Source: Candidatus Parcubacteria bacterium (GTDB lineage Bacteria; Patescibacteriota; Patescibacteriia; UBA1558; GWA2-36-10). Taken from it: a stretch of 64,000 nt of DNA. The translations under genes were made by a program, and so were the position numbers. The notes beneath the pieces are model-generated. The model made no database searches. It had not been told where the DNA came from and worked only from the letters and a program-made list of their open reading frames with translations. This document shows, piece by piece, positions 1 through 64,000 of this stretch (positions are counted from its first letter, which is position 1; every line of letters starts with the position of its first letter). The DNA lies in contig JABHSK010000002.1 of assembly GCA_018669975.1 (NCBI GenBank), positions 73,293-137,292 on the forward strand. Direction: 5' to 3'.

Positions 1-212
1 CCAGAAACGGAAGGAAATATTAAGCCTCCTTGTTAATTGTTAAAAGCTGGGGTAAAAGAACATAATTATCTTTATATCAAATAAACGTGTCTTTTTAACA
101 TATAATCACATTTTTGTCAAGTATTTAAACGCTTAGATACTAAAAACATTGCTTTTTTAGCAAAAAACGACTAAAATTAATATATTAAAATTATTAATAA
201 AAATACAAAAAA

Positions 213-923
213 ATGGACGTAAGAATAAAAACCCCCTTTGTTAACGTTAGATTAGAAACTCCGTACGCTAAAACTCTTCCCGTCATAAACGGTCCCTATA
301 CTAGAATTTATTTAATTAGGCATTGCCACCCTGATTATGGTGTTAAACATGTAGTTGGTGATGAAAAAATGCCCCTATCAAAATTAGGTCTTAAACAAAG
401 AAAACTATTAAATAAAAAACTTAAACAAATACAGCTGGAAAAGATATATGCTAGTGAATTACTACGCGCTAAAGAAACAGCTGCTGACTTTGCCAAAAAA
501 AATAAAAAAAGAATCCATACCGATAAACGCCTAAATGAAATTGACTGGACTGAATGGTATAAAATAAAATATTTTAATATGTCTGAAAAAACTCGTATTA
601 GACGGGTGCAAAAATATAAAAAGATAGATAAGGAATTACACCAGCTACATAGTAAATCTAGAAAATTATTAGCTGATATATACAAAAAGAATAAAGGCAA
701 ACGAGTTGGAGTCTTCTGTCATGGTAATCTAATTAGAGCCATGGTGACTAGCATCCTACATACCGACGTAATAGTTTTCCTATCCATGGAAATATATCAG
801 TCATCAGTCACTAAGTTAGTAATAGATCGTGATGGTTATATTAAAATAAATTACATAAATAATATCTGCCATTTACCACACAAACCTGATGAAGATCTAT
901 TTATGGCTGCTCTCAATCAATAA
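213..923 (+). CDS. histidine phosphatase (phosphoglycerate-mutase-like) family protein
   Basis: N-terminal LIRHCHP (RHG-like catalytic His motif) and a later VFCHGNLIRAM motif, as in branch-1 histidine phosphatases. Assignment from motifs only. Confidence 0.45.
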   Translation: MDVRIKTPFVNVRLETPYAKTLPVINGPYTRIYLIRHCHPDYGVKHVVGDEKMPLSKLGLKQRKLLNKKLKQIQLEKIYASELLRAKETAADFAKKNKKRIHTDKRLNEIDWTEWYKIKYFNMSEKTRIRRVQKYKKIDKELHQLHSKSRKLLADIYKKNKGKRVGVFCHGNLIRAMVTSILHTDVIVFLSMEIYQSSVTKLVIDRDGYIKINYINNICHLPHKPDEDLFMAALNQ

Positions 924-976
924 AATATCAAACATAAAAAAGACTCCTACTCAGGAGTCTTTTTTGTATACCTTAT

Positions 977-1369
977 TTATTCTTCACGAAGACAATCGCC
1001 TGCTCTCATACCCCTATGAAAACCTTTGCGAAAGCCTTTCTTTTTATCTGGAAAATCCATCTCAGCCCAAAGAGCTTTTGCTTCTTCGTAATTACCGTCT
1101 TGCTTCAACTGATGTAGAGTAGCAAATTGACTGAAGTTATCTTCCGTAATAAACTCCAACATTTTGCCATTATCTTGATGAAGATCTGCCCAAGTTTGAT
1201 AGTCACCACTCTCTATGGCCTCTACCATTGCCTCGTGCTTGATAGGATCACGTTTCTGACCCTCAAAGTTTGGCTTGCCCTGATAAGCAGAGGCCAATGA
1301 AGAAACTGCTAAAGTGGTCACAAATAGACCTAGAACTCCGGCTAATAGATAAAATCTGTTCTTTTTCAT
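977..1369 (-). CDS. small secreted hypothetical protein
   Basis: N-terminal signal peptide (MKKNRFYLLAGVLGLFVTTLAVSSLASA) and a charged, helical-looking remainder. Lies downstream of the sigma/anti-sigma pair on the same strand. Confidence 0.4.
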   Translation of the reverse strand: MKKNRFYLLAGVLGLFVTTLAVSSLASAYQGKPNFEGQKRDPIKHEAMVEAIESGDYQTWADLHQDNGKMLEFITEDNFSQFATLHQLKQDGNYEEAKALWAEMDFPDKKKGFRKGFHRGMRAGDCLREE

Positions 1370-1452
1370 ATCTATTTTTATTATTAATTTTTAAATAAAG
1401 CTTGATCGACCCTTGCTTCTATCTAATACTACGCATTTAAATATTTTTTCTT

Positions 1453-2214
1453 TCAACGCTCTAAAGGACGTTTTATATCTAGCATACTGTGAGGGCCTCC
1501 TTTATCTTTCATAAACCTCATTCCTTTCATTGGAAATATAGCTTTAGCCTTAAAAATATTATCCCCTTGTACCTCTCCTATAATTTTCAAGGGCATACTA
1601 ATTTCTACTGGTAATAATGGTAACTCAGCCTCGGTTACATCTACTTGCCAAAGTTCACCATCCAAACCCTTTACAGTAACATGCTCCTCATCTTCTACGT
1701 ATATTAACACTCCTGCTAATAAACCTTTATCTGGCTGACTCCAAGCCCCTGCCCGTCTATTGATAACTTTCTTATAGAAATACTCATTTCCAATTACCAA
1801 ACCGTCCATGGTTTGAGCCACACCAATTTTATATAAAAATGATCCAAACAATATACTAAAAATTATACTGCCGGCTATTAATTTATGTACAGCAATTTTA
1901 TATCCACCCTTGGTGTGCCTAAAATTGTAATAAGCTACCCCTATAAAAATCAATAAAAACAGCAGCCAGAAATATGGCAGGGTTGTTAAAATGAACTGCC
2001 ATAGACTATTACTAATCTGACTATAAATATCCCAATCATTATTTACCAACATGTATAATACTACAGAAAAAGATAAGCTGCCTACCAATAAAGATATAAA
2101 GCCAAATATCCAAACTACATAATCTTTTAACAGAAAATGCCACCTTGGTTTAGGTTTAATATCTTTGTTCTTAATTTTTTTCAGTGTATCCTGACTAACG
2201 TTATTATCACTCAT
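1453..2214 (-). CDS. putative membrane anti-sigma factor / membrane protein
   Basis: Starts 4 nt after the ECF sigma gene on the same strand. N-terminal cytoplasmic segment, several TM helices and a C-terminal soluble domain. Role inferred from position only. Confidence 0.35.
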   Translation of the reverse strand: MSDNNVSQDTLKKIKNKDIKPKPRWHFLLKDYVVWIFGFISLLVGSLSFSVVLYMLVNNDWDIYSQISNSLWQFILTTLPYFWLLFLLIFIGVAYYNFRHTKGGYKIAVHKLIAGSIIFSILFGSFLYKIGVAQTMDGLVIGNEYFYKKVINRRAGAWSQPDKGLLAGVLIYVEDEEHVTVKGLDGELWQVDVTEAELPLLPVEISMPLKIIGEVQGDNIFKAKAIFPMKGMRFMKDKGGPHSMLDIKRPLER

Positions 2215-2218
2215 ATGT

Positions 2219-2803
2219 TTATAAATTAAATTTTTTGTCTTTTACCACTTTCTTAAACTGCTGTTTAGCCCGACTCAATAAAGTAGCTATCGTACCCATG
2301 GGCTTCTTTAAAATATCAGATATCTCCTGATAATTTTTATCTTCTAAGTATTTTAAAATTAACACTTCTTGATATTTATCATCTAACTCTTCTAAAACCT
2401 GTGCTACCTTTTGACTCAAATATTCTCTGTCTATTTCCCTACTAATATTAAAATCTGCTATCAAATTATTTAAAATATTTTCAGAGTCCCAATCAATCTG
2501 CTGTGGTCTAGCCTTTAATTTTCTAAAGTTACTAATAACCTGATTGTGCACGATGCGATAAATCCAAGAAGAAAATTTTAGTTTATCATCAAAATTATTC
2601 AAATTTTCATAGACCTTAATAAAGGAATCCTGCAGCACATCCTCTGCATCTTCCTGCCTTATATTAGCTATTCTATTAATATAACGTAATAACTTGGCTT
2701 CGTATCTTTTCATTAAACATAAAAAATAATCTGCCTCGCCTAAAGCAAGACTGACTAACTCTTCATCTGTTTTTCCCTTACAGTTAAACATAACGTTTAC
2801 CAT
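2219..2803 (-). CDS. RNA polymerase ECF-type sigma-70 factor
   Basis: Sigma-70 region-2 signature (DVLQDSFIKVYENL...SWIYRIVHNQVISNFRK) and a region-4 helix-turn-helix (YQEVLILKYLEDKNYQEISDILKKPMGTIATLLSRAKQQF). Confidence 0.8.
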   Translation of the reverse strand: MVNVMFNCKGKTDEELVSLALGEADYFLCLMKRYEAKLLRYINRIANIRQEDAEDVLQDSFIKVYENLNNFDDKLKFSSWIYRIVHNQVISNFRKLKARPQQIDWDSENILNNLIADFNISREIDREYLSQKVAQVLEELDDKYQEVLILKYLEDKNYQEISDILKKPMGTIATLLSRAKQQFKKVVKDKKFNL

Positions 2804-2898
2804 TATCTATATAATACGCATTCTAGTGCATTTTCTTTCATTGAGCAAACAAAAAACTACCTAAAAAACCAGGTAGTTCAGTTTATAATATAAAATTA

Positions 2899-3291
2899 TT
2901 AAAAATTTCTATAGGCATCATCTATCTCATCGTCTGACCAGCCACCTTGAGATCTTAGTGTATCTTTAATGCTACTATCTATCATTCCGGCTTCTCTCGC
3001 TTTATTAATATAATCATGCAAAGCTTTTTGATTATTATCAACATCAACAAATTTAATCCCATATTCTTGCTTCACATATCTATCCCATAGCTTAAAAAAC
3101 AAATGGCCCAAGACATAAGCTGTCGGCACATAAACAACCAAACTAATACCAGCTGTACATATAATAGAGGCTGCCAAGAAAGCAAGACCACCTGATGGTG
3201 ACATGATTAGAAAAAATAAAACAATTATCATTGCTCCCGCTCCTAATTCTTTGGGCTTGTTTCTTTTTCTTGATTTTTGAATCTGTGGCAT
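2899..3291 (-). CDS. small membrane protein with conserved C-terminal GGWSD-EI domain (paralog 1)
   Basis: TM helices followed by a ~40-aa tail HDYINKAREAGMIDSSIKDTLRSQGGWSDDEIDDAYRNF. Paralogous to the adjacent gene. Confidence 0.5.
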   Translation of the reverse strand: MPQIQKSRKRNKPKELGAGAMIIVLFFLIMSPSGGLAFLAASIICTAGISLVVYVPTAYVLGHLFFKLWDRYVKQEYGIKFVDVDNNQKALHDYINKAREAGMIDSSIKDTLRSQGGWSDDEIDDAYRNF

Positions 3292-3297
3292 AGTAAA

Positions 3298-3675
3298 TTA
3301 TTTTAATACATCAAAAGCTTTAGCGATTTCGTTATCTGACCAACCACCTTGGTTTTTTAAATTTACTCCAATTTCTTGATCAGTTAAATTGTTATGTTTT
3401 GCAGATCTTATGTAATCTACCAAGGCTTCTGTATTTTTATCAAGCTTCATTTTACCTTTTCGGCCCGTTCTAATTATTTTTCTTATCAACTTATAAGCAC
3501 CTACTAGTATTATAATTCCCAACGGTCCAAATACTAAAACAATACCTCCATCAAGACCACCGCAAACTATAGCAAAAAATAATAAAAACGCACCCATACC
3601 TAACACAGCTAGAATGCATAATATAGCAATTATTTTTAAAAGTATGCTAAGCGTTGTTTTTGATGCTGCTGTCAT
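3298..3675 (-). CDS. small membrane protein with conserved C-terminal GGWSD-EI domain (paralog 2)
   Basis: Tail VDYIRSAKHNNLTDQEIGVNLKNQGGWSDNEIAKAFDVL aligns with the neighbour. The 5' end overlaps the upstream ORF by 29 nt, so the true start may be an internal Met. Confidence 0.5.
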   Translation of the reverse strand: MTAASKTTLSILLKIIAILCILAVLGMGAFLLFFAIVCGGLDGGIVLVFGPLGIIILVGAYKLIRKIIRTGRKGKMKLDKNTEALVDYIRSAKHNNLTDQEIGVNLKNQGGWSDNEIAKAFDVLK

Positions 3676-4702
3676 TTTTACGACGATTCTCTAATATATA
3701 TATCCAATATTTGCTAGAAGCAATAATTAAGGCTAAATAAAATGGTACAGCAAAAATAACTTCTATCGGCACAGAAGTAAAGGGAAGAGTATAGCCAGAA
3801 AAATTAGCCACTGTACTAGGACCATACACTCGATATTGACTGGCTATCAACCAAGCTTCTATCGGTGTAGTGATTATACCTGCTACCAATAAATAGGCTA
3901 TAAACTTTTCTATTAGGTTAAAATGCACTAAAAATTTATCCACGAAACCAATTGCCAACCATATGATTATAATCCAAATACCAGACATCAAAATGCTAAC
4001 GTCTCTATAAAAATATGACCATGCAGGCAAATTAGCATTGAGAACCATAGGTTCAATCATAATTTCAAAAAATATTACTGCTAGCAAAACAATCAACAAT
4101 TCCCTACCCCACTTAATCTTTTTCATTGGGATAAGCAATTTCTTGTCGATTACTAGACTCCAATATTTATAAAATCCAATAACTAAAGTCATAAATACTG
4201 GGATATAGTAAAAAGAACTCCATGGAATATTAAACCACGGCACAAAATGATCTTTGATAACCTCTAAAGACTCCGGCGCGTAAGCTCTAATCCCTAAACC
4301 CACCACTGCTTTTTCTGCCCATAAAGCTATAATAAATACGAACAATAAATAAAGCAGAAACTTATGCCATTCTTTAAAATGGACTAAATATTTATCTATC
4401 AAAACTACTGGCACTAAAATAATTGTTGACCAACCAATGGTTAGCACCCAAGATACATCACGATAGACATAGGCCAATTCTCCCAATCTAAAATTATGCC
4501 ACATCGGTGCTGTAAAGAATTCAAAAATAAAAACGCCTAATGCAATAATGGCGAATCTTAAAAAAATCTTGTCTGTAATTTTTGATAAAAAGAATAAAGA
4601 TGCTGCAGCCATGACAAAGATAAATACCTCAAAATAAATTATCGGCATAGTGGCAACCTTGTCAAAGTGACAAGCAGCTGAGCTACAAGGTTGAAAAATC
4701 AT
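3647..4702 (-). CDS. polytopic membrane protein with internal tandem duplication
   Basis: Two homologous halves (YRDVSWVLTIGWSTIILVPVVLIDKYLVHF and YRDVSILMSGIWIIIIWLAIGFVDKFLVHF). At least 8 predicted TM helices. Confidence 0.5.
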   Translation of the reverse strand: MIFQPCSSAACHFDKVATMPIIYFEVFIFVMAAASLFFLSKITDKIFLRFAIIALGVFIFEFFTAPMWHNFRLGELAYVYRDVSWVLTIGWSTIILVPVVLIDKYLVHFKEWHKFLLYLLFVFIIALWAEKAVVGLGIRAYAPESLEVIKDHFVPWFNIPWSSFYYIPVFMTLVIGFYKYWSLVIDKKLLIPMKKIKWGRELLIVLLAVIFFEIMIEPMVLNANLPAWSYFYRDVSILMSGIWIIIIWLAIGFVDKFLVHFNLIEKFIAYLLVAGIITTPIEAWLIASQYRVYGPSTVANFSGYTLPFTSVPIEVIFAVPFYLALIIASSKYWIYILENRRKNDSSIKNNA

Positions 4703-4752
4703 AGTTCTTTAATAAGTTATTTAACTATATGTAATATTATAGCACTAAAATA

Positions 4753-5916
4753 TTAGTGTTCACAAGAACAACCTGAACAACCACTCTGTTTTTTATCTGA
4801 AGCATTTAAAAATTCTGAATCCTTCATTTTACAACCCTGCCAGGTAGCCTGGGAAAAATGTGGATGCGTAGACAATTCATCCCAAATTTTATATAGCGGT
4901 TTCTGTAAAATATTTCCAAAACCAGCATGGTTAAAATCACAAGGAGAAATATCACCATATGGTGATGCATAAAAATAACTAGTACCCCCTGAACAACCAG
5001 TGCTACGATAGCTGGTAGCATAGGCATAGATTAAAACTCCCGGATAACTTTTATCTTTATTATATTTTTTACTAAATGTTATCATCTCCTCTATCCAGGC
5101 TCGATTATCTATCAAATCATCACGACTTTTGGCGCGACCGACTGGTACCATGTCAAAAACAAGCACTTCATGCACGCCCAGCTCCTGGCCCAACTCAATT
5201 ATTGCTTTAAGTCGACCGCTACGGAAATCATCTTCACTAATAGTGCACGATAAACCAACCGTTAAGCCAGCTTTTTTAGCTGCTTGTATACCAGCTAGTG
5301 CTTTATCAAAGAGCCCATCCTTGCGTCGCCTTTTATCATGTTCCTCACGATTAGCTGAATCCATAGAGATATAAACTCCATCTAAGCCAGACTGCTTCAA
5401 CTGCTCAGCTTTTTCTTCCAAAAACCATCCGTTAGTAAATAAAATAGCAATTGATAAATCTTTATCAATGCTAGAAACTATTTCTGGTAAATCATCCCTA
5501 AGCAAAGGCTCGCCACCAACTATATTGATAACTGACACACCTAATTCTTGAGCATCCTCTATTAGCTTCTTACTTTGATCTAGGGTCAAAATTTGCCTAC
5601 TCCTATCATCTGCTGATTCAAAGAAACTACAGTGCTCACAATTAACATTACAAGTGTCATTAACTGCAAAGCTCATTAAATTGGGGAAATTACGATTTTG
5701 AATAGTAGAAAAAACTGACCTAGAAAATAAATTAACAGCTGGTTTACTATAAACTGCTGGCGTAGAAAGAGAATACACTGGGTAACCATCACGCCAATGA
5801 ACAACCTTATTATGATTGAGGTAAATTTTATAAACTCGCTCAAAAAAATCTATTGAATATTGAATTGATCTAGTAGAAATAAACCATTTGAATCTAAACT
5901 TGGAAAAAATACTCAT
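4753..5916 (-). CDS. radical SAM enzyme with C-terminal SPASM/twitch-like Cys-rich domain
   Basis: CNVNCEHC (CxxxCxxC) radical-SAM cluster motif, a NIVGGEPLL glycine-rich motif, and a C-terminal C-x12-G-x4-C segment (CSGGTSYFYASPYGDISPC) followed by a CSGCSCEH Cys cluster. Confidence 0.8.
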   Translation of the reverse strand: MSIFSKFRFKWFISTRSIQYSIDFFERVYKIYLNHNKVVHWRDGYPVYSLSTPAVYSKPAVNLFSRSVFSTIQNRNFPNLMSFAVNDTCNVNCEHCSFFESADDRSRQILTLDQSKKLIEDAQELGVSVINIVGGEPLLRDDLPEIVSSIDKDLSIAILFTNGWFLEEKAEQLKQSGLDGVYISMDSANREEHDKRRRKDGLFDKALAGIQAAKKAGLTVGLSCTISEDDFRSGRLKAIIELGQELGVHEVLVFDMVPVGRAKSRDDLIDNRAWIEEMITFSKKYNKDKSYPGVLIYAYATSYRSTGCSGGTSYFYASPYGDISPCDFNHAGFGNILQKPLYKIWDELSTHPHFSQATWQGCKMKDSEFLNASDKKQSGCSGCSCEH

Positions 5917-5935
5917 ATTGAATTATAATTAATAT

Positions 5936-6484
5936 ATGTTAATTAAAGAAATAATATTTTTTATTACACCGCTATTATTAGCTGGTCTAATCCATCACTT
6001 ATTTGTTATTAAATTTGATCTGGTCAAACAACTTGCAAGACCTATTGATAATAACCTATTTTTAGGTGGGCAGCAATTATTCGGTCAGTCAAAGACTTGG
6101 CGTGGCATTATTGTTATGACTGCCTTATCCGGTCTTTTTTACTACTACTTGTCATACTGGATTAATATTGAGACAAATTACCCAGCCCTTATATCTGGGA
6201 TGCTCATAGGCCTCGGCTATGCTCTGGGTGAATTGCCAAACAGCTTTATAAAACGCCGTCTCCATATAGGTGCTAGTCAATCAAATTATAAGGGTTTTAA
6301 AAAAATATTTTATCTTATCGATCAGGTTGATTCTGTAGTCGGTGCTTTAATATTATTATATGTTGTCTACCAGCCATCAATAAACCTGGTGCTATCAATA
6401 TTAATAATTAGTTCTTTACTGCATTTATTAATAGACAGTTATCTGCATAAATTCAGCTACAAAAAATCAAACAATATACAATAA
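5936..6484 (+). CDS. small integral membrane CTP-transferase-superfamily protein (CarS/CdsA-like)
   Basis: About 180 aa with 5 TM helices and a GQSKTWRG motif resembling the KTW(E/R)G motif of CdsA/CarS-type cytidylyltransferases. Only plus-strand gene in this cluster. Weak assignment. Confidence 0.4.
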   Translation: MLIKEIIFFITPLLLAGLIHHLFVIKFDLVKQLARPIDNNLFLGGQQLFGQSKTWRGIIVMTALSGLFYYYLSYWINIETNYPALISGMLIGLGYALGELPNSFIKRRLHIGASQSNYKGFKKIFYLIDQVDSVVGALILLYVVYQPSINLVLSILIISSLLHLLIDSYLHKFSYKKSNNIQ

Positions 6485-7117
6485 ATAATAAATAGCCGCG
6501 CCAGCAGACACTGGTACCACCAAATTATCCAAACCTTTACCAAATAAACCTTCTAAGAAGCTAACCAATAAAGCAGCTATTATTGCGAAAACGAAATCTA
6601 ATGCAGATAATTGACCCTTAACAAACCAGACTACTCCCAATAATACCAACAATGTCACTATAAAAAACAAAACACTGCCCAGCCATGTTTTTTCTCCAGT
6701 GAGATTGTATTTTTTTTGTCCAAATTTATAACCAATCACGCCAGCCAAACCATCGGCTAACGCTAAAATCAAAACCGCGCCCTGAAAAATGATAGCCTTA
6801 ATTGGCACAAAAGTAACAAAAGTAACTGTCAGTCCAAGTGGAAACAAAACCGCGCCCGAACTATGCCCGTTTATTTTATGAACACTGTCTAATAATTTCT
6901 GCCTTTTTATAATTAATAAAAATAAAGCGAAAAAAATACCAATAACCACTGCCATTGGTACTCCAAACCAAACTGGTAACAACAAAGAGACAAAACCACC
7001 GCCAATATGAGCAATCTTTCTAGAATACTCTGTCCGCATACCCCGACGATAAAAAAACTCACCTGTCAAAAATACAGCTACATACAAAATTAAAATTATA
7101 ATTAAATGCCAAATCAT
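6467..7117 (-). CDS. polyprenol (dolichol/phytol) kinase-like CTP-dependent membrane kinase (CdsA/DolK superfamily)
   Basis: YRRGMRTEYSRKIAHIGGG, GEKTWLGS, ALADGLAGVIGYKFG and C-terminal LEGLFGKGLDNLVVPV motifs, as in the DolK/VTE5 family. Polytopic. Confidence 0.55.
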   Translation of the reverse strand: MIWHLIIILILYVAVFLTGEFFYRRGMRTEYSRKIAHIGGGFVSLLLPVWFGVPMAVVIGIFFALFLLIIKRQKLLDSVHKINGHSSGAVLFPLGLTVTFVTFVPIKAIIFQGAVLILALADGLAGVIGYKFGQKKYNLTGEKTWLGSVLFFIVTLLVLLGVVWFVKGQLSALDFVFAIIAALLVSFLEGLFGKGLDNLVVPVSAGAAIYYLLYIV

Positions 7118-8130
7118 ATTTGTTTTTGATAAGCCCGATAATACCTATAAATATCTGCACCCTTAGTCAAATTCAAGATGCCTTGATTATCTTCACGCAT
7201 AGTAGAAAATATAAATTCCTTAACGTTCTGCTTTTTAGCTTGCTGATATACCCAATAAAACATAGCTTTGCCAATAGCCTGCCCCTGAAATTTACTGCCG
7301 ACTGCAAAGGTTTTAATTATAACTCTATCTGAATCACTTACATCTGCAACAGCAAAACAAAAAGCAGCAGCACATTTTTTCTTATCTAACACCAAACAAC
7401 TAAAAGGCAGGGTTGATGTTCTATCTAAATCTTTATAATAATGGGCAAACTCTTCTAAGCTAATTTTAGCAAATGACCAGGAATCTACAAATACCTCGCT
7501 AATCATCTGAAATATAGCTTGCAAACTAGCCTGATAATTTTTCTCATTAATGTGCTCAAAAACAAATCCATTGGCCACTACCTCCGAAAAATCTTGAGCA
7601 AAATTAGTAAAACCGCAATCTTTCAATGAAGATATAGTAGAAACATTTTGCTGAGCTATTTCAAAATTTGCGTTTTCAAATAAATCTTTATAATAGGCCC
7701 TACAAAATGGCTCTAGAGAAAAAGGCTGTCTGTCTTCAGGAAATGACACTCGCCAATTTTGCCAAGTAGTTAAATTAATCGGCCCACGTAAAATTTTTCT
7801 ACCCAGTTGTCGTGCGTGCTCCGATATAGCGTCAAAAATTTTATCTGCGTAGACTTGATTATTTTTAGACTCAAAACAACCTAGTAAGGCCAATTCTGCT
7901 GGCAAACGAGAGTCTGTAATAACCGCTGCGTGAGCCACTGGCTTGCCCTGATCCAACAACAAAAAATTATCTACAGAACCAAAATTAAAAAAGGGATTAC
8001 TAATATTATTAATCTTTCTAGCCTCCTCTACCTTTGTCCTTGCGACATCTGGATAGTCCCGATAAATATCTACAATCAGATCACTATAATCGCTAAGCAA
8101 GCCGTCAATTTTGTAATTAATGACTTCCAT
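7114..8130 (-). CDS. GNAT-family N-acetyltransferase domain protein (C-terminal) with unknown N-terminal domain
   Basis: C-terminal VIIKTFAVGSKFQGQAIGKAMFYWVYQQA (Q/RxxGxG/A acetyl-CoA motif). The N-terminal ~190 aa are unassigned. Confidence 0.5.
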   Translation of the reverse strand: MEVINYKIDGLLSDYSDLIVDIYRDYPDVARTKVEEARKINNISNPFFNFGSVDNFLLLDQGKPVAHAAVITDSRLPAELALLGCFESKNNQVYADKIFDAISEHARQLGRKILRGPINLTTWQNWRVSFPEDRQPFSLEPFCRAYYKDLFENANFEIAQQNVSTISSLKDCGFTNFAQDFSEVVANGFVFEHINEKNYQASLQAIFQMISEVFVDSWSFAKISLEEFAHYYKDLDRTSTLPFSCLVLDKKKCAAAFCFAVADVSDSDRVIIKTFAVGSKFQGQAIGKAMFYWVYQQAKKQNVKEFIFSTMREDNQGILNLTKGADIYRYYRAYQKQI

Positions 8131-8743
8131 AAAAATGTAAATACAACATTACTGCAATTAAAGCTGCCAAAAAGATAACAAAGCCACTAATTTTTTTTGG
8201 TTTTGGGAAAGGGAAAGTAGACAACATTAAAATACTAGTCAACATAATTAAAACATCTGATATATAGACAAAATATTGCACGGCATTAAGCTTAAATATC
8301 AAAAACAACAGAACCAATAAATGACTAAAGACTACTGGCAGACCTGGATAATTAAAACCAGACACATAGCCCAACACATTGAAACGTGCTAAACGAAAAA
8401 CTCCACTGGCTAAAAAAATAAAAATTACTATAATAGACCCGATGTCTTGCAAACCGAAAAATAAATAAAAAGCCAAAGCTGGATAAACTAAGTAAATAAA
8501 AACATCAACTTGCCCGTCTAGTAAACGACCAAAATCTGAGCTTATACCTAATTTTCTAGCTAACCAACCATCTGCAAAATCAACAATAAAAGCTAACAGC
8601 ACCAAGGCAAAAGATAAATAGAATTGACCCTGCAATAGAAAAACTATTGCTAACCAAACTGTTAATAGAGCCAATAAAGTAATGGCGTTTGGTCCATTAA
8701 AAAATTGATTATTTTTTTCATTGTCCATAGATGATTTCTCCAT
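8117..8743 (-). CDS. CDP-alcohol phosphatidyltransferase
   Basis: Exact match to the D-G-x2-A-R-x8-G-x3-D-x3-D signature (DGWLARKLGISSDFGRLLDGQVD). Polytopic membrane protein. Confidence 0.85.
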   Translation of the reverse strand: MEKSSMDNEKNNQFFNGPNAITLLALLTVWLAIVFLLQGQFYLSFALVLLAFIVDFADGWLARKLGISSDFGRLLDGQVDVFIYLVYPALAFYLFFGLQDIGSIIVIFIFLASGVFRLARFNVLGYVSGFNYPGLPVVFSHLLVLLFLIFKLNAVQYFVYISDVLIMLTSILMLSTFPFPKPKKISGFVIFLAALIAVMLYLHFYGSH

Positions 8744-10430
8744 TAGAAAAATTTAAGCTAATATTAGTATCATTTTTGATCATTTTGGTGGCCTTGTCCA
8801 CTCCTACCAAACAAGGAATTTGTAATTCTCTAGCAACAATGGCCGCGTGAGACAACATCCCACCTCTTTCCACCACAATTCCCTTAACCAGGGGGAAAAC
8901 TATTGACCAACCAGGATCAGTCTGCCTAGTGACTAAAATTTTATTCACATAGTCAGCCTTAGGATCAAAGTCGGTCAGCACCAAAGCAGTGCCGCTAACT
9001 ATATCTTGATCTATTCTAGAGGCGACTGATCCGGATAGTGATGTTTTGTCAACTGAATGACTGATTTTATGTAAAAATTCTTTTTCTTTTTCACAAATAG
9101 CTTTTCTAGTTTCTATTCTACGTGGTAAATCAATTTCTCGCCAGGCATCCCCTGCTATTTGTCGCTGATTTATTAATTTTTCAACCTGTTCTCTGTTCAT
9201 TTTTTTATCAATCAAAGAAAATATCTCTCCAATTTTTAAATAAAATATATCTCGCTGTGATTTTAATAAGTTCTGCTGAGACAATCTATCCCCCATCTCT
9301 AAAAACACCCTCCTGGCAAAACCAAAAATTAAAGTGCGCTTAAATCTAGTCTCTTCCCGACGACGAATTGAATTAACAGACCACTTAACAATAAATTTCA
9401 ACAATGCTTTTTTAAACACTGAGCAATTTTTATAATCTAAAGTTTGAATATTGCCAGCAGATCCCACATGATTACTATTATTCCTATCACTAACCACTAT
9501 CTTTTGTAAGAAACTAACAAATACCTGTGGAGATTCTTGCAATGTAATTGCCTCCAATTTTAATTCATTAGGTGATCGACTACCAAACTTTTTTAAATAC
9601 TGAAAAATTATCTGACTAACTTTATTGTCTTGAAATTGACTATTCAATTTATCCCAAACAAAATTTTCATCACTATTTTTAAACAACTCACGTAGATCAC
9701 TATCTGCTTTTATTTTTTGACTAATCTTAATGACCTCTAAGCCTGGATCCAACGAAATTAATGAACTGTGTGATTGCATCCTTAGATGATTATAAACGTT
9801 ATCTTCTTGAAGCCATTTTTTAAAAAGCTTATCAGCTATCCCTGTACTAATCATGACTGCTAAATCATTAGCGATTGGGACCTTCCACCTAGTTGTTAAA
9901 TCTTTAACCAAAGATAAATAAATCCTCCTGAGCCGTTTTAAATCAAAAGATTTTAAGTCTAACTTATCTGATTGCTCAAATATCTGATCAAACTTTTTGT
10001 TAAAATTATTAACTAAGACTCCCATGAAAATAAAGGTAAAAATCATTTTAACAAACTGCCAAATCATAACCGACAAATCGATAAAATACCTTTGCCAAAA
10101 ACCATACCGCTGACCATTATCATGGTCATGCTCCTTTTGCACACCAAGCATTTTTTCCAAAAAACGACGATTAAATTTATAGCCTGGCAAAAAAGAGATT
10201 AATCTATACCAATTAATCAAATCATAATACATACGATGCCCAATAAAAACTACCATCTGCCTAAACATATCATCGTTAGCCTTTATGGTACCTTGGCTAA
10301 CACCCATCATCTGACAAAAACTTTTATAAACCTCTTGATAGACATATCGAGCAAAAGAAAAAGTTAGTGGAGTTGTAATTCCTGAATAACTCTCTGCCAA
10401 ATTAGAATTGTCATAAATATTTTTAGACAT
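8718..10430 (-). CDS. PEP-synthase / rifampin-phosphotransferase-like dikinase, substrate-binding plus phosphohistidine swivel domains (no ATP-grasp, no PEP TIM barrel)
   Basis: C-terminal PEP-utilizing-enzyme mobile domain GIVVERGGMLSHAAIVARELQIPCLVGV (catalytic His). N-terminal ESYSGITTPLTFSF. The ~430-aa central region is unassigned. Confidence 0.75.
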   Translation of the reverse strand: MSKNIYDNSNLAESYSGITTPLTFSFARYVYQEVYKSFCQMMGVSQGTIKANDDMFRQMVVFIGHRMYYDLINWYRLISFLPGYKFNRRFLEKMLGVQKEHDHDNGQRYGFWQRYFIDLSVMIWQFVKMIFTFIFMGVLVNNFNKKFDQIFEQSDKLDLKSFDLKRLRRIYLSLVKDLTTRWKVPIANDLAVMISTGIADKLFKKWLQEDNVYNHLRMQSHSSLISLDPGLEVIKISQKIKADSDLRELFKNSDENFVWDKLNSQFQDNKVSQIIFQYLKKFGSRSPNELKLEAITLQESPQVFVSFLQKIVVSDRNNSNHVGSAGNIQTLDYKNCSVFKKALLKFIVKWSVNSIRRREETRFKRTLIFGFARRVFLEMGDRLSQQNLLKSQRDIFYLKIGEIFSLIDKKMNREQVEKLINQRQIAGDAWREIDLPRRIETRKAICEKEKEFLHKISHSVDKTSLSGSVASRIDQDIVSGTALVLTDFDPKADYVNKILVTRQTDPGWSIVFPLVKGIVVERGGMLSHAAIVARELQIPCLVGVDKATKMIKNDTNISLNFSNGEIIYGQ

Positions 10431-10435
10431 CCGTT

Positions 10436-11323
10436 CTAGATAAACAAACTAATGATAAAAACTATATCTGCTACCATCGCAAATAAAATTGACGTATTAA
10501 ATACTTGTTTAGCCCCTTTATTGCTAGGATGTTTGATAAATTTATAAACAAACAACATCAAGACTATACAAATACAAAAATTTATATAAAATAAACTTGT
10601 TGAAAAAAATAAATCTATCTTAATATATGACCAAAGCACTGCAAATGATAAAGCAGTCACTAAAATTGACGCACCCTTGATACCATATTGAGCAGTATAT
10701 GTATCTCTAGAGGCAATTTCCATATCTTTTGGTCTAAATTTTCTAGTCACCTCCAGTAAAAACAACTGGCTACCCAAAAATACAAATAAATACCAAAAAA
10801 ATGGGCTGTTTATTTCTGGCCAAGTAGCCCCACTCAGTGCAAAGATATAAAAAAATAAGGGTAATAATAAAATTTCATGAGAGGCAATGTACACCGTGAA
10901 GTGCTTCTTAAGCCATTTAGCAACAAAGAATTCCTTAAACATCAACAAAGAATAAAACATTGCTACTACAAACATTAATAAAGAAAATAACCCCGCAGAC
11001 AAAGAAATTAAAACTTCTAAAATTAAAATTAGCCAAACAATCTTTTTTAATTCTACCAATTTAATCAACCCCCTAACTACTGGCCTATCTGGATAATGCT
11101 CTTTATCATGATCATAATCTTTAAACTCATCAAATAACCTTAGACGAAATAAAAAAAGCCATAGGGCTAGGCTAGGCCAAACGAATGCCCATAAATTTTC
11201 CGTGCCTAAATAAAATTGAATACCCCAGGCAGCTACCAAAGAAAAAATTAAAGACAAAGGTATGAATTGCTGCAATGGAAAACGCTCTTTTAAATACTGG
11301 GCAAAGTTTTTGTAAGTCAACAT
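10436..11323 (-). CDS. UbiA-family aromatic/isoprenoid prenyltransferase
   Basis: Asp-rich motif FDEFKDYDHDKEHYPDRPVVRG (NDxxDxxxD...RPL-like). About 8 TM helices. Confidence 0.7.
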   Translation of the reverse strand: MLTYKNFAQYLKERFPLQQFIPLSLIFSLVAAWGIQFYLGTENLWAFVWPSLALWLFLFRLRLFDEFKDYDHDKEHYPDRPVVRGLIKLVELKKIVWLILILEVLISLSAGLFSLLMFVVAMFYSLLMFKEFFVAKWLKKHFTVYIASHEILLLPLFFYIFALSGATWPEINSPFFWYLFVFLGSQLFLLEVTRKFRPKDMEIASRDTYTAQYGIKGASILVTALSFAVLWSYIKIDLFFSTSLFYINFCICIVLMLFVYKFIKHPSNKGAKQVFNTSILFAMVADIVFIISLFI

Positions 11324-11329
11324 ACAAAA

Positions 11330-12091
11330 TTATAAGGTAGTTATTGGTCTGGCTTGTAAAATAAATGTTTTATCATCCTTGATGCACCATTCAATATCAC
11401 AGGGATATCCAAAATGTTTTTCTATCTTCAAACAATCATCTGATAATTGCCTTAACTGTTCATCTGTTATATTGATTTTAGATTTGGTCTGCACATCAAT
11501 CACTTTACTGGTTTTTTTATCAACTACATAACAATTCGGCGTCACCTCACCGTTAACAAGTTTATCGCCAGAGCCAGCACAAGCCTCTATTATCATTTCG
11601 TTTTTTTGTTTGGAGATAGGATTAACTGTAAAACATACTCCTGCCATATCTGCATCTATCATCTCCTGCACCACTACAGCCATGTGAATATTTTTAATTT
11701 TTATTCCCTGCTGTTTTGCATAGGCCTTCACTTTTTCAGAAGATACTGCTCGCCAACAATCCTCTACTGCAGCTAATACCTTAGACTTCTTAACATCGAG
11801 GTAACTCTCAAAAATTCCCGCCCAAGATGCTTGAGCTGAATCCTCAACCAAAGCTGAAGACCTTACTGCCGCCTTCTTCAATTTTAAAGCATCAAATCTT
11901 TCTAGAATCTCCTCACTCGTCTTTGAATCAATCTGCTTTGATCTTTTATAACGATTAAAGCTCGGTGTCAATATTACAAAACCAGGCGGAACTAAAAAAT
12001 CAGCTGATATCATGTCACCTAAAGATGCTGCTTTGCCGCCAGCTCTATTTTTATCCTTTCTATTTATTTGATATAAGTTTTTTGTATTCAT
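11330..12091 (-). CDS. stand-alone PPDK_N/ATP-grasp nucleotide-binding domain of a PEP-synthase-like dikinase
   Basis: GGKAASLGDM, VPPGFVIL, AVRSSALVEDSAQASWAGIFESY, MAVVVQEM, GVCFTVNP, IEWCIKDDKTFILQARPIT. This is a complete ATP-grasp domain that ends at the ORF stop. Confidence 0.8.
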   Translation of the reverse strand: MNTKNLYQINRKDKNRAGGKAASLGDMISADFLVPPGFVILTPSFNRYKRSKQIDSKTSEEILERFDALKLKKAAVRSSALVEDSAQASWAGIFESYLDVKKSKVLAAVEDCWRAVSSEKVKAYAKQQGIKIKNIHMAVVVQEMIDADMAGVCFTVNPISKQKNEMIIEACAGSGDKLVNGEVTPNCYVVDKKTSKVIDVQTKSKINITDEQLRQLSDDCLKIEKHFGYPCDIEWCIKDDKTFILQARPITTL

Positions 12092-12162
12092 TACTATAAT
12101 TATAACATTCTTATAAACAAAAAACTATCAACCATATCTTGACAAAATGCTTATTTTATAGT

Positions 12163-12191
12163 ATACTGCAATGTTTTCGACCATTCAAAAT
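12163..12191 (+). promoter_or_regulatory. near-consensus sigma-70 promoter (TTGACA-17nt-TATACT)
   Basis: ttgacaaaatgcttattttatagtatact immediately upstream of the zinc-ribbon gene. Confidence 0.5.
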
Positions 12192-12222
12192 CAATCACAA
12201 AACCTTAAAAAGGGAGAAGATC

Positions 12223-12591
12223 ATGGAATGCAAAAATTGTGGCCATAGCCACGACCCCTCAACCGCTAAGTTTTGTAGTGAATGTGCTACCGAATACACC
12301 CCGGAAGACAAGCTGCCTTGGATTGGCGACTGCAAAGACCGCGGGGTATTCCGCATTACCTTTGCTGCAGTTGAAGGCGAATTCGATCATGATGATGCGG
12401 CTACTGATGCTGCCAGACATTCCAATTGGAATGAAGATGATGAATTTCCCAATTTTACCCTGAAAAAGATTAGCAGTACCGTCACTGCCGCTACACACCC
12501 CTATATCTGCGGTGGCTGCGGTGACTACGTCTCCGAACACACCGATGGCAAATGCCAAGGTTGCGATGCCCAAGACTGGCAACTTCGCTAG
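12223..12591 (+). CDS. small Cys-rich zinc-ribbon protein
   Basis: MECKNCGH...CSEC ... CGGCGDY...CQGCD. Start chosen at the Met behind an AGGGAGA Shine-Dalgarno. The ORF track extends to 12139 but that stretch overlaps the promoter. Visibly GC-richer than the flanks. Confidence 0.5.
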   Translation: MECKNCGHSHDPSTAKFCSECATEYTPEDKLPWIGDCKDRGVFRITFAAVEGEFDHDDAATDAARHSNWNEDDEFPNFTLKKISSTVTAATHPYICGGCGDYVSEHTDGKCQGCDAQDWQLR

Positions 12592-12607
12592 TGACAATGT
12601 CGGTATC

Positions 12608-12634
12608 GGCGAGGTCTACGGACCTCGCCTTTTT
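12608..12634 (+). terminator. rho-independent terminator
   Basis: ggcgaggtc-tacg-gacctcgcc followed by a T-run. Confidence 0.6.
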
Positions 12635-12640
12635 ATTTTA

Positions 12641-12675
12641 AAATAAAAAGGCTCGACCTATGCCGAGCCCTACAA
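12641..12675 (-). terminator. rho-independent terminator for the peroxiredoxin operon end
   Basis: On the minus strand: gggctcgg-catag-gtcgagcc followed by tttttatttt. Confidence 0.55.
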
Positions 12676-12683
12676 AAAATATA

Positions 12684-13319
12684 TTATATTTTACCAACTA
12701 AATCTAATCCTGGTTTAAGCGTATCTTCACCTGGCTCCCAATTAGCTGGGCAAACCTGATCACCATATTTATGAACAAATTGAGCGGCCTGTAGCTTACG
12801 AAGTAACTCTTTGCTACTACGGCCAATGCCATTGTCATGTACTTCCATAGTCTTAAGATGTCCTTCTGGATCGATAATAAAAGTACCACGCAAAGCAATA
12901 CCTTCTTCCTCAATCAAAACTCCATACTTATTGCTAATCTCATGAGTAGGATCAGCTACCATAGGAAATTTAATTTTCTTAATAGTTTCACTATCATCAT
13001 GCCAAGCTTTGTGCACAAAAGCTGTATCAGTAGAAACTGACAAAACTTCAGCATTTAATTTTTTGAGTTCTTCATAGCGATCAGCCATGTCACCCAACTC
13101 AGTTGGACAAACAAAGGTGAAGTCTGCTGGGTAAAAAAATAGTATCACCCACTTACCTTTATAATCTTCCAATTTTATCTTCTTAACTTGATCCTCATAA
13201 TAGGCCTCAGCTTCAAACTCTGGTGCTAATTGCCCTATCTCTGGCGTGCAGTTTAAAAACATATCGTCATCACAACAAGAGTCTCCACCACAACACATAT
13301 TATCTTTTTTTTCTTCCAT
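12684..13319 (-). CDS. typical 2-Cys peroxiredoxin (AhpC/TSA family) with possible N-terminal Cys-rich extension
   Basis: FFYPADFTFVCPTE peroxidatic-Cys motif and C-terminal GDQVCPANW resolving-Cys motif. The first 20 residues (MEEKKDNMCCGGDSCCDDD) may be an artefact if the true start is the internal Met (MFLNCT...). Confidence 0.85.
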   Translation of the reverse strand: MEEKKDNMCCGGDSCCDDDMFLNCTPEIGQLAPEFEAEAYYEDQVKKIKLEDYKGKWVILFFYPADFTFVCPTELGDMADRYEELKKLNAEVLSVSTDTAFVHKAWHDDSETIKKIKFPMVADPTHEISNKYGVLIEEEGIALRGTFIIDPEGHLKTMEVHDNGIGRSSKELLRKLQAAQFVHKYGDQVCPANWEPGEDTLKPGLDLVGKI

Positions 13320-13350
13320 AATTTTATGTATTATTTTTTATTAAAATTAA

Positions 13351-13965
13351 TTATTTTGCTGCTTGATAAAATTCAGCTACTCTTGACCAATTGATCACCT
13401 GCCAAAAATTATCTACAAATTCAGCTCGTTTATTCTGATATTTTAAATAATAGGAATGTTCCCAAACATCGATGCCTAAAATAGGCTTTTGTCCCAATGA
13501 ATATGGACTATCTTGATTACCAGTCTTACTGATTTGCAATTTACCATCAGCTACCACTAGCCAGGCCCAGCCTGAACCAAAAACTGTCATAGCAGCTTGA
13601 GTAAACTCTTCCTTGAATTTATCCCAATTGCCAAACGTTTTTTCAATATCAGCCAGTAAATCCCCTTCTGGTTTTACATTTTTATTATCTGGTCCCATAA
13701 TCTGCCAAAAAAATCCATGATGGACATGTCCACCGCCATGGTTTCTAACAGCTAGCCTAATTTCCTCTGGCACACTGTCCAAATCTGCTAAAATTTCTTC
13801 GGCTGATTTCTTGTATAAATCTGGATACGCTTCCAGGGCTTTATTAAAGTTAGTTGTATAAGCAACATGATGCTTATCATGATGAATTATCATTGTCTCT
13901 TCATCAATATATGGCTCCAATGCATTATAATCATAAGGCAATGAAGGTGTTTCAAATTTTTTCAT
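13351..13965 (-). CDS. Fe/Mn superoxide dismutase
   Basis: HHDKHH and DVWEHSYY motifs. Length 204 aa. Confidence 0.9.
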   Translation of the reverse strand: MKKFETPSLPYDYNALEPYIDEETMIIHHDKHHVAYTTNFNKALEAYPDLYKKSAEEILADLDSVPEEIRLAVRNHGGGHVHHGFFWQIMGPDNKNVKPEGDLLADIEKTFGNWDKFKEEFTQAAMTVFGSGWAWLVVADGKLQISKTGNQDSPYSLGQKPILGIDVWEHSYYLKYQNKRAEFVDNFWQVINWSRVAEFYQAAK

Positions 13966-13976
13966 GAATTTATTGA

Positions 13977-14561
13977 TTAATATTCTTCAGATTTAACCTG
14001 ATAATAGGCTTGCGGATGATCACAAGACGGACATTCATCTGGCGGAGTCTCACCAACATGAATATAGCCACACTCGCGACACACCCAAACTGTTTGTTTT
14101 CCCTTTTTAAATAATGTTTTCTTTTTTAATTGCTCCAATAATTTTTTATAACGCTCTTCATGGTGTTCCTCAGCAATAGCTATTGATTCGAATCTCTTGG
14201 CAATGTCATCCAAGTCTTCCTCCTTGGCTACCTTAGCAAATCCTGGATACATGTCTGTATATTCATAATTTTCACCATCAATAGCAGACTGTAAGTTCTC
14301 TTCTGTGTTACCGTAAATAGTCCCCGCCTTGGCCTCAACATACATCTCTGAAAAATCCTCGCCTAATTTTTCCTTGAGCTCTTGAATGTGCTCAAACAAT
14401 CGTTTAGCATGAACCTTTTCTTGCTCAGCTGTTTCTGCAAAAACAGCAGCAATCTGCTCATATCCTTCCTTTTTAGCAACCTTTGAATAATAGGCATACT
14501 TATTTCTAGCCTGTGACTCACCAATAAAAGCCTTTACTAAATTGTCTAATGTTTTTTTCAT
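13977..14561 (-). CDS. rubrerythrin
   Basis: N-terminal ferritin-like di-iron helices (E...H pairs) and a C-terminal rubredoxin-like CRECGYIH...CPSCDHP. Confidence 0.85.
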
Positions 14562-14567
14562 AATAAT

Positions 14568-15587
14568 TTATTTTACCTTATTTATATGTTTATTCTTTAT
14601 AAAAGCTTTAATATTGTCAATTGTAGTATCAAGAATCCTCTGCAGTGCTTCATCAGAATTAAAAGCATTATGAGGCGTCACCAGCACACGAGGATCTTGG
14701 ATCAACAGATGACCCTGCAAAATGGTTTTCAAATCACAGCTTTTTTGAAAAGGTTTAGTTAGAAGCTCTTTTTCTTCTTTAATAAAACATTCCTCCTCTA
14801 AAACATCTAGACCTGCACAGGAAATAATTTTTTTATCTAACGCGGTAATTAAAGCTTGAGTTTCAACTAGGCCGCCACGTGCTGTATTAATTAAACAGGC
14901 TCCTTTTTTAATCAATTTAATATTACCTTTATTTATTAGGTGGTGAGTCTTTTTATTATATGGTGCATGTAGACTAATAACATCGGAGTTAGCTAGAAGT
15001 TTTTCCAAACTTACATACTTAATACCCAACTGCTTAGCTAACTTAGCATCTTTTCGAGTATCGGCTACAATTACTTTCATTTCAAACCCTTTGGCCATTC
15101 TGGCTACATGTTGACCGATGTGCCCCAAACCAACAATGCCTAAAGTTTTTCCCTTTAAATCAAAGCCCCGGACATCAGATAAATCAAAATCATAATTTTT
15201 CATCTTCTCTATTGACCTTGGTACATGTCGAGATAAGGACAGCATTAAAGCCATAGTATGCTCAGCTACGGTATTTTCTCCATAAAAAGGTACATTGCTA
15301 ATTGGAATTTTTTTAGATCGACAAGTTTCTAAATCAATATGATCAAAACCAGTAGACATGGTGGTAATAAACTTTAAATTTGATAACTGATCTATAATCT
15401 GTTTATCCACTTGAGAATATATAAATACTGCCAATACATCTGAATTCTTTATCTTCGGCAGCATAGCTTTGGTCAGTGGCTTTGAAAAAAAGTTGAGGGA
15501 TAAATTTTTAATATCACTTAATTTTTCTTCTAGATATTTTTGTTCCCACTTTTCTGTTTCCAAAAAACTTATATTTAACTTTGGCAT
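14568..15587 (-). CDS. D-isomer-specific 2-hydroxyacid dehydrogenase (NAD-binding)
   Basis: GIVGLGHIGQHVARMAKGFEMKV Rossmann motif. Catalytic-domain layout of D-LDH/PGDH/GDH-like enzymes. Confidence 0.8.
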   Translation of the reverse strand: MPKLNISFLETEKWEQKYLEEKLSDIKNLSLNFFSKPLTKAMLPKIKNSDVLAVFIYSQVDKQIIDQLSNLKFITTMSTGFDHIDLETCRSKKIPISNVPFYGENTVAEHTMALMLSLSRHVPRSIEKMKNYDFDLSDVRGFDLKGKTLGIVGLGHIGQHVARMAKGFEMKVIVADTRKDAKLAKQLGIKYVSLEKLLANSDVISLHAPYNKKTHHLINKGNIKLIKKGACLINTARGGLVETQALITALDKKIISCAGLDVLEEECFIKEEKELLTKPFQKSCDLKTILQGHLLIQDPRVLVTPHNAFNSDEALQRILDTTIDNIKAFIKNKHINKVK

Positions 15588-15600
15588 GGTTTTATATTAT

Positions 15601-15972
15601 TTAATATTTATTTTTACACTTGTTACAATCCCCAAAAAAATTAACCTGATAATTATTAATCTTACCTGCTTTAACATTTTTTGGGAAATTTATACTTTTA
15701 TCAAAATTAGGCATATCAAAAACCTGTTTACAATCCTGGCAAATAAAATGTGTATGATGATCTAAATCTGCATCATAGTGACTGACGTCTGAAACAATCT
15801 CTTTAACTAGATTTTCCTGCGAAAAGTTCTTGAGAATTCTATAAACAGTAGCCTTACTAATAGTAGGCAATTTTTTTCTTATTGCTAAATAGACTTGATC
15901 AACAGACGGGTGTGTTTTAACACCTTGCAAATGATCTAAAATCACTTGTTTTTGTATAGTATTTCTTTGCAT
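15601..15972 (-). CDS. Fur-family transcriptional regulator, likely PerR
   Basis: Winged-helix N-terminus, HHTHFICQDCKQVFD and a C-terminal CNKC metal site. Heads an operon of peroxide/superoxide defence genes. Confidence 0.8.
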   Translation of the reverse strand: MQRNTIQKQVILDHLQGVKTHPSVDQVYLAIRKKLPTISKATVYRILKNFSQENLVKEIVSDVSHYDADLDHHTHFICQDCKQVFDMPNFDKSINFPKNVKAGKINNYQVNFFGDCNKCKNKY

Positions 15973-16018
15973 TATCCTTATTGATAATAATTCCTAATTA
16001 CATTCTATTATCAATAAG
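15967..16018. promoter_or_regulatory. perfect 13-bp inverted repeat (CTTATTGATAATA / TATTATCAATAAG): candidate PerR/Fur operator in the operon promoter
   Basis: Read directly just upstream of the Fur-family gene start. Contains a Fur/PerR-box-like TGATAATAAT. Confidence 0.45.
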
Positions 16019-16077
16019 ATATTTTGTCAATACAAAAAGCCGCTCCCCTCTAGAACGGCTAATTGATGATAAATATT

Positions 16078-16638
16078 TTATTCAAAAATTATTGGCACAG
16101 TTAACTCATCAGCATTAGCTGGTAATCCAGATGGGTTGTCTTTTTTTAATACCAAAGTACCCTTACCCTCTGTTGGACCCTGATATTCTAGTTCTGCTTT
16201 AAATTCAACAAAATCTTCTGTCATCCAATCTGATTGAGCGGTAGCTATGCCCTCGGCTATTACTTGCCCCTTATACAAAACAACTACTGGGAAATCTCCT
16301 TCAAAAAACCAATACCCTCTAGCCTGCCCCTCTAATACCAATGGATTGCTAATACCTTGATTTGGTCGTGGTAAATCCAATCTAATTAAATCTTCCTTAG
16401 CCAAAGCATTACCAATGTCCTCTGTAAACATACTACCATCCTCGGCCTGACATTTTCTAGGATAAGATTCCATCACAGCCAGCCCAGCAGATAAACAATC
16501 ATCAAAGTCACTTATCACTGGCTTGTCTTTTTCATTCTCAATATACCTCTGTCCAAAAATAACACCATAAACTACAGCCGCTATTACTAAGATAATAACA
16601 AAAAATATTTTTAAAAATCCTCTATTGTTCACTTTCAT
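16078..16638 (-). CDS. membrane-anchored / secreted hypothetical protein
   Basis: N-terminal TM or signal-anchor (FLKIFFVIILVIAAVVYGVIF) and a soluble C-terminal domain. Confidence 0.4.
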   Translation of the reverse strand: MKVNNRGFLKIFFVIILVIAAVVYGVIFGQRYIENEKDKPVISDFDDCLSAGLAVMESYPRKCQAEDGSMFTEDIGNALAKEDLIRLDLPRPNQGISNPLVLEGQARGYWFFEGDFPVVVLYKGQVIAEGIATAQSDWMTEDFVEFKAELEYQGPTEGKGTLVLKKDNPSGLPANADELTVPIIFE

Positions 16639-16779
16639 AATATCTAATTAATTATTATTTACTATAAGTACATTAAGGTTAACATCTTTAGACTATATGG
16701 CAAACCCTTGACACAATTTTTTATGCATGCTAACGTCAAATGTTTACAATTGAATATCTTTCAATGAAGCAATGAACGA

Positions 16780-16833
16780 CTATCTATATTTGGACGCTTG
16801 GATAGTCGGGAGCTAGTAGCGTAACCGGCATTG
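16780..16833 (+). ncRNA. copy 1 of a tandemly duplicated ~55-nt element (candidate small RNA / cis-regulatory leader)
   Basis: ctatctatatttggacgcttggatagtcgggagctagtagcgtaaccggcattg, followed at 16850-16880 by a terminator-like hairpin (cacca...tggtg plus T-run). Confidence 0.35.
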
Positions 16834-16930
16834 AGTATTTTTATACTCTCACCAAAAACGCCTAGCCAAATGGTGTTTTTTGTAAATAAAAGCCCTTTTT
16901 ACAACACAAAATATTCGATGAGACAAAGAA

Positions 16931-16987
16931 CTATAGTCTATATTTGGACGCTTGGATTATAGGGAGTCAGTAGCGTAACCGGCATTG
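16931..16987 (+). ncRNA. copy 2 of the tandemly duplicated ~55-nt element
   Basis: ctatagtctatatttggacgcttggattatagggagtcagtagcgtaaccggcattg (about 90% identical to copy 1), followed at 17008-17042 by the hairpin acgtctca-gattaa-tgaggcgt plus T-run. Confidence 0.35.
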
Positions 16988-17139
16988 TTTTTTGCTGTGT
17001 TTAAAATTGGCCAAAAACGTCTCAGATTAATGAGGCGTTTTTGTTTCTCATAAAATGCTTTAGTCAGTAAAGACCCAATAATATTCATGCTCTACCTGGA
17101 TAACCTAGGTAGAAAACCATACCCTCAGGAGGTAAAATC

Positions 17140-17862
17140 ATGAAGCGTTTCTTTATCCTCACCCTAGTCCTCGTCACCAGCATCGTCTTTGTTGGTTGCG
17201 ATCAGAGTGATCCGATCAGTGTGACTGTCCCTGACCTTGACGAAACTGGCCCGTCTATCACTGCTGACGAAGTTCATACTGAATTCCTGACTGAGCTTTA
17301 TGCTAATCAGGATTTTGCCAAGATGAACAAGTCGGCTCAGTCCCATGATGCTACCAGGGCTGCCAATGATATTTTGGCTCGCTATGGCGAGGCTCCGATG
17401 ACCGAAAAGCAGGTCGCTGATGCTATTGAAGAAGGTCGTCGTATGGCCAAGATGGATCCCGAAGCACTGATCGCTAGCATCCTTGATGCTGACGACCTTG
17501 TCTGGTGGCACCGCTTTGCTGATGAAGCTACCGCTCAGAATTGCCGCCAGATCTACACGGCTCACTGCCGTAGCTATGGTGCTCCCGTTGCTGGTAGCAC
17601 TCTCGATACCATGATTGGCGTGGCTATGTCTTCAGGTGAATTCTGGGGCGAATATCGCAAGAATGACATGCCTCGCTATCACAATCCCTATGTGCCCCAG
17701 CAGGGCGAAAAGGGTTGGAGAGGATTCTTCCGCTTTGTCGTGGCTGTGGCTGTTGACGGTGGCGCCGGTGCTGCTTCGGCTGCCGGTGGACCGATTGTTT
17801 CGGGTGTTGTTGGTGGTCTGGCCAGCACTGGTGCTGATCATATCATCTTTGGTGGTGACTGA
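17140..17862 (+). CDS. lipoprotein with Gly-rich C-terminal tail (GC-richer, likely horizontally acquired)
   Basis: Lipobox LVTSIVFVGC. C-terminal GGAGAASAAGGPIVSGVVGGLASTGADHIIFGGD. Strong GGAGG Shine-Dalgarno. Codon composition visibly GC-richer than the flanks. Confidence 0.5.
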   Translation: MKRFFILTLVLVTSIVFVGCDQSDPISVTVPDLDETGPSITADEVHTEFLTELYANQDFAKMNKSAQSHDATRAANDILARYGEAPMTEKQVADAIEEGRRMAKMDPEALIASILDADDLVWWHRFADEATAQNCRQIYTAHCRSYGAPVAGSTLDTMIGVAMSSGEFWGEYRKNDMPRYHNPYVPQQGEKGWRGFFRFVVAVAVDGGAGAASAAGGPIVSGVVGGLASTGADHIIFGGD

Positions 17863-17923
17863 AATTAGTATCACCAAAAAAACAACCCCCAAAACTACTA
17901 GTCACTTTCATTGGAGGTAAAAA

Positions 17924-18133
17924 ATGCCAAACCCTGTTCTTTACATCGTCTTTAGTGTTTTGGGTGCCACCATTGGGCACCTGATACTAAAGAAAGATAA
18001 AATTTCTACTGGCCTGGGCATTGGCATAGGCCTATCGATTGGCTTTGCCATCACCCAAGCAAGTCTTTGGTATCTCTTAGGTGTTCCGACCTTCGGCTTC
18101 TTCCTGCTTCAACGCAGGAATAAAGCCAAGTAA
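17924..18133 (+). CDS. small two-TM membrane protein
   Basis: 69 aa with two hydrophobic helices and a GGAGG Shine-Dalgarno. Same GC-richer module as the lipoprotein. Confidence 0.4.
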   Translation: MPNPVLYIVFSVLGATIGHLILKKDKISTGLGIGIGLSIGFAITQASLWYLLGVPTFGFFLLQRRNKAK

Positions 18134-18140
18134 CGAACAA

Positions 18141-18176
18141 CCCCATCCCGACAAAGGGATGGGGCTTTTTATTTTT
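18141..18176 (+). terminator. rho-independent terminator
   Basis: ccccatccc-gacaaa-gggatgggg followed by cttttttatttttt. Confidence 0.65.
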
Positions 18177-18192
18177 TATAATTTAAAAATAT

Positions 18193-18957
18193 TTAGTGAC
18201 CATGCGGCACAACCTGCACCACTAGATACATCAACGCCGCTCCTATTATCAGCCAAATAGAGTGTATTAGAATCTTCTTGGGATTTTCCTCATGGTGCAA
18301 CTCTGGAATCAAATCAGCTGTAGCTAGATAAATAAAATTTCCAGCCGCAAAAGCAACTACCAGTGGAATAATATGCGCAAAGTTATTACCAAAACCATAA
18401 AATAACAAAGCGCCCATTACAGCTACCAATGCTGTCAACAAATTATAAACAATAGCTTTAGCCTTTGATAGTCCAGCATAAAGTAAAACTCCAAAATCAG
18501 ATATCTCCTGTGGTATTTCATGAAGCAACACAGCTACGGTTACTGTTAGGCCGGCATGAAAATCCAACATAAAAGCTGAAGCAATTAATGCACCGTCTAC
18601 AAAATTATGAATACCGTCACCAATCAAATTAATAACTGCTAATTTTTTCTTATTTTCAACAGATGGCTTCCCATGCTCCTCACAATGACAATGATGCCAG
18701 TGCACAATCCTTTCCAAAAGAAAGAAAAATATTATACTAACTAATACCACCGTCAAAGTAATTCGTACGTCAAATTGACTTTCCTCTATAGCTTCTGGTA
18801 ATAAATCTAGGAAAGCTACTGCCAATAGAGAGCCTGCCGCTAAGCTAATTAATGCCCTAAGAAAGCTACGTTTATTTTCTTTTTTAAATATTAACAACAC
18901 GCCAATAAGGGATATTAGACTGACCAATAGTGTTGCTAAAATTATATTTATTAACAT
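18193..18957 (-). CDS. ZIP-family zinc/metal transporter (ZupT-like)
   Basis: HNFVDGALIA and HEIPQEISDFGVLL motifs. 8 TM helices and a His-rich loop HWHHCHCEEHG. Confidence 0.85.
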   Translation of the reverse strand: MLINIILATLLVSLISLIGVLLIFKKENKRSFLRALISLAAGSLLAVAFLDLLPEAIEESQFDVRITLTVVLVSIIFFFLLERIVHWHHCHCEEHGKPSVENKKKLAVINLIGDGIHNFVDGALIASAFMLDFHAGLTVTVAVLLHEIPQEISDFGVLLYAGLSKAKAIVYNLLTALVAVMGALLFYGFGNNFAHIIPLVVAFAAGNFIYLATADLIPELHHEENPKKILIHSIWLIIGAALMYLVVQVVPHGH

Positions 18958-19274
18958 AAATGGTTCTTTTTAATTATTCTGAAAAATAAAAACATTTCTA
19001 TTATAACAGAGAACTACCAGACAAGGCTAGTTTTTTCAATTGACCAATATACAAAATATCATTATAATAAACATATATAATAATCAGCACTAAATTAAAA
19101 AACTATGACCGTTCATAAAAAGTTGATGAAGTCTTACAAGTGGTATCGTGCTTGGCATCAAAAACCTTGTTCAGGATATGTACATATTTCAATCCTGATG
19201 TTAGTTTTCTCCTACAATTTATATCTATTAGTAGAGATTTTTAAATACGCTCAAGAACTCTAAAATAAAAACAT

Positions 19275-20456
19275 ATGAAAAATAATACTAAATTAGGTTT
19301 TACACTCGTCGAGCTCCTAGTAGTTATAGCCATCATGGGCGTTCTAGCATCCATATCTTTTGTTGCTTTAAATACAGTTAGAGACAAAGCAAATGATGCC
19401 CATAGAATTTCTGAACTAACTCAAATGAGAAAAGCACTAGAAATATACTATCAAGCGCATGGTTACTATCCACAATTTTCAACTCCTAGTTGGGGCACCT
19501 CCAAACCCTTTGACGATTGGGAGATTGCACGAAACTGGGGTGATATTATTGACACACTGCATGGCGAAGGTATTTTTCTAGAAACTGCTGAGTTAGATAA
19601 TTCTGGATACAATATGGCTGTTCAAGACCCTCTTTATGATCCAACTAGTCATGCAAATTCCTACCAATATATGCCTTCGGGTGACCATGCAGATCCAACT
19701 CCAGATTCTAAACCACAAAATTTTCGTATCAGAGTTAAGCTAGAAAATTTAAATAACCCAATATTAGACAATAGTTATGATGGTCCATTTTTCTACTATG
19801 ATGAAGATCATGAGGGCTCATATAATAACCAACTTAATTCCTGCACATCAGACTTAGGATACTGGTGCATAGGTCCTCCGGAAAACTTTGAAACTTTTGT
19901 TTCAGGAAAACCCGTCATCTATCTTTATCCAACTGAAAAAACAGCCGTGTCTGTTGAAGTTAATACTAAGAAAATAACTGAATCAATACCAGATTATAAT
20001 GGTGGTTGGAATGTCACAGCTTACCCAGATGGCACTATTGAAAATTCAGTTGACGGACAAACTTACCCTTATTTATTCTGGGAAGGCCCATCCTACAAGC
20101 CGCGGGTAGATAGAACCAAGGGTTTTGTCATAGCCACAAATCAAGTAGAATCATTCTTGGCTGAAAAACTAGGTGCTCAAGGTTTAAAGGCAAAAGAATA
20201 CGATGAGTTTATAGAGTTTTGGGCTCCTCGCATGAAGAACAAGGATTATGTCTATGTTTATTTCATGCCGCAAGTAGATTATGATAAATTAATCCCAATG
20301 GACATTTCCCCTCAGCCAGACACTGTAATTAGAACTTATATGTTATTCAAATCTTTAGATGAGCCTATTGATGTCGCTCCGCAAAAACTATCTGCGCCAG
20401 AGAGAATTGGCTTTACTGTAGTAGAATGGGGTGGAGATCTCAAAGAATTAAAATAA
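19275..20456 (+). CDS. type IV pilin-like / pseudopilin protein with prepilin N-terminal methylation motif
   Basis: KLGFTLVELLVVIAIMGVLASI (G/FTLxE class-III signal) plus a large C-terminal globular domain. Confidence 0.7.
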   Translation: MKNNTKLGFTLVELLVVIAIMGVLASISFVALNTVRDKANDAHRISELTQMRKALEIYYQAHGYYPQFSTPSWGTSKPFDDWEIARNWGDIIDTLHGEGIFLETAELDNSGYNMAVQDPLYDPTSHANSYQYMPSGDHADPTPDSKPQNFRIRVKLENLNNPILDNSYDGPFFYYDEDHEGSYNNQLNSCTSDLGYWCIGPPENFETFVSGKPVIYLYPTEKTAVSVEVNTKKITESIPDYNGGWNVTAYPDGTIENSVDGQTYPYLFWEGPSYKPRVDRTKGFVIATNQVESFLAEKLGAQGLKAKEYDEFIEFWAPRMKNKDYVYVYFMPQVDYDKLIPMDISPQPDTVIRTYMLFKSLDEPIDVAPQKLSAPERIGFTVVEWGGDLKELK

Positions 20457-20469
20457 ATAATACTCTAAC

Positions 20470-20506
20470 TAAAAAAGACGGCTGCTCAGCTGTCTTTTTT
20501 TATATC
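20470..20506 (+). terminator. terminator-like hairpin with T-run
   Basis: aagacggctgctcagctgtcttttttt after the pilin-like gene stop. Confidence 0.45.
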
Positions 20507-20520
20507 TATAAAACTTCTAA

Positions 20521-20787
20521 TTATTTATGAGAAACCACCAACCAACCAGATAAAAGAAAAAAGAAAAAAATAAACATAACTATAATCATCGCTACTTTAA
20601 CTCCCGGATTTTTACTATGAGGAATAACTAATTCTGTAACACCAATAGACATAAGACCGATGCCTAATACAGCCGTAAAAAATGTCACAATACCTCCCAA
20701 GCCATACTGTGTTAATAATATCATAATCAAAAACAGGTTGGCTCCAAATAATAATATTCCTATAGAGGCTATCTTTTGATTACTCAT
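20521..20787 (-). CDS. small membrane protein
   Basis: 88 aa with three hydrophobic helices. Confidence 0.35.
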   Translation of the reverse strand: MSNQKIASIGILLFGANLFLIMILLTQYGLGGIVTFFTAVLGIGLMSIGVTELVIPHSKNPGVKVAMIIVMFIFFFFLLSGWLVVSHK

Positions 20788-20807
20788 AAACGTATTTTAA
20801 TGATTAC

Positions 20808-21524
20808 CTATTTCTTTACCTGGGCTTTAACAATCATGGAACCTCCTAGGGATGGAAATAATTTTGCCAACACCCGACTCTTTAAAAATAATTTTCCTAT
20901 ATCCGCTACCACATAGTTTGCTTTAAAGGCTTTTATTTTATAACCTGTCTGATGCAATGAATCTTTTAGAGAACTAAAAGTAAACGGTCTAATGTGTAGA
21001 TATAAAATTTCATGCATAGGATTTGTATGTCGTGGTGCCTTACCAAATAAAAATTTTACCCTATCATCAATCCTAGCTAAATTTGGAGTAGTAAGTATTA
21101 AAAATCCACCTGGCTTTAAAACTCTTTTAATCTCCAATAGAAAAGCCCTGGCATCTATGACGTGTTCTATCACCTCACCTGCAAACACAAAATCAAAACT
21201 ATTCTTAGTATAAGGCAATTTCTTGGTCACATCCCCTACTTTCATATTTATTCCTCTAGCTGTAGCTTTTTTTGCGCAAGCACTAGAAGCTTCTAAACCA
21301 TGGACTGATACTCCTGTTTGTTTTTTTATGTCTTTCTCAATAATACCCGTAGAACAACCCAGGCTTAATAAGTTTAAATCTTTTTTATTAACACTTTTAC
21401 TTACTTCTTCTTTTATTAAATCAATAGCAATAGCAATACGCTTAACATGATAATCCTTCTTCAAATATTCCATGCCGGAATCATCACTATACTCTGATTT
21501 ATTTAATTTAAAAATATCACTCAT
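20808..21524 (-). CDS. class I SAM-dependent methyltransferase
   Basis: LLSLGCSTGI (motif I) and LKPGGFLILTTPN (motif post-II). Confidence 0.75.
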   Translation of the reverse strand: MSDIFKLNKSEYSDDSGMEYLKKDYHVKRIAIAIDLIKEEVSKSVNKKDLNLLSLGCSTGIIEKDIKKQTGVSVHGLEASSACAKKATARGINMKVGDVTKKLPYTKNSFDFVFAGEVIEHVIDARAFLLEIKRVLKPGGFLILTTPNLARIDDRVKFLFGKAPRHTNPMHEILYLHIRPFTFSSLKDSLHQTGYKIKAFKANYVVADIGKLFLKSRVLAKLFPSLGGSMIVKAQVKK

Positions 21525-21566
21525 TTATAAATTACTATTTTTTTAAATAATATATTTTCATTATAA

Positions 21567-21597
21567 CAAAAAACCATTCCTTTTGGAATGGTTTTTT
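21567..21597. repeat. array element copy 1 (hairpin-only form)
   Basis: aaaaaaccattccttttggaatggtttttt (stem ccattcc/ggaatgg). Acts as a bidirectional terminator. Confidence 0.55.
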
Positions 21598-21619
21598 GTT
21601 ACTTATACATATTTATTGA

Positions 21620-23554
21620 TTATTGAGGTACAAAATCCTCAGTTGGTCGGATGTCTATATACTTGCTTGGTGGGCAAGTAGCCCTATTTAAAAGTAAACT
21701 ATCGTGATATGGCTTACCATTTCGATCGTAGAAATAAGCTTTACTATTATTCCCCTCTCCCCATCCTGGCACCAAAGTAGGCGGCACGCAAAGGTTATAA
21801 TATCTACTCCCATCAGCTGTAATAGAAATATTTCTATAAGGAAGATTAAATATCTCTATTGGACCTGCGTTTAAAAGCATAGCTAAAGGAGACTTTATAT
21901 TGTCTCCACTTATTGGATTTAAATCTGAATAAACATTGTCTGTTAAATTTAATACTCCTATATGTTCCATATGTTGAAAATCAGCCTCGAAGACAGCATC
22001 AACAGAATAATTCAGAATACCTGGCTCTACATCTAAATCTCGATCTAACTCTGCGGCACTTATATTTTGTACGTCCAGTGCCCTAGCTAATATATCATCA
22101 CAATCCTGTGGTATAGCTCTACGCATCAACAAACTATCATAATATGGTGTACCATTGTTATCATAAAAATATAACTTGCGCTCATAGGGAGGTAGGTCTC
22201 TAACAGGAATGACTGTTTTTGGCACACAAATGGTATGACTATTGCCATCAATATCAGAAATGTTAACTATACGTGCTGGTACAGTTTTTTGTTCCTGTTG
22301 AGCATCCACATGATCCACTTCTATAACTAAAGGGGCTTTCTTACCAATATCACCATATCCTGAGCCAAGATTAAAATAATTTCCTCCTAAATCCAGGGTT
22401 CCATAATAGGTCCAATAGGTATTAAAGTCCACCAAGAACTTGATCTCTGGTGCATAATGAGGAAAGTCTCGCACTGTCAAATTAGCGTTAGCATCACCAA
22501 TATCCTCAATATCTAGAGCCCTATCTAAAACAGTATTACAATCCACTGCCAATGCTCTTTGTGTCAATAAAGTATCGTGATAAGGTGTGCCGTTTTTATC
22601 ATAAAAATAGATCACTGGCTCAGGATAGAGCAGAGAATGCCCCATTAATTCGGTGGCTGGTAAACAAATATTATATTCTTGGCCTTCAAAATCAGAAATA
22701 TTAATTATCCTAGCTGGCACAGTTGTACTCTCATTCATTGACCCACCTGAAATACTCACTGCTAAAGGAGAGGTTATATTATTAGGCATGCCATTGCCAC
22801 CACCAAAATTATTTATACTCATATCTAAAAAACCAAAATCATGTGTATAATCCTGAAAGTCTGTATGAAACTTTGCATGAATTTGATGGTTGGTCTCCAC
22901 CATAGTAACTAAATTAACTACGGCTGAACTAATCTCCTCTATGTCTAGAGAATTTGCTAAAATTTCATCACAATTTTTAGATAGTACTCTTTGACCAAGC
23001 AACGCATCATAATAAGGATTTCCCTCAACATCATAATAATAAGAAAAGCTATCATTTGGCCAATCATTTGGCCCTGCAGTTTCAGTAGTTGGCATACACA
23101 AATTATATTCCTGGCCCTCTAGACTAGAAATATGAATAATACGTGATGGAATAGTCTGAAGCCCAGAAGCAGAATGGCTCAATTTTACTTGTAATGGGCT
23201 AGTACTAGAAGTGTATACTGGGCTACCTTGATGATAATAATTTGTTTCTATATCTAACCTTCCTAAATTAGTATCATCTATTATAAATTCTGCGCTAGGC
23301 CTAATCTGACCCTCCCAGTAAGCCATGCTAACCTTGGCATCACCAATATCTTCAACCATTAAAGGTGTAGGAACAACCCTAGGTAAAGGTACAAAGTTTC
23401 TACTTTTAGTAATCCTCATGGGCTTTTTTACCATACCCATAGCCAGGCCGGCAAAATTAAGCCCTAACATAAAAGCAGATATCATCATTATACCGATGAC
23501 TACTTTTTGCGCAGTGGCCACTTGTCCTTTGACCTTTGTTTTTGCTTTTTTCAT
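21620..23554 (-). CDS. membrane-anchored secreted protein with four tandem ~130-aa Cys-pair repeats
   Basis: N-terminal TM anchor, then four repeats of (I/V)P(A/S)RI(I/V)NIS-EGQEYN(L/I)C-P-TE ... YFYD-NG-PY(Y/H)D(S/T)LL-(Q/R)RA...CD-(I/V)L-RALD(I/V)(E/Q)(D/N)I. Confidence 0.55.
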   Translation of the reverse strand: MKKAKTKVKGQVATAQKVVIGIMMISAFMLGLNFAGLAMGMVKKPMRITKSRNFVPLPRVVPTPLMVEDIGDAKVSMAYWEGQIRPSAEFIIDDTNLGRLDIETNYYHQGSPVYTSSTSPLQVKLSHSASGLQTIPSRIIHISSLEGQEYNLCMPTTETAGPNDWPNDSFSYYYDVEGNPYYDALLGQRVLSKNCDEILANSLDIEEISSAVVNLVTMVETNHQIHAKFHTDFQDYTHDFGFLDMSINNFGGGNGMPNNITSPLAVSISGGSMNESTTVPARIINISDFEGQEYNICLPATELMGHSLLYPEPVIYFYDKNGTPYHDTLLTQRALAVDCNTVLDRALDIEDIGDANANLTVRDFPHYAPEIKFLVDFNTYWTYYGTLDLGGNYFNLGSGYGDIGKKAPLVIEVDHVDAQQEQKTVPARIVNISDIDGNSHTICVPKTVIPVRDLPPYERKLYFYDNNGTPYYDSLLMRRAIPQDCDDILARALDVQNISAAELDRDLDVEPGILNYSVDAVFEADFQHMEHIGVLNLTDNVYSDLNPISGDNIKSPLAMLLNAGPIEIFNLPYRNISITADGSRYYNLCVPPTLVPGWGEGNNSKAYFYDRNGKPYHDSLLLNRATCPPSKYIDIRPTEDFVPQ

Positions 23555-23644
23555 AGTTATTAAATTTTTAAGAATTTATTTTATATAAAAATATTATACC
23601 ACAAATAAATATATTTTGAAAATATAAATTTTTTTTAATCAAAA

Positions 23645-23668
23645 AACCTACCTTTTCGGTAGGTGGTA
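23645..23668. repeat. array element copy 2 (variant hairpin cctacc/ggtagg)
   Basis: aaaaaacctaccttttcggtaggtgg. Terminator for the GH3 gene. Confidence 0.45.
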
Positions 23669-23689
23669 AATTTATTATAATGGTTTGTC

Positions 23690-24820
23690 TCAAATTTCTT
23701 TCTTTAATTTCAATATTTTTAATACACTGGCATCAATCTGCTCCATACTTATCTCTCCATCATTTACAGCTTGGATAATCGCATTATATGCCTCAGCTTG
23801 TTTTTCTGGTGTACTAGTATACAGCAAAATGTCATTGCCAGCCTGTATAGCTTTTACCGCTGCCTCAACATTTGAATAATTATTAATCAAAGCGCCCATT
23901 TCCATATCATCAGTAATAACAACGCCATTATAACCAAGTTGATCTTTTAAAATATCTTGAATAAAAACTTTTGACAGGCTACTTGGATTACCCTTGTCTA
24001 TATTTTCATATACTATATGACCAACCATAATCATCTTTGGCTCACTCTCTCTTATTACATCCTTAAATGGTTGTAAGCTATTACCTAACTCTGTTTTAGT
24101 AATGTAGACCGTAGGTAAATCTTGATGGGAATCAATAGAGCCATTGTCATGCCCAGGAAAATGTTTTGGTACAGCAATAATATCATTATCTTGATAACCA
24201 GTTACCATTGACTGAGCTAACACAGAAATATGCTCTAAACTACCCCTGAAAACCCTGTTATATAAAAATGAATTAAAATTATCTATAATATCAAGCACGG
24301 GAGAATAATTTACATTTATACCCAAAGCCTTGAGCTCTTTGGCTCTAGCTACCGCTGTTGCATATGCCTGTTCTTCGCTATCAATCTCTGCCTGAGGGGT
24401 AAATTCTTCTACTCCCTTTATCTTTAGTCTAGAAACTACTCCACCCTCTTGGTCAACTGAAACAAATAAAGGAATACCTGGGTTAGTCTCCAGTGACATT
24501 TCTTGCAAGGTATCTATTAGTTCTTTTGTCTGCCCTTGATTAACAAAATTATACTTCATCAATATCACACCACCAATATTTCTTTGATTAATCATCTTAG
24601 AAATATAATAATCAGGTTTGGGGCCCCAAAAACCAACCATCAACATCTGACCAACTTTATCCTCTAGTGTCATGTTTTCCAACATCTGCCCTGGATCTAA
24701 GGTAGCCAATGTATTCACATCTTCAGTGGCTTGATCATTAACCTGTCTATCTCCAGTTACTAAAAAATAAACCAACCCCAAAGCAACTAAAATGATAAGT
24801 ATTAAAATTAACTTTTTCAT
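23690..24820 (-). CDS. glycoside hydrolase family 3 beta-N-acetylhexosaminidase-like (NagZ-like)
   Basis: KHFPGHDNGSIDSHQDLP signature plus an N-terminal signal anchor. Confidence 0.75.
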   Translation of the reverse strand: MKKLILILIILVALGLVYFLVTGDRQVNDQATEDVNTLATLDPGQMLENMTLEDKVGQMLMVGFWGPKPDYYISKMINQRNIGGVILMKYNFVNQGQTKELIDTLQEMSLETNPGIPLFVSVDQEGGVVSRLKIKGVEEFTPQAEIDSEEQAYATAVARAKELKALGINVNYSPVLDIIDNFNSFLYNRVFRGSLEHISVLAQSMVTGYQDNDIIAVPKHFPGHDNGSIDSHQDLPTVYITKTELGNSLQPFKDVIRESEPKMIMVGHIVYENIDKGNPSSLSKVFIQDILKDQLGYNGVVITDDMEMGALINNYSNVEAAVKAIQAGNDILLYTSTPEKQAEAYNAIIQAVNDGEISMEQIDASVLKILKLKKEI

Positions 24821-24829
24821 ACTTTTATA

Positions 24830-25393
24830 TTAAGAAATGTTATGACTAATAAACCTAAATATTATCCAAAATGAATATATACCAAAAATTCCAAAAACTA
24901 CAAATTTACTAAAAAAGTTTTTATTAGCTTTATTGGCAAAAAGAAAAGGCAACCAAGAAGTCAGTATAAATAAAAGAGCAGTGCCAATATAACTATTTTT
25001 TGCAGCTAATGAATGCCCAATGTCTATAAATATTCCCGATGCCCTATTCAAGGTATCCATTGAGTTAAAAAAGATCATTGCACCAAAACCTAAAGCAGTA
25101 GACACTAAGCCAAAATTTGCCAAATACGGTGCCCACTTTTGTTTTTGCGTTAAATCCCTCTTTAGATAAAATGTATATAGGAAAAAATAAAATAAAATAA
25201 GTATAGAAAATAATACTACAAATAATATTTGAATAGCATCTGTCTGGTCATATGATTCATCTACAAGCCTCAAAATCAAAAAATTCGGTATCAAATACGC
25301 TGTAACTATAACCATTATGACTACGAAAGAAAATAATACTCGCCGCCATAGTTTGGGCTGCTTCATTGGCATGATAGGCAACTCACTTTTCAT
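24830..25393 (-). CDS. polytopic membrane protein, hypothetical
   Basis: Five hydrophobic helices. Confidence 0.4.
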   Translation of the reverse strand: MKSELPIMPMKQPKLWRRVLFSFVVIMVIVTAYLIPNFLILRLVDESYDQTDAIQILFVVLFSILILFYFFLYTFYLKRDLTQKQKWAPYLANFGLVSTALGFGAMIFFNSMDTLNRASGIFIDIGHSLAAKNSYIGTALLFILTSWLPFLFANKANKNFFSKFVVFGIFGIYSFWIIFRFISHNIS

Positions 25394-25418
25394 AACTTTA
25401 TCTTTATTTTAAAAAAAT

Positions 25419-25763
25419 TTATATTTTTTGTTTACTTTTTTTAATTTTTTTTATAACCAAATAAGTAATACTATACAGCATTGTATAAACTACTGCGAAC
25501 ACAGCTGCAAACATACTAGCAATCAGTGGTGGTGTAGAACACCCCCCTCCCTGCATGGACATATACTTTTGCCCTTCTGGACAACTTGCAGAGCCCGCTA
25601 ATAAATACTCCTTCAAATCCATACCACAAGCCTCCATTAATTTCACCTCATCAGCTACAGGGTACCCACTAACACAAAGCATAGGCTGACTAAGCATAAT
25701 CATAAATGACAAAAACACAACTATTGCCAATAATATAAAATAGGTTTTACTAAAAAATTTCAT
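25419..25763 (-). CDS. small Cys-containing membrane protein
   Basis: Two TM helices flank a Cys-rich loop (CVSGY...CGMD...CPEGQ...GGCSTPP). Confidence 0.35.
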   Translation of the reverse strand: MKFFSKTYFILLAIVVFLSFMIMLSQPMLCVSGYPVADEVKLMEACGMDLKEYLLAGSASCPEGQKYMSMQGGGCSTPPLIASMFAAVFAVVYTMLYSITYLVIKKIKKSKQKI

Positions 25764-25772
25764 CGTTTTATA

Positions 25773-26876
25773 CTAAAAATCGTAATTATTATCTAAACTT
25801 TTTAAACATTTATTCCAACAAGATTCTGCATCTTCTTCATCATCACATTGATCACAACTAGCCTTAGGATACCAATATTCTCTTTCTGGAGAATAGTCTG
25901 GAGTCACCTCTTTTATCCTATTTACAATATCAGCAAGCTCCTGTGGGCAATCCACATAACAAATAACTCCTTTTAATTTTAAATTTTCTATGCTTTTTTC
26001 AACACCTTCTGGATAATAGCTATAAGTCATTGTATATACATTGTCTGCCATATCTTCTTCACCGATATCTTTATATTCATCAAATAATTCATCGTAATCT
26101 TCCAGGGCGATAAACAGGTCGTCATTATTCAAAATCATACCATACACCTCTTTATACTCCTCTTCTGAAATAATACTTCTGTTATAACGATCATTGTCTC
26201 CTAGCTTATACTGCAAAATTCCTGTATTCAAAAAATCAATTTCACCACCATCTAAAGACATTATATCTGATGTATTATAAAAACGGGTCATCACATGCTG
26301 TATGTCAGCTCCATCAACTAAATATGGCAATCTTTTACATACACCACTCTTACATCCATTTTCACAATCATATTCAATAAAACTATCTACGAAATAACCA
26401 CTGCCATCCCCCTCTTCAACACAAGTCATTTCTTTGACCTTTGACTTTCCTTCTACACTCATACACCTATCAGCAATCCGATGTGAAACGGCATTCTTGC
26501 TTATAAATTGAATATAACCATCTATATATTTATCGTCCTCGCCTTCAAAAGAATCACTATCAAAGCATGTCCCTGTTTTACATTCTCCGTCTCGCCACAT
26601 ACCGTCTGCTTCTACACAATTTTCTTGCATCCTTACTAGTCTGTCTTTTTCAAAATCACTTAATTCCACCCCCTGCTCTATACTGACAGCACCCCGATCT
26701 TTGTCTCCTGGTTTTGACAATTTATATTTTTTATATAAAGAAAACCCTGGACCTATTACTACTAAAACAAGAATAATAATACTAATTATTAATGCCCAAT
26801 TTTTTTTATCTTCGGCCAGCTCCTCATGTGACACTGGATTATACTCATGCTCCAAATTTTGATTTTTGTCTGCCAT
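25773..26876 (-). CDS. membrane-anchored Cys-rich extracellular protein
   Basis: TM anchor at residues 25-45 and more than 16 Cys in the ectodomain. Confidence 0.4.
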   Translation of the reverse strand: MADKNQNLEHEYNPVSHEELAEDKKNWALIISIIILVLVVIGPGFSLYKKYKLSKPGDKDRGAVSIEQGVELSDFEKDRLVRMQENCVEADGMWRDGECKTGTCFDSDSFEGEDDKYIDGYIQFISKNAVSHRIADRCMSVEGKSKVKEMTCVEEGDGSGYFVDSFIEYDCENGCKSGVCKRLPYLVDGADIQHVMTRFYNTSDIMSLDGGEIDFLNTGILQYKLGDNDRYNRSIISEEEYKEVYGMILNNDDLFIALEDYDELFDEYKDIGEEDMADNVYTMTYSYYPEGVEKSIENLKLKGVICYVDCPQELADIVNRIKEVTPDYSPEREYWYPKASCDQCDDEEDAESCWNKCLKSLDNNYDF

Positions 26877-26883
26877 ATTTTTA

Positions 26884-26938
26884 TTTTAATAACATGTTTA
26901 GTATACCAAAAAATCACTCCTAATGGAATGATCTTTTT
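26884..26938. repeat. array element copy 3
   Basis: ttttaataacatgtttagtataccaaaaaatcactcctaatggaatgatcttttt. Confidence 0.5.
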
Positions 26939-26951
26939 ATAATGAAATAAA

Positions 26952-27860
26952 TTATTTTACCTCTCCGTATGCGTCATCTTCAAATTTTTCCTTGAAGTAA
27001 GTAGCAAACTTTGAAGCAATATATACTCTAAATTTCTCAATGTCCACTTCAGAGGCCTTATTTTTTATTCTCTCCAAAACATTAGCTGGAAATATAGCTA
27101 CTAAAAATTCTGGATACTCATAGCTATCATCACCAGCTCGTTCATGCAACTCAACTAATTGGTCTTTAAGCTCTCCATATTTTGCCCATTTCTTTTCTAT
27201 CAAATACTCCCAATCATCTCCCGTTAAATCACTCTTATCAATTATATCTAAACCATCGAATTTAGTTTGTTTTGCAAACTCAGAAGCATCTAAACCTAAC
27301 TGGCTCATCTCTGCTTCAAGTACCTGATAGTCTAAAATATGCTTACCGCCGGAATCTTCAGCTGCTTTTTTCTTCATGGTAGCTAACATTTCCAATGATA
27401 TTGGCCTAACATTTATTCCACCTATCTCTTTTTCGTCTTCTGGAAAACCACTAGCTGGGAAACTCCAATCTGCCACTTCATAATTACCTGTTTCAGAATT
27501 TATATCAAGCATGGCAACGTCTGCCCTGATACCTGTCTCTGGATTAGTGGCTCTAAATTTGTTACCCCAACCTTCTTCAACTATAAAACCTCTGTCCTCT
27601 AAATCTAAAATCACCTCATCTATATCATCAGTAGTAGTAAAATAATCTATGTCATTTGTTATGTCTCTGTGTGGCTCACCTAAGTGTGCTGCTATTGATA
27701 AACTACCCATCAACCAAACCTTCTTACCATGCTCATTAAAAACCTTCTGAAAATCACTGGCAGATTTCAAAATTTCTGGACTTATACTGGCTTCTTTCTC
27801 TGTTTTTTCTACGACTCCTGCTACGGGAAGACTCTCTTTATTTCTATCTTCAAAACCCAT
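26952..27860 (-). CDS. hypothetical protein, possible minimal nucleotidyltransferase-fold N-domain
   Basis: MGSLSIAAHLGEPHRDITNDIDYF loosely fits G[GS]-x(n)-DxD. Weak. Confidence 0.3.
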   Translation of the reverse strand: MGFEDRNKESLPVAGVVEKTEKEASISPEILKSASDFQKVFNEHGKKVWLMGSLSIAAHLGEPHRDITNDIDYFTTTDDIDEVILDLEDRGFIVEEGWGNKFRATNPETGIRADVAMLDINSETGNYEVADWSFPASGFPEDEKEIGGINVRPISLEMLATMKKKAAEDSGGKHILDYQVLEAEMSQLGLDASEFAKQTKFDGLDIIDKSDLTGDDWEYLIEKKWAKYGELKDQLVELHERAGDDSYEYPEFLVAIFPANVLERIKNKASEVDIEKFRVYIASKFATYFKEKFEDDAYGEVK

Positions 27861-27894
27861 AATTCTAACTTAATTATTATACGCTTATATCAAT

Positions 27895-28191
27895 TTAGTA
27901 CTCTTTATTAGGATCAAAACAAGCACATTGTGAATATTCATGCTCTATACCAGCTGGCCAAAGAGTTCCCTTCTCTAGACATGCTGGCTTATCAACCTCA
28001 CCTGGACAAATAAATCCTAAATCTCTACAAGAAATACTAATATTGCACTCTAATTCACCTTTCCTTAATTGTTCATTGATTTCAAAATTTGAAAATGGTG
28101 CAAATGGTTCTGTGGTATCGGTATTTTTATCTGTAGTACAACCAGCTCCCATCAATAGTGGAATGACTAAAATTAATAAAAGTTTTTTCAT
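27895..28191 (-). CDS. small lipoprotein with 8 Cys
   Basis: Lipobox LLMGAGC plus a Cys-rich mature part. Confidence 0.4.
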   Translation of the reverse strand: MKKLLLILVIPLLMGAGCTTDKNTDTTEPFAPFSNFEINEQLRKGELECNISISCRDLGFICPGEVDKPACLEKGTLWPAGIEHEYSQCACFDPNKEY

Positions 28192-28213
28192 GTCCTTAAG
28201 TTTAAATGATTAT

Positions 28214-28546
28214 TTATAATTCTCCTTGTCCATAATCTTGTCCATAATCCAACTCCTCATTAGATTGGAGTTTATCTAAAAATCTCTGCAATATATCTGC
28301 ATTAGGTGATTCGCCAACATTTACAATCGCCTCCTGTAGAGCTTCCTCATCTTTATCCAAATAGGCCTGTGTGCCTTTCATGTACCAGACAAAATCTTTT
28401 TCCTTATTTTCTAAAACAGCCAGATCAATGGCTTCCTGTAAAAATTTTTTACCCTCTTCTATGTCACCAGCTGCCAATTTAGACTGTGCAGTATGAAAAA
28501 CCTCTATGTAGGCTGGCGATGGTGTTGATTCAAATATTTTCTCCAT
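28214..28546 (-). CDS. small acidic helical (TPR-like) protein
   Basis: 110 aa of helical repeats with no TM segment. Confidence 0.35.
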   Translation of the reverse strand: MEKIFESTPSPAYIEVFHTAQSKLAAGDIEEGKKFLQEAIDLAVLENKEKDFVWYMKGTQAYLDKDEEALQEAIVNVGESPNADILQRFLDKLQSNEELDYGQDYGQGEL

Positions 28547-28550
28547 GGCT

Positions 28551-28592
28551 TTAGTATATCAAAAAACCACTCCTTTTGGAATGATTCTTTAT
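28551..28592. repeat. array element copy 4
   Basis: ttagtatatcaaaaaaccactccttttggaatgattcttta. Confidence 0.55.
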
Positions 28593-28655
28593 GTAAAGAT
28601 TAGTAATTAGGATAAATTTAAAATTAGGTTTCCAGACCTCAGCAATCTCATATTT

Positions 28656-29435
28656 TTATTTTAATAGTTTTAATATCTCACTCTTTTTCCTCTTAGCCTC
28701 CAATTCACCAAACTTTATAATTTCTTTAAATTTTTTTTCTGTTTCTAATAGACCATAGGGGCTAGTGTTTGGTGTTAATAAAACATAACTATCTTTTGGA
28801 ACGCTTTTTATTTTTTCGGTTGTTATCTCTTGCTGCATTATCTTAATACTAGCACCTAAAACATCCAGCAAGTTTATCCTTTGTTTTTTACCTAAACTCT
28901 TATAAGGAGAAACATTTACCATGACATAATGTTTTATGTTTTTTGGAATAATTGAAAAGGGTACTTGGTTCAAAACGCCCCCGTCAATATAATATTGATT
29001 ATTAATCTTAGCTGGACTAAAAATACCTGGCACAGCTATACTAGCACGAATCGCTTTCATTAAATTACCCCTATCAAACACTACTTCAGAGCCACTAGAA
29101 ATATTAGTAGCATTTATGTACAGTGGTATTTTCAAATCAGCGAAATTATCTTTGCCAATAAACTCAAGAAATAATTTTTCCAATTTATTTAAATTTTTTA
29201 TACCCAAAGTGTTTAAAGAAAAATCAAAATTCTTATAAATTTTATTACTCAATATAAAGTCTTCTATCTCTTCTCCTGTTTTTCCAGAAGCATAAAAAGC
29301 TCCAATAACACCTCCCACGCTACAGCCAGCAATTACGCTCACATTTACATTAAGTTTATCCAAAACCTTTAGGACTCCAATATGTGCCATGCCTCTGGCA
29401 CCTCCTCCTGATAAAACTAAAGCTGTTTTTTTCAT
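28656..29435 (-). CDS. patatin-like phospholipase
   Basis: GGGARGMAHIGVL oxyanion motif, GCSVGG (GxSxG nucleophile) and a DGG catalytic Asp motif (YIDGGVLN). Confidence 0.8.
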   Translation of the reverse strand: MKKTALVLSGGGARGMAHIGVLKVLDKLNVNVSVIAGCSVGGVIGAFYASGKTGEEIEDFILSNKIYKNFDFSLNTLGIKNLNKLEKLFLEFIGKDNFADLKIPLYINATNISSGSEVVFDRGNLMKAIRASIAVPGIFSPAKINNQYYIDGGVLNQVPFSIIPKNIKHYVMVNVSPYKSLGKKQRINLLDVLGASIKIMQQEITTEKIKSVPKDSYVLLTPNTSPYGLLETEKKFKEIIKFGELEAKRKKSEILKLLK

Positions 29436-29473
29436 GTTCTTATTATAAAACTTTTATTCTAATTAAAATTATC

Positions 29474-30457
29474 TTAATCGGTTAGCTCCTCTTTTTTACT
29501 ATCAGAATAATACTGTTCTCCAATTCTGAACTTATTTGGATTCTCCCTAATAATCGTCGCTACTTTTTCTAGATCTTCCTTAGGTATAGTCACGCCCAAA
29601 ATTTCTGCAGTCCCCTCATGATAAGCAGAATCATATGCCTGAAAAGTTTTTCCTCCAACAGCTTCCGCAAGTGCTTGTGCTCTTTTTTGACGCTCAGAAA
29701 AATCATCAGGGCGCTTATTATCATAACCATCATTATCTACAGGCACTATTGCAAATACAATCATTACCTCGTCATATTTAATTGCTTCTTCAGATTCCTT
29801 AATAATGGGATTGTTCATAGCCTCTTCTTGCCTAAACCTATCCCAACGATAATCAGCCGTAGTTCCTTTGGTGCTACTCGTTTTACTTGGACGCCTTTTC
29901 TTTGCATCCACATTAAAATAATATGGATTATGCCAATCTTTAGTTGTGATAATATCCTCGTCTGTTAATATAGAAAACTCAGGTAGGCCAAAATCTTCAA
30001 GTGTACAATCTTGCCTAATAATATCTATTAGCACCGTCTCTTTATCTTTACCTAATCGCTCCCCGAAATCAATCAATTCTAAATGAATATTGTGCCTTTC
30101 CTCATCTATAAGACGTATCGCCGAGGCAATCTCCTTGTTTTGCAATCCTCCCGGTGAACGTTTTTCTATTTTTCTAATTTCTTTCACCTTAGCTTTATAT
30201 CGCTCCATAATTTCCCTATATTCTTTCAACACCTTTAATTCGTGCTCTTCTATGGCTTCAACTCTTCTATTTACTTCTTCTGGGCTATCAAAAGAATACC
30301 TTTCGGGCTCTCTTTCCGCTTCATTCTCCGTATCAGTCACCTCTGCACCCCTTTTTTTATCATTTCTTTCATCCTGATATTCTTGAGTGCCCTCGTCTAC
30401 GTCCTTTTTGGTAAATTTTGGCTCATGGGCAGTCATGCCCGGCTCTCTAATTGGCAT
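29474..30457 (-). CDS. acidic hypothetical protein (coiled-coil-rich)
   Basis: Highly charged N-terminal half. No motif recognised. Confidence 0.4.
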   Translation of the reverse strand: MPIREPGMTAHEPKFTKKDVDEGTQEYQDERNDKKRGAEVTDTENEAEREPERYSFDSPEEVNRRVEAIEEHELKVLKEYREIMERYKAKVKEIRKIEKRSPGGLQNKEIASAIRLIDEERHNIHLELIDFGERLGKDKETVLIDIIRQDCTLEDFGLPEFSILTDEDIITTKDWHNPYYFNVDAKKRRPSKTSSTKGTTADYRWDRFRQEEAMNNPIIKESEEAIKYDEVMIVFAIVPVDNDGYDNKRPDDFSERQKRAQALAEAVGGKTFQAYDSAYHEGTAEILGVTIPKEDLEKVATIIRENPNKFRIGEQYYSDSKKEELTD

Positions 30458-30480
30458 AAATATGTTATTTAATAATATAT

Positions 30481-30525
30481 TCAGTATATCAGAAAACCAC
30501 CTTGTTATAAAGTGGTTCTTTGATA
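30481..30525. repeat. array element copy 5 (stem variant ccacctt/aagtgg)
   Basis: tcagtatatcagaaaaccaccttgttataaagtggttctttgata. Confidence 0.55.
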
Positions 30526-30544
30526 CCTTGTTTAACTTTAGATA

Positions 30545-31672
30545 TTAATCTTTTTTAAATTTAAGGGTATTAGCAAAAGTACCCCAAGCAAAAATATAAA
30601 TTAACATAGAAATCATGAATCCAATAAATGGAATCTTACCTAGTAAAATATAAATTAATATACCCAATGCCAAAACTAAAACCTTGCGCCATTTAGCATT
30701 GGAAAATAGTTTGTCTTTAATAAATTTACCTATCAACCAGGCAGCCATAACTTTAGCTAAATAAAATGCTATAGCCCACAGAACCATCACTATTATAGAA
30801 AGCGGCAAACCAACTATAGTAGCAGCTATTAAAATACTAGCCAATGGAGTCACTATTAACAATAATAGACCCTTGAAAAAAGTTTTAACTGGTTTTTTAT
30901 AAACTGAACTATATGAGTCTGCCACAAATTTTGGCCACAGATACAAAGCAATTATACCCACTATAAACATTCCAAAAAATTTAACAATCCAACCGAGTAA
31001 ATTTCCTTTGTCAAAACTTGGCTCAGTCTTTTTAACTATCTCATTAAAAGAAACATCACCAATCGTTGCATCAGAATTTATCTCGGATTCTTTTAGTGCT
31101 TTATAATACAAAGTACCATTGACAACTGCTTCATCTGAGATATTAATTGCCTCTTCTGTTGGTTCAGACAAATAAATATCTACATCATTATTTACAGTTC
31201 CACTTAACCGCATATTGCTAAAAGCACCCTCTAGACGACCAATCTCACCAGCCACATTAACCATCTGTCCCCAGAAAGTTAAATGCCCAGCCAGTTTAGA
31301 ATCTGAGTCTACTCTAAAACTCTTACCAGCTACCATTGCATTCCTAGTCACTTCTCCCATCAAATCAATATTTTCACCAACTAACCTCAGAGAACCATTC
31401 ACCTTTCCTTTGACAGTGATATTGCTACCAGCTGCAAAGATATCTCCATTAATATTCTCCGAATCAATTACTATCGTATCACCCGCTACAAAAATGTCCC
31501 CATTGACCGTACCGTTGATTTCTATTGTGTTTCCAGCTGCATAATAATTACCATTAATCACTTGATCCTTCTCCAAAATAACAATGTCTGAGCTATACCC
31601 AGTCAAAGCCAAAGCGGATGTCGGTAAAACTATACAAATAGCCAAAACAAACCATTTAATTTTTTTAAACAT
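30545..31672 (-). CDS. bactofilin-like beta-helical repeat protein with C-terminal multi-TM anchor
   Basis: Repeated INGDIFVAGDTIVID / INGDIFAAGSNITVKG / VNGSLRLVGENIDLMG beta-helix repeats, then about 4 TM helices. Confidence 0.5.
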   Translation of the reverse strand: MFKKIKWFVLAICIVLPTSALALTGYSSDIVILEKDQVINGNYYAAGNTIEINGTVNGDIFVAGDTIVIDSENINGDIFAAGSNITVKGKVNGSLRLVGENIDLMGEVTRNAMVAGKSFRVDSDSKLAGHLTFWGQMVNVAGEIGRLEGAFSNMRLSGTVNNDVDIYLSEPTEEAINISDEAVVNGTLYYKALKESEINSDATIGDVSFNEIVKKTEPSFDKGNLLGWIVKFFGMFIVGIIALYLWPKFVADSYSSVYKKPVKTFFKGLLLLIVTPLASILIAATIVGLPLSIIVMVLWAIAFYLAKVMAAWLIGKFIKDKLFSNAKWRKVLVLALGILIYILLGKIPFIGFMISMLIYIFAWGTFANTLKFKKD

Positions 31673-31731
31673 AAGCTTAATCTTACTAATTATATTTATA
31701 TTTTAAAACACTATATGGGAAAATTAGATTA

Positions 31732-32055
31732 TTAACTAATCTTAACCGCTGTTCCATAAGCTAACATTTCAGATGCGCCTGTCATTATCATTGAAGTAGT
31801 AAATTTAGCACCAATAACGGCGTCAGCTCCCAAGTCTATGGCTTGATTTATCATTCTATTATATGCCTCATCTCTCGCACTCATTGTCATTTCTGTGTAA
31901 GTTTTGATTTCTCCACCTACCATACCTTTTAGACTTGCTCCAATATCTCTACCAATATTTCTCGTTCTCACTGTACTACCCTTAACAACTCCTAAAATTT
32001 TAATGATTTTTTTTGCAGGAATTTCATTTCCTGTTGTAACAATTACATTCGACAT
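31732..32055 (-). CDS. YbjQ/UPF0145 family protein
   Basis: 107 aa with IVTTGNEIPAKKI...GVVKGSTVRTRNIGRDIGASLKGMVGGE...DADAVIG motifs typical of UPF0145. Confidence 0.7.
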   Translation of the reverse strand: MSNVIVTTGNEIPAKKIIKILGVVKGSTVRTRNIGRDIGASLKGMVGGEIKTYTEMTMSARDEAYNRMINQAIDLGADAVIGAKFTTSMIMTGASEMLAYGTAVKIS

Positions 32056-32056
32056 A

Positions 32057-32257
32057 TTATTTTTTATTATTTTTTATTTCTTCTATATTGTCTTCTTTTT
32101 TATTAAAAAAGATAAAAAATCCTATTACAACAAAAAAGGTCCCCCAAATCGCAAGCCAAAACCAATCTTCAGGTTTATCTGAAACTACATTAAATATTAC
32201 ATATAAACCCAATGCTATTAAGATTGTTCCTGCTATTGTTCGACTCGTGGTATTCAT
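32057..32257 (-). CDS. small two-TM membrane protein
   Basis: 66 aa, hydrophobic. Confidence 0.35.
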   Translation of the reverse strand: MNTTSRTIAGTILIALGLYVIFNVVSDKPEDWFWLAIWGTFFVVIGFFIFFNKKEDNIEEIKNNKK

Positions 32258-32269
32258 AATAATTTTATT

Positions 32270-32440
32270 TTAATAGCATGGCCCAGGCCACCTTCTCTAG
32301 ACTCGCCATTCACCTTGCCTTCAGTATATCAAAAAACCACTTGTTTATAAAGTGATTCTTTGCTAAATGGCCCATCGTAGACCCCTAATGTAGCGATAAG
32401 GGGCTGAGACATGTTCAGAACTTTTTGTTATGAAAATATA
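32270..32440. repeat. array element copy 6 (full, with GC-rich 5' block atggcccaggccacc...)
   Basis: Carries the tcagtatatcaaaaaaccacttgtttataaagtgattctttg core and a divergent distal part ending ttcagaactttttgtt. Confidence 0.55.
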
Positions 32441-32441
32441 T

Positions 32442-32981
32442 TTAATGAGATTTAAAAAGATTAAATGTTTCTTCAATCTGTGACCAGGGGTCGAAAAGTA
32501 CCCAATGCAGCATCCATTCCTGAAACATTTTCGGTATAAATAATCCTATTAAAGCTAGTATTAAGTTCTTTTTTGTTGGTTTTAAATGTTTAAACCATTT
32601 ATTTCTAGCTTCCCAAAACAAGAAGAAATTTTCAAACATGTTAGGGAAAATGAATAATAGTATTCTAATGCCTGTTGCCTCCATCAAAACAACCCCTACA
32701 ATTCTGTATATGAATAGTCCTATATTAATTTTTCTTGGTAATTGATCGGTCCATCGAAGGCTTACTATAAAGCTAAAAATTAAATAATAAGTATCCAATG
32801 CTTTATCTGCAGGACTATACCATCCTTCAGGTATTGTTCCAACACCTATTATTGAAACCATAACCACATCTAATGCGTCAGCTAATAATGAGGCGATTGT
32901 TCCCCAAAATGGATATTTAAATATTGAAAGAGGTACTAAAAGCCTGATAATTAACACAATAATTGGTCCAGTCATTTCCAT
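32442..32981 (-). CDS. membrane protein, paralog A (paired with 63132..63653)
   Basis: MEMTGPIIVLIIRLLVPL...PFWGT...ILLFIFPNMFENFFLFWEARN. About 50% identical to the 173-aa protein at the window end. Confidence 0.5.
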   Translation of the reverse strand: MEMTGPIIVLIIRLLVPLSIFKYPFWGTIASLLADALDVVMVSIIGVGTIPEGWYSPADKALDTYYLIFSFIVSLRWTDQLPRKINIGLFIYRIVGVVLMEATGIRILLFIFPNMFENFFLFWEARNKWFKHLKPTKKNLILALIGLFIPKMFQEWMLHWVLFDPWSQIEETFNLFKSH

Positions 32982-33004
32982 TTTTTCTTATTTTAATAAT
33001 AATA

Positions 33005-33095
33005 TAATTATACCACAAAACAAAAAACTAGCTAAGACTAGCTAATTTTTTGACTGGAATCTCCTATGAGGAGTGTTCAAAACTTTTTGTTATAA
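33005..33095. repeat. array element copy 7 (stem variant ctagcta/tagctag)
   Basis: ataccacaaaacaaaaaactagctaagactagctaattttttgactggaatctcctatgaggagtgttcaaaacttttt. Confidence 0.5.
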
Positions 33096-33122
33096 AACCA
33101 AAATAGAGGATATTTCTATACT

Positions 33123-33151
33123 ATTGACAAAATAGCTAAAATATGCTATAC
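33123..33151 (+). promoter_or_regulatory. near-consensus sigma-70 promoter (TTGACA-17nt-TATACT)
   Basis: ttgacaaaatagctaaaatatgctatact. Same architecture as the promoter at 12163. Confidence 0.5.
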
Positions 33152-33225
33152 TACTATATTAATCCGAGCAAAGATGGGCTTAAACCCCCTCCTTTGCAAG
33201 TCCGTTCCTTGTCAGGAGAAGAATA

Positions 33226-33525
33226 ATGCAGGAATTCAATTTAAACAATCGCGTCTTTGTTAAATTAACTCAACGTGGTGAGGAAGTGCTTAGTGCACAC
33301 ATCTCAAAACAAGCTAAGATTATCTCACACGTAAAAAGGCTTCATAACCTTCCCCAAGATGCGGCGTCCGCTGCAAAAATCACAACACTCTACGAGCCCA
33401 ACGAAGAGGGCTACATAGAAATAGAACTGTGGCATCTCATGGAAATCTTCGGTGCATACGCGCAAACAACAATTGACGAACCCTCGTTCGTCGGAAACTG
33501 CATTTACTTTACCCCTCCCAAATAA
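33226..33525 (+). CDS. hypothetical cytoplasmic protein (GC-richer insert, only plus-strand gene in the array)
   Basis: AGGAGA Shine-Dalgarno, no TM helix, composition visibly GC-richer than the flanks. Confidence 0.45.
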   Translation: MQEFNLNNRVFVKLTQRGEEVLSAHISKQAKIISHVKRLHNLPQDAASAAKITTLYEPNEEGYIEIELWHLMEIFGAYAQTTIDEPSFVGNCIYFTPPK

Positions 33526-33545
33526 TCTAATGGGAGACTGTTCAT

Positions 33546-33583
33546 GGGACCTAGCGATAATATCAAAGGGTCCTTTTCTTTTT
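33546..33583 (+). terminator. rho-independent terminator
   Basis: gggacctagcgataatatcaaagggtcc followed by ttttcttttt. Confidence 0.6.
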
Positions 33584-33587
33584 GTCT

Positions 33588-33655
33588 AAAAATCAAAAAA
33601 CCATTCCTTTTGAAATGGTTCTTTGATGGGTACTTTCAAAACTTTTTTAGTTGAG
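33588..33655. repeat. array element copy 8
   Basis: aaaaatcaaaaaaccattccttttgaaatggttctttgatgggtactttcaaaacttttttagttgag. Confidence 0.55.
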
Positions 33656-33656
33656 A

Positions 33657-34076
33657 TTAGTGATGAGGAGCCATAGTTTCTTTCTTCTTTCTAGAAAATG
33701 GTAATGCTACGAGCAATGCCAAACCATGCCAAATTATTATATTTTGTATAAAATTTATTATATTAAAGCCTGGACTATAATTAAACCCCTTATCTTCAGA
33801 TAAATATGGGAAAAAACCGAAACTTAGATGCTTCTGACAATATGATTCGCAATTAGCGCTCCTTATACCCCAGGGATCATCAAATTCTTCTAGCTCCTCA
33901 TTATTAATACTATTATCAGTATTACTACAAGAAACTCTACATCTTTCTACATAAAAGGGCTTCCAAGTAGATTCTTCGGTCATTTTATATGAAAAAAGTA
34001 ATGACGCTAAAATTTGAAAAAATAAACCTAAAAAGATTGTAATAACAAATATTTTTTTACCATTAAATTTTTTCAT
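33657..34076 (-). CDS. small secreted/membrane Cys-containing protein (paralog 1)
   Basis: Signal anchor. C-terminal IIIWHGLALLVALPFSRKKKETMAPHH aligns with the neighbour. Confidence 0.5.
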   Translation of the reverse strand: MKKFNGKKIFVITIFLGLFFQILASLLFSYKMTEESTWKPFYVERCRVSCSNTDNSINNEELEEFDDPWGIRSANCESYCQKHLSFGFFPYLSEDKGFNYSPGFNIINFIQNIIIWHGLALLVALPFSRKKKETMAPHH

Positions 34077-34089
34077 AATTATAATTTAA

Positions 34090-34190
34090 ATAATAACTAT
34101 TTCATTATACCATAAATCAAAAAACCAACTAACATTAACCAATTCTTTGATGGAGTCCATTATGAGGCATGTTCGGAACCCAAATTATAG
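34090..34190. repeat. array element copy 9 (degenerate hairpin)
   Basis: aaatcaaaaaaccaactaacattaaccaattctttgatggagtccattatgaggcatgttcggaacc. Confidence 0.45.
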
Positions 34191-34193
34191 AGA

Positions 34194-34553
34194 TTAATGA
34201 TGATGACCTACTATTTTTTTCTTCTTTCTAGAAAAAGGCAAAACTATTAGTAATGCTAATCCATGCCAAGCTATTATATTTATTAAAAAAAATTGTGCGT
34301 TGAATCCTGGTGACGGAATCATCCCTCTATCTTCCTTAAAATATGAAGGAAGGCCAAGACTCAAATAATCAACACATCCAATTGTTGGCATACAGGGGCT
34401 ATTGGAATCACTAACGGAACAACCATCAATAATACAGTGAGTTAATAAAAATGTTAAAGATTCACTCTTCATAGAAGTATATGAAAGCGAGGCTATACCT
34501 TGTAATAAAAAACCTAGAACGAGTGTGATAAATAAAACTTTCTTCCAACTCAT
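34194..34553 (-). CDS. small secreted/membrane Cys-containing protein (paralog 2)
   Basis: C-terminal IIAWHGLALLIVLPFSRKKKKIVGHHH. Confidence 0.5.
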   Translation of the reverse strand: MSWKKVLFITLVLGFLLQGIASLSYTSMKSESLTFLLTHCIIDGCSVSDSNSPCMPTIGCVDYLSLGLPSYFKEDRGMIPSPGFNAQFFLINIIAWHGLALLIVLPFSRKKKKIVGHHH

Positions 34554-34556
34554 AAT

Positions 34557-34660
34557 TTTAATTTAATAACATTCTCAGTATATCAAAAAACCACTTGTTT
34601 ATAAAGTGATTCTTTGATGGGGTCCTCTATGGGGTACTTTCGGAACTTTTTTGGTTGAGA
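34557..34660. repeat. array element copy 10 (full-length)
   Basis: tttaataacattctcagtatatcaaaaaaccacttgtttataaagtgattctttgatggggtcctctatggggtactttcggaacttttttggttgag. Confidence 0.6.
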
Positions 34661-34672
34661 ATCCTAATGTAC

Positions 34673-35176
34673 CTATGATTTCTTAAATTTCCCAACTATC
34701 CATCCAATAACAGAACCAATGAGAACACCCGAAACTACATATATTAAAAAGAGCACAACCTCTTCTACTCCCCTAATTCCCTCTCCCCATAAATACTTTG
34801 CTGCCTTATCAGATAATTTACTGATTATAAAAGTTAAAAGTAATAATAAAACAACACCAAGGCCCCCAATAAGTTGACCTCTCAATATTTCTTTTTTACT
34901 TAAAGACCAACCAATATATAAACCCAGAAGAGTTAGAATAATAAATCCTGGTATACCGAATGCAATCAAAGCTTGTAACACATAAAATATCATTTCATCC
35001 CATTGACAAGTGACCTGATCTACTACAGCTGGACAAGAATAATCACCTATATGAGTTGCTACATAGATAAACATCCAAATTCCAGATATAACAAAAGCTG
35101 ACAGGCCTGCTATCCAACCTACCGTAAAGCCCTTTTTAGTCTTGCTCATTTTACTCCATCTATTTTTAAAACTCAT
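34673..35176 (-). CDS. four-TM membrane protein
   Basis: Hydrophobic helices with a CPAVVDQVTCQ loop. Confidence 0.45.
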   Translation of the reverse strand: MSFKNRWSKMSKTKKGFTVGWIAGLSAFVISGIWMFIYVATHIGDYSCPAVVDQVTCQWDEMIFYVLQALIAFGIPGFIILTLLGLYIGWSLSKKEILRGQLIGGLGVVLLLLLTFIISKLSDKAAKYLWGEGIRGVEEVVLFLIYVVSGVLIGSVIGWIVGKFKKS

Positions 35177-35179
35177 AAT

Positions 35180-35282
35180 GTTATTTTAATAACATTCTCA
35201 GTATAACAAAAAACCATTCCTTTTGGAATGATTCTTTGACTGGGATCCTCTATGGGGTACTTTCAGAACTTTTTTAGTGGAG
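35180..35282. repeat. array element copy 11 (full-length)
   Basis: aatgttattttaataacattctcagtataacaaaaaaccattccttttggaatgattctttgactgggatcctctatggggtactttcagaacttttttagtggag. Confidence 0.6.
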
Positions 35283-35311
35283 ATGAATGAAAATGATATG
35301 AAAAGATTAGA

Positions 35312-35803
35312 TTATTTACTATTAAGTTCAGGACAATTTTGAATTGTTGAGTCCGAAATATAATCTGCATCTTTATAATCTAAAGTTGAAAAATAACCAC
35401 ATAACACGGGATTATCTGGAGGAGTTATATTGTCTGGCATACCAAAACAATTTTCTATAAGATTCCCCTCTCTATCATAAAAGTTTGTTCCTGCATCTGT
35501 ACACCAATCACAGGGAAATATATTTTTAGGTGAAGAACACACAGTTGCATATACCCTGCCATACTTAGAAGTATTCCAAGAAAGAAAAGGCGTGGCTCCA
35601 AATGAATGTTCTTTTGGCACTATCTTTTTAACTATATCCATATCAACTATATCCTCTGCGGGATTAGCGAAAGGATCTTGTAATTTAGTTAAATTATTTT
35701 GTGAAGTGTTAGAAACTTCTTCAAGATTTAAATGACGAAAAAATAAAAAATATACAGCCCATACAAAGACTACAATAATAATAGAAATAACAATTTTTTT
35801 CAT
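35312..35803 (-). CDS. secreted Cys-containing protein
   Basis: Signal anchor plus 8 Cys. Confidence 0.45.
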   Translation of the reverse strand: MKKIVISIIIVVFVWAVYFLFFRHLNLEEVSNTSQNNLTKLQDPFANPAEDIVDMDIVKKIVPKEHSFGATPFLSWNTSKYGRVYATVCSSPKNIFPCDWCTDAGTNFYDREGNLIENCFGMPDNITPPDNPVLCGYFSTLDYKDADYISDSTIQNCPELNSK

Positions 35804-35807
35804 AATT

Positions 35808-35922
35808 TTAAATTAAATAATAACATTTTAATTATACCACAAATCAAAGAATCATTCCTTTTGGAATGATTCTTTGGCTGGGGTCCTCTATGGGGTACTT
35901 TCAGAACTTTTTTGGTGGAGAA
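35808..35922. repeat. array element copy 12 (full-length)
   Basis: ...caaatcaaagaatcattccttttggaatgattctttggctggggtcctctatggggtactttcagaacttttttggtggag. Confidence 0.6.
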
Positions 35923-35945
35923 TGGTGAAGAAATAAAAAAAATTA

Positions 35946-36299
35946 TTAGTAATAATGACTAAAAAATATTATTGAGAAAATAAATCCTAAAATAACAATC
36001 ATAAAATAAATTTGCTTATCCCATCTTTCCCATTTACTTTTTATTACCTTTTTATTAAAAATTTCTTGCCCATTTTTATCAAAATAATCTTCATAGTGTG
36101 TGGCCTTCATAATCTGATAGTGTCTAATAGCTAAAATCAGATATAATATAATTATAACTAATAAAACGTATTTATTATAATTAGCACCTATGTTTTCAAT
36201 ATATATTTTATATAATGGATACCCAAACATAAAAATATATATTGTTTCTACAAAAATAATAGATTTTCTAATATTATTATCAAATTTTACCTTGTTCAT
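35946..36299 (-). CDS. small membrane protein
   Basis: Three TM helices. Confidence 0.4.
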   Translation of the reverse strand: MNKVKFDNNIRKSIIFVETIYIFMFGYPLYKIYIENIGANYNKYVLLVIIILYLILAIRHYQIMKATHYEDYFDKNGQEIFNKKVIKSKWERWDKQIYFMIVILGFIFSIIFFSHYY

Positions 36300-36302
36300 A
36301 AA

Positions 36303-36405
36303 TTAAAATTTATGTATTAAGTATATCAAAAAACCACTTGTTTATAAAGTGATTCTTTGACTGGGGTCCCCTATGGAACACTTTCAGAACTTTTTTGGTT
36401 GAAAC
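36303..36405. repeat. array element copy 13 (full-length)
   Basis: ttaagtatatcaaaaaaccacttgtttataaagtgattctttgactggggtcccctatggaacactttcagaacttttttggttgaaac. Confidence 0.6.
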
Positions 36406-36440
36406 TAGTAAGGAAGAGATGGAAAAATTAAACTATTTAA

Positions 36441-38378
36441 TTAAAAATCACCTACAGGAATTTTACGAATATCAATATTAGATATTCCTAAACTCAGAAA
36501 TCTCATTATTTGATAGGCAGACGAACCATCTGCCATATAATATCTTTTTCCATCATTGGGGTTTACATACCAAGCCTCACCATGTTCTTCTACTTGTAAA
36601 AGAATTTTACCCTTTAGCCTACTGGAAATATTAGAATCGTATAATAATTTCCCTTCCCCTAAAGGATTATAACCATTTTTTACCTCCATACCATCATCAA
36701 ATACATCACCATCTGAATCTGCTTTATTTATATCAGTACCTAAACTTTCCTCTAATTTATCACATAGAGTATCTCCGTCCGAGTCAGTGCACTCAAACCT
36801 ATCTTCAAATCCAATTGGTATTTTGGCCAAATCTAAATTACTAATCCCTAATCCAAATTTCCTAAGAGCTTCATACGCCGTTGCACCATCTTTAAGATAA
36901 TATTTTTGACTAGTGCTTTCATCAACATACCATGCCTCACCATGTTCTTCTACTTGTAACAATATACGCCCCTCAAGCTTATCTATCAATGTTGAATCTA
37001 TATCTGAAATGAGCTCTTTTTCTTTTTCAACCCACAAAGATTCAATGACAAAAGGCTCATCTGGTAATATCTCAGGATCGGGTATAATCACTGGTAATTT
37101 TTTATTTAATTCCATAACCATCTCATAATCCCTATTATTAAAAAAGACCTCATATTGAACATCAAATCTACTTAAATAATCACCGACAACTTCTCCGTTG
37201 TAATCTACTTTAATTATATAGTTCACATAATAATCACGATCTATAACCCTCTCCCATAAACCACTAAGATCTACTATACCGTCCTGATTAGTATAATAAG
37301 TGGCTAGTAATGGACTTGGTAAATCATTCAATGAAGGATCGTCACCACAAAAAATACAACCTGTACGAGAGCCATAAACTCTTACCCTTGCATTATAAAA
37401 TGGCCACCCACTTTTATTAACTACCTTTACAGTAATTGTAGGTTCAAATTCTTCTAGCGCCAACCAGTCTCTTTGGTGTTTTTTATTAGACTTAATCATA
37501 CTAGCATTAAATTCATTAAAAATTTCATTTGTAAGCCAGCCCCCCATACTATCTAGTCCATATTTTTCAGAAAAATTATACTCAGGTAATATTGGTGCTA
37601 CTCCACTATTATCAATATTGTCATTATATAAATAATTTTCTGGAACACCAATACCAAAACTATGTCCAAGCTCGTGAATTATAACGCTCTGCCCATTCCC
37701 ATACCCATCATAGCCATAACTGTTTCTCCAGTCATCAGGAAAATGACTATTCACCTCATCTCTACCCAGAATAGTTGCGCCGTAGGCCAAGCCTTCATTT
37801 ATATCCTGAGAAACATGTACTTGATTGGCAATAAATTCTGTTCCATCGCTAGTATATTTTATATATGAACCATGATTACCTCCTGGTAGATCGTTAATAT
37901 TGGGATATATACTTGAATCTACAACAGTAAATAATACTGTTGTAGAAAATGGTTTTTCATCTCCATCAATAATTTCTACATCATTTAAAAAATGCAGTTC
38001 GTCTATGCTAAATAGATTCCACAACTGCTGACCAATTGTTTGTTGATAATCTAGAGAATAAGTTTTAAATTGAGCAATCTGATACTGAATACCTGTGTCT
38101 TCTTCAAATGCGGTATTTACAAAATCCATAATCTCTTGAGCTCTCTGTTCCCAGTCTGGATGCGATTGTGCATAGTCTTCGTTGATGGCAAATGTAATGT
38201 ACTCATATTGAACTCCAGTCTCAATATCATTTATGGGTAAAATAGATAATTGTTTTTCTAAATTTTCATCATTACCATACTCAAAATTTTCAGCAGCTTC
38301 CACGCTATTTATAAATACTTTGGGAAGTGGTAATAAATTAAAAATAAAACCAACTAGTACAAATATTATTATTTTCAT
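36441..38378 (-). CDS. secreted zinc metalloprotease-like protein with C-terminal Ca-binding module flanked by repeat domains
   Basis: Signal peptide, HELGHSFGIG zincin motif, and a C-terminal DSDGDTLCDKLEESLGTDINKADSDGDVFDDGMEVKNGYNPLGEG module between two LLQVEEHGEAWYV repeats. Confidence 0.6.
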   Translation of the reverse strand: MKIIIFVLVGFIFNLLPLPKVFINSVEAAENFEYGNDENLEKQLSILPINDIETGVQYEYITFAINEDYAQSHPDWEQRAQEIMDFVNTAFEEDTGIQYQIAQFKTYSLDYQQTIGQQLWNLFSIDELHFLNDVEIIDGDEKPFSTTVLFTVVDSSIYPNINDLPGGNHGSYIKYTSDGTEFIANQVHVSQDINEGLAYGATILGRDEVNSHFPDDWRNSYGYDGYGNGQSVIIHELGHSFGIGVPENYLYNDNIDNSGVAPILPEYNFSEKYGLDSMGGWLTNEIFNEFNASMIKSNKKHQRDWLALEEFEPTITVKVVNKSGWPFYNARVRVYGSRTGCIFCGDDPSLNDLPSPLLATYYTNQDGIVDLSGLWERVIDRDYYVNYIIKVDYNGEVVGDYLSRFDVQYEVFFNNRDYEMVMELNKKLPVIIPDPEILPDEPFVIESLWVEKEKELISDIDSTLIDKLEGRILLQVEEHGEAWYVDESTSQKYYLKDGATAYEALRKFGLGISNLDLAKIPIGFEDRFECTDSDGDTLCDKLEESLGTDINKADSDGDVFDDGMEVKNGYNPLGEGKLLYDSNISSRLKGKILLQVEEHGEAWYVNPNDGKRYYMADGSSAYQIMRFLSLGISNIDIRKIPVGDF

Positions 38379-38382
38379 ATTA

Positions 38383-38470
38383 TTATTTTTAATAACATTT
38401 TCAGTATATCAAAAAACCACTCCTTTTGGAATGATTCTTTGACTGGGGTCCCTTACGGACCTTGGTTATA
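38383..38470. repeat. array element copy 14 (distal part truncated)
   Basis: tttttaataacattttcagtatatcaaaaaaccactccttttggaatgattctttgactggggtcccttacggacc. Confidence 0.55.
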
Positions 38471-38495
38471 ACTACATCTTGATAATTACATATTA

Positions 38496-40178
38496 CTAAT
38501 AGTCTACGCTTGGACGCTCCTCAGTGTCGCAAAATCCTCGATCATTACAGCTCAGACCACTAGGGCAACCACATCTCTGGCAATTATCTACTACGTTACT
38601 ATTCTCACAATATTTTGGCTGCTCATGAGGAGAACAATAATCATTCAAATCTATGGTATTAATACAAAAATTATTAAACACATTAGAAATATCAATTAAA
38701 CTTGGACCATCCAAACCAAATTCCTTTGTTGTGGCTATATACTGCCAAAAATCACTATCTTCTTTATATTTATTTTCATCCGACCATTTGACTATATCTT
38801 GAACATCTTGATTTCTTAATACATATGGATACAAAACATTAAATAACTCTTTTGTCCCTTCCAAAAGCCCCGCCCTGTAACCCGGTATATAAGATTCTGC
38901 CACAGAAGGCATAGTCATTAGCTGATGAATATCTCCAAAAATTTCATTATCAATATATAGACTGGCTATTTCATCTTTATCACTATATTCTGCTAAATTT
39001 GCCAATAGTTTAATCAAGTTCTTTATCCCATTAGAATAAAAAACTCCTAGACGGGATTGAACATTGGGATAAAGTGCCATAGATTCATAAACCATATGAT
39101 TATCTTGATTTACACCCATTAAATATCCTCCACTACCGTCAGCTCTCCAAAAATGATATGGCTGTTTATAATTTATTTTATCCAGTTCATAAGAAAATTC
39201 TAATTGATAATCAAATATGTGTGCCATCTTCTCTATTACTTCATTATTTAGCAACTCATTACTCACTAAGGTAGGATTAGCCTCAAGCAACATATTAATA
39301 GTTTCTGGAACACTTATTAAATCAGAAAAAATAAAATTACTAAAGATAGGATCATAATGTTGCAGGTTGTCATTATAATCTTCTGGCATATCCATCAACA
39401 ACTCCTTTTCTCCAATAATAGCTTCCAATCCTGTTTCTTTACGATAATTACATAACATTTTATCAAATAAAGCGGAGGCATAATTTTCATTCACGTACAC
39501 TGGATCAGCTATATTATTATTTATATATGTTAGCTCTGAAGCAATGCTATTACTCTCTCCATACTTAAAAGCAACCATGTCATCCCATTCAGATGCACTC
39601 AAGCTTCCCTCAATTAAAAATTTATCAATTAATTCAAAATATCTATCTATATAAGTAAATAATGGTGCATCAATTGTTGTAATTTCAAATTCGCTACTAC
39701 AGTCCCATTCTGATTCCACGTCATAAGGCGTATACAATAACAAATCGATATTATAAATAAATGGAAAACTATTCATTTGCAAGCCCCATGCATGGTAATC
39801 ATAATATACATTACTCTCATCATCTATAAAAACTTTGTAATCGCCCGTGCTCCCCAAAATTAATGAATAATTACCACTTACATCTGTGACACCAGTATAT
39901 ATTTCACTTTGATTATTAATATTGGTAAAAGTAACTACAATACCAGACAAAGGATCACTACTTATTACATCTTTTACATGCCCCAAAACCTGATTATTAC
40001 TCTGTTTAACAATCGCTGCTGGAACGTTTTTTTTCAATACCAACTTCTCAAAACTAACAGACATCATAGCAAAGGACATAACTCCAAACGAGAGAGCTGC
40101 TCCTGCCAAAACTAATAAAGCTAACTTAGTTTTTGTGTTTAAAGTGCTCTTTGTTTTTGTAGTCATTTCTATTGACAT
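38496..40178 (-). CDS. large secreted protein with C-terminal Cys-rich knot
   Basis: N-terminal TM/signal anchor. C-terminal CENSNVVDNCQRCGCPSGLSCNDRGFCD. Confidence 0.45.
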   Translation of the reverse strand: MSIEMTTKTKSTLNTKTKLALLVLAGAALSFGVMSFAMMSVSFEKLVLKKNVPAAIVKQSNNQVLGHVKDVISSDPLSGIVVTFTNINNQSEIYTGVTDVSGNYSLILGSTGDYKVFIDDESNVYYDYHAWGLQMNSFPFIYNIDLLLYTPYDVESEWDCSSEFEITTIDAPLFTYIDRYFELIDKFLIEGSLSASEWDDMVAFKYGESNSIASELTYINNNIADPVYVNENYASALFDKMLCNYRKETGLEAIIGEKELLMDMPEDYNDNLQHYDPIFSNFIFSDLISVPETINMLLEANPTLVSNELLNNEVIEKMAHIFDYQLEFSYELDKINYKQPYHFWRADGSGGYLMGVNQDNHMVYESMALYPNVQSRLGVFYSNGIKNLIKLLANLAEYSDKDEIASLYIDNEIFGDIHQLMTMPSVAESYIPGYRAGLLEGTKELFNVLYPYVLRNQDVQDIVKWSDENKYKEDSDFWQYIATTKEFGLDGPSLIDISNVFNNFCINTIDLNDYCSPHEQPKYCENSNVVDNCQRCGCPSGLSCNDRGFCDTEERPSVDY

Positions 40179-40182
40179 AATT

Positions 40183-40303
40183 TTATTTTAATAACACTTT
40201 AAGTATATCAAAAAATCACTCCTTTTGGAATGATTCTGTCGTGTTATAAACCTATTGGTCTGGGGGTCCCCTATAGGGGACTTTCGGAACCTTTTTAGTG
40301 GAG
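40183..40303. repeat. array element copy 15 (with ~25-nt internal insertion)
   Basis: ttttaataacactttaagtatatcaaaaaatcactccttttggaatgattctgtcgtgttataaacctattggtctgggggtcccctataggggactttcggaacctttttagtggag. Confidence 0.55.
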
Positions 40304-40321
40304 AATCCTGATTATTTATAC

Positions 40322-40930
40322 CTAAACGCCAATTTCTACTATATCTCCACCCCATAAATCCTCTATACTCTTAAGTATATTATTAAATTCAACAGGACAA
40401 AAGCCATAACACATAACTGCTTTTATGCTTGGCTTCTCTGTCATTCCACAAATATGGTTACCGCAAGTCGTTACAGATATTGTATAGTAAGTTCCATCCA
40501 TTAAATTATTATCTATGTAATTATCTTTTAAATCCCAAAAATGATTGCTATTTATTACATTTATTAAAATTTCATAGTCTGTAGAATCTACATCTCTTCC
40601 AATCTCTTTTCTAATACCATCGTCTAATATATTAGACTCAGCACTGTAAATAACTTGATTACCTTGAATCAATAAGTTAGCCTCTGAAAATGGTGCTTTA
40701 ACTCGTAAGCTTATATTACCTATAATTGGCTTGTGTTCAAATTTAACATCTCTGGACAAATTACTATATAAATCATTTAAAGTATTTTGTTTATCTATCT
40801 CTTTCCAAACAAAAACTCCCGTGATAAACAAAGCTCCCACTATCCCTCCAATAATGGTCATTACAACCACATCATTAAATCCTTCCTGTCTTGAGCGAAG
40901 TCGAAAGATTTGATTTTTAAATAATTTCAT
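40322..40930 (-). CDS. membrane-anchored extracellular protein (pilin-like N-terminus not canonical)
   Basis: Single N-terminal TM (VVVMTIIGGIVGALFITGVFVW) and 5 Cys. Confidence 0.4.
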   Translation of the reverse strand: MKLFKNQIFRLRSRQEGFNDVVVMTIIGGIVGALFITGVFVWKEIDKQNTLNDLYSNLSRDVKFEHKPIIGNISLRVKAPFSEANLLIQGNQVIYSAESNILDDGIRKEIGRDVDSTDYEILINVINSNHFWDLKDNYIDNNLMDGTYYTISVTTCGNHICGMTEKPSIKAVMCYGFCPVEFNNILKSIEDLWGGDIVEIGV

Positions 40931-41040
40931 AATTTATATTTTAATAACATGGCCCAGGCCACCCTCCCTGGCTTCGCCATTCACCTTGTCTTCATTATAT
41001 CACAAAACAAAAAACGAGCTAGGATTAGCTCATTCTTTGA
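40931..41040. repeat. array element copy 16 (GC-rich 5' block plus ctagcta-type hairpin), abutting tRNA-His
   Basis: ttttaataacatggcccaggccaccctccctggcttcgccattcaccttgtcttcattatatcacaaaacaaaaaacgagctaggattagctcattctttga, after which the tRNA-His gene follows directly. Confidence 0.55.
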
Positions 41041-41117
41041 TGGGGTGATAGATGGGATTTGAACCCACGACCGTCGGAACCACAATCCGATGCTCTACCA
41101 ACTGAGCTACTACCACC
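41041..41117 (-). tRNA. tRNA-His (anticodon GTG) with encoded G-1 and CCA
   Basis: The reverse complement folds as a cloverleaf: acceptor G-1 plus GTGGTAG, D-arm GCTCAGTTGGTAGAGC, anticodon loop TTGTGGT, T-arm GTGGGTTCAAATCCCAT, then C73 and CCA. Confidence 0.85.
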
Positions 41118-41132
41118 ATGAATATAATTGAA

Positions 41133-41207
41133 TGGTACCCCCAGCAGGAATCGAACCTACATCTACAGCTTAGAAGGCTGCTGTTCTATCCGTTGAACTA
41201 TGGGGGC
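41133..41207 (-). tRNA. tRNA-Arg (anticodon TCT)
   Basis: Reverse complement GCCCCCATAGTTCAACGGATAGAACAGCAGCCTTCTAAGCTGTAGATGTAGGTTCGATTCCTGCTGGGGGTACCA. Anticodon loop CTTCTAA, T-loop TTCGATT, encoded CCA. Confidence 0.85.
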
Positions 41208-41280
41208 ATTAATTTTTAACACCGCCAAGTATAGCAAGAAATAGCTTTTAAGTCAAGACAATATATGCTAAAATATCCAT

Positions 41281-41664
41281 ATGAAAAAAAATAAGCGAGA
41301 ATTATTATTTTGGCGAGCCCTAACCAACTTCTGGGGTGTAATCACATCCATCGTCTTCCTGGTTACCTTTTTTAATGTTTGGGATTTATCCTACCTCCTG
41401 ACTGACCTAACTATTATTTATCTATCAATCCTGTCTATTTTTGCTGGCGTCAAGGAACTTAGTCGCTGGAAGAGTAAAAGTTTTTTATCCAAATACAACG
41501 GTGAAATATTTGTTCTTTCCTGGACAATGTTAATGGTGCTTTTTATAGTAGTGACCGCTTACAATAAAAATTATCATATGTACTCCCAATTTACTGCTAC
41601 TTATTTATCAGTGCTGGGCATTTTTGCTATTAGTTTAAAATCAAAAAATTTAAAACAAAAATAA
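41281..41664 (+). CDS. four-TM membrane protein
   Basis: 127 aa with hydrophobic helices. Confidence 0.4.
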   Translation: MKKNKRELLFWRALTNFWGVITSIVFLVTFFNVWDLSYLLTDLTIIYLSILSIFAGVKELSRWKSKSFLSKYNGEIFVLSWTMLMVLFIVVTAYNKNYHMYSQFTATYLSVLGIFAISLKSKNLKQK

Positions 41665-41673
41665 TATAAAATT

Positions 41674-42105
41674 ATGATTTATCTAGGAGCAGACCACAAT
41701 GGCTTCAAATTAAAAGAAGCGCTAAAAGAATATTTAAATAATAAAAAAATAGATCACAAAGATTTAGGTAATACTAAATTTGATCAACGTGATGATTATC
41801 CTGTCTATGCCAAACAAGTTGCTCGTCAAGTTGCCAAAGGAAAAACATCTTTGGGTATATTAATATGTGGCAGTGGCCAGGGCATGTCTATGGCTGCCAA
41901 TAAATTTAAAAATGTACGTGCAGCTCTGGGCTGGTCAGTAGCTGCCGCCAAAAGAGCTCGCCATGATGACGATGCCAATATCATTTGCATCCCTGCCTGG
42001 CGCCTGACCAATGATCAAGCTATGCGCGTCATTCAGACTTGGCTAAATACACCATTCTCAAAATTAGCCAGACATAAAAGAAGAATTAAAAAAATAAATG
42101 CCTAA
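41674..42105 (+). CDS. rpiB: ribose-5-phosphate isomerase B (RpiB/LacAB family)
   Basis: MIYLGADHNGFKLKE start, a catalytic ICGSGQGMSMAANK segment, 143 aa. Confidence 0.85.
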   Translation: MIYLGADHNGFKLKEALKEYLNNKKIDHKDLGNTKFDQRDDYPVYAKQVARQVAKGKTSLGILICGSGQGMSMAANKFKNVRAALGWSVAAAKRARHDDDANIICIPAWRLTNDQAMRVIQTWLNTPFSKLARHKRRIKKINA

Positions 42106-42745
42106 AACCACCAAAATTGTACCGGCTATTTTAGTTAATAATAAAGCTGGTTTCAAACGACAATTTGATAAAGTAAAACCATACTTCAAATATATCCAAA
42201 TTGATATTATGGATGGTATTTTAGTCAAAGAAAAAAACTCTATCAATCCACAAATTGTAAAAACTATGCTGCGTGGCTACAAAATAGAGGTACACCTAAT
42301 GGTTAAAGATGTAAGTAAATATATAGAGCAATGGCACAAGTTAAAAAATGTCAAAAAAATAATTTGGCACTATGAAGCTGAAAAAGATAAAGATGCTATT
42401 CTCTGCCTCAATAAATATCTACGCTCAAAAAAAATTCAAACTGGCTTGGCTGTTAACCCCAATACATCACTAGCCAAAATTAAAGATCTAATACCAAAAT
42501 TTAATACCATTCAAATAATGGGTATCAAGCCTGGTGCCCAGGGAAGAAAATTCCAACCAAAGGTACTCAAAAAAATAAAATCTCTACGGCAAAAGTATCC
42601 CAAACTCAACATTGCTGTAGACGGTGGAGTAAGTGAACAAAACTTTGCAGCCATCAAAAAAGCCGGGGCTAACATCATAGCCATCGGCTCATACCTACAA
42701 AAATCTAAAGACACTAAGCAAGCGCTAAAAAAACTGCCTCGCTAG
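42098..42745 (+). CDS. rpe: ribulose-phosphate 3-epimerase
   Basis: IQIDIMDG and HLMV motifs plus C-terminal IAVDGGV. Overlaps the rpiB stop. Confidence 0.85.
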   Translation: MPKTTKIVPAILVNNKAGFKRQFDKVKPYFKYIQIDIMDGILVKEKNSINPQIVKTMLRGYKIEVHLMVKDVSKYIEQWHKLKNVKKIIWHYEAEKDKDAILCLNKYLRSKKIQTGLAVNPNTSLAKIKDLIPKFNTIQIMGIKPGAQGRKFQPKVLKKIKSLRQKYPKLNIAVDGGVSEQNFAAIKKAGANIIAIGSYLQKSKDTKQALKKLPR

Positions 42746-44010
42746 GCAGTTTTTTGATTCCTCTTTTCTGTTTGAGGTTTTTCTTCTATCTTATGTGTTT
42801 CTTTATTATAAATCGGTATTGTGAAATAAAATTGACTACCAACGTGCTTGATACTATCAACTGATATCGTGCCACCCATTAACTCTACTAGTTGCTTGGT
42901 AATCCAAAGACCCAGACCAGTACCAATAATACCGCGAGTCTCCTCTCCCTGGACTCGATAAAATTTTTCAAATAATTTTTCTCTCTCACTGGCATCCATA
43001 CCAATGCCACTATCCTTAATGGTAATAGTAATAAGTTTTTCGTCTGTTTTTTTAGCAATCAACTCTATTTCACCTTGCTTAGTATATTTTATTGAATTGC
43101 CCAATAAATTAATTATTACTTGCTTAAGCTTATCTTCATCAGCCCAAACCTGTGGCAAATCTTTATCTGCGCTTAACTTCAAAGCCAAATTTTTTGCTTT
43201 GACCCTCAATTCAAACTCTAACATCAAAGAATCCAGGACTGCCTTCAAATCAACTGGTTCTTTTTTGACTATCAATCTATTTTGCTCAATTCTAGATACA
43301 TTTAATAAATCCTCTACTAAATGCCCCAACCTATTAACTGAGGCCTCCATAATCTTAAATCCTTTTTTACTACCCTCGGACAACTCACCATAGTCTCCTT
43401 CCAAAGACATCGATAGAAACCCCTTAATGGTTGTAATCGGTGTCCTAAGCTCATGAGAAGCAATAGAGATAAATTCATCTTTCATCTTATCCACCTCTTT
43501 TAGCCTCCTAAATAAAATAGCGTGCTCGAACAATCTAGTATTCAAAGCCAAGAGCAATATCACAATCAATACTGTAATGGATAAAATAATATATGACTTA
43601 GTTAAAGTATCCTTGGCTAAATCATCCATTACTGCTAAAGACATCCTGATACTCAATAGAGCTTCCTTCTCTCCTTGTACATTGGTCAGCGGCATGGCTA
43701 TCTCCCAAAACCGCTCACTATCACCACCGGATTCTCGACCTATATCTGAAACTAAGGTAGCCACTGCTTCTTCCCTGTGCCAGGCTATAACATAATTAAG
43801 ATCACCAGTTGTCCTATCTATGAACCCTGGCTCAAGACTAGCCACTACTTTAAAATCGTCTCCCTGGGGAACCAAAATATCAAAAGTGCGTAAATCAGTA
43901 TTGGCTTGAGCCACTGAATCCAATTTCTCCTGCAGATAGTCAACATCACTGATATCCTCAAAAACTGAAGCATTAAATAATTGCCCCAACAAAAGAGCTT
44001 GTCTCTGCAA
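42742..44010 (-). CDS. sensor histidine kinase (DHp plus HATPase_c), start uncertain (TTG or a later codon)
   Basis: H-box ISIASHELRTPITTIKGF, N-box LLGNSIKYT, G-boxes DSGIGM / GTGLGLWI. One TM (ILSITVLIVILLLAL) precedes the DHp domain. The first in-frame start codon is TTG, not ATG. Confidence 0.8.
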   Translation of the reverse strand: MQRQALLLGQLFNASVFEDISDVDYLQEKLDSVAQANTDLRTFDILVPQGDDFKVVASLEPGFIDRTTGDLNYVIAWHREEAVATLVSDIGRESGGDSERFWEIAMPLTNVQGEKEALLSIRMSLAVMDDLAKDTLTKSYIILSITVLIVILLLALNTRLFEHAILFRRLKEVDKMKDEFISIASHELRTPITTIKGFLSMSLEGDYGELSEGSKKGFKIMEASVNRLGHLVEDLLNVSRIEQNRLIVKKEPVDLKAVLDSLMLEFELRVKAKNLALKLSADKDLPQVWADEDKLKQVIINLLGNSIKYTKQGEIELIAKKTDEKLITITIKDSGIGMDASEREKLFEKFYRVQGEETRGIIGTGLGLWITKQLVELMGGTISVDSIKHVGSQFYFTIPIYNKETHKIEEKPQTEKRNQKTA

Positions 44011-44021
44011 TCCAACGTCTA

Positions 44022-44153
44022 TATTTTTTTAAAAGATTTAACAGACCAAATGGTATTAAAAATGATAGTCAATGGAATCAAAATAATCAGGATGATAGCG
44101 TAGATCACCTGATAATCTTGTTTTAAAAATAGACTGGTTTTTTTCTTAGCCAT
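44022..44153 (-). pseudogene. 44-aa ORF encoding a signal-anchor TM helix, out of frame with and directly upstream of the histidine kinase (probable frameshifted kinase N-terminus)
   Basis: My own translation gives MAKKKTSLFLKQDYQVIYAIILIILIPLTIIFNTIWSVKSFKKI-stop. It ends 9 nt before the kinase TTG inside a T7/A4 homopolymer region. Its ATG overlaps the stop of the 1430-aa gene (ATGGCTAAG). Confidence 0.35.
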
Positions 44154-47100
44154 CTTGCGGGTCTATAGTTTCTTCTACTCTTTTACTACGATGCAACAGC
44201 ATGATAATCGCTAGTGCCAAAACAACTAGCAGCGCTGCACCAATCATATAATAAACTAACATACTATCAACACTGTCTTGTGTGGTAGTAGCATCAAAAT
44301 AATTATTAGCTGTTACCGCTTGAGCTCTCTTTACCAAAAATGATACTGGACTAGACTGTTTGACCACCTTACCGGTGTCATCATTAATTGTCACATAAAC
44401 TCTATGATGACCGTCTGTTAAGGACTCCTTAATTCCGTATGACCAATTACCACTAGCGTCTGTCTGTGTAGTCATTACCAAAGGCAAGTCACTATATAGG
44501 AAAAGTGTAATCCAAGTATTTGGCTGTGCGACACCCTTGAGTTCAACCCCCTGCTCTGTATTAGCCACATCTTGAACCTCAAAATCTTTATCAATCTTAT
44601 CGGATTTGACCTTAGGTTGTTCAATGATACCGCCTGATAGCATTACTTCGTCTAAGGCTGTGCGCTCCTTTTCCAACACACCCTCTCCCAAAGGATTATA
44701 GCCATTATTGACCTCTGTCCCATCAGGATAACCATCGCCATCTGTGTCTGGATTATTTATATCAGTACCATAATACTCCTCTAAATCATCTGCCAAGCCA
44801 TCACCATCCGTATCAATGACCATGACTGCATTATTGATTATGGTCAAATTGTCTTCATCTTCTAAAATAGTCTCTTTTTGTGACTCTGCCAAAAACACCC
44901 TTGCATTTTCTGATGTCAACGGCAAAACGCCCAAATCAACACCCTTGTCAGTTAACTCTTGATTCAATTCAGCTATCGTCAGTGTCTGACCAATCAAAGG
45001 GTTGGCCATCTCTTCTATGGCTTCTTGCTGTTGTTGACCAATTACCAATCTATTAAGATAGATGTCACGCAATACTGATTGACACAAATCATCATCGTCT
45101 AACAGGCAGGCTACGCTGGCACCATATTTCTCCAGCAAGAAATTTGTACAGTCTTCACGATTAATTATTTCTTCAGATCGACACTCTAGGTCAACACGAG
45201 TCGTGTTGAGATAATCTTCACAACTAGCCTGATCATATATACCCTGCTCTATACAACTATCATCCAATAAATCAACCATGGCTCTAAATTCCTGACAAGT
45301 AGCCTGATTTGTAATGCCTACATCTAGACAACTAGTATATATACCAATTATTACCTCTGCATTTTCTGATATAGTCTCCCCGCTGTAATCAGACCCTCCT
45401 TGGCCACCATCACCACCTTGACCATCCTCACCACCTTGATTACCCACACCATTTAATATGGCAATCTCTAGCCTATTAGAATCAACTCGGAAACTATTCA
45501 CTCCTGGGTCTATATAACGAGCAAAAATAAAGTACTCGCCGTTTGGAATAGTCAATGATGAATCTGTTCTTATTCTATTGAGATTATAAGAAACAAAAAT
45601 ATGTGGTGTGTCTAGATTATTATTTTCTATTTCTCGAATTTGTGGAGTAAGTGCTTCTAACTCCTCTTCTGGAAAAACGTCAACAGCTTGAAAGGGAAAA
45701 CTATAAAGTTCCCCTGAACTCTGATCTTCCAATATAAGCTGTAAGCCTTGCTGTATATAAAAATTAGAACTCACGAAAATGGACGTTGTCTCATCTGACA
45801 ACATCTCTGGAACATTGTGCATCCTTATTATAATATTCCCTGCTGTTGGCTGAGGATCTACCAACGCACCATTTTGTAAAGAAAAATATACCTTGTTACT
45901 CTCTAAACCTTGATATGGTGAATCAGGAACAGTCCCTACATTAATAATATATAAATAATAATCACCATCTTCCAGTTGAACATTACCCTGTGTGTCTTCT
46001 AAGACAATAAAGTATATCTTGGGAACATACACATCAGAATAATCTGACTGCGATACCCCTAAACCTTCCATAGTTTGCCAATTTGAAGCTTTTATACTGG
46101 GGTCTATTGGATGATGTTCACCTTCGGAGTTAATAGCCCTACCTTGAATGCGAATGTTTGATAGGCTAGTTAAAAGTGGGAAATCTATAAAACGACCTTC
46201 AGATGATTCTGTGATATGGGCTTGTCCCAATTCAAAAGTAACATCTGGTACTATAATCTCATCATTATCTACTCTGACATTAGAAAAAATATTACTTAAA
46301 ATTACCTCTCCTCCATCTAATAAGATAATTTTAACTAGAATTTTATAATCGCCGTCCGATGCATTCTCCATATGCCAAGCAGCATTATAATAATTATCAC
46401 TCTCTGAATATATACCAGTCAAGGTTGCCACATCTACTCCATTATTTATATCTTCAATAATAACCATAAAATTAGCAATGTCTGAAGGTAAAAAATTTGG
46501 CGTGGCATTTAACACTAAAGCTCCATAACTGTCAATATACTGTTCAGTAGAATTTATCTGCCATTCACCATCGCCACCATTGAATATAGTAGTAGTGATT
46601 GTATCACTCACCACATCAACATCACCTATAATGGCCTTGGCGTATACCCTATAATTTCTATCCGTAAACTGCGTAGTGTCAATATTAACTGCGTATTGTT
46701 GACTAACCTCTGCTGCACTGTATGTATACACCTCTCCGCTAATAGTGTCCTCCAATACAAACACGACATTCAAACCTGAAAAATTAGCTTCGGCTACCAA
46801 ATTAACTGAGCCTGACAAAGAGCCAGCTGGAACAAATAGCTCTAAGACCACATCATCTGGGTCTACGACAATTCCATTAGCTTGCACAAGAAAAGCAAAG
46901 GGCCTCTGAATAAAATCACCCTCGATATCCTCTGGTAATCCAGCACTAGCCGTCAGTGAATATGAACCCCCCACAAATGTGTCATCAATATCAATAGTAG
47001 CTGTCCAACTGTAACCATCGACATAATCAATGTCTAAAACGCCTGTAGTGATGGCGTGATCTGAGGAATTAGTAAATTCATATGTAAAACTAGGTGCATC

Positions 47101-48438
47101 AAAATTAGTAGAAAAATCCAACACTAAACTTGTTGGCCCATAGATTGTACCTGGGCTTTCTGGACTATTCAAAGTTATAGTTGGATCCTCTGGCGCTTGA
47201 TTTGGATCTGCAGCTACCACAAAATTTGATGCTCCCAAAATCAAATCTGGAAAATCATGTACCTCAGAGGTAGCCCTAAATTGAACATGATATGTTTCCT
47301 CATAATTAAATAGCCTAACATCATTATTCTGATAATAGTCTAAATCTAGAGTCCCATAATACTGGTCACCATTACTACTTGACTCTAGGGGTATAACCAC
47401 AAGATGGTCACCATCATGATAAATATCTACGTTCACTTCAGAATACTGCACCAATAAATTAGTACGCAAATTCACGATAAGATCTATTATACCACTTGCC
47501 TCTTCTCCTCTTTCTGGTGATATTATGATGCCCAGTAGTAGCGGTGGTGGTGTCACACCTCGATGTATAGTAAAAGAAACCTGTACCGCTATTGGCATAC
47601 TCGTTGGCTCTCCAACCACACCAGCCCCAGAACCACTACCACTAGGATACTGTAATATAGCTGACTCAAATATCGCTGTATATTCTCCACCTGGTAATTC
47701 AGAAACATCTACATCACCATTACCATATGCAGACCCACCATTATACCCAGAAGCTATACGCAAAACCTCCTCAAAGGTGCCAGTGTCACGTATGGACAAA
47801 AAAGACTGTGAAGCATCTATATCTAATGTTTCCTGTGTTTCTAGTACAAAATCTATGGTTTGTGGATTATCGAACACCTCTCCTGGTGGAAAAACCTCAA
47901 AAGAATTTGGCGAAGTAAAATACAAGCCGCCAGCAATTGTTACCTCATCAGCCACCGCTATTTCTATGGCCTCATCCATCATGACAATCTCTTCAGCTGT
48001 GGCTACCAAATTTACCATTTGCGGCATAGAAATATAGGTTTCTGCCAACGCTCCGTCTGTATCATAAATATTAGCGGTTGCAGACAAAGTATAAACGCCT
48101 ACTGGCCAAGAAGTGGTATCCCAGGCTGCTTGAGCCAACCAAGTACCATCTAGTTGATCTTCTGAATCAAAATTTAAACTAATCGCACCATCATAACTTT
48201 GCACTGTAAAATAGACAGCTGAAAAATTATTGTTATCACTGGTCGATAACATAGCCTGAATATCAATTTGCTCTCCTGCCTGAATACTGTAGCCCACAAT
48301 CGGATCTACAAATACTGCTGACAACTCATAATCTGAACTATTATATGCTTTGGTGGCCACAAAAACCATGGCTTGGGTAATCACCAAACAAATAATAAAT
48401 ACTAACTTGAAATAGTGTTGAATTTTATCTAGTAACAT
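44146..48438 (-). CDS. giant (1430 aa) cell-surface protein with C-terminal TM anchor, Gly/Gln-rich linker and thrombospondin-type-3-like Ca-binding module
   Basis: N-terminal signal, GNQGGEDGQGGDGGQGGSD, DTDGDGLADDLEEYYGTDINNPDTDGDGYPDGTEVNNGYNPLGEG, C-terminal TM (YYMIGAALLVVLALAIIMLL) and a short basic tail. Confidence 0.6.
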   Translation of the reverse strand: MLLDKIQHYFKLVFIICLVITQAMVFVATKAYNSSDYELSAVFVDPIVGYSIQAGEQIDIQAMLSTSDNNNFSAVYFTVQSYDGAISLNFDSEDQLDGTWLAQAAWDTTSWPVGVYTLSATANIYDTDGALAETYISMPQMVNLVATAEEIVMMDEAIEIAVADEVTIAGGLYFTSPNSFEVFPPGEVFDNPQTIDFVLETQETLDIDASQSFLSIRDTGTFEEVLRIASGYNGGSAYGNGDVDVSELPGGEYTAIFESAILQYPSGSGSGAGVVGEPTSMPIAVQVSFTIHRGVTPPPLLLGIIISPERGEEASGIIDLIVNLRTNLLVQYSEVNVDIYHDGDHLVVIPLESSSNGDQYYGTLDLDYYQNNDVRLFNYEETYHVQFRATSEVHDFPDLILGASNFVVAADPNQAPEDPTITLNSPESPGTIYGPTSLVLDFSTNFDAPSFTYEFTNSSDHAITTGVLDIDYVDGYSWTATIDIDDTFVGGSYSLTASAGLPEDIEGDFIQRPFAFLVQANGIVVDPDDVVLELFVPAGSLSGSVNLVAEANFSGLNVVFVLEDTISGEVYTYSAAEVSQQYAVNIDTTQFTDRNYRVYAKAIIGDVDVVSDTITTTIFNGGDGEWQINSTEQYIDSYGALVLNATPNFLPSDIANFMVIIEDINNGVDVATLTGIYSESDNYYNAAWHMENASDGDYKILVKIILLDGGEVILSNIFSNVRVDNDEIIVPDVTFELGQAHITESSEGRFIDFPLLTSLSNIRIQGRAINSEGEHHPIDPSIKASNWQTMEGLGVSQSDYSDVYVPKIYFIVLEDTQGNVQLEDGDYYLYIINVGTVPDSPYQGLESNKVYFSLQNGALVDPQPTAGNIIIRMHNVPEMLSDETTSIFVSSNFYIQQGLQLILEDQSSGELYSFPFQAVDVFPEEELEALTPQIREIENNNLDTPHIFVSYNLNRIRTDSSLTIPNGEYFIFARYIDPGVNSFRVDSNRLEIAILNGVGNQGGEDGQGGDGGQGGSDYSGETISENAEVIIGIYTSCLDVGITNQATCQEFRAMVDLLDDSCIEQGIYDQASCEDYLNTTRVDLECRSEEIINREDCTNFLLEKYGASVACLLDDDDLCQSVLRDIYLNRLVIGQQQQEAIEEMANPLIGQTLTIAELNQELTDKGVDLGVLPLTSENARVFLAESQKETILEDEDNLTIINNAVMVIDTDGDGLADDLEEYYGTDINNPDTDGDGYPDGTEVNNGYNPLGEGVLEKERTALDEVMLSGGIIEQPKVKSDKIDKDFEVQDVANTEQGVELKGVAQPNTWITLFLYSDLPLVMTTQTDASGNWSYGIKESLTDGHHRVYVTINDDTGKVVKQSSPVSFLVKRAQAVTANNYFDATTTQDSVDSMLVYYMIGAALLVVLALAIIMLLHRSKRVEETIDPQDG

Positions 48439-48534
48439 AATGAAAAAAATAGTTCTTTAACTTATTTATTATACCACAAAATAAGGTAAATAAAAAAATA
48501 GCCCACCTAGACTATTCTTATTTTTTAAATTTTA

Positions 48535-49350
48535 TTATTCGCAGGGACAAATATTATTATATCCTGCTGAAGCGTTGGTACAATCAAAAAAAGTTGTACG
48601 CGTACCACATATAGATCCATCAGCAAGATTAGCTGGCGTAAAGCCTGGCGCACTAGCTTCAAAACATACAGTGCCACAAGCCGCACCAAACGCCATATTT
48701 AAATCACAATAAGCAGTACCACTAGAATCAACATCTGGACCATACTTTACTTTCTCTACACAAACTTTATCAGCGTCTGAACAAACAGCATCACAATCAT
48801 CAGTCGTTGCAGTGGCTATCTCCCAGCAATAACCACCAGCATAAGCAAGACAAGATACACTAACACTAGTGGTCTTGGTAATAGCGCTCGAACCATAAGT
48901 ACTACAAGCGCCTACTACTAACTGCCCATTACTATCCTTTTCTAAATAATACCCTGTGTCTGTATTAGCTGACTTGTCAGGATCTATGGGTAGTTGTTGT
49001 AAATAATCACTATAAAAATCTCTGTGTGCAATCCTCAAACAATCAGCACTATCGCCGGAACAACTAACATTACTACCGCCCTGTGATTCACATAAAACTT
49101 TTTTAGTACCATTTACTACTGAACCCAATACAGGCAAAGCCCCTTTGTGATCATGGGTGTATTCAGCTATGGCTTCTGCTAGCATTAGAACCGCCTCTCT
49201 ACGACGCTGATCTTTTGCTTCTCCAATTTTAGCTACTGGATCTACCCACATAAAAACAGCTGAACCTAAAATAACTATAATCATTGTAACCATAATCAAC
49301 CCGACCAATGTCAATCCTTGTCTTTCTTTGGGAAAATCCATACTAGGCAA
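48535..49350 (-). CDS. pilin-like N-terminus (non-canonical) Cys-rich secreted protein
   Basis: QGLTLVGLIMVTMIIVILGSAVF resembles a prepilin hydrophobic segment but lacks the Glu at position +5. Mature part carries more than 20 Cys. Confidence 0.4.
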   Translation of the reverse strand: MPSMDFPKERQGLTLVGLIMVTMIIVILGSAVFMWVDPVAKIGEAKDQRRREAVLMLAEAIAEYTHDHKGALPVLGSVVNGTKKVLCESQGGSNVSCSGDSADCLRIAHRDFYSDYLQQLPIDPDKSANTDTGYYLEKDSNGQLVVGACSTYGSSAITKTTSVSVSCLAYAGGYCWEIATATTDDCDAVCSDADKVCVEKVKYGPDVDSSGTAYCDLNMAFGAACGTVCFEASAPGFTPANLADGSICGTRTTFFDCTNASAGYNNICPCE

Positions 49351-50200
49351 ACTCTTTGGTCAATTGATCAATATTCCTAACCTGTACTTTTCTCTTGATT
49401 AGAGCCGTTCCTTTTAACTGCGGTAAATTACTACCATAGGTATCACGAGCTTTCTGATAAAAAATACCATAAGGGATTTTATTACCCCACACCAAACTAG
49501 CTTTGTAAGCTTGTTCAACATCCTGAGCATTATATCCTTCCTGTTCATTAATATTATAAAGACGATCAAAATACCATTTAAAAGTATTTAACTTATTAAA
49601 GGTCACACAAGGTTGGAAAGCATCTACCAAAGAAAAACCTTTATGAGTAATAGCTGCTTTAATAGTATCTTTAAGATGTACCGCATTACCAGAAAAGCTC
49701 CTAGCCACAAAAGTTCCTCCTGCCGCCAAAGCCAAAGACATTGGATTGGCAGCCTTCTCTATCAATCCATCTGGAGTAGACTTGGTTTTAAAACCCTTGT
49801 TTGATGTCGGTGATGCCTGACCAGTAGTCAGACTATACATCTTATTATCATGAGTAATATAAGTTATATTAGCATTACCACGGATAGCATGAATAAAATG
49901 ACTCATACCCTCACCATAGGCATCTCCGTCTCCAGATAAAGCTATCACTGTTAAATCTTTATTGGCTAATTTAGCACCAACTGCTGTCGGTACTGGTCGA
50001 CCATGAAGAGAATGCCAGGAATAAGCTCTAGTAAAGTTAGCTCCATTGCTAGAACAACCAATACCATGCACCATCAGCACCTGCTCTGGTTTGAGACCTA
50101 ATTCTACTAGTGCATTTTTAAGAGCAATCCAAATACCAAAATTGCCGCAGCCTGGGCACCAAGTAGGTTTATAACTTGTTTCAAAATCTTTTATTTTCAT
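49343..50200 (-). CDS. 2-oxoacid:ferredoxin oxidoreductase beta subunit (TPP-binding)
   Basis: TWCPGCGNFGI and GDGDAYGEG (TPP Mg-binding GDG) motifs. Confidence 0.85.
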   Translation of the reverse strand: MKIKDFETSYKPTWCPGCGNFGIWIALKNALVELGLKPEQVLMVHGIGCSSNGANFTRAYSWHSLHGRPVPTAVGAKLANKDLTVIALSGDGDAYGEGMSHFIHAIRGNANITYITHDNKMYSLTTGQASPTSNKGFKTKSTPDGLIEKAANPMSLALAAGGTFVARSFSGNAVHLKDTIKAAITHKGFSLVDAFQPCVTFNKLNTFKWYFDRLYNINEQEGYNAQDVEQAYKASLVWGNKIPYGIFYQKARDTYGSNLPQLKGTALIKRKVQVRNIDQLTKEFA

Positions 50201-50202
50201 AT

Positions 50203-51942
50203 TTAAAATTTCTTTAATGCACTTATTATTTCCTCCCTATAAAAAGGTCGGCCGTCATATTTTAATAATTTCTTTTTGATTTGAATACCGGTCTCCTGGG
50301 CAATTAAATTACCAAGTTGACTATTACTATTATTTTCAACCAATAAAACATCTTTAGAGCCTTGTAATATTCGGCTAACGAATTTTTTTGGAAATGGCCA
50401 CAGATACTGCAGTTGCATAACCCTTATTTTCTTTTTGATATTTTCTGGAAGTTGAACATAAGAATCTAAAATTGCACCCTTGTTTGATCCCCAAAAAACT
50501 ACCGTCTTTTTAGCCTTAGGGTTTCCATAAACCAAAGGATCTGGCATTACTTTAGCAAAGGTCTCTAATTTTCGATTGCGTTTATCAACTTGCTTGATTC
50601 TGTTTTCTGAACTCTCCCAAGAAAATCCATACTCGTTATGTTCATCACTATTAGCTATAAACAAACCTTTCTTCATGCCTGGCAAAGAACGCGGTGAAAC
50701 ACCATCTTCAGTCACCTTATAACGAAGATATTTCTTCATCTTGTTCAACTGTGCCTGAGTCAATAATTTTCCACGATTTATTTTTACCTTATTGGTCTTA
50801 AATCTTTTTACAGTCGTATTACCTTCGGCAATTAACTTGTCAGACAATATAATAACTGGCAGTTGATATGTCTCTGCTAGATTCAATGCCTCTGCACCCA
50901 AGTCAAAAGCTTCTTGAGCATCCCCAGGAGCTATTACCATTCTAGGAAAATCTCCTGGTGCTGCATGCAACATAAATTGCAAGTCACCTTGTTCTGTCCA
51001 AGTTGGGATTCCAGTAGCTGGTCCAGCTCGCTGTACATTTACCATCACCAAGGGTGTTTCTGTCAGACTAACCAACCCCAGTGCTTCACTCATCAATGCC
51101 AGACCTCCACCAGAAGTACCAACCATAGCTCGAGCTCCAGCATGAGCAGCACCTAGAGCCATATTAACCACTGCAATTTCATCTTCGGCATGCTTGACTA
51201 CTGTACCAGTCTTCTGTGCTACCTTAGCCAAATAATGCAAAATAGACGATGAAGGTGTCATTGGGTAGGCTACATAAAAGTTTAGACCTCCTGCCAAAGC
51301 ACCCAAAGCCAACGACTCATTGGCTGATATTAAAATATTATCTTTTTTATCAAGATTAGGTAGTTCGCAAATAAAATCCTCTTTATAGTTTTGCTTAACA
51401 TACTCAAAGCCAGCTTTAAGAGCTTTGATGTTATTATTTACCACTTTCACACCTTTATGCTTAAAGGTTTCTCTAATTACTTTATTGGCGACTGTTAAAC
51501 TTTGACCAACCAAAGCTAGCGTGGCGCCAATGGCTACTACGTTGCGCATCAATTCCCCGCCAGCATCTTTGGCTATAGTGCTTAGAGGAATACCAATGCC
51601 GTGCACATGATTTTGTTTTAGTTTTGGAGCTGATACTTTGATGACATCCGAATCATAGACCAACACACCGTCCTTACAGAGATCTGATAAATTTTCTGTA
51701 ATGGTGTTTTGATTAAGGGCCACCAAAACATCTACGTTTTTGGTAACACTATTTACTGGTCTAACATCTACCATCAATTGAAACACATTGTGTCCACCGC
51801 GTACCAATGATGGATATTCGGTATAGTCAAAAATTTCATAACCGGTTCGCATGAATATTTTTCCAAACATCATTCCAGCTGATTTAATACCAAAACCAGC
51901 TTCACCAGCTATTTTCCAGCTCAAATTATTTTTTGTTTTCAT
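50203..51942 (-). CDS. 2-oxoacid:ferredoxin oxidoreductase alpha subunit
   Basis: 579-aa KorA/OorA-type alpha subunit. Lies immediately upstream of the beta gene with a 2-nt spacer. Confidence 0.8.
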   Translation of the reverse strand: MKTKNNLSWKIAGEAGFGIKSAGMMFGKIFMRTGYEIFDYTEYPSLVRGGHNVFQLMVDVRPVNSVTKNVDVLVALNQNTITENLSDLCKDGVLVYDSDVIKVSAPKLKQNHVHGIGIPLSTIAKDAGGELMRNVVAIGATLALVGQSLTVANKVIRETFKHKGVKVVNNNIKALKAGFEYVKQNYKEDFICELPNLDKKDNILISANESLALGALAGGLNFYVAYPMTPSSSILHYLAKVAQKTGTVVKHAEDEIAVVNMALGAAHAGARAMVGTSGGGLALMSEALGLVSLTETPLVMVNVQRAGPATGIPTWTEQGDLQFMLHAAPGDFPRMVIAPGDAQEAFDLGAEALNLAETYQLPVIILSDKLIAEGNTTVKRFKTNKVKINRGKLLTQAQLNKMKKYLRYKVTEDGVSPRSLPGMKKGLFIANSDEHNEYGFSWESSENRIKQVDKRNRKLETFAKVMPDPLVYGNPKAKKTVVFWGSNKGAILDSYVQLPENIKKKIRVMQLQYLWPFPKKFVSRILQGSKDVLLVENNSNSQLGNLIAQETGIQIKKKLLKYDGRPFYREEIISALKKF

Positions 51943-52041
51943 AATCTGTTTAGATTTGTTAATTTTTTCATTATTATTATACCATTTTTATTAAATTAGA
52001 TAAAATAAAAAACCCTGCACTATACAATGCAGGGCAAAATG

Positions 52042-52662
52042 TCAGATACCGATAACAGCTTCGATATTGCCATCGTTGATGACCACTGACTTGAGTACTG
52101 CCTTAGCAGCTTTTTGCTTGATATCAGAAGTATTCAAAGTGTAGACAGGCAGGGTGTCCAAACCAAAGTAAATGATTTTTCCCAAAGCCCCGGCGACTTT
52201 GTCACACTTGGACTTACTTAGCCCACCGATGGTCAAACTCTCAATCTCAGAGTTTACCAGGTAGAAGCTACCCTTACTGGGAACGTACTCCAGTTCCGCC
52301 GACATCATTAAATCACCCGAATAGGTATCGCGTAAAAACTCGATCTCGGTATTGAGACCAAAAGTAATTCGCTCCGAACCGGCCGTCAACAGAACTGTAG
52401 GATTACTGAAGTCTGCCTTAATCAGGCGATTCTCCTTGTGCATGGGAAATTTTCCCACCATCTTGTCTTCGATTTGCTGCTGAGTGATAGTAATAGTCTT
52501 GGTCCACAGCGATTTACCGCCACAACCAACCAGGGATAGAGAGAAAACAATCAACAAACACAAACACACAACTTTCTTCATCTTTTTCACCTTTCTGACT
52601 TGAGTTTGAAAATGAACAGGAATAAATGGAACGACAAAGAAAATTATCATAAACACGTCCAC
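52042..52662 (-). CDS. lipoprotein (GC-richer island)
   Basis: Lipobox LSLVGCGG. The likely true start is the internal MKKVVCL (around 52590). Composition visibly GC-richer than the rest of the window. Confidence 0.5.
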   Translation of the reverse strand: MDVFMIIFFVVPFIPVHFQTQVRKVKKMKKVVCLCLLIVFSLSLVGCGGKSLWTKTITITQQQIEDKMVGKFPMHKENRLIKADFSNPTVLLTAGSERITFGLNTEIEFLRDTYSGDLMMSAELEYVPSKGSFYLVNSEIESLTIGGLSKSKCDKVAGALGKIIYFGLDTLPVYTLNTSDIKQKAAKAVLKSVVINDGNIEAVIGI

Positions 52663-53088
52663 ATGTCAAACCTGCTTAAATCAAAAAAGCTCAAGGTTGA
52701 TGAACCCGAGCTCCTTTGATTGTCTGTTAAAATATATTATGTTATGGAGAATCCTTGTTTTGATTATCTCCTAGTTCCTTTGTGTTTTGCTGTTCGTTTT
52801 TTATTACCATCAAATCATCTGGCGGAGCTGTTTGTATCTCATGCTCTGGTTGCTCCATTATTTGACGATCTTTTTTCGAAAATCCCAACAATTTTCCAAA
52901 AAATGACATATATAAAATTTTAATGATCTTGTATCCATCAGAGGATGGATGATTTTTTGACATATTGATCCCCCTAACAATATATCGTGTATGGTGCCCA
53001 ACTAAAGAGCACCAAAATGTAGATTGTTTTATTCATTTGTATTTTTATTTTTATTTTTTCACTAACGCAAACATCTTGACGCTTCTTA

Positions 53089-53208
53089 TTAGCTAACTAG
53101 AAAGACTAGTGCTAAAAGATAAAGAGCAAGTACCGACCAGTTTTCCGAGCTTTCCACTCTGGGATTGCAATGAAAACCGGATAATTTAAAAGATTTTACT
53201 TCATTCAT
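53089..53208 (-). CDS. unannotated 39-aa hydrophobic peptide (below ORF-track size cutoff)
   Basis: My translation gives MNEVKSFKLSGFHCNPRVESSENWSVLALYLLALVFLVS. Tandem paralog of the next peptide. Confidence 0.3.
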   Translation of the reverse strand: MNEVKSFKLSGFHCNPRVESSENWSVLALYLLALVFLVS

Positions 53209-53223
53209 AAATTTAATTAATAA

Positions 53224-53370
53224 TTAAAGACTAGTACCTACTAGCAATAGTAAGCCAAAGGAGCCAATAGCAACTAGGCCTATTATCGCCCAGTAGTCAC
53301 TGTTGCGCAATTTTTTGTCCCCTGGCTTGATAATTAATTTAAAAGATTCTACTTCGCTTGTTTTAAACAT
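53224..53370 (-). CDS. unannotated 48-aa hydrophobic peptide (below ORF-track size cutoff)
   Basis: My translation gives MFKTSEVESFKLIIKPGDKKLRNSDYWAIIGLVAIGSFGLLLLVGTSL. Shares the EV-SFKL N-terminal motif and a hydrophobic tail with the upstream peptide. Confidence 0.3.
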   Translation of the reverse strand: MFKTSEVESFKLIIKPGDKKLRNSDYWAIIGLVAIGSFGLLLLVGTSL

Positions 53371-53637
53371 ATTAAACTTCAGGCCTATTACTTATTAGCT
53401 TGGAAGGTTTTTTGCAAGTTTTATGTTTATTTTTATTTTTGGGGCTTAACTTAACCGCTTATTACAAAAAAACGGTTATAAACAAAAAAAATCGGTGTTT
53501 ACCTGGGATGGTTTCCCAAATAATTAACACCAATTTCAACTTACATATACATAATAGCATGAAAAAACACTTTTGTCAACCAAAAAGAAAAAGGAGCAAC
53601 CGTAGCTGCTCCTTTTTCACGCGAATGATTAATTGGT

Positions 53638-54753
53638 TCAGGACTTCTGAGCCTGGCTCATGTCGTACCGAATCCTGCGGCAACGATGCAACCCCATCTT
53701 ATACCACGGGCACTTCTTGTAAGTGCACTGAGCATTACTAGCACAGTGTTCCGGTAAGCATTTAGGGTTGACTGCAATGGTAATCGCCGCCTTGATCTGG
53801 TCCAGAGAGATCCGAGTCGGAGACACATCCGGAGCGGACAGACTACCGTTGAGAAGCATCTGCCCCTCATGGTGGAAATACCATTCCTCAGCACCTTCGA
53901 TTTTACCTTCGGCCCTCAACTGAGCCCAATCGGTAGTCACTACCTTATCGGCGAGAGCTTGCTCTTCCAGACGCAACATCTGTGCCAGATCGTACAACTG
54001 CAGCCCATGCCGCTTGTTGCTAAAAATCTGTACGTTCCCAGTGGAACGCTTCTGCACTACGATAGCCGCATCCAGGCCAGACTTGTTACGAGCAGCTTTG
54101 GAGACATGCTCACTATCCGATTCGATGATAACCATCTTGTGTTGCTGAGTACCAGCCATGATGGTCAGAACCTCGGCGTTTTCCAGTGCGATCTGGGCAT
54201 CGACAAAGCCTTTCTGCTCCAAATATTTGACATCGAGAGCAGCCATGGCCCACGTCATGACCTTCTCCGGATCATCCGGATAAAACTCATGCATGGCCTT
54301 GGAGATAGCCGAAATGTCGAAAGGATGGCTAGTGCCATGAAGATCGTTGGTCAAGGTAAACTTGAGAATCTTGACCAGAATAGGATCCTGGTCGATGCCT
54401 AAGTCCTTGGCTACCAAAGTGGCAGCACAATCTCCCTGTTTGCTTTTGTCGCCATTGCGACCGTGTTCGTCGAAACGACCACCGCCGGTACCGACCAGCA
54501 AATAACCTTCAGCCTCATAACCTTCAGCCGAACGACCATCAGGCGCATTACCGCCATTGGTCCAGTACTCGATCGCGGCTTCTGCCACACCCGGGTACTT
54601 GTCTGCACCAAACTTGATCAGTAGCCAGATGGCTACGATCTCGTCCAGATGCGGACGCACATGCGTAGCAATCGCTCTGATTTGCTGACTCATAACAGTC
54701 CTCCTTTTTTGAACCGTTTTTCCAAAACCTAAGTTTTGGAGGTTTTCTAACAA
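53638..54753 (-). CDS. MYG1/UPF0160-like metal-dependent hydrolase with Cys-rich C-terminus (GC-richer island)
   Basis: ATHVRPHLDEIVAIWLL resembles the MYG1 THxGxFHxDE...LL motif. GTGGGRFDEHG resembles the MYG1 GG-YD-HH segment. C-terminal CLPEHCASNAQCTYKKCPWYKMGLHRC. Tentative. Confidence 0.35.
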   Translation of the reverse strand: MLENLQNLGFGKTVQKRRTVMSQQIRAIATHVRPHLDEIVAIWLLIKFGADKYPGVAEAAIEYWTNGGNAPDGRSAEGYEAEGYLLVGTGGGRFDEHGRNGDKSKQGDCAATLVAKDLGIDQDPILVKILKFTLTNDLHGTSHPFDISAISKAMHEFYPDDPEKVMTWAMAALDVKYLEQKGFVDAQIALENAEVLTIMAGTQQHKMVIIESDSEHVSKAARNKSGLDAAIVVQKRSTGNVQIFSNKRHGLQLYDLAQMLRLEEQALADKVVTTDWAQLRAEGKIEGAEEWYFHHEGQMLLNGSLSAPDVSPTRISLDQIKAAITIAVNPKCLPEHCASNAQCTYKKCPWYKMGLHRCRRIRYDMSQAQKS

Positions 54754-54939
54754 ACGCGTGAAATTTTATGATTTTATAATGAACTGTTTAAAAACGTTGG
54801 AAAATAGGCAATAAATACCATATCTTATACATTTTAATAGCTAATTATATCATATAATCGCTAAAATGTCAAGAACTTACCAAAATTCCCGATTTAAGCT
54901 AAAATATATTATGTTTACTAATAATTAAACGAATAAAAT

Positions 54940-55155
54940 ATGAAAATCGAAGTTGCTAGAGAACTTTGCACCAGTGTCGCTACCTGTATAGCTGTAGCCC
55001 CTGGTACTTTTGAACTCGACGATGAAGGCATTGCCATCATCAAAGACATTAAAGGAGACGATGAAAAAACCATTCTCCAGGCTGCCCAAAGCTGCCCGGT
55101 AAATGCTATTATCCTCTATGATGATAATGGTAAGCAAATACATCCTCCTAAATAA
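54940..55155 (+). CDS. small ferredoxin
   Basis: CTSVATCIAVAP...SCPVNAI cluster-binding pattern. 71 aa. Confidence 0.7.
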   Translation: MKIEVARELCTSVATCIAVAPGTFELDDEGIAIIKDIKGDDEKTILQAAQSCPVNAIILYDDNGKQIHPPK

Positions 55156-55160
55156 TACCT

Positions 55161-56402
55161 ATGCCAAAAAATATATATTTGGACTATGCGTCCACCACAC
55201 CTGTTGATCCACAGGTGTTAAAATCTATGCAGCCATACTGGACGGAGAATTTTGGTAATCCATCCAGTCTTTATCGATTGGGTCGTATCAGTGCTCAAGC
55301 TATTCAGGACGCAAGACAAAAAGCAGCCAAAGCACTAAATTGCCAGCCAGAAGAAATAATCTTTACTGGCTCTGGTACTAGTAGTATAAACTTGGCTCTC
55401 AAGGGTCTAATTGCTAGCAAAGAAAAAATTCATTTAATAACTTCTGCAATTGAACATCACGCTGTACTTGATACTGCTGAATATTTGCATAAGCAAGGAC
55501 ATGAAGTATCCATTCTACCAGTAGACGCTGAAGGTTTGGTTCGTCTAGATGATTTACAAAAAACTATCACTGATAAAACTGAACTCGTCAGTATCATGAT
55601 GGCTAATAATGAAATCGGCACCCTACAGCCCATTCGTGCCATTGGTACTTGGTTGGAAAAAATAAATAAAGAGCGTGTTAAAAAAAATCTACCAAAAATA
55701 TATTTTCATACCGATGCCTGCCAAGCAGCTGGCGCACTTGATTTGGATGTTAAAAAACTTCACGTCGACATGTTAACTATCAATGGTAGTAAAATCTATG
55801 GTCCAAAAGGCACGGGACTACTTTATAGTAAACGCGGCACCCACCTATCTTCATTAATACACGGTGGCGGTCAAGAAAAAAACCTACTTTCAGGCACAGA
55901 AAATGTTCCTGGCATAGTTGGCTTAGCCGCTGCTCTAGAACTAGCTGCTAAAAATAGTGTTAAAGAATCCGCTCGTCTGAGTAAACTACGTGACTGGTTA
56001 ATTAAAGAAATTTTAGAAAAAATATCAAAGACTCGACTCAATGGTCATATTAGTCAACGACTACCAAATAACATTAATATAGCCTTTTTAGATATAGAAG
56101 GTGAGGCTATGTTACTTCATTTAGATGAAGTAGGTATTCAAGCTTCCACTGGCTCAGCTTGCACCTCTGCTACCCTAGAACCCTCTCATGTTATCCGAGC
56201 ACTAGGCTGTCCCTATGAAGTAGCACATGGATCAATGCGTTTTAGCTTGGGCAAACACACAACTAAGAAAGATTTAGAATATTTAGTCAGTAAATTACCA
56301 AATATAGTAGACAAATTACGCCATGCTTCTCCAGTTAAGATAGATATGAAAGAAGTAGAGAAATCAGTCAAAAACGCTCCCCGAGAAATCACTAATTTAT
56401 AA
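55161..56402 (+). CDS. cysteine desulfurase (NifS/IscS class V aminotransferase)
   Basis: PLP-Lys region INGSKIYGPKGTGLLY, catalytic-Cys loop STGSACTS, 413 aa. Confidence 0.85.
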   Translation: MPKNIYLDYASTTPVDPQVLKSMQPYWTENFGNPSSLYRLGRISAQAIQDARQKAAKALNCQPEEIIFTGSGTSSINLALKGLIASKEKIHLITSAIEHHAVLDTAEYLHKQGHEVSILPVDAEGLVRLDDLQKTITDKTELVSIMMANNEIGTLQPIRAIGTWLEKINKERVKKNLPKIYFHTDACQAAGALDLDVKKLHVDMLTINGSKIYGPKGTGLLYSKRGTHLSSLIHGGGQEKNLLSGTENVPGIVGLAAALELAAKNSVKESARLSKLRDWLIKEILEKISKTRLNGHISQRLPNNINIAFLDIEGEAMLLHLDEVGIQASTGSACTSATLEPSHVIRALGCPYEVAHGSMRFSLGKHTTKKDLEYLVSKLPNIVDKLRHASPVKIDMKEVEKSVKNAPREITNL

Positions 56403-56420
56403 TTAATATAATTTATATAT

Positions 56421-57104
56421 ATGCCTAATTCAAAACCAAAGAAAAAGAAAACAACGGTAGCTGCCGATGTTGATATTGTACCTAAAGGCACCAGTGATAA
56501 CTGGGCGTATACTGGCACTGTTAAAGATCACTTCTTTAATCCTAGAAATCTAGTTATAGATGTTTCTAAAATGAAAGGATATGATGGTCTAGGCATGGTC
56601 GGCTCACCAGCTTGTGGTGATATGATGAAAATATGGGTAAAAGTAGATAAAAAAACTGACAAAATCAAAGAAATGAAGTGGCAAACATTTGGTTGTGGTT
56701 CAGCTATTGCCGCTACTTCCATGCTGTCTGTTATGGTGACTGAAAAAGGTGGTATGAAAATAGACAAAGCTCTATCCGTCAAACCACAGGACATTACCAA
56801 GCGACTAGGTGATTTACCAACCAGAAAAATTCACTGCTCTGTTTTAGGAGACAAAGCCCTGCGCTCTGCTGTTAATAATTATTTTATAAAGTCAGGACAA
56901 AAAGACCGCGTAGTTAAAGAACAGGTCCGCATCATCGACAGAGAAGCCAAGGTAACTGATCATGATATCGAGGAAGCAGTTCTAGAGGGTGCTCATACTT
57001 TAGAAGCAGTTCAAAAAAAGACTAAAGTTGGCGTCGGTAATCCGGAGGTCATACCAGAAGTCGAGCAGTTAATTAGATTCTACACTGAAAAATATTTTGG
57101 TTAA
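56421..57104 (+). CDS. NifU/IscU-type Fe-S cluster scaffold with C-terminal extension
   Basis: GSPACGDMMKIWVKV ... WQTFGCGSAIAATS ... KIHCSVLGDKAL (three conserved Cys). Confidence 0.8.
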   Translation: MPNSKPKKKKTTVAADVDIVPKGTSDNWAYTGTVKDHFFNPRNLVIDVSKMKGYDGLGMVGSPACGDMMKIWVKVDKKTDKIKEMKWQTFGCGSAIAATSMLSVMVTEKGGMKIDKALSVKPQDITKRLGDLPTRKIHCSVLGDKALRSAVNNYFIKSGQKDRVVKEQVRIIDREAKVTDHDIEEAVLEGAHTLEAVQKKTKVGVGNPEVIPEVEQLIRFYTEKYFG

Positions 57105-57131
57105 GATATACACAGTTAAATATCAAAGATA

Positions 57132-58031
57132 ATGAACAGAGACGTCATCATAATCATGGAAGGCGGCACTATTCAGGGTGTTTTTAGCGCCGGAGTAGCC
57201 GCAATATTACAAAAAGAAAATTTATACCCCCGCATAGATTCTATTTATGCAGTTTCCTCAGGCGCACATAACGCTGCTTATTTTTTATCTCGTAAAATAG
57301 ATGTTGGGGCTAGTATATACCATGACTACCTACTCAAAAGACATTCTTTTCTTAAACATTTGTCATTTAAAGTTATACTTAAAAAAATCCTACAGTTATT
57401 TTTCCTGGGACGTAGCTTTGATGTTATTGATCTGGCTTATATCGAAGATCTAGAAAGGGACATCTTGCCCTTGGATCTAAAAAGGATTAATGAGACTCCA
57501 ATTAAATTTTTTGTCAGGGTATTTAATCCTAAAACTAGGAAAATAGAATACCTAGACGCTAAAACTAATACCATTGAAAAGATAATCCAGTCTGCCAAAG
57601 TCCCACCTTATGCCTTTTCACGAACCCATAAAGACTTATATTTTGATGGTGGCATCATGCCTACTAAAAGTTTTCTCAATGATATAGTCAAAAAAAATCC
57701 TGACAAAAAAATCATCTACATATTTTGTGACAAAAAAACTTTTCGCCGCGTCACAAGATATATTATGGCTGACTTACTAGATGTGCTTTTCAAAACTAGA
57801 TACCTGGGTATACGCTACGGACTCAAGCACCTCTTTAATATCTACAACTACACCTATGTAAGTAATCTCAAAAAATACCCCAACGTTATCACTGTTTATG
57901 ATAGCACTGGTAATTCCAAACGAGAGAAGAAAAAACAAAAGATTTTGGATGCCTACGAACATGGCGTTAGTCGAGGTAAATATGTTTTAGAAAAACTAAG
58001 AGAATTAGATCAAAAACAAAAAGAGAGCTAG
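57132..58031 (+). CDS. patatin-like phospholipase-related protein (divergent)
   Basis: MEGGTIQGVFSAGV oxyanion-like segment, AVSSGAHNA (imperfect GxSxG) and DGGIMPT (DGG). Confidence 0.45.
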   Translation: MNRDVIIIMEGGTIQGVFSAGVAAILQKENLYPRIDSIYAVSSGAHNAAYFLSRKIDVGASIYHDYLLKRHSFLKHLSFKVILKKILQLFFLGRSFDVIDLAYIEDLERDILPLDLKRINETPIKFFVRVFNPKTRKIEYLDAKTNTIEKIIQSAKVPPYAFSRTHKDLYFDGGIMPTKSFLNDIVKKNPDKKIIYIFCDKKTFRRVTRYIMADLLDVLFKTRYLGIRYGLKHLFNIYNYTYVSNLKKYPNVITVYDSTGNSKREKKKQKILDAYEHGVSRGKYVLEKLRELDQKQKES

Positions 58032-58061
58032 GCTCTCTTTTTTGATTATATAAAATATAGA

Positions 58062-59849
58062 TTACCAGCTACCGCCTCCGCCGCCTCCGCCGCCTCCGCC
58101 GGAAAAACCTCCACTACCACCAGAAGATGGTCTAGAAGATAAGGTTGAACTAGAATTAGCTTGAAAACCATGCAAGCTATCACCGAAAGCTGACACACTA
58201 AAATATACTCCCGCATTAGCATTGTGATACCATCCAGGCTCTTCGTTATAAATACCCTCAAATTGCTTGGCCCACTTTTTTTCTATCCCTAAAGCCATGG
58301 CATAGGGTAAGAGTTTTTCAAACAGTTGTGGATTTTTTTCTGGGGCATTATGAAAATCTATTCGATGTTTTTCAGCTACATCAATATATTCCTTAAGTCC
58401 TAAAATATGCTCTTTAGCTAACACACCTTCTTTAGTGCGATGGGACATCTGCATACCAAAAATTACTACTATAATGATGCTCAAAAAAAGTGCCAGGAAA
58501 GTAGCTGGTCCAAATGAACCAAAAAATAAAGAGGCTAGATTTTCACCTATGGCAAAAAGAATAATAACTGTGACAGTTAAAATAGCACCATAAACAGCCT
58601 TAACTTTTTTAGGGCTCTTGGGAAAATAACCTTTATCAACAGTTGATTGATACATGTCGTCCTCTACTCGCTTCATCCATTTATATGCCTTATCTTTAAA
58701 ATCAGACAAAAACACTCTAGTCATCGCATCAGGATGCAACTCTATATTTTCTAATTTAGCCAACTTGTCCTTTGAGGCAGCTGTACTAAACAAATTATCA
58801 ATCAACTCCTTTTGATATTCACGAGGCAAATCATTACTATCCTTTAGCTTTTCTAAAAGATAATCCGCTGAAGAAAAAGTTCCTTTTTTCTTAGTCCTAG
58901 TAATTTTAATATAACCCTGAATAGCCAAATAAATAATTTCTGCCGAAATATCTCGGTGATGAATTTTCTCATCTACCACTGCCCCAATCTCAGCTGGCAT
59001 CATATCCTTGGGTGCATCATATTGAGCAATGATAGTACCTCGTCCCTTGGGATCACGACCTCGCTTGTGCCAATAGATAAACATTATTATAAAAACCAAA
59101 ACTGGCAATAATAAAACTATATTTTGTTTAATAGTGTTCCCAACTTTTTCACTAGTGGTCGGCTCTACCACCAAACCTTTGGGCAATTTTGTCAAAATAG
59201 TAACCCCACTGCCAGCAGTCAGCTGACCAGTCACAAATGACACACCGGCTACCCGATCATCGATTTCAATATCGGTTCTCCATTGGCAATTATTATTACT
59301 ACCAAGCGCTCCAAAATAGCACTCTGTATCATGTTCTGCCTTGTCCAATGAAACTGGATAATAAACATTGATTTGAGAGGCGTGTATACCTACCTGCCAT
59401 TTATCACCAATAGCATTCCAATATAATTCATCATAATCCTCTTCAAAAGTCATAGCTCCAACAACCGTGTATCCAATCACATAAGTATGCAGCCCACTGA
59501 TAGTCCTGTCTGGATCACCAATCTTTATTTTCTTACCATTACCACCAGACATGCTAAATTGATAGTTTTTACCAAGCTCATCAACCACCGATACATCTTC
59601 AATGTACATCTTATAGCTCAATCCAAAATCAGTGTAAGACAAAGGGATATCACGATAAATTCCATGTTTTTGCTCATTAGCAAAATCATACTCAATTGTT
59701 TCCTTAACCACAATGCTAGCATCCTGCTGAATATAAACATCAACCCGCATTTCTTTAATATTTTCATGAGGGAAGGCCTGGGCCAAAATTGTTTGTGGCC
59801 AGATTAAAACTGCCAAAAATACAGCTAAAATAAATACTATTTTTTTCAT
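58062..59849 (-). CDS. DUF2207-like membrane protein with poly-Gly C-terminal tail
   Basis: Signal peptide, a ~230-aa ectodomain, TM helices mid-protein and a C-terminal SGGSGGFSGGGGGGGGGGSW. Confidence 0.5.
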   Translation of the reverse strand: MKKIVFILAVFLAVLIWPQTILAQAFPHENIKEMRVDVYIQQDASIVVKETIEYDFANEQKHGIYRDIPLSYTDFGLSYKMYIEDVSVVDELGKNYQFSMSGGNGKKIKIGDPDRTISGLHTYVIGYTVVGAMTFEEDYDELYWNAIGDKWQVGIHASQINVYYPVSLDKAEHDTECYFGALGSNNNCQWRTDIEIDDRVAGVSFVTGQLTAGSGVTILTKLPKGLVVEPTTSEKVGNTIKQNIVLLLPVLVFIIMFIYWHKRGRDPKGRGTIIAQYDAPKDMMPAEIGAVVDEKIHHRDISAEIIYLAIQGYIKITRTKKKGTFSSADYLLEKLKDSNDLPREYQKELIDNLFSTAASKDKLAKLENIELHPDAMTRVFLSDFKDKAYKWMKRVEDDMYQSTVDKGYFPKSPKKVKAVYGAILTVTVIILFAIGENLASLFFGSFGPATFLALFLSIIIVVIFGMQMSHRTKEGVLAKEHILGLKEYIDVAEKHRIDFHNAPEKNPQLFEKLLPYAMALGIEKKWAKQFEGIYNEEPGWYHNANAGVYFSVSAFGDSLHGFQANSSSTLSSRPSSGGSGGFSGGGGGGGGGGSW

Positions 59850-59913
59850 AACTTTAATTTAACTATTATTTATAAGCTTAGCACAAAATATCAAAAAATG
59901 TTATAATTTCCCT

Positions 59914-60495
59914 ATGAAAATAGAATACGAAGCTACATTTATTGACGTGAATAAAAATAATATCCGTTCTCGCCTAAAAAAAGCAGGGGCTAAGATGGTT
60001 TATCCAGAGTTTATGATGAAAAGATATGTTTGGCTTTTGCCGAAGGGTCATGAAATAGATGGTAGCTGGGCTAGAGTCAGACAGGAGGCCGACAAAATAA
60101 CCCTCAGTGTCAAAATAGTTGCTGACAACAAAAAAATAGAAGACCAAAAAGAGCTTTGCATCGAAGTAGATAGTTTTGATACTGCTCGAGACATCCTCAA
60201 TACCCTTGGCTGTCAAGAAAAAGCTTACCAAGAAAGCAAACGTGAGCTGTGGCATCTAGATGGCGCTGAAGTCACTATAGATGAATGGCCGTTCTTGGAT
60301 CCTTTTGTAGAAATAGAAGCTGAGTCTGAACAAATAGTAAAAGCTGTGTCTAAAAAACTAAATTTTGATTATAGCCAAGCACTATTTGGCTCTGTGGACT
60401 TCCAATATGCTGATAAATATAATATTACTCTAGAACAAATCAATAATAAAACACCAAACATTACTTTTGATATGAAAAATCCATTTATAAAATAA
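59914..60495 (+). CDS. CYTH-domain (triphosphate tunnel metalloenzyme / CyaB-like) protein
   Basis: Begins MKIEYEATF (ExE motif of CYTH). 193 aa. Moderate. Confidence 0.5.
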   Translation: MKIEYEATFIDVNKNNIRSRLKKAGAKMVYPEFMMKRYVWLLPKGHEIDGSWARVRQEADKITLSVKIVADNKKIEDQKELCIEVDSFDTARDILNTLGCQEKAYQESKRELWHLDGAEVTIDEWPFLDPFVEIEAESEQIVKAVSKKLNFDYSQALFGSVDFQYADKYNITLEQINNKTPNITFDMKNPFIK

Positions 60496-60502
60496 AAATA
60501 AA

Positions 60503-61861
60503 ATGCCAAACATAAAATTAACATCATTTGGTGCAACCCAGGAAGTAACTGGATCCTGCCATCTTTTAAACATCGGTGGCTTTCGTCTACTGGTTGACTG
60601 CGGTATGTTTCAAGGTGATCGCGACAACTACAAAAAAAATTGGGAGGAATTACCCTTTGATCCTAAAGATATCGACGCTGTAATTTTAACTCATGCTCAC
60701 CTAGATCATTGTGGTCGTCTACCTAAACTATATGCTAGAAAATATCTAGGTAAAGTCTATGCTACCCCACCAACCATAAAATTATCTCGCATAGTGCTAG
60801 AGGACAGCTTCTATATCATGAATGAAAAGGCCATGAAGCTGCATCTGCCCAAATTATATTCTTTGACTGATGTCCGTAAAGTCTTTGTTAGTTGGGAACC
60901 AGTTGATTATTATAAAAAGGTTGAACTTAGCCCTGATGTTAGCTTTAAACTACATAATGCCGGCCACATTCTCGGCTCTAGTATAGTAGAAATTAAAGCT
61001 GGCGATAAAACAATTGTATTTTCCGGAGATATCGGCGGTGAACATATGCCACTCGTCAAAGACATTGATTATATATCCAAGGCAGACTACGTAATCAGTG
61101 AAGGCACCTATGGTAATAGACTACACGAGCACTTCGATAACCGTAATGAAAAATTATTAGAAGCTGTCAAAAGAGTGACTAGCAACAACTCTACTCTATT
61201 AATTACAATCTTTGCCCTGGAAAGAACACAAGACATCCTCAAGGTACTTAATGACTACTATGAAAAACATTTGGATTTTTCTGTACCTGCATTTTTAGAC
61301 AGCCCAATGGCTTGGAATGCCACTAAAATATACAAAGAGTCACTAAACTATCTAAATGAAGAGGCTCAGGAGTCGCTAAAAACAGATCGTGATATTTTCA
61401 AATTTCCACACCTCAGTATCACCAACAATGTCCGCCAATCCAAAAACATAAATTCTGTATCCCCTCCTAAAATTATCCTAGCTGGCTCCGGCATGGCTGA
61501 AGGTGGCAGGATGCTTCATCATTTTTCACGATATCTAGGTGATGCCAAAAATCATGTACTATTCATGGGCTTTCAGGTGCCTGGTACTTTGGGGCATAAA
61601 ATTCTAAATGGCTCCTTTGATTTCAACTACTATGGTCGCTCTATCAAAATTGAAGCAGCTGTAGATCAAATCGATGGTTTTTCTGCTCACGCTGATAAAG
61701 CTGCTCTACTTAAATGGATTGGGCACTTCAAACAACCAAACAAGGTATTACTTAGTCATGGTGATAAAGATGTCTTGGAAGATTTAGCCACATCTGTCCG
61801 TGAAAAATTTAATTTTGATACTGAAATAATAAAATATAATACAAATATAACTTTAAATTAA
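60503..61861 (+). CDS. MBL-fold beta-CASP family RNA-metabolising hydrolase
   Basis: HAHLDHCGRLP (HxHxDH), later HILGSS, and SAHAD near the C-terminus. 452 aa. Confidence 0.8.
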   Translation: MPNIKLTSFGATQEVTGSCHLLNIGGFRLLVDCGMFQGDRDNYKKNWEELPFDPKDIDAVILTHAHLDHCGRLPKLYARKYLGKVYATPPTIKLSRIVLEDSFYIMNEKAMKLHLPKLYSLTDVRKVFVSWEPVDYYKKVELSPDVSFKLHNAGHILGSSIVEIKAGDKTIVFSGDIGGEHMPLVKDIDYISKADYVISEGTYGNRLHEHFDNRNEKLLEAVKRVTSNNSTLLITIFALERTQDILKVLNDYYEKHLDFSVPAFLDSPMAWNATKIYKESLNYLNEEAQESLKTDRDIFKFPHLSITNNVRQSKNINSVSPPKIILAGSGMAEGGRMLHHFSRYLGDAKNHVLFMGFQVPGTLGHKILNGSFDFNYYGRSIKIEAAVDQIDGFSAHADKAALLKWIGHFKQPNKVLLSHGDKDVLEDLATSVREKFNFDTEIIKYNTNITLN

Positions 61862-61865
61862 AATT

Positions 61866-63089
61866 ATGCTTAAATCTCATTCTGGCTCTTATGTCATTTT
61901 AGTACTATTGGCTATATTATTAGCTGGCGCAGTGTTCAGCATTTCTTTAATGAAGGCACCCACCAAACAACTTAACATAAAAAAAGTTGATAATATTTCT
62001 GCAACAAGCACCGGTGACTCTCAATTCAATCATCCTCTCTATTGTGAAAAAGACGACGACTGTACCCTACAAACCCCTGTTGATTGTAATATCTGCGGTT
62101 GTGGTACACCGGTTAATGTACAAAACTACGTTACACCACGCTGTGATATACAAAGCACAGACTGTGACAATGCTTGCCCACAGATTGATGTAAACTGTGT
62201 AAATAATAGATGTATAGCCCAGGGCAAAAACAACTGGCAAGTAGTCGATAATATCGACATCGTCAATCAACAATTTACTTTTGATGGTTGCGGACAATTG
62301 ACTGACTATACTGACTATAGTTGGTACCCTGAACTAGAACAGTCCATCAATGGCGAAGATATAGACTCAAATGACATCCTAGAACTTTGTTATTCAAAAA
62401 ATGCTCAGATGGTAGTCTTTATAGTCGAGGGCAGCTACTGCAAAAGTGGCGACATCTATCGCCTAGACATTGGTCGAGACAATATGCTACATGCCAATGT
62501 CATAGATCATGACAGAGGCTGTCTGGCTGGCTTCCGAGAATTTGGTAAAAGAGTTGGTAACAATATCAAAGTAACTGGCATTGATGGTGATGCAGGTTGT
62601 ACTGCCGAAATGTACTATGACTACAATTTCATGAGCAACTCTGTAGAGTTGATTAGTGAATATGACTGGTGTTTTGAAGATAAAGAAAATGGCGATTGGT
62701 CCTACCACGCTGGCTCACTCTGTGAAGATGAGCCTACTATCACTGCTATTGGTCGAGCTCGATATCCAGTTCATCCAAAATATAGTGACCAGCTACATTT
62801 CCTAGGAGAACTATTTACCGCTGATGAGTGTGGTGCCGACAGGCTAGCAGAAATACACGGTGTCTATGAAAATCAATATACACTCGGCTCATCCTTAAGC
62901 TTAGAGGCTAATCCTAGTGCCGAATTAATCGACACCCTAGATTCGATCGGTTATTTCTGTACCGTCAAAACAAACAAGTATAGATGCGATCAATGGGAAT
63001 TAATGCAGATAGTGCCCCTGGATGATATTCTACAGCTAAAACCATATTATAAAGAACTAAAATCAGATGATTGCCTAAATTGTGGTTAA
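61866..63089 (+). CDS. secreted Cys-rich hypothetical protein
   Basis: Signal anchor plus more than 25 Cys. Confidence 0.4.
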   Translation: MLKSHSGSYVILVLLAILLAGAVFSISLMKAPTKQLNIKKVDNISATSTGDSQFNHPLYCEKDDDCTLQTPVDCNICGCGTPVNVQNYVTPRCDIQSTDCDNACPQIDVNCVNNRCIAQGKNNWQVVDNIDIVNQQFTFDGCGQLTDYTDYSWYPELEQSINGEDIDSNDILELCYSKNAQMVVFIVEGSYCKSGDIYRLDIGRDNMLHANVIDHDRGCLAGFREFGKRVGNNIKVTGIDGDAGCTAEMYYDYNFMSNSVELISEYDWCFEDKENGDWSYHAGSLCEDEPTITAIGRARYPVHPKYSDQLHFLGELFTADECGADRLAEIHGVYENQYTLGSSLSLEANPSAELIDTLDSIGYFCTVKTNKYRCDQWELMQIVPLDDILQLKPYYKELKSDDCLNCG

Positions 63090-63131
63090 ACACAAAAACA
63101 GCCCCTTAGGGCTGTTTTTTTATTGAAAAAA

Positions 63132-63653
63132 TTATTTTAATAGACCAGTCTTCTCTTGAAACCAATTCCAAGGAGTAGCCTCTGTAAAGTGTAGTAGATA
63201 TTCCTGTGCCATCTTAGGAATTAAGAGTAAAAACAATATAAGGGCCAATTTTTTGACTGTCAGCTGAAATTTCTTGAAGTATCTATTCCTAGCAGCCCAG
63301 AATAAAAACCAATTTTCAAACATGTTAGGGAAAATGAACAACAATATCCTAGCATGCGTGATTTCAAACAGCACTACGCCCAGTAGACGGTAAAAAAATA
63401 AAAATACTGAGGTCTTTTTGGCTAAGCCGTGCCATTTAAGACTGATAATGAAAGCAAAGGTTAGATAATAGATATCTAGGGCTTTGTCTAAACGAGAATA
63501 ATCGGCAAAATCACCCATTTTGAATACATCTATCAAGATGACATCGCCGCCATCCAATAATAGAGCTACTACTGTGCCCCAAAATGGCCAACGAAAGATC
63601 ATCAAGGGTACTATCAGTCGTAAAATCACGACTATCAATGGTCCCATCTCCAT
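63132..63653 (-). CDS. membrane protein, paralog B (paired with 32442..32981)
   Basis: MEMGPLIVVILRLIVPLMIFRWPFWGT...ILLFIFPNMFENWFLFWAARN. Confidence 0.5.
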   Translation of the reverse strand: MEMGPLIVVILRLIVPLMIFRWPFWGTVVALLLDGGDVILIDVFKMGDFADYSRLDKALDIYYLTFAFIISLKWHGLAKKTSVFLFFYRLLGVVLFEITHARILLFIFPNMFENWFLFWAARNRYFKKFQLTVKKLALILFLLLIPKMAQEYLLHFTEATPWNWFQEKTGLLK

Positions 63654-63664
63654 AATTTTGTTTT

Positions 63665-63919
63665 TTATCTTTTATTAAGAGGGTTTTCAATCTCTTCCTC
63701 TGGTTTCTTTTCCTTTTTTTCTATAGGCAAGGTAGGATAGGTCTCTTTGTCCAGGCCACCAATATACAAAACTGGATCAACTAGATCCTTGGCAGTGGTT
63801 TTAGGGCGTGCCTTAGCTGCTGGAGACTGAAAATTTTGCTTTTTAGGTTTAAAACCTCTCTTTGGTCGGTTTTTCCTACGACCCGGATTTGTATTTTTGA
63901 ATATTTTTGCCATATGCAA
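63665..63919 (-). CDS. small basic protein, hypothetical
   Basis: 84 aa, Lys/Arg/Pro-rich. Confidence 0.3.
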   Translation of the reverse strand: MHMAKIFKNTNPGRRKNRPKRGFKPKKQNFQSPAAKARPKTTAKDLVDPVLYIGGLDKETYPTLPIEKKEKKPEEEIENPLNKR

Positions 63920-64000
63920 ATATCATAGCAGATACTGTTTTGGCTGACAATAGACCAAAATTTAATCACTGACGGCGCAAATTGGACTTTTTTTAAGGGG

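Follow-up and report, generated by a model that had tools for sequence, protein, structure and literature searches.

Gene content and organization of the locus

The window considered here is a stretch of 64,000 nucleotides from Candidatus Parcubacteria bacterium (contig JABHSK010000002.1). Positions 2899–12091 of the window hold a block of 11 real genes, listed below in the order in which the minus-strand genes are read; five to seven of the 11 products are integral membrane proteins.

11330..12091, minus strand: ATP-grasp (PPDK_N) half of a split rifampin-phosphotransferase-like water dikinase, 253 aa (PF01326)
10436..11323, minus strand: UbiA-superfamily membrane prenyltransferase, 295 aa (PF01040)
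8718..10430, minus strand: substrate-binding and swivel-His half of the split RPH-like water dikinase, 570 aa (PF00391, Rph_4th)
8117..8743, minus strand: CDP-alcohol phosphatidyltransferase, phosphatidylserine-synthase-like, 208 aa (PF01066)
7114..8130, minus strand: tandem-GNAT acyl-CoA N-acyltransferase, 338 aa (Pfam)
6467..7117, minus strand: DolK/phytol-kinase-like membrane protein with a CdsA (CTP-transferase) fold, 216 aa (model fold and family motifs)
5936..6484, plus strand, antisense to the rest: CarS-like CTP:lipid-phosphate cytidylyltransferase, 182 aa (PF01864)
4753..5916, minus strand: radical SAM protein with a twitch/partial-SPASM domain and a conserved 80-aa N-terminal extension, 387 aa (PF04055)
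3647..4702, minus strand: polytopic membrane protein TM351 with an internal duplication, possibly lycopene-cyclase-like, 351 aa (half-to-half alignment)
3298..3675, minus strand: small membrane protein with a C-terminal QGGWSDxEI motif, 125 aa (paralog of the 2899..3291 gene)
2899..3291, minus strand: small membrane protein with a C-terminal QGGWSDxEI motif, 130 aa, last of the block (relatives' loci)

An earlier, sequence-only reading counted nine genes between 4753 and 12091, eight of them on the minus strand; this interval contains eight ORFs, seven on the minus strand. The CarS-like ORF is the sole plus-strand gene here, as that reading had it, and the spacers that it described as tiny or negative measure −26 to +19 nt. 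Two genes that it left unnamed are the halves of one RPH-like water dikinase, with the UbiA gene in between, and three genes that it overlooked (TM351 and the two small membrane proteins) carry the block past 4753 and down to 2899. A terminator-like hairpin (2879–2854) follows the last gene, and a promoter-like site near the CarS-like gene is found at 5900–5929. The UbiA, CarS-like, CDP-alcohol phosphatidyltransferase, GNAT and radical-SAM/SPASM assignments made at the outset all lie above Pfam thresholds.

Conservation of the gene set

The 11-gene set is syntenic in approximately 20 distinct metagenomic loci, the UbiA proteins of which are 40–60% identical to that of the window; recurrence of the same set at this distance shows that the grouping goes beyond chance. 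The CarS-like gene is on the opposite strand in 16/16 loci. Co-inheritance was scored in those related loci, 12 distinct ones, in which UbiA is flanked on each side by 6 kb or more. The C-terminal dikinase part, the DolK-like protein, the radical SAM protein and TM351 occur in all 12, the CDP-alcohol transferase in 11 and CarS in 10, as does the 130-aa small membrane protein; the ATP-grasp half is inside the cluster in seven and missing from it in five. The small-membrane-protein family (the 125- and 130-aa paralogs) has members in 22 loci.

A reduced core is present in non-CPR bacteria and comprises UbiA, a fused dikinase, the tandem GNAT and a long DolK-like protein. It adjoins genes for HMG-CoA reductase, a DUF3419 protein and a fatty-acid-CoA-ligase-type (AMP ligase) protein, and the HMG-CoA reductase neighbour links this core to isoprenoid supply; the same enzyme abuts a CPR-type locus (L026). 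The non-CPR version has neither CarS nor the CDP-alcohol transferase, and the conserved core must therefore be able to function in their absence. We take the DUF3419 family to include BtaA, the enzyme that adds a homoserine headgroup, and a BtaA-like neighbour would parallel the serine headgroup proposed for the CPR cluster. The most conserved element is the UbiA–dikinase pair, which free-living high-GC bacteria also carry beside HMG-CoA reductase.

Accessory genes in related loci include a fatty-acyl-reductase-type SDR beside the cluster, a cis-prenyltransferase near it in a Woykebacteria locus, an Aas-like PlsC–AMP-ligase fusion, an alpha/beta hydrolase and AMP-dependent ligases. Together with the strong synteny, the accessory lipid genes agree with the earlier proposal of a lipid-related module conserved as a unit. 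The fusion, the hydrolase and the AMP ligases would also suit the salvage of host lipids, as would two patatin-like genes in the window (Pfam tables) and the homology of the dikinase to RPH-type enzymes, which phosphorylate bulky hydrophobic alcohols. Under such a scheme, the dikinase and DolK-like kinase would re-phosphorylate scavenged lipid alcohols (diacylglycerol, monoalkyl- or monoacylglycerol and polyprenols are the proposed substrates), CarS and the CDP-alcohol transferase would rebuild phospholipids, and UbiA and the tailoring genes would decorate them. We consider salvage, and these substrates for it, rather unlikely: the HMG-CoA reductase gene beside the UbiA–dikinase pair in free-living bacteria points to de novo supply, and the cluster does not encode a transporter. 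CPR bacteria are reported to be without lipid synthesis and enriched in lysolipids (PMC7242380), which favours salvage, and no lipid uptake mechanism has been identified in them (PMC11665869).

The prenyltransferase and the lipid-phosphate enzymes

The UbiA protein scores 50.8 bits with PF01040 (cut-off 34.2). Its Asp-rich motif, recognized in the first reading, is D65-E-x-x-D69-x3-D73 and is invariant in 39 homologues; the second Asp-rich motif is divergent and non-canonical (E191xxR194K195 ... D207-T-Y209). Among solved structures, it has a significant relative only in DGGGPS (6m31, E = 9e-7). Membership of the MenA/UbiA quinone clades had been named among the results that would count against a lipid role, and the MenA/UbiA/CyoE (quinone, heme-O) equivalog models do not match the cluster UbiA.

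Two CTP-transferase superfamily members had been proposed. The CarS-like protein is one by sequence (PF01864, 56.1 bits against a cut-off of 22) and contains the invariant motifs KT-R-G, GELP-SF-KR and (Q)-D-S, which answers the concern that this ORF might match no CTP-transferase family. No sequence family matches the 216-aa DolK-like protein significantly; its placement comes from a model with a CdsA fold and from family motifs. The CDP-alcohol phosphatidyltransferase (PF01066, 68.4 bits against a cut-off of 22) bears the exact signature read earlier, D58-G-x2-A62-R-x8-G72-x3-D76-x3-D80, which is conserved. Its profile is nearest to the solved M. jannaschii PS synthase (7pow/7b1k, E = 4e-21), followed by PgsA (2.5e-6) and PIPS (1.5e-5), and its top NCBIfam matches are archaetidylserine synthases.

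The GNAT is of the tandem type that acetylates small-molecule amines, and its structural neighbours acetylate amino sugars. The latter would fit a lipid that serves as a carrier and not as a bulk membrane lipid, either in polyprenyl-phosphate recycling or as a polyprenyl-phosphate-linked precursor of the cell envelope. DolK-like kinases make polyprenyl phosphate carriers, and the cluster protein has their fold and motifs; the UbiA family includes enzymes that use polyprenyl phosphate, such as decaprenyl-phosphate phosphoribosyltransferase; and the Woykebacteria locus supplies a cis-prenyltransferase. However, the genes conserved alongside the cluster in the related loci include no glycosyltransferase, flippase or polymerase, and the PssA-like and CarS-like enzymes are hallmarks of phospholipid headgroup chemistry, making a carrier very improbable.

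The split water dikinase

The 253-aa ATP-grasp half scores 201.6 bits with PF01326, and the 570-aa half 79.4 bits with PF00391, with Rph_4th precomputed there. The family profile of the larger half finds Listeria rifampin phosphotransferase (5fbs/5hv1, E = 7e-43), and H528 of the invariant GGMLSHAAIVARE is the catalytic His of this half. The ATP-grasp and C-terminal parts are fused in one protein in non-CPR relatives, which fall in NCBIfam NF004881; this family is named 'phosphoenolpyruvate synthase' and, to our knowledge, has no tested function. The dikinase is far under the RPH and PigC equivalog cut-offs (117–163 bits versus 999–1300).

The PigC and RedH ligases among its NCBIfam matches raise the idea that the product is a small prenylated molecule (a meroterpenoid or siderophore-like compound, for example), for which the dikinase would be a PigC-like ATP-dependent activating enzyme. 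With its AMP ligase, GNAT and HMG-CoA reductase, the non-CPR version resembles the fungal siderophore pathways in which a mevalonate-derived acyl group is transferred. Set against this are the number of integral membrane products, the CarS-like and PS-synthase-like enzymes, for which a pathway to a soluble product offers no obvious use, and the related loci, in which NRPS, PKS and exporter genes are not conserved alongside the cluster; we regard a small molecule as highly improbable.

Radical SAM and membrane proteins

The radical SAM protein scores 88.8 bits with PF04055 and 24.6 bits with SPASM (cut-off 21.5). Its invariant cysteines are C89x3C93x2C96 plus C308, C326 and C362. Radical SAM chemistry with a SPASM-type auxiliary cluster had been predicted; the first part holds, and the second does so in reduced form, since three conserved C-terminal cysteines indicate a twitch-like or partial SPASM domain. 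The closest relatives are BlsE, MoaA, SkfB and PqqE, which are its nearest neighbours among solved structures, and AhbD/NirJ; the match to GDGT-MAS/Tes (7tol) covers the generic core only (52 bits). The two halves of TM351 align with each other at E = 3e-19. TM351 has only 100 representative relatives among 1.84 billion proteins. Five relatives match the full lycopene-cyclase profile PF18916 below threshold (E = 4e-4 to 0.04).

The less likely reading as an archaeal-type ether lipid pathway

The sequence-only reading likened the cluster to the archaeal DGGGPS–CarS–headgroup core, with a Tes-like enzyme. UbiA would be DGGGP synthase, CarS would form CDP-archaeol, the CDP-alcohol transferase would yield archaetidylserine, and the radical SAM protein would couple chains as Tes/GDGT-MAS does. 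The solved relative of UbiA, the CarS family match with its conserved motifs, the archaetidylserine synthase matches and the presence of GDGT-MAS among the radical SAM matches in the PDB are all consistent with this. Equivalog cut-offs are nevertheless far off: 24 versus 269 bits for UbiA with PRK12884 (which we take to be an archaeal DGGGPS-like UbiA-family model), 71.7 versus 148 bits for the CarS-like protein with NF003114, and 84.6 versus 240 bits. The 387-aa, twitch-like radical SAM protein is not Tes-like, and Pfam tables covering most of the window contain no GGGPS/PcrB or G1P dehydrogenase. Nor do related loci have a recurrent extra family fit for either role, the annotated extras being SDR, alpha/beta hydrolase, AMP ligases, HMG-CoA reductase and DUF3419. 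The scheme also has no role for the dikinase, DolK-like protein and GNAT, the most widely conserved parts; the RPH-like dikinase, which accompanies the UbiA gene more widely than any other partner, was left out of the original interpretation. The diether/tetraether analogy is only partly supported, and a pathway of this type is improbable.

A proposed isoprenoid phospholipid module

We tentatively prefer to see 2899–12091 as one conserved module for the biosynthesis or remodelling of an isoprenoid phospholipid, a reading that falls a little short of even odds and in which the families, motifs and co-inheritance are observed and the substrates are inferred. The cluster looks like a self-contained route to such a lipid. 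Each of its enzyme families is present with conserved catalytic motifs, and the HMG-CoA reductase, SDR, AMP-dependent ligases, PlsC–AMP-ligase fusion and cis-prenyltransferase point the same way. Counting against it are the non-canonical second Asp motif of UbiA, the sub-threshold lycopene-cyclase link, the lack of the ATP-grasp half in the cluster at five of the 12 loci, and a non-CPR version that does without CarS and the CDP-alcohol transferase. A polyprenyl-diphosphate synthase and a supplier of the glycerol-phosphate backbone are found neither in the cluster nor in the Pfam tables for most of the window.

The proposed pathway would begin with CTP-dependent phosphorylation of an isoprenoid alcohol by the DolK/phytol-kinase-like protein. 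The two-piece dikinase would then transfer phosphate from ATP, via phospho-histidine, onto a hydrophobic substrate. This may be the prenyl phosphate, giving a diphosphate donor for UbiA, or a hydroxyl of the UbiA product; we know of no precedent in the RPH/PEP-synthase family for a phosphate-to-diphosphate step. UbiA, whose nearest solved relative is ether-forming, would prenylate an alcohol acceptor, the CarS-like enzyme would convert the lipid phosphate to a CDP-lipid, and the PssA-like transferase would exchange CMP for a serine-type headgroup. The headgroup amine may be N-acetylated by the tandem GNAT, and the isoprenoid chain tailored by the radical SAM protein, the duplicated cyclase-like protein and the two small membrane proteins. 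We found no published description of this gene cluster, which is kept in ultrasmall CPR/Parcubacteria-type bacteria thought unable to make membrane lipids.

Comparison with known systems

The cluster has three superfamilies in common with the archaeal CDP-archaeol branch (DGGGP synthase, CarS and archaetidylserine synthase), with catalytic motifs intact. It differs in that all three proteins are far under ortholog-level cut-offs, no G1P dehydrogenase or GGGPS was found for it, and its host is bacterial (CPR). It also adds obligatory partners unknown in archaea, namely the RPH-like dikinase, DolK-like kinase, tandem GNAT, radical SAM protein and TM351.

Rifampin phosphotransferase and the PEP-synthase-like water dikinases (PigC/RedH) have the same ATP-grasp, substrate-binding and swivel phospho-His modules as the cluster dikinase; flavonoid phosphate synthetase and glucan water dikinase are further relatives. 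The catalytic His of RPH lies within GG(M/L)xSHxA(I/V)(V/I)ARE, as in the cluster enzyme. Unlike RPH, the cluster dikinase is made as two polypeptides with the UbiA gene in between, and is surrounded by membrane-lipid enzymes and not by antibiotic resistance.

In C50-carotenoid synthesis, a UbiA-family lycopene elongase is paired with the heterodimeric lycopene-cyclase-domain proteins CrtYe/Yf, and the UbiA gene of the cluster is likewise linked to a membrane protein of two lycopene-cyclase-like repeats. However, the cyclase similarity of TM351 is below threshold, the cluster is without phytoene synthase or desaturase, and its remaining genes are of phospholipid type.

Phytol salvage in plants and cyanobacteria, which feeds tocopherol and chlorophyll, runs from VTE5 phytol kinase through VTE6 phytyl-phosphate kinase to a UbiA-family prenyltransferase. 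As proposed for the cluster, a prenol kinase that belongs to the DolK/CdsA superfamily and uses CTP acts upstream of a UbiA-family enzyme, and the diphosphate donor needs a second kinase. The candidate second kinase of the cluster is an RPH/PEP-synthase-type water dikinase in contrast to VTE6/DUF92, and the cluster adds enzymes for CDP-activation and headgroup attachment.

Organisation of the gene cluster

The block at window positions 2899-12091 consists of eleven co-inherited genes; from the family membership and intact catalytic motifs of its enzymes we infer an isoprenoid-phospholipid-type pathway. The inventory of 4753-12091 is based on an open reading frame (ORF) listing together with Pfam and NCBIfam scans. 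A sequence-only reading had placed nine genes in this span, where eight ORFs are counted; its motif readings were correct, but two phosphoenolpyruvate (PEP)-synthase-like ORFs had been left unidentified. Three further genes of the block lie beyond the span it covered.

Genes of the block (window positions, strand)
2899-3291 (-), small membrane protein
3298-3675 (-), small membrane protein
3647-4702 (-), 351-aa duplicated membrane protein (TM351)
4753-5916 (-), radical SAM/SPASM protein
5936-6484 (+), CarS-like protein
6467-7117 (-), 216-aa membrane protein without a family match (DolK-like, see below)
7114-8130 (-), GNAT protein
8117-8743 (-), CDP-alcohol phosphatidyltransferase
8718-10430 (-), 570-aa protein with a PEP-utilizers swivel domain
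10436-11323 (-), UbiA protein
11330-12091 (-), 253-aa PPDK_N ATP-grasp protein

Spacers among the eight genes of 4753-12091 range from -26 to +19 nt, and a terminator-like hairpin (2879-2854) follows the last gene at 2899-3291. Promoter-like sites are no commoner than in shuffled sequence (38 versus 41.2), and promoter calls therefore carry little weight. The two small membrane proteins are paralogs that have in common a C-terminal module of approximately 45 residues, ending in QGGWSDxEI and without a Pfam family; the homolog found in Woykebacteria loci measures 315 aa.

Directly upstream of the cluster is a compact oxidative-stress block (12684-15972, -) encoding a peroxiredoxin, an Fe/Mn superoxide dismutase, a rubrerythrin, a 2-hydroxyacid dehydrogenase and a FUR regulator. 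Elsewhere in the window, two tandem c-di-GMP-II riboswitch aptamers (16756-16839 and 16910-16993, +; 73.1 and 71.9 bits, gathering score 53.5) precede a 240-aa ORF at 17140-17862, which has no Pfam match. For a 1430-aa protein (44146-48438, -), encoded next to pyruvate:ferredoxin oxidoreductase genes, the only matches are faint ones to TSP3_bac and Big_13; it may serve at the cell surface or in adhesion.

Conservation of the cluster in related loci

Eighty (80) metagenomic loci and several loci from metagenome-assembled genomes (MAGs) were fetched and searched with the window proteins. Names attached to UbiA homologs include Paceibacterota, Woykebacteria and Elusimicrobiales, and when genome contigs were scanned with the UbiA protein, one locus was obtained, in a Sericytochromatia MAG. 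The related loci fall into two tiers: tier 1, of the type found in ultrasmall Parcubacteria-like bacteria (CPR), in which UbiA is 40-60% identical to that of the window, and tier 2, a reduced non-CPR version in which identity is approximately 30%.

The order in tier 1 is UbiA, dikinase C-part (the 570-aa protein), CDP-OH transferase, GNAT, DolK-like and, on the opposite strand, CarS, followed by ATP-grasp, radical SAM, TM351 and either one small membrane protein or two; the final three elements are at times relocated as a unit upstream of UbiA. Four components are present in every tier-1 locus that was counted, and a short GNAT form replaces the long one in four loci.

Occurrence of cluster components in 12 distinct tier-1 loci with at least 6 kb on either side of UbiA
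Dikinase C-part, 12/12
DolK-like, 12/12
Radical SAM, 12/12
TM351, 12/12
CDP-OH transferase, 11/12
CarS, 10/12
Small protein, 10/12
Long GNAT, 9/12
ATP-grasp half, 7/12

Tier-2 loci, mostly of 60-70% GC and including the Sericytochromatia MAG, have a core of UbiA, a fused dikinase of approximately 900 aa, a tandem GNAT and a long DolK-like protein of approximately 450 aa. This core adjoins genes for HMG-CoA reductase, a DUF3419 protein and an AMP ligase of the fatty-acid-CoA-ligase type, as seen at L089 (2790-11938) and also at L052, L054, L057, L061 and L011. Searches of tier-2 loci with the window proteins found no CarS, CDP-OH transferase, radical SAM or TM351, and no published description of the tier-2 cluster was found. 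HMG-CoA reductase also adjoins one tier-1 locus (L026), while other tier-1 loci carry a fatty-acyl-reductase-type SDR (NAD_binding_4), AMP ligases, a PlsC-AMP-ligase fusion, an alpha/beta hydrolase, a PlsC acyltransferase or a cis-prenyltransferase. Taken together, the accessory genes of both tiers connect the module with the metabolism of isoprenoids and acyl lipids.

A split water dikinase

The two ORFs that had gone unidentified account between them for all three modules of an RPH/PEP-synthase-like water dikinase: ATP-grasp, substrate-binding and swivel-His. Enzymes of this family catalyse the reaction ATP + X-OH -> AMP + Pi + X-O-P via a phospho-histidine. The 253-aa protein matches PF01326 (ATP-grasp) at 201.6 bits, and the 570-aa protein carries Rph_4th (precomputed Pfam) and PF00391. 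A profile of the latter matches Listeria rifampin phosphotransferase (LmRPH; 5fbs/5hv1) at E = 7e-43 across the substrate-binding and swivel-His domains, and its catalytic histidine, H528, lies within the invariant GGMLSHAAIVARE. On the strength of the LmRPH match, the H528 motif, Rph_4th and the matching ATP-grasp domain, the two proteins make up one split RPH-like water dikinase, with the UbiA gene between its halves; the enzyme is encoded as two genes in all CPR-type loci. RPH proper was rejected, as the enzyme is not a single polypeptide and the NF041857 scores (116.8 and 162.7 bits) fall short of the cut-off of 999; PigC ligase was likewise rejected (111 and 181 bits against 1300).

Within the substrate-binding region of the dikinase C-part (the 8718-10430 product) is a strongly hydrophobic stretch, FIDLSVMIWQFVKMIFTFIFMGVLV, at residues ~116-141, compatible with membrane association or with a lipid as substrate. 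The fused tier-2 enzyme belongs to NCBIfam NF004881, 'phosphoenolpyruvate synthase' (L011 protein, 915.7 bits; cut-off 883), a label that looks like a misannotation for many members of the RPH/PEP-synthase-like family. That this family is tied to membrane-lipid genes in several bacterial groups suggests a lipid-kinase function.

The UbiA prenyltransferase

Superfamily membership of the UbiA protein is established by its PF01040 score (50.8 bits against a cut-off of 34.2, residues 31-276) and by its polytopic character, with multiple hydrophobic segments. The first Asp-rich motif, D65ExxD69xxxD73, picked out in the sequence-only reading, is invariant in 39 homologs. In the second half of the protein invariance is limited to E191, R194, K195 and Y209, with D207 close to it, and the canonical DxxxD is absent. 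Among solved structures, the family profile matches only digeranylgeranylglyceryl phosphate synthase (DGGGPS; 6m31, 31.6 bits, E = 9e-7) and, marginally, chlorophyll synthase. A place among the MenA/UbiA quinone clades, which had been named as an outcome that would tell against a lipid module, finds no backing: no quinone or heme prenyltransferase equivalog in NCBIfam matches the protein at E <= 0.01, and the family profile matches none of the MenA, UbiA, CyoE or COQ2 structures in the PDB. The protein was also rejected as an ortholog-level DGGGPS, given the low 6m31 score and 24.2 bits against a cut-off of 269 for PRK12884, which we take to be the archaeal DGGGPS-like model.

An identical UbiA protein is encoded on a 163-kb metagenomic contig (ERZ27237598 k141_11351); the cluster is also carried by the MAG GCA_040903525.1. 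In another locus (L006, 1-3572) the gene for an identical UbiA protein stands beside CTP_transf_3 and GFO_IDH_MocA genes in place of the ATP-grasp gene, an arrangement that reflects a rearrangement in a strain or else a chimeric assembly.

Lipid activation and headgroup enzymes

Two members of the CTP-transferase superfamily had been proposed for the cluster. The first is borne out at the family level: the CarS-like protein matches PF01864 (56.1 bits against 22) with invariant KT-R-G, SF-KR and D-S motifs, and its domain and motifs argue for CarS-family membership, at a score of 71.7 bits for the equivalog NF003114, under the cut-off of 148. The second can be accepted as DolK-like at the superfamily level only, as a putative kinase or cytidylyltransferase. 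Its match to PF01148 is not significant (E = 0.029) and it has no match in NCBIfam or in PDB sequence and profile searches, but it conserves RK..H, DxxAxxxG, KTxEGS and E...GxDN, which are motifs of dolichol and phytol kinases, and several of its homologs carry dolichol or phytol kinase names at JGI. Comparison of the DolK-like and CarS-like profiles with hhalign gave a weak local match at their common KTxxG motif, with a probability of 23%, which cannot be used as proof of common ancestry.

The CarS-like gene shares 18 nt with the 3' end of the DolK-like gene, and 19 nt separate its start from the start codon of the radical SAM gene. In 16/16 loci it runs antisense to the other genes of the block, and retention of this orientation suggests separate or antisense-coupled regulation.

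The CDP-alcohol phosphatidyltransferase signature reported from the sequence is exact (D58G59xxA62R63x8G72x3D76x3D80) and conserved in 17 orthologs, and with a PF01066 score of 68.4 bits it places the protein in this family. The nearest solved structure is the phosphatidylserine (PS) synthase PssA of M. jannaschii (E = 4e-21); matches to PgsA (2.5e-6) and PIPS (1.5e-5) are approximately 15 orders of magnitude poorer. The enzyme thus appears PS-synthase-like, with scores under the cut-offs for PS/archaetidylserine synthases (TIGR00473, 76.6 versus 107 bits; NF038087, 84.6 versus 240 bits). The GNAT protein has an above-threshold domain and a tandem-GNAT fold, and belongs to the tandem type.

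Candidate tailoring enzymes

In the radical SAM protein the cluster motif C89, C93, C96 (CX3CX2C) is invariant, and a PF13186 match (24.6 bits against 21.5) places it in the SPASM/twitch subgroup. The SPASM assignment made earlier needs qualification, since only three auxiliary cysteines are invariant and the auxiliary domain is thus twitch-like, without the full 7-Cys SPASM motif. The protein is highly conserved, with 63% mean column identity, and carries an N-terminal extension of 80 residues. BlsE, MoaA, SkfB, PqqE and AhbD/NirJ are its closest relatives. Likeness to the Tes/GDGT-MAS enzymes, which had been invoked for membrane-spanning lipids, does not hold: GDGT-MAS (7tol) matches only the core (residues 76-284, 52.3 bits), ranks under BlsE, MoaA, SkfB and PqqE, and has a 526-aa chain against 387 aa here. 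Tes, GrsA and RiPP maturases were all rejected, the best matches being generic small-molecule SPASM/twitch enzymes. At one related locus (L016, 15175-16545) a second radical SAM gene, of the B12-binding type, immediately follows the CarS-like gene.

TM351 is an internal duplication (E = 3e-19, half against half) from a small family, with 100 representatives among 1.84 billion proteins. The window protein has no PF18916 (Lycopene_cyc) match, and PDB sequence and profile searches found nothing. Five relatives span the whole 92-position Lycopene_cyc profile at 15-21 bits, below the cut-off of 27; distant relatives from the 1.84-billion-protein search contributed only one of these sub-threshold matches. 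That TM351 might protonate isoprenoid double bonds is a hint, not a finding.

A proposed pathway

In the pathway that we propose, an isoprenoid alcohol would be phosphorylated and then prenyl-transferred, the lipid would be CTP-activated and would receive a serine-type headgroup, and the headgroup would be N-acetylated and the chain tailored. The serine headgroup would be attached in tier 1 by the PssA-like enzyme; in tier 2 the DUF3419 protein, from a family that presumably includes BtaA, which attaches a homoserine headgroup, may have the matching role. The same tandem GNAT is retained in both tiers.

The least certain step is that of the dikinase. That it always accompanies UbiA and the DolK-like protein suggests two candidate roles: it could convert prenyl phosphate to prenyl diphosphate and so supply the donor, to our belief a reaction new to the family, or it could phosphorylate the UbiA product and so enable CarS to act. 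The fullest form of the proposal, which we consider improbable, is an autonomous CPR route to a kind of membrane lipid not seen before: a phospho-(N-acetyl)serine-type lipid, anchored by an isoprenoid, whose chain is cyclised or cross-linked. In this route an RPH/PEP-synthase-type dikinase would serve as a lipid kinase and might turn prenyl phosphate into prenyl diphosphate. We know of no report of such a dikinase acting as a lipid kinase.

Comparison with known lipid pathways

According to published accounts, CPR bacteria cannot make membrane lipids, and where they obtain them has yet to be settled (PMC7242380; PMC11665869). Two patatin-like phospholipase genes in the window (28656-29435, -, and 57132-58031, +, the second a weak match) could be relevant to the scavenging of host lipids.

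The sequence-only reading likened the cluster to archaeal ether-lipid synthesis. Three of the families concerned are indeed present, namely CarS, a PssA-type enzyme and a DGGGPS-like UbiA, but all three score far under ortholog level. The supply enzymes GGGPS (PcrB fold) and G1P dehydrogenase are absent from Pfam tables covering most of the 64-kb window, and there is no candidate for either among the recurrent extra families annotated in related loci. With a radical SAM protein that is not of the Tes type, and with no role offered for the most conserved partners, the archaeal reading is only partly supported.

Full-text literature, including the closest papers, yielded no description of the UbiA/dikinase/CarS-type gene combination, which is not covered by the Lipocone paper or by Coleman et al. 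The enzyme superfamilies are already known; it is their conserved combination that is uncharacterised, in CPR, where it bears on the lipid-source question. A conserved 11-gene set for isoprenoid, CTP-activation and headgroup steps offers a concrete, clonable target for that question. The cluster is not itself an archaeal pathway, but it provides a further bacterial case of archaeal-type lipid enzyme families (CarS, PssA-type and DGGGPS-like UbiA) and bears on the 'lipid divide'.

Follow-up and report, generated by a model that had tools for sequence, protein, structure and literature searches.

The 64,000 nucleotides of Candidatus Parcubacteria DNA analyzed here (the window) encode a dikinase of the rifampin phosphotransferase (Rph)/PigC class as two subunits. 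This dikinase is the dedicated partner of an adjacent UbiA-family prenyltransferase, and together the two constitute the invariant core of a modular cassette of membrane-lipid genes. The reading that we favor, to which we give a probability of roughly 0.45 from sequence and gene context, is that the enzyme is a UbiA-dedicated lipid dikinase supplying a phosphorylated substrate. The cluster points to a route to isoprenoid-based lipids for which literature searches found no description.

The dikinase is divided between two genes

Three tightly packed genes on the minus strand encode an ATP-grasp dikinase subunit of 253 amino acids (12091..11330), an intramembrane prenyltransferase of the UbiA family (295 amino acids; 11323..10436) and the large, substrate-binding and phosphohistidine dikinase subunit of 570 amino acids, labeled RphC here (10430..8718). 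The spacers are 6 and 5 nt, and all three genes lie exactly where the initial annotation had placed them. The three genes that follow overlap by 26 nt (between the dikinase and CDP-alcohol transferase genes), 14 nt and 4 nt. The divergent intergenic region at 12092..12225, assigned to neither strand, is likely the operon promoter, with sigma-70-like hexamers at 12188-12160 and 12180-12153 that are consensus matches only. The zinc-ribbon gene beside this region runs in the opposite direction, and the peroxiredoxin gene upstream of the operon has a terminator-like hairpin at its end (12671-12648). A 9.4-kb part of the cluster is 100% identical to a stretch of a 163-kb ENA contig.

The 253-residue protein is a complete PPDK_N ATP-grasp domain, as first annotated (PF01326, E=2.6e-59), with structure matches to PEP synthase and Rph; it terminates in FILQARPITTL. 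Residues K20, R77, E83, D84, Q142, D232, E234, Q246 and R248 are invariant among 17 split and fused homologues. RphC comprises the helical substrate domain of Rph and a C-terminal phosphohistidine swivel domain, and it has no PEP/pyruvate barrel: a Pfam profile search of its 570 residues gave no match to PF02896. The swivel domain (PF00391, E=1.5e-22) spans residues 497-564 (8739..8942, minus strand) and carries GGMLSHAAIVARE at 523-535. Its catalytic His528 (codon 8847-8849, minus strand) and the flanking GG.LSHAAI.ARE motif are invariant in 65 homologues. RphC matches positions 322-885 of the 898 in NCBIfam model NF004881 (E=3.5e-120) and also the PigC/RedH and Rph models (E about 1e-32 to 1e-35), and precomputed Pfam assignments are PF27448 (Rph_4th) and PF00391. 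The sole full-length structural match of its AlphaFold2 model (pLDDT 85.8) was the Listeria rifampin phosphotransferase (5fbu/5fbt/5hv1; E about 1e-19, TMq 0.63-0.66, about 610 aligned columns). The initial annotation had asked whether the central region might be an ordinary PEP-binding domain, and the pair a pseudogene; profile and structure searches instead identify an Rph-type substrate domain within a conserved split family.

The split-form RphC family has more than 450 matches at E<=1e-10, the best 120 of which are all 553-591 amino acids long; the split form is therefore a conserved family, far beyond chance. In other split loci, the ATP-grasp gene is sometimes separated by several genes or lies beyond the locus. 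More distant homologues of 815-890 amino acids, the nearest 38% identical, hold PPDK_N and the large subunit in a single chain, and their fusion point is the split point of the window genes (ATP-grasp residue 253 maps about 5-20 residues ahead of large-subunit residue 2-5). These natural fusions, the conserved catalytic residues in both parts and the structural match to Rph show that the two proteins are subunits of one enzyme, as had been proposed. The initial annotation would have been undermined by fused relatives unlinked to lipid genes; the fused relatives that exist have kept their linkage to UbiA and lipid genes.

UbiA and the dikinase form the core of a lipid cassette

The UbiA protein exceeds the PF01040 cut-off of 34.2 bits with a score of 50.8. 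It has six hydrophobic segments in a simple hydropathy scan, and its nearest solved structure by profile is the M. jannaschii DGGGP synthase 6m31 (E=2.4e-12). The first Asp-rich motif is kept (D65-E66-x-K68-D69-xxx-D73...R80-P81...G85) and the second has diverged (E191..R194-K195..E202..Y209..G214); as this second motif is non-canonical in this UbiA clade, its donor may be unusual.

A survey of 39 genome loci in eight or more phyla found the UbiA gene adjoining the dikinase gene in about 34; in the remaining five it belonged to the same cluster. The taxa were Patescibacteria, Elusimicrobiota, Dehalococcoidia, Melainabacteria, Clostridia, Acidobacteriota, Armatimonadota and Bacteriovoracia, and the pairing likewise occurs in loci L001, L002 and L049-L051. 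The proposed link to UbiA and lipid genes is thus real and deeply conserved across the surveyed loci. The insertion of UbiA between the dikinase halves, highlighted in the initial annotation, is a local order rather than the essential feature: outside the window's own genome it was seen in only one surveyed locus (L021), L054 having the same sequence as the window. The usual arrangement has UbiA ahead of the dikinase.

The pair sits within a cassette that also has a phytol/dolichol-kinase-like protein, a head-group module and an N-acylation module (GNAT, acyl-AMP ligase), often with a radical-SAM enzyme and a lycopene-cyclase-like membrane protein. The head-group module is of two types: a CDP-alcohol transferase with or without CarS, or a BtaA-like DUF3419 protein. 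The latter is encoded after the dikinase or, in three Obscuribacterales loci, forms a fusion with it. Some dikinase homologues are fused to an acyl-AMP ligase plus a carrier domain. The CDP-alcohol phosphatidyltransferase of the window (208 amino acids; 8117..8743, minus strand; PF01066, E=1.2e-18) resembles phosphatidylserine and archaetidylserine synthases (NCBIfam arch_ser_synth E=7e-24, pssA E=2e-21, both under cut-off), and the CDP-archaeol-synthase-like (CarS-like) cytidylyltransferase (182 amino acids; 5936..6484, plus strand; PF01864, E=6e-15) matches NF003114 at E=6.6e-20, under cut-off. The 338-residue acyltransferase (7114..8130, minus strand; PF00583, E=1.2e-7) has a GNAT fold in its C-terminal half; GNAT-family matches were obtained for 11 of 15 cluster homologues, and the gene is found in both cassette types.

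The kinase-like protein, labeled M216 here (6467..7117, minus strand), is an eight-helix membrane protein of the CTP_transf_1 superfamily, and the analysis read 15 contigs that encode the identical 216-residue protein. PF01148 matches 4 of 21 homologues (best E=1.3e-9), with only 14.6 bits for M216 of the window, and JGI names many of them, the identical protein included, ‘phytol kinase’ or ‘dolichol kinase’. The best Foldseek PDB matches of its AlphaFold2 model (pLDDT 95) are to CDP-DAG synthetase (4q2e/4q2g) and are weak (E 0.2). M216-like genes occur in most but not all surveyed loci, in both cassette types; the Bacteriovoracia loci had none within 10 kb, and UbiA and the dikinase are the sole cassette genes detected there. 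In other genomes, an M216-like domain is fused to CarS beside a CDP-alcohol transferase, without UbiA or the dikinase.

The radical SAM/SPASM enzyme (387 amino acids; 4753..5916, minus strand; PF04055 E=6e-25, SPASM E=3e-5) adjoins M351 (label used here; 3647..4702, minus strand) wherever both were detected in surveyed clusters, and three loci have M351 but no such enzyme. M351 is an internally duplicated membrane protein of 351 amino acids with two repeats of an FE..T.PMW.N...Y.Y.D.SW-like motif; it is weakly lycopene-cyclase-like (PF18916 in 2 of 12 homologues, best E=0.0015). The cluster closes with a pair of small membrane proteins of 125 and 130 amino acids, each with a single pass (2899..3675, minus strand). 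They matched no family in a Pfam search, and homologues follow M351 in L001, L006, L012, L019, L021, L023, L037 and L056.

Proposed function of the dikinase

In dikinases, the ATP-grasp domain binds ATP and the swivel histidine takes the beta-phosphate; ATP is converted to AMP, the gamma-phosphate passing to water. Here, ATP would be bound by the 253-residue subunit, the beta-phosphate taken up by His528 of RphC and then ferried by the swivel domain to a substrate held by the helical Rph-type domain. Gene context suggests that this substrate is a lipid or isoprenoid, and we infer that it may be the isoprenoid consumed by UbiA. The DGGGP-synthase-like UbiA, the CarS-like and archaetidylserine-synthase-like genes and the lycopene-cyclase-like partner argue for an isoprenoid lipid. 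As the genomes with M216-CarS fusions imply that a head-group phosphate can be made without the dikinase, the UbiA step is left as its job.

UbiA enzymes require a diphosphate-activated donor. In a more specific and tentative version, M216 would use CTP to form a prenyl monophosphate, and the dikinase would convert it to the prenyl diphosphate used by UbiA. The CarS-like enzyme would then cytidylylate a lipid alcohol or phosphate for coupling to serine by the CDP-alcohol transferase or, in the other cassette type, the BtaA-like enzyme would alkylate the lipid from SAM. The head-group-bearing lipid would be N-acylated by the GNAT protein, and the radical-SAM and cyclase-like pair may modify the chain. 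Against the prenyl-phosphate step, we know of no characterized dikinase of the Rph/PigC class that finishes by phosphorylating a phosphate monoester; in the known cases the phosphate goes to a hydroxyl or enol oxygen or to an amine (rifampin, the PigC substrate, phenol, aniline, pyruvate, glucan). Since cells normally already hold prenyl diphosphates supplied by chain-elongation enzymes, a dedicated activating step would need a reason, such as salvage or an unusual donor. The lack of M216 near the Bacteriovoracia pairs and the non-canonical second UbiA motif also count against the favored reading, and a role closer to the head-group steps would account just as well for the DUF3419 and acyl-AMP ligase/carrier fusions.

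Another reading, possible though on balance doubtful, is that the dikinase O-phosphorylates a lipid alcohol, as Rph does a hydroxyl: either the acceptor of UbiA, such as a glycerol-based or lyso-lipid alcohol that would become a GGGP-like phosphorylated compound, or the UbiA ether product, the resulting phosphatidate analogue passing into the head-group steps. In every characterized relative, the phosphate goes to a hydroxyl, enol or amine group of a hydrophobic molecule. The acceptor of DGGGP synthase, to which this UbiA is nearest, bears a phosphate, the dikinase gene of the window overlaps the CDP-alcohol transferase gene, and the Obscuribacterales fusions would fit the hand-over of a phospholipid intermediate. 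However, a second lipid kinase looks redundant because the cassette already has M216, which elsewhere forms part of a self-sufficient kinase/cytidylyltransferase/CDP-alcohol-transferase module, and the BtaA-like cassettes need no CDP activation yet retain both the dikinase and M216.

It is less probable that phosphoryl transfer activates an oxygen as a leaving group, as in PigC, a second substrate displacing the phosphate; the enzyme would then condense, for example, an acyl or amino-acid part with an isoprenoid part and leave no stable phosphate ester. The PigC/RedH models cover essentially all of RphC (residue 8 to residue 557 or 567) whereas the Rph model begins at residue 192, PigC gives fused homologues a slightly better score than Rph does, and the acyl-AMP ligase and carrier fusions suit a condensation. 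Yet scores of 111-354 bits fall far below the PigC/RedH cut-offs (1300-1350), the cassette lacks pyrrole or aldehyde chemistry, and the invariant UbiA neighbor is left unexplained. A decayed PEP synthase/PPDK, or a rifamycin-resistance Rph lying beside lipid genes by accident, is hardly credible despite the public names of relatives (‘pyruvate, water dikinase’, ‘phosphoenolpyruvate synthase’, ‘rifampicin phosphotransferase’). RphC has no PEP barrel, it scores 116.8 bits against the Rph equivalog cut-off of 999 and is far under those of the PEP synthase models, and synteny with UbiA is kept across phyla; a fragmented pseudogene is ruled out by hundreds of conserved split proteins with intact catalytic residues.

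Comparison with known systems

Rph (Listeria RPH-Lm; PDB 5fbs/5fbt/5fbu/5hv1) shares the ATP-grasp, all-helical substrate and C-terminal swivel His domains, RphC 193-566 aligning to Rph 491-863 and ATP-grasp residues 74-253 to Rph 114-316. Unlike the window dikinase, it is a single chain that confers antibiotic resistance; the two share about 18-19% identity, and no sequence alignment to Rph covers the first ~190 residues of RphC. The prodigiosin ligases PigC/RedH belong to the same family and act on a hydrophobic substrate, but they too are single chains, RphC scores only 111-123 bits against them, and prodiginine genes are absent nearby. PEP synthase/PPDK has ATP-grasp and swivel histidine domains, but also the TIM barrel, and its swivel is central.

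The splitting of a dikinase has precedent in phenylphosphate and phenylphosphoamidate synthases (PpsA/PpsB, PasA/PasB), in which the alpha subunit with the conserved histidine is separate from the beta subunit. One subunit thus bears the histidine and the other is PEP-synthase/dikinase-like, and these enzymes convert ATP to AMP via a histidine-phosphate intermediate (PMC7500099). Only the swivel is detectably similar (NF006153, residues 448-565, 66.9 bits where the cut-off is 578), their substrates are phenol or aniline, and their partner is a UbiD-type carboxylase rather than UbiA; the split in the window is therefore independent of theirs.

The archaeal route from DGGGP synthase through CarS to archaetidylserine synthase has counterparts in UbiA, the CarS-like protein and the CDP-alcohol transferase, but all are under equivalog cut-offs and the host is bacterial. 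GGGP synthase and G1P dehydrogenase are absent from the window cluster, which adds the dikinase, M216, GNAT, radical-SAM and M351 genes. The second cassette type recalls betaine-lipid synthesis by BtaA (SAM:diacylglycerol 3-amino-3-carboxypropyl transferase), which belongs to PF11899. The window lacks a DUF3419 protein and has the CDP-alcohol transferase instead, and in the cassettes DUF3419 is paired with GNAT and acyl-AMP ligase, not with the BtaB methyltransferase.

Phytol salvage in plants and cyanobacteria likewise combines a kinase of the type named for M216 with a UbiA-family enzyme, and a VTE6 homologue was not detected in the window cluster. In plants, VTE5 (phytol kinase) and then VTE6 (phytyl-phosphate kinase) phosphorylate the prenol in succession ahead of a UbiA-type transferase (PMC4737080). 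The preferred dikinase route would mirror this two-phosphorylation logic, with the dikinase standing in for VTE6.

Three adjacent genes in one operon

The three genes lie on the minus strand at exactly the coordinates reported in the initial annotation. They encode an ATP-grasp subunit of 253 aa (12091..11330; Pfam PPDK_N, PF01326, E = 2.6e-59), a UbiA prenyltransferase of 295 aa (11323..10436; Pfam UbiA, PF01040, 50.8 bits against a cut-off of 34.2) and a large subunit of 570 aa (10430..8718), of which residues 497-564 match the Pfam PEP-utilizers mobile domain (PF00391, E = 1.5e-22). The three are separated by 6 and 5 nt, and there are overlaps of 26, 14 and 4 nt for the three genes that come next. 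The upstream peroxiredoxin gene is closed by a terminator-like hairpin and a zinc-ribbon gene runs in the opposite direction; the start of the operon was therefore placed, as most likely, in the intergenic region 12092-12225. A 9.4 kb part of the window is 100% identical to part of a 163-kb ENA contig, and one protein of the cluster, the 216-aa phytol/dolichol-kinase-like membrane protein M216, is encoded in identical form on fifteen contigs that were read.

Directly upstream of the operon is an oxidative-stress block (12684-15972, minus strand) comprising a peroxiredoxin, an Fe/Mn superoxide dismutase, a rubrerythrin, a 2-hydroxyacid dehydrogenase and a Fur-family regulator. Directly after the cluster (1453-2803, minus strand) are genes for a 194-aa sigma factor of ECF type and for a membrane protein of 253 aa that may be an anti-sigma factor, an arrangement also found on L055 and on L054 (the latter having the same sequence as the window's own genome). 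Elsewhere, two tandem c-di-GMP-II riboswitch aptamers (16756-16839 and 16910-16993, plus strand; 73.1 and 71.9 bits, gathering score 53.5) precede a 240-aa ORF with no Pfam family (17140-17862), which is an unexpected arrangement in a Parcubacteria (CPR) genome; the two riboswitches mark the window as bacterial. The window also encodes a protein with a pilin-type N-terminal methylation motif (19275-20456, plus strand), a 1430-aa protein with bacterial TSP3 and Ig-like repeats (44146-48438, minus strand) and a two-subunit 2-oxoacid:ferredoxin oxidoreductase (49343-51942, minus strand). Several large ORFs (644, 645 and 367 aa) matched no Pfam family, and among 20 other window ORFs scanned no isoprenoid or lipid-synthesis family was found, save for a weak ubiE/COQ5 match on a generic methyltransferase.

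A two-subunit dikinase of the rifampin phosphotransferase/PigC class

The 253-aa protein has the PF01326 ATP-grasp domain of PEP synthase and PPDK, with K20, R77, E234, Q246 and R248 conserved, and its C-terminus (...ILQARPITTL) bears out the earlier reading of a PPDK_N domain that ends at ILQARPIT. Among 17 split and fused homologues K20, R77, E83/D84, Q142, D232/E234 and Q246/R248 are invariant. The large subunit contains GGMLSHAAIVARE, which includes His528, within the swivel domain (PF00391) that it shares with PEP synthase and PPDK; neither His528 nor its motif varies across 65 sequences. The presence of a swivel domain and the lack of a PEP barrel, both claimed initially for the large subunit, were each recovered: a Pfam search gave no match to the PEP/pyruvate TIM barrel (PF02896) in either the 253-aa or the 570-aa ORF. 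Scores against the PEP synthase and PPDK equivalog models of NCBIfam were far under their cut-offs, and the structures of both enzymes match the large subunit in its swivel part only.

The large subunit aligns end to end with NCBIfam NF004881 (positions 322-885 of 898, E = 3.5e-120). Models of the prodigiosin ligases PigC and RedH also align over its whole length, although more weakly than NF004881, and those of rifampin phosphotransferase (Rph) align from residue 192 onwards. In a search of solved structures, residues 193-566 matched residues 491-863 of the Listeria enzyme (Rph-Lm). An AlphaFold2 model built from a 65-sequence alignment (pLDDT 85.8) had Rph-Lm as its sole full-length structural match in Foldseek (E ~1e-19, TMq 0.63-0.66, ~610 aligned columns), and pyruvate kinase, PPDK and Enzyme I matched it over the ~110-residue swivel domain only. 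The precomputed PF27448 (Rph_4th) match, NF004881 and Foldseek thus all identify the helical Rph-type substrate domain of the Rph/PigC class (PRK06241 group). The profile search that had been suggested for the central region consequently places it in this class, with Rph-Lm as the best structure, and the possibility raised at the outset that it is an ordinary PEP-binding domain conflicts with both structure and profiles. The 253-aa and 570-aa ORFs together are shown to form one two-subunit dikinase of the Rph/PigC class, with its catalytic residues intact.

More than 450 database proteins match the large subunit at E<=1e-10, the best 120 all being 553-591 aa long, and at E<=1e-30 the family comprises 1278 clusters (50% identity), spread over many phyla. 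Since homologues keep both the length of the split form and its catalytic residues, and the PEP barrel is absent, a pseudogene or fragmented PEP synthase was rejected. A genuine rifamycin-inactivating Rph was rejected on score (NF041857, 116.8 against 999 bits; NF000283, 73.2 against 1700 bits) and on genomic context, and either explanation, pseudogene or resistance enzyme, is essentially excluded. A genuine PigC or RedH was likewise rejected on context and on score (111-123 bits against 1300-1350 for NF052631 and NF052632). The fused relatives described below score 209-302 bits against the Rph equivalog cut-off of 999 and 250-354 bits against the PigC/RedH cut-offs of 1300-1350. Public databases call members of the clade 'phosphoenolpyruvate synthase', 'rifampicin phosphotransferase' or 'pyruvate, water dikinase'; none of these names finds support here, and the first two are almost certainly wrong for it.

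Split and fused forms

In the window the three dikinase domains are divided between two genes with UbiA between them, and in related fused clades they occupy a single polypeptide. Distant relatives (25-38% identity) hold both parts in one ORF of 815-890 aa, and the fusion junction corresponds to the window's split point, with window residue 253 falling roughly 5-20 residues before large-subunit residue 2-5. The joining of the halves at this point in single-ORF relatives argues that the two belong together. Split forms occur in Patescibacteria, Elusimicrobiota and Dehalococcoidia; fused forms occur in Obscuribacterales/Melainabacteria, Clostridia, Armatimonadota, Vicinamibacterales and Bacteriovoracia, including the cultured Peredibacter sp. 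HCB2-198. The Clostridium enzyme of L034 and the Peredibacter enzyme of L041 are natural examples of the fused form. In a neighbour-joining tree of 40 sequences (the window and 39 loci) the split forms cluster together, which supports a single origin of the split. Repeated fission, or the presence of gene fragments, is possible because an exhaustive homologue library held a few proteins of ~560-580 aa among the fused relatives, at 32-35% identity.

Larger fusions, which link the dikinase to other parts of the cassette, were also found. In three Obscuribacterales loci (L027, 5918-10012; L030, 9047-13003; L035, 9047-12985) the complete dikinase and a BtaA-like DUF3419 domain share one reading frame, giving proteins of 1312-1364 aa. 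At L049 (9001-13293) a protein of ~1430 aa (P0179; about ten others are similar), encoded directly after a UbiA gene, combines a dikinase with an AMP-binding (acyl-AMP ligase) domain and a phosphopantetheine carrier.

The dikinase is genomically partnered with UbiA

Six-frame ORFs of 43 loci, taken from a one-genome-per-species collection, were searched with the cluster proteins of the window. In about 34 of the 39 loci that could be assessed for both genes, the end of UbiA is no more than a few tens of bases from the start of the dikinase gene or overlaps it; in the other five (L010, L011, L015, L022 and L034) the two are 4-7 kb apart within one cluster. This linkage is common to split and fused forms, and additional loci examined in Ignavibacteriales, Blastocatellales and other groups agreed. 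In the Bacteriovoracia loci UbiA and the dikinase are the only cassette genes detected. The dikinase is therefore an obligate genomic partner of a DGGGP-synthase-like UbiA, and this partnership is the central finding of the analysis. The tie to lipid genes asserted in the initial annotation, against which halves both fused and unlinked to such genes would have counted, is accordingly upheld: relatives are fused, and the linkage persists. The placement of UbiA between the halves, treated there as a defining feature, is incidental, since outside the window's genome (including the identical L054) this order recurs in a single surveyed locus, L021, and since the ATP-grasp gene lies four genes downstream in Elusimicrobiota and is not within 10 kb in several loci.

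In Bacteriovoracaceae (L041, 5721-8164; also L038, L039 and L046) the UbiA-dikinase pair is preceded by genes for a conserved DUF2062 protein and for a 650-aa member of the TIGR03545 family; three of these loci (L038, L039 and L041) also have genes for UDP-galactopyranose mutase and epimerase upstream. The start of UbiA is overlapped by a gene of the histone-deacetylase family in two other proteobacterial bins.

The 295-aa protein belongs to the UbiA superfamily by its PF01040 score (gathering score 34.2) and by six hydrophobic segments found in a simple scan. The first Asp-rich motif, (N/D)DxxDxxxD with RPxxxG after it, is kept as D65-E66-F-K68-D69-Y-D-H-D73 ... R80-P81 ... G85; across 23 sequences D65, K68, D69, D73, R80, P81 and G85 do not vary, and E66 is nearly invariant. 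At the place of the second motif (DxxxD type) stands a conserved E191..R194-K195..E202..(D)TY209..G214 pattern, which can be aligned, with an insertion, to KDFEDMEGD in DGGGP synthase. With a 23-member profile, the best solved relative was the M. jannaschii DGGGP synthase (6m31, E = 2.4e-12), followed by chlorophyll synthase (E = 8e-4). The protein does not reach DGGGP-synthase equivalog level: NCBIfam returned generic 'prenyltransferase' models under cut-off only (NF010118, 41.5 against 443).

The surrounding cassette

The dikinase in the window is followed by genes for a CDP-alcohol phosphatidyltransferase (phosphatidylserine/archaetidylserine-synthase-like), a GNAT acyltransferase of 338 aa and M216. 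The cluster further contains a CarS-like (CDP-archaeol synthase-like) cytidylyltransferase gene on the opposite strand, a radical-SAM/SPASM enzyme, the 351-aa membrane protein M351 and two small membrane proteins. Across genomes the cassette is modular and comprises 6-11 genes (11 in the window), with a core of UbiA, the dikinase and M216; M216 and the GNAT protein were each detected in most loci. The dikinase is thus shown to belong to a lipid cassette with enzymes of isoprenoid type, which is also carried by the complete genomes CP064963, NZ_CP174607 and OZ247426, among others. None of the parts reached the curated equivalog thresholds for Rph, PigC/RedH, PEP synthase, DGGGP synthase, CarS or PssA.

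Two alternative head-group modules were seen, never together in the surveyed loci. One consists of a CDP-alcohol transferase with or without CarS (the window, Elusimicrobiota, Paceibacterota, Woykebacteria and Microgenomates); the other has a BtaA-like DUF3419 protein, in most cases accompanied by an acyl-AMP ligase and occasionally by a formyltransferase (Nomurabacteria, Saccharibacteria, Dehalococcoidia, Obscuribacterales, Clostridia, Ignavibacteriales and Acidobacteriota). A putative chain-modifying set (radical-SAM, M351 and small proteins) combines with either. M351 (3647-4702, minus strand) is internally duplicated, carries the strongly conserved motif FE..T.PMW.N ... Y.Y.D.SW twice and has only a weak lycopene-cyclase match. 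It adjoins the radical-SAM/SPASM enzyme (4753-5916, minus strand) wherever both were detected, the two small membrane proteins usually coming after it, and the set could be an uncharacterised isoprenoid-chain-modifying module. The small proteins (125 and 130 aa) gave no usable Pfam or NCBIfam family, with one sub-threshold match to DUF739.

M216 probably belongs to the CTP_transf_1 superfamily: PF01148 is matched by 4 of its 21 homologues (best E 1.3e-9), the window protein itself scoring 14.6 bits against 24. Many of its homologues, including the identical protein, are named phytol kinase or dolichol kinase by JGI, and the top Foldseek match of its model (pLDDT 95) is a weak one to CdsA (E = 0.2). 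From weak profile matches and these source annotations, M216 is putatively assigned as a kinase and M351 as cyclase-like. Long M216 forms in fused-type cassettes (440-456 aa; L025, 12930-14291, and similar) are tandem duplications with a degenerate second copy, and a new function in the C-terminal extension was rejected on that ground.

M216 is also found fused to CarS (397-408 aa) beside genes for a CDP-alcohol transferase, a PlsC-like acyltransferase and a dehydrogenase, with UbiA and the dikinase absent. That neighbourhood shows the putative kinase, the cytidylyltransferase and the CDP-alcohol transferase to be a self-sufficient head-group module. One cluster that lacks UbiA and the dikinase (L052, 8390-12759) encodes a PlsC-like acyltransferase, an M216-like+CarS fusion (397 aa), a 3-beta-HSD/epimerase-family protein, a CDP-alcohol transferase and a 316-aa protein, and may represent another uncharacterised phospholipid route.

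Proposed role of the dikinase

In dikinases of this kind, ATP is bound by the ATP-grasp domain, the swivel histidine accepts the beta-phosphate with release of AMP, the gamma-phosphate passing to water or phosphate; the His domain then hands its phosphate to a substrate in the third domain. UbiA enzymes, for their part, require a diphosphate-activated donor. A role for the dikinase as the phosphate source for CDP activation is weakened by the M216+CarS fusions, which occur with a CDP-alcohol transferase and without dikinase or UbiA. Because the head-group phosphate can probably be put down to M216, CarS and the CDP-alcohol transferase, and UbiA and the dikinase can stand alone, the task of the dikinase would most likely concern the UbiA reaction itself. 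In plants, phytol is phosphorylated twice, by VTE5 and then VTE6, before it is used by UbiA-type transferases (PMC4737080). The cassette has a kinase-like protein that JGI names phytol kinase, and no second kinase of VTE6 type. The donor requirement, the absence of a VTE6-type kinase from the cassette and the plant precedent together favour, tentatively, a route in which M216 would convert a prenol to prenyl-P with CTP, the dikinase would convert prenyl-P to prenyl-PP and UbiA would then transfer the prenyl group. The main rival is that the dikinase O-phosphorylates a hydrophobic alcohol that is the acceptor or the product of UbiA; such phosphorylation is the chemistry of every characterised relative, and this role is possible. 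A PigC-like activating or condensing role is doubtful, and less likely than either prenyl-PP formation or alcohol phosphorylation.

The most far-reaching reading is that the UbiA-dikinase pair may be an unrecognised way to activate an isoprenoid alcohol or monophosphate to a diphosphate donor, with the dikinase in place of VTE6/IPK-type kinases, and that the cassette may build a new class of isoprenoid amino-acid lipid. We assign this reading a probability of roughly one in four. The lipid would have a serine-phosphate or homoserine head group, would be N-acylated and would have its chain tailored by the radical-SAM enzyme and the cyclase-like protein.

Significance and comparison with known systems

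To our knowledge the origin of membrane lipids in CPR/Patescibacteria is an open question, and these bacteria are generally thought unable to make their own. If this far-reaching reading is true, many of them would have a self-encoded lipid pathway, with related versions in Elusimicrobiota, Dehalococcoidia, Melainabacteria, gut Clostridia, Acidobacteriota and predatory Bacteriovoracia. The existence of a cultured carrier (Peredibacter sp. HCB2-198) and of compact versions with six genes, for UbiA, the dikinase, DUF3419, M216, GNAT and an acyl-AMP ligase, makes the hypothesis directly testable. No description of the UbiA-dikinase pairing or of the cassette was found in the full-text literature searched, a body that leaves out most subscription journals. 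The enzyme class and the superfamilies of all the parts are known; the novelty lies in the dedicated partnership with UbiA and in a cassette that may make a new class of lipid.

Split dikinases are themselves already known, as phenylphosphate synthase and phenylphosphoamidate synthase have separate alpha and beta subunits (PMC7500099). The enzyme described here resembles the phenylphosphate-synthase type in having separate ATP-grasp-like and His-carrying subunits (here 253 and 570 aa). It differs in that the similarity in sequence is confined to the swivel domain: the corresponding models (PRK08296) align with the large subunit at residues ~448-566 only, scoring 44-67 bits against cut-offs of 578-730.

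What the first reader, a model, noticed from the sequence alone, without database searches (positions are those of the whole stretch)
16780..17045. Tandem duplicate of a ~55-nt structured-looking element, each copy followed by its own terminator hairpin, upstream of a GC-rich foreign-looking module
There are two ~90%-identical copies of the element (ctat..tatttggacgcttggat.gtcgggag.tagtagcgtaaccggcattg) about 150 bp apart. Each is followed within 20-30 nt by a hairpin plus a T-run. No ORF covers the region. This fits two tandem small-RNA genes, or a tandem riboswitch/attenuator leader for the lipoprotein gene downstream. I do not recognise the motif as any known riboswitch class.
Basis: seen in the sequence. 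Interest (0 to 1): 0.55.

Follow-up and report, generated by a model that had tools for sequence, protein, structure and literature searches.

The report
Tandem c-di-GMP-II riboswitches in CPR bacterium
The two repeated elements are two complete copies of an already known RNA sensor for the bacterial signal molecule c-di-GMP. They sit one behind the other in front of a two-gene operon of unknown function in an ultra-small (Parcubacteria/CPR) bacterium, so the kind of element is known and only the host and the controlled genes are new.

Summary
The interpretation "no known riboswitch class" is wrong. Both copies are full-length matches to Rfam RF01786, the c-di-GMP-II riboswitch aptamer (73.1 and 71.9 bits against a gathering score of 53.5; window 16756-16839 and 16910-16993, + strand). 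Each copy is followed by its own intrinsic terminator. One conserved promoter (16708-16736) lies upstream, and no credible ORF lies in between. Downstream are a 240-aa lipoprotein-like gene and a 69-aa membrane-protein gene, both unusually GC3-rich.

The window comes from a Candidatus Parcubacteria MAG. The same tandem arrangement precedes homologues of the same genes in Komeilibacteria, Parcubacteria and other Patescibacteria contigs. First units resemble first units in other genomes more than they resemble their own second unit, so the duplication is old and maintained. Twenty-two CPR aptamers show strong covariation in P3 and P2a and an invariant pseudoknot.

Aptamer segments are complementary to the 5' strands of the terminators. 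This predicts OFF switches: c-di-GMP causes termination (about 0.65 confidence). That polarity is opposite to the characterised Clostridioides difficile class II switches.

Tandem c-di-GMP-II doublets with separate expression platforms were already catalogued by Sherlock et al. 2022. Verdict: a new member of a known kind, of modest interest.

The parts
16708..16736 (+). Promoter: -35 TTGACA (16708-16713), 17-nt spacer, -10 TAACGT (16731-16736). The predicted transcription start is about 16743-16745.
   Evidence: Read. The same TTGACA-N17-TAnnnT arrangement sits at the same distance upstream of aptamer 1 in L005, L008 and L010. The consensus scanner did not list it because the -10 matches only 4 of 6 positions.
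16756..16839 (+). c-di-GMP-II aptamer, unit 1. P1 is UUCAAUG/CAUUGAG, P2a is AGC/GCU, P3 is the 8-bp helix CGACUAUC/GAUAGUCG, and the pseudoknot is GG+ACGC (16792-16797) with GCGU+CC (16819-16826).
   Evidence: RF01786, 73.1 bits, E 1.5e-14, model positions 1-84 of 84. The structure is supported by covariation in 22 CPR aptamers.
16811..16867 (+). Predicted antiterminator of unit 1. Aptamer nucleotides AGCUAGUAGCGUA (16811-16823) pair with AACGCCUAGCC (16857-16867), which is the 5' strand and loop of terminator 1.
   Evidence: RNAduplex gives -11.5 kcal/mol, rank 1 of 20 against non-cognate terminators. This pairing is present in the unconstrained MFE, and the terminator replaces it when the aptamer is enforced. 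This is an inference; it was not tested experimentally.
16854..16881 (+). Intrinsic terminator of unit 1: stem AAAAACGCC/GGUGUUUUU, 9-nt loop, U-run 16876-16881.
   Evidence: Orthologous terminators are present in L010, L016 and L025.
16910..16993 (+). c-di-GMP-II aptamer, unit 2. P1 is CGAUG/CAUUG plus A-U extensions. P2a is GAC/GUC, which is compensatory relative to unit 1. P3 is CUAUAGUC/GAUUAUAG. The pseudoknot is the same as in unit 1.
   Evidence: RF01786, 71.9 bits, E 3.3e-14, model positions 1-84 of 84. It is 95% identical to unit 2 of L010 but only 81% identical to unit 1 of the window.
16919..17024 (+). Predicted antiterminator of unit 2. Aptamer UGAGAC (16919-16924) pairs with GUCUCA (17019-17024) in the 5' strand of terminator 2.
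   Evidence: RNAduplex gives -8.9 kcal/mol. The pairing forms in the co-transcriptional snapshot that ends before the terminator's 3' strand. Orthologues have longer versions: L010 has 10 bp, L025 has 11 Watson-Crick bp, and L016 has two helices (5 and 6 bp) interrupted by one mismatch. In the window itself, 6 bp is no better than chance.
17012..17049 (+). Intrinsic terminator of unit 2: 13-bp stem CAAAAACGUCUCA/UGAGGCGUUUUUG, 6-nt loop, tail UUUCUC.
   Evidence: Terminator scan. The downstream segment 16988-17055, which holds the hairpin, folds at -18.2 kcal/mol with z -3.65.
17091..17113 (+). 9-bp hairpin ending 13 nt upstream (about 15 nt) of the ribosome-binding site. Its function is unknown, and it may or may not belong to the control system.
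   Evidence: Hairpins of different sequence occur in the same place before the homologous gene in L010, L009, L007/L020 and L008/L022.
17127..17862 (+). RBS AGGAGG (17127-17132) and the regulated gene 1 (17140-17862), which encodes 240 aa. It has a lipoprotein-type signal peptide (…FVGC20). The predicted structure is all-helical, with a Gly/Ala-rich C-terminal helical hairpin.
   Evidence: ORF. No Pfam or NCBIfam family matched. Homologues at 52-71% identity occur only in CPR or uncultured sources. Cys20 is invariant in the alignment. The AlphaFold model has pLDDT 73.9 and no significant PDB match.
17924..18133 (+). Regulated gene 2, a 69-aa predicted two-helix membrane protein that always accompanies gene 1.
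   Evidence: ORF. It follows the 240-aa homologue in L003, L005, L008, L010-12, L016, L020, L022, L025 and L032. Its GC3 is 0.50.
18141..18173 (+). Terminator at the end of the operon: 9-bp stem with 7 GC pairs, followed by CTTTTTATTT.

Best explanation
The region is the 5' leader of a two-gene operon (240-aa lipoprotein-like protein plus 69-aa membrane protein) in a Candidatus Parcubacteria genome. The leader holds two complete class II cyclic-di-GMP riboswitches in series. Transcription starts at one promoter (16708-16736). RNA polymerase then meets unit 1 (aptamer 16756-16839, terminator about 16854-16881) and unit 2 (aptamer 16910-16993, terminator 17012-17049). Each unit decides independently between termination and read-through.

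In each unit a piece of the aptamer is complementary to the 5' strand of that unit's terminator. Without ligand this antiterminator can form and polymerase reads through. When c-di-GMP is bound, the aptamer (P1/P2a/P3/pseudoknot) holds that piece, the terminator hairpin forms and transcription stops. Both units are therefore most likely OFF switches. The operon is expressed only when both are unliganded, which gives tighter repression and a steeper ('pseudo-cooperative') response to c-di-GMP than one switch would give.

What is shown: family membership, the architecture, conservation, and covariation of the aptamer. What is inferred: c-di-GMP as the ligand (by homology, about 0.85), control by transcription termination (about 0.85), and OFF polarity (about 0.65).
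For: Identity and structure of the aptamers:
- Rfam RF01786 matches are full length, at 73.1 and 71.9 bits against a gathering score of 53.5, and beat the other members of clan CL00127.
- In 22 distinct CPR aptamers, 86.8% of cells are paired against 29-40% when partners are slid. All 8 P3 pairs show changes on both sides. P2a is 100% paired, with AU/GC/GU alternation. The covariation score is 0.408 against 0.189 in shuffles, with 0 of 500 shuffles as high.
- The two window copies differ by a compensatory change in P2a (AGC/GCU against GAC/GUC) and in P3.
- The pseudoknot pairs are intact. Relative to the Rfam consensus GCAC/GUGC they read ACGC/GCGU, which is two double changes that keep pairing.

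Terminators and promoter:
- Terminators are shown.
- A single conserved promoter lies upstream, and no promoter-like site was found on the + strand between the units.

Conservation:
- Tandem pairs lie upstream of homologues of the same genes in L005/6, L008, L010/11, L016, L020, L022 and L025.
- Doublets or triplets with 130-229 nt spacing are the dominant form in 39 held loci.
- Unit 1 and unit 2 have separate orthologues.

OFF polarity:
- For unit 1, the free MFE contains the antiterminator and no terminator. Enforcing the aptamer gives the terminator.
- Across 21 units, the aptamer-to-terminator-5'-strand duplex averages -11.2 kcal/mol for cognate pairs against -9.3 for non-cognate pairs, with mean z -1.87 against shuffles.
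- The longest Watson-Crick complement is larger for cognate than non-cognate pairs, with 0 of 5000 permutations as high. Clear covarying examples are AAUGAGGCG/CGCCUCAUU, AAUGAGACGUU/AACGUCUCAUU and CUAAUGAGG/CCUCAUUAG.
- The terminators start 14-32 nt after the aptamer in most units. A bound aptamer therefore cannot occlude them, which is what an ON switch would need.

Precedent:
- The concept of independently acting tandem riboswitches, and the existence of c-di-GMP-II doublets and triplets, come from PMC9481103.
Against: - No experiment was done and no transcript data were available.
- For the window's own two units, the contiguous antiterminator complementarity (6 nt) is not better than chance when taken alone. 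Support comes mainly from the interrupted helix in unit 1 and from the orthologues.
- For unit 2, the full-length MFE keeps the very stable terminator whether or not the aptamer is enforced, so any switching would have to be kinetic.
- All characterised class II switches of C. difficile are ON switches (PMC11477304).
- The pseudoknot sequence differs from the class consensus and never varies among the CPR aptamers. This set therefore offers no covariation for the pseudoknot, and ligand specificity is not proven.
- No GGDEF, EAL or HD-GYP gene was seen in the 64-kb window, so c-di-GMP synthesis by this organism is not shown.
Confidence: 0.62

Rival explanations
1. Same tandem c-di-GMP-II riboswitches, but acting as ON switches: c-di-GMP binding prevents termination, as in Clostridioides difficile. 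The operon would then be induced at high c-di-GMP.
For: All characterised class II c-di-GMP riboswitches in C. difficile are transcriptional ON switches that control adhesins, pili and a response-regulator system (PMC11477304). In the full-length fold of unit 2, the unliganded alternative structure (GUCAGU…AACCGGCA with UGCUGUGUU…AUUGGC) leaves the terminator intact. That is what the ligand-free state of an ON switch looks like.
Against: The terminators do not overlap the aptamers; the gaps are 17 and 21 nt in the window and 14-32 nt in most homologous units. I found no element that a bound aptamer would release to block the terminator. In many orthologous units the aptamer's own 5' segment is a perfect 8-11-nt complement of the terminator's 5' strand, which is the OFF design. 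Unit 1 behaves as OFF in constrained folding.
Confidence: 0.2
2. The aptamers belong structurally to the c-di-GMP-II class, but the CPR subtype senses a different ligand, such as another cyclic or linear dinucleotide. This would parallel the way some c-di-GMP-I variants sense cGAMP.
For: All 22 CPR aptamers carry the same non-consensus pseudoknot, ACGC/GCGU instead of GCAC/GUGC. In the solved class II structure one guanine of the ligand forms a minor-groove triple with an A-U pair of the triple helix (PMC7583470), and in the CPR subtype the A-U pair of this helix sits at a different position. No c-di-GMP-making enzyme was seen in the window. Rfam holds two variant families of suspected altered specificity in the same clan, and for each aptamer a lower-scoring hit from that clan was suppressed.
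Against: RF01786 itself is the best-scoring clan member, 18-20 bits above threshold. Nearly all highly conserved consensus positions are kept, including GA, UAUUUGG, GGAG, AGU and AACCGGC. The pseudoknot changes are compensatory, so they preserve the helix. Genes annotated as diguanylate cyclases are reported in ultra-small-organism MAGs, which include Patescibacteria (PMC9938205).
Confidence: 0.1
3. The two units are two independent small-RNA genes. The short terminated transcripts would be the functional products and would act in trans.
For: Each unit ends in its own terminator, so short RNAs of about 140 nt and about 300 nt would be made whenever termination occurs. Trans-acting terminated riboswitch transcripts are known for other classes (from my own knowledge: SreA/SreB in Listeria).
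Against: There is only one promoter, upstream of unit 1, and it is conserved. No promoter-like site lies on the + strand between the units. In every one of about 40 loci the elements lie upstream of, and co-oriented with, genes of the same few families. This is the signature of cis-regulation. The family is a curated cis-regulatory riboswitch.
Confidence: 0.04
4. A recent, functionally irrelevant local duplication of one riboswitch.
For: The units are direct repeats, 82% identical over 74 nt. In one lineage (L005/L020) the two units are 92% identical, so duplication or gene conversion does recur.
Against: Window unit 2 is 95% identical to L010 unit 2 and 83% to L016 unit 2, but 81% to window unit 1. 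Unit 1 is 87-88% identical to the unit 1 of L010, L008 and L014. The regulated proteins of these loci are only 39-60% identical. Both copies keep full aptamer structure through compensatory changes, and both keep their own terminators.
Confidence: 0.03

Closest known systems
Tandem ('pseudo-cooperative') c-di-GMP-II riboswitch doublets and triplets catalogued by Sherlock et al. 2022 (RNA Biol 19:1059; PMC9481103)
   Same: They use the same aptamer class. The architecture is also the same: two or three complete riboswitches in series without an intervening ORF, each with its own expression platform. A steeper response to c-di-GMP is predicted for both.
   Different: Most of the 59 doublets and 9 triplets reported there lie upstream of a surface-anchor protein gene (COG4932) in Paraclostridium and close relatives. 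Here the host is a CPR/Patescibacteria bacterium and the genes are an uncharacterised lipoprotein and membrane-protein pair. The predicted polarity here is OFF. I could not check whether any CPR example is in their list, because no supplement is held.
Class II c-di-GMP riboswitches of Clostridioides difficile (Cdi2 series; Lee et al. 2010; reviewed in PMC11477304)
   Same: They belong to the same Rfam family, RF01786, and have the same P1/P2/P3/pseudoknot aptamer. They act in cis from 5' leaders of surface- and adhesion-related genes. They also control a response-regulator system (CmrRST), which parallels the receiver-like gene that most CPR copies control.
   Different: The C. difficile switches are ON switches, or in one case control a group I ribozyme. 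The CPR units look like OFF switches. The CPR pseudoknot reads ACGC/GCGU instead of GCAC/GUGC. The host phylum is different.
Triple-tandem c-di-GMP-I riboswitch Bc3-5 of Bacillus thuringiensis (PMC4759541)
   Same: Several complete c-di-GMP riboswitches lie in series in one 5' UTR.
   Different: The aptamer class is different (GEMM-I, RF01051), and so are the host and the regulated gene.
Tandem TPP riboswitches of Bacillus anthracis tenA (Welz and Breaker 2007, as summarised in PMC9481103)
   Same: Two independent OFF switches with terminators in series give a more digital response. This is the mechanistic model used here.
   Different: The ligand and the aptamer class are different.

Membership tests
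c-di-GMP-II riboswitch aptamer (Rfam RF01786) | Covariance-model score at or above the curated gathering score, over the full model | tested here: met
   73.1 and 71.9 bits against 53.5, model positions 1-84 of 84, E 1.5e-14 and 3.3e-14.
c-di-GMP-II riboswitch aptamer (Rfam RF01786) | P1, P2a and P3 helices supported by base pairing and covariation | tested here: met
   In 22 CPR aptamers, P3 is 98.9% paired with 8 of 8 pairs changed on both sides, P2a is 100% paired, and the inner 5 pairs of P1 are well kept. The covariation score is 0.408 against 0.06-0.13 for slid partners.
c-di-GMP-II riboswitch aptamer (Rfam RF01786) | Pseudoknot between the P3 loop and the 3' tail | tested here: met
   GG+ACGC pairs with GCGU+CC in all 22 sequences, 100% paired. 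These columns never vary within the CPR set, so they show no internal covariation. Relative to the Rfam consensus GCAC/GUGC they carry two compensatory double changes.
c-di-GMP-II riboswitch aptamer (Rfam RF01786) | Ligand-contacting nucleotides conserved | tested here: inconclusive
   Nearly all strongly conserved consensus positions match, including the AA of G..AACCGG. I could not obtain the nucleotide-level contact list, because the structure paper is not held. The position of the A-U pair in the pseudoknot helix differs from the consensus.
c-di-GMP-II riboswitch aptamer (Rfam RF01786) | Binds c-di-GMP selectively | not testable with these tools
   This needs in-line probing, ITC or a reporter assay.
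c-di-GMP-II riboswitch aptamer (Rfam RF01786) | Located in a 5' leader, co-oriented with the downstream gene, with an expression platform | tested here: met
   The promoter is at 16708-16736, a terminator follows each aptamer, and the RBS and ATG are at 17127/17140 on the same strand.
Pseudo-cooperative tandem riboswitch (Sherlock et al. 2022) | Two or more riboswitches of the same class in series with no intervening ORF | tested here: met
   Spacing is 154 nt, and only mechanical ORFs of 43 aa or fewer are present.
Pseudo-cooperative tandem riboswitch (Sherlock et al. 2022) | Each aptamer has its own expression platform (an intrinsic terminator between the aptamers) | tested here: met
   Terminator 1 is at about 16854-16881 and terminator 2 at 17012-17049.
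Pseudo-cooperative tandem riboswitch (Sherlock et al. 2022) | Steeper dose-response than a single unit | not testable with these tools
   This needs transcription or reporter titrations.
c-di-GMP-II-GAG / c-di-GMP-II-GCG variant families (clan CL00127) | Scores better on the variant model than on RF01786 | tested here: not met
   Clan competition kept RF01786 as the best hit for both copies, and the other clan hits scored lower and were dropped. Their actual scores were not shown.
Qrr small RNA (RF00378) | Score at or above the gathering score | tested here: not met
   19.4 bits against 50, E 0.57, at 16837-16947. This is a chance match.

The most novel reading that the evidence does not exclude
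CPR/Patescibacteria carry their own conserved subtype of the class II c-di-GMP riboswitch. It has a fixed ACGC/GCGU pseudoknot, is mostly arranged as doublets or triplets, and has OFF polarity. It defines a previously undescribed c-di-GMP regulon made of a receiver-like protein, a 240-aa lipoprotein with a Gly/Ala helical hairpin plus a small membrane partner (possibly a pore-former and immunity-like pair), and further small lipoproteins, all encoded on GC3-rich cassettes. In the boldest version, the organism makes no c-di-GMP itself and the riboswitches read a dinucleotide obtained from its host, or the subtype has shifted ligand specificity.
Probability: 0.15. Interest if true: 0.7.

Novelty: new member of a known kind. 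Interest (0 to 1): 0.33.

Why it matters
For riboswitch biology this is routine. The class has been known since 2010, and tandem arrangements were catalogued in 2022. The value lies with the host. Regulation and signalling in ultra-small CPR bacteria are almost unexplored, and I found no paper in the held library that links c-di-GMP riboswitches to CPR or Patescibacteria.

A conserved riboswitch gives a sequence-based handle on which genes respond to c-di-GMP in these uncultivated organisms. Those genes are a small set of surface or membrane proteins of unknown function and a receiver-like protein. If the OFF polarity is confirmed, it would show that the class II aptamer is used with both polarities in nature.

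The aptamers could also serve as native ligand-controlled expression parts for the genetic tools now being developed for Patescibacteria. The need for such tools is stated in PMC11665869.

Tried and rejected
- **Plasmid search.** A blastn of 16600-18200 against plasmids found no match.
- **Family searches on the regulated proteins.** Pfam and NCBIfam gave nothing for the 240-aa protein. The 69-aa protein gave only a sub-threshold DUF6418 hit.
- **Search for c-di-GMP enzymes.** A regex for GGDEF, HD-GYP and EAL motifs found nothing credible in the window. The 'GGEEF' hits in L015 and L018 appear to be an acetate-kinase-type motif (VHGGEEF; identified from my own knowledge, not checked against a family library), not diguanylate cyclases. 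Pfam on ten large window proteins found none.
- **A first antiterminator statistic.** The version that allowed G-U pairs was confounded by the U-runs. I replaced it with a Watson-Crick-only version restricted to the sequence before the U-run.
- **Papers not held.** Attempts to read Smith et al. 2011, Weinberg et al. 2017 and Lee et al. 2010 failed, so the nucleotide-level ligand contacts could not be checked. No supplement of Sherlock et al. 2022 is held.
- **Qrr.** The Qrr sRNA hit was rejected as chance.
Full report
**1. The observation**

The repeat is real. The repeat finder reports two copies of a 74-nt segment at 16760-16833 and 16914-16987, 82% identical and 154 nt apart.

Each copy is followed by a hairpin and a T-run. 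The second is a 13-bp stem at 17012-17043 with tail TTTCTC, found by the terminator scan. The first is a 9-bp stem AAAAACGCC/GGUGUUUUU with a 9-nt loop and a U6 run at 16876-16881. Folding shows it, but the scanner missed it because it allows loops of at most 8 nt.

No ORF of 50 aa or more overlaps 16639-17139 on either strand. The only ORFs there are six mechanical ones of 22-43 aa.

The downstream 'GC-rich module' is also real. The 1-kb window 17001-18000 has 48.5% GC, against 35.5% for the whole window. The gene 17140-17862 has GC3 0.50 and the gene 17924-18133 has GC3 0.50. Every neighbouring gene has GC3 between 0.22 and 0.32.

**2. What the elements are**

A scan of the whole window against Rfam 15 at gathering thresholds gives four hits: two tRNAs elsewhere, and two full-length matches to RF01786, the cyclic-di-GMP-II riboswitch aptamer. 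These are at 16756-16839 (73.1 bits, E 1.5e-14) and 16910-16993 (71.9 bits, E 3.3e-14). The gathering score is 53.5.

The alignments to the model show P1, P2a and P3 in both copies. Nearly all strongly conserved consensus nucleotides are matched: GA, UAUUUGG, CUU, GGAG, AGU and AACCGGC. The two copies differ from each other by compensatory changes in P2a (AGC/GCU against GAC/GUC) and in P3. This argues that both are kept functional.

The pseudoknot (P3 loop with 3' tail) reads GG+ACGC with GCGU+CC. The class consensus is GCAC/GUGC, so the helix is kept through two double substitutions.

A weak Qrr hit (19.4 bits against 50) is noise. The alternative reading it offered, a 'tandem riboswitch/attenuator leader for the lipoprotein gene', is right.

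**3. Source and conservation**

The 240-aa product of 17140-17862 is encoded on ENA and Logan metagenome contigs. An identical but N-terminally shorter (213-aa) annotated version of it is NCBI protein HOB10_01640 of a Candidatus Parcubacteria bacterium MAG. Only six other clusters are homologous (52-71% identity). One is from a Candidatus Komeilibacteria MAG, and none has a Pfam domain.

I fetched their loci and scanned them with Rfam. Tandem c-di-GMP-II pairs precede the homologous gene or its operon in L005/L006, L010/L011 and L003. L008 has one scored aptamer plus a second that carries a roughly 55-nt insertion in the P3 loop, visible by eye.

All these leaders share a TTGACA-N17-TAnnnT promoter at the same distance upstream of aptamer 1. 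In the window it is at 16708-16736.

An exact search for the CPR-type 3' core (GGAGNNAGTAGCGTAACCGGCATT) found 14 stretches in one-genome-per-species GTDB contigs. Almost all are Parcubacteria, Komeilibacteria or 'Patescibacteria group' MAGs. Three are titled 'uncultured Gammaproteobacteria'. The same search found 17 stretches in JGI/ENA metagenome contigs. Rfam confirms c-di-GMP-II aptamers at gathering score in 12 of the 14 genome loci. In the other two, L021 and L024, only the sequence pattern was found.

Across the 39 held locus entries, doublets or triplets with 130-229 nt spacing are the dominant form.

Pairwise identities show that unit 1 and unit 2 have separate orthologues. Window unit 2 is 95% identical to L010 unit 2 and 83% to L016 unit 2, but 81% to window unit 1. 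Window unit 1 is 87-88% identical to the unit 1 of L010, L008 and L014. The regulated proteins of these loci are only 39-60% identical. The duplication is therefore old and has been maintained. It is not a recent accident.

**4. Aptamer structure test**

I aligned 22 distinct CPR aptamers (A3) and counted pairs for the Rfam structure plus the pseudoknot.
- 86.8% of cells are paired, against 29-40% when partners are slid by 1-3 columns.
- The covariation score is 0.408, against 0.189 in column shuffles (0 of 500 as high) and 0.06-0.13 for slid partners.
- P3 is 98.9% paired, and all 8 pairs change on both sides.
- P2a is 100% paired, with GU, GC and AU alternatives.
- The inner five pairs of P1 are well kept.
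- The six pseudoknot pairs are 100% paired but never vary within this set.

**5. Mechanism**

The RBS (AGGAGG, 17127-17132) lies 78 nt beyond the tail of the second terminator. It is not sequestered by either unit, so control is by transcription termination.

For polarity I asked which part of each unit competes with the terminator. In unit 1, aptamer nucleotides 56-68 (AGCUAGUAGCGUA, 16811-16823) pair with AACGCCUAGCC (16857-16867), which is the terminator's 5' strand and loop. The duplex energy is -11.5 kcal/mol and ranks 1 of 20 against non-cognate terminators. The unconstrained MFE of unit 1 contains this antiterminator and no terminator. Enforcing the aptamer gives the terminator.

In unit 2, aptamer UGAGAC (16919-16924) is complementary to GUCUCA (17019-17024) in the terminator's 5' strand. 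This helix appears in a fold of the transcript that ends before the terminator's 3' strand. In the full-length fold the 13-bp terminator wins in both states. Unit 2 would therefore have to switch kinetically.

The comparative data are clearer than the window alone. In many units the aptamer's 5' segment (the end of P1, then GA, then P2a) is a perfect complement of the terminator's 5' strand, and the two covary:
- AAUGAGGCG/CGCCUCAUU in L017
- CAAUGAGGC/GCCUCAUUG in L027
- CUAAUGAGG/CCUCAUUAG in L015
- AAUGAGACGUU/AACGUCUCAUU in L025 unit 2, which is an orthologue of window unit 2

Cognate complementarity exceeds non-cognate: 7.1 against 6.2 nt, with 0 of 5000 permutations as high. Duplex energies are -11.2 against -9.3 kcal/mol, with mean z -1.87 against shuffles.

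In most units the terminators begin 14-32 nt after the aptamer, so a liganded aptamer cannot occlude them directly. All of this is the design of an OFF switch: ligand binding locks the competing segment into the aptamer, and the terminator forms.

Two caveats apply. The window's own 6-nt contiguous complements are not above chance when taken alone. Related sequences also inflate permutation statistics. I put OFF polarity at about 0.65.

Two independent OFF switches in series mean that read-through requires both to be unliganded. This is the 'pseudo-cooperative' arrangement, which gives a steeper, more digital response (PMC9481103).

**6. What is controlled**

Gene 2 (17924-18133) encodes a 69-aa protein that I read from its sequence as a two-helix membrane protein. 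It always follows gene 1. A terminator at 18141-18164 closes the operon.

In other CPR genomes the same riboswitch subtype controls a recurrent set of genes:
- a 59-aa protein
- a 130-146-aa receiver-like protein, with weak sub-threshold PF00072 matches (E 4.7e-6 and 2e-5)
- the 240-aa/70-aa pair
- two further small lipoprotein-like proteins

The window has only the 240-aa/69-aa pair. The function of these genes is unknown. A pore-former plus immunity-like pairing is only an idea.

**7. Comparison with what is known**

The aptamer is a member of RF01786 by every feature I could test. Ligand binding itself, and the exact ligand contacts, could not be tested, because the structure paper is not held.

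The tandem architecture is also known. Sherlock et al. 2022 list c-di-GMP-II among classes with multiple expression platforms. They report 59 doublets and 9 triplets, mostly upstream of a COG4932 surface-anchor gene in Paraclostridium and relatives.

Three things differ here:
- The host is a CPR bacterium. I found no paper in the held library that combines c-di-GMP riboswitches with CPR, Patescibacteria or Parcubacteria. Genes annotated as diguanylate cyclases have been reported in MAGs of ultra-small organisms, which include Patescibacteria (PMC9938205).
- The predicted polarity is OFF, whereas the characterised C. difficile class II switches are ON (PMC11477304).
- The pseudoknot variant is fixed, and the gene set is different.

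No GGDEF, EAL or HD-GYP gene is present in the 64-kb window. That says little about the whole genome.

**8. Verdict**

The finding is a correct observation of a known element. It is a new member of a known kind: tandem class II c-di-GMP riboswitches, in a new host and with new target genes. Interest is modest (0.33). The residual value is as an entry point to c-di-GMP signalling in CPR bacteria. There are also some unexplained side observations: the GC3-rich regulated cassettes and a conserved hairpin just before the RBS.

Noticed in passing
window 17140-18133; also L025 4078-5048, L022 5340-7315, L015 5698-6138, L020 2618-4389: The riboswitch-controlled genes are GC3-rich islands in AT-rich genomes. 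GC3 is 0.50 in the window and up to 0.80 in L025, against 0.2-0.3 in flanking genes. The chromosomal neighbourhood is nevertheless shared between the window, L016 and L010, which argues against independent recent insertions. The cassettes in L014 and L017 are not GC-rich. The cause is unknown.
   Followed up: partly
window 17091-17113: A 9-bp hairpin ends 13 nt (about 15 nt) upstream of the RBS of the 240-aa gene. Hairpins of different sequence occupy the same place before the homologous gene in L010, L009, L007/L020 and L008/L022, including where the gene is internal to an operon. It could be an mRNA-stabilising or processing element.
   Followed up: partly
window 12684-15972 (- strand): An oxidative-stress gene cluster in a CPR genome. 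It holds a peroxiredoxin-like protein (211 aa), an Fe/Mn superoxide-dismutase-like protein (204 aa), rubrerythrin (194 aa), a 2-hydroxyacid dehydrogenase (339 aa) and a Fur-family (PerR-like?) regulator (123 aa). The peroxiredoxin and superoxide-dismutase labels rest on my reading of the translations; neither protein was run against a family library.
   Followed up: no
window 21620-23554 (- strand): A 644-aa protein with no Pfam match. By eye in the translation it appears to contain four internal repeats of about 130 aa, each ending in a '…YFYD.NG.PY.D.LL..RA' motif.
   Followed up: no
L008 about 2826-2940, L022 about 5140-5271, L019 357-476: Some CPR aptamers carry a 35-55-nt insertion (an extra stem) in the P3 loop. 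Those in L008 and L022 fall below the Rfam gathering score and were found only by eye or by sequence pattern.
   Followed up: partly
L017, L019, L026: These contigs carry the CPR-type aptamer and the receiver-like gene, but they belong to MAGs titled 'uncultured Gammaproteobacteria'. L017 also encodes a protein with a T9SS sorting tail. This may be mis-binning, or the subtype may occur outside CPR.
   Followed up: no
window 19275-20456 and 44146-48438: A 393-aa protein with an N-terminal pilin-type methylation motif sits just downstream of the operon; it is also conserved next to the cassette in L016. Elsewhere in the window there is a 1430-aa protein with TSP3 and Big_13 repeats. The window is rich in surface proteins.
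   Followed up: no
between terminator 1 and aptamer 2: window 16895-16906; also 16744-16750: A short motif, (C)TTTTTACAAC / TTTACAA, lies about 12 nt before each aptamer. It recurs before both units in several genomes. It is probably a remnant of a duplication unit that included the transcript's 5' end.
   Followed up: no
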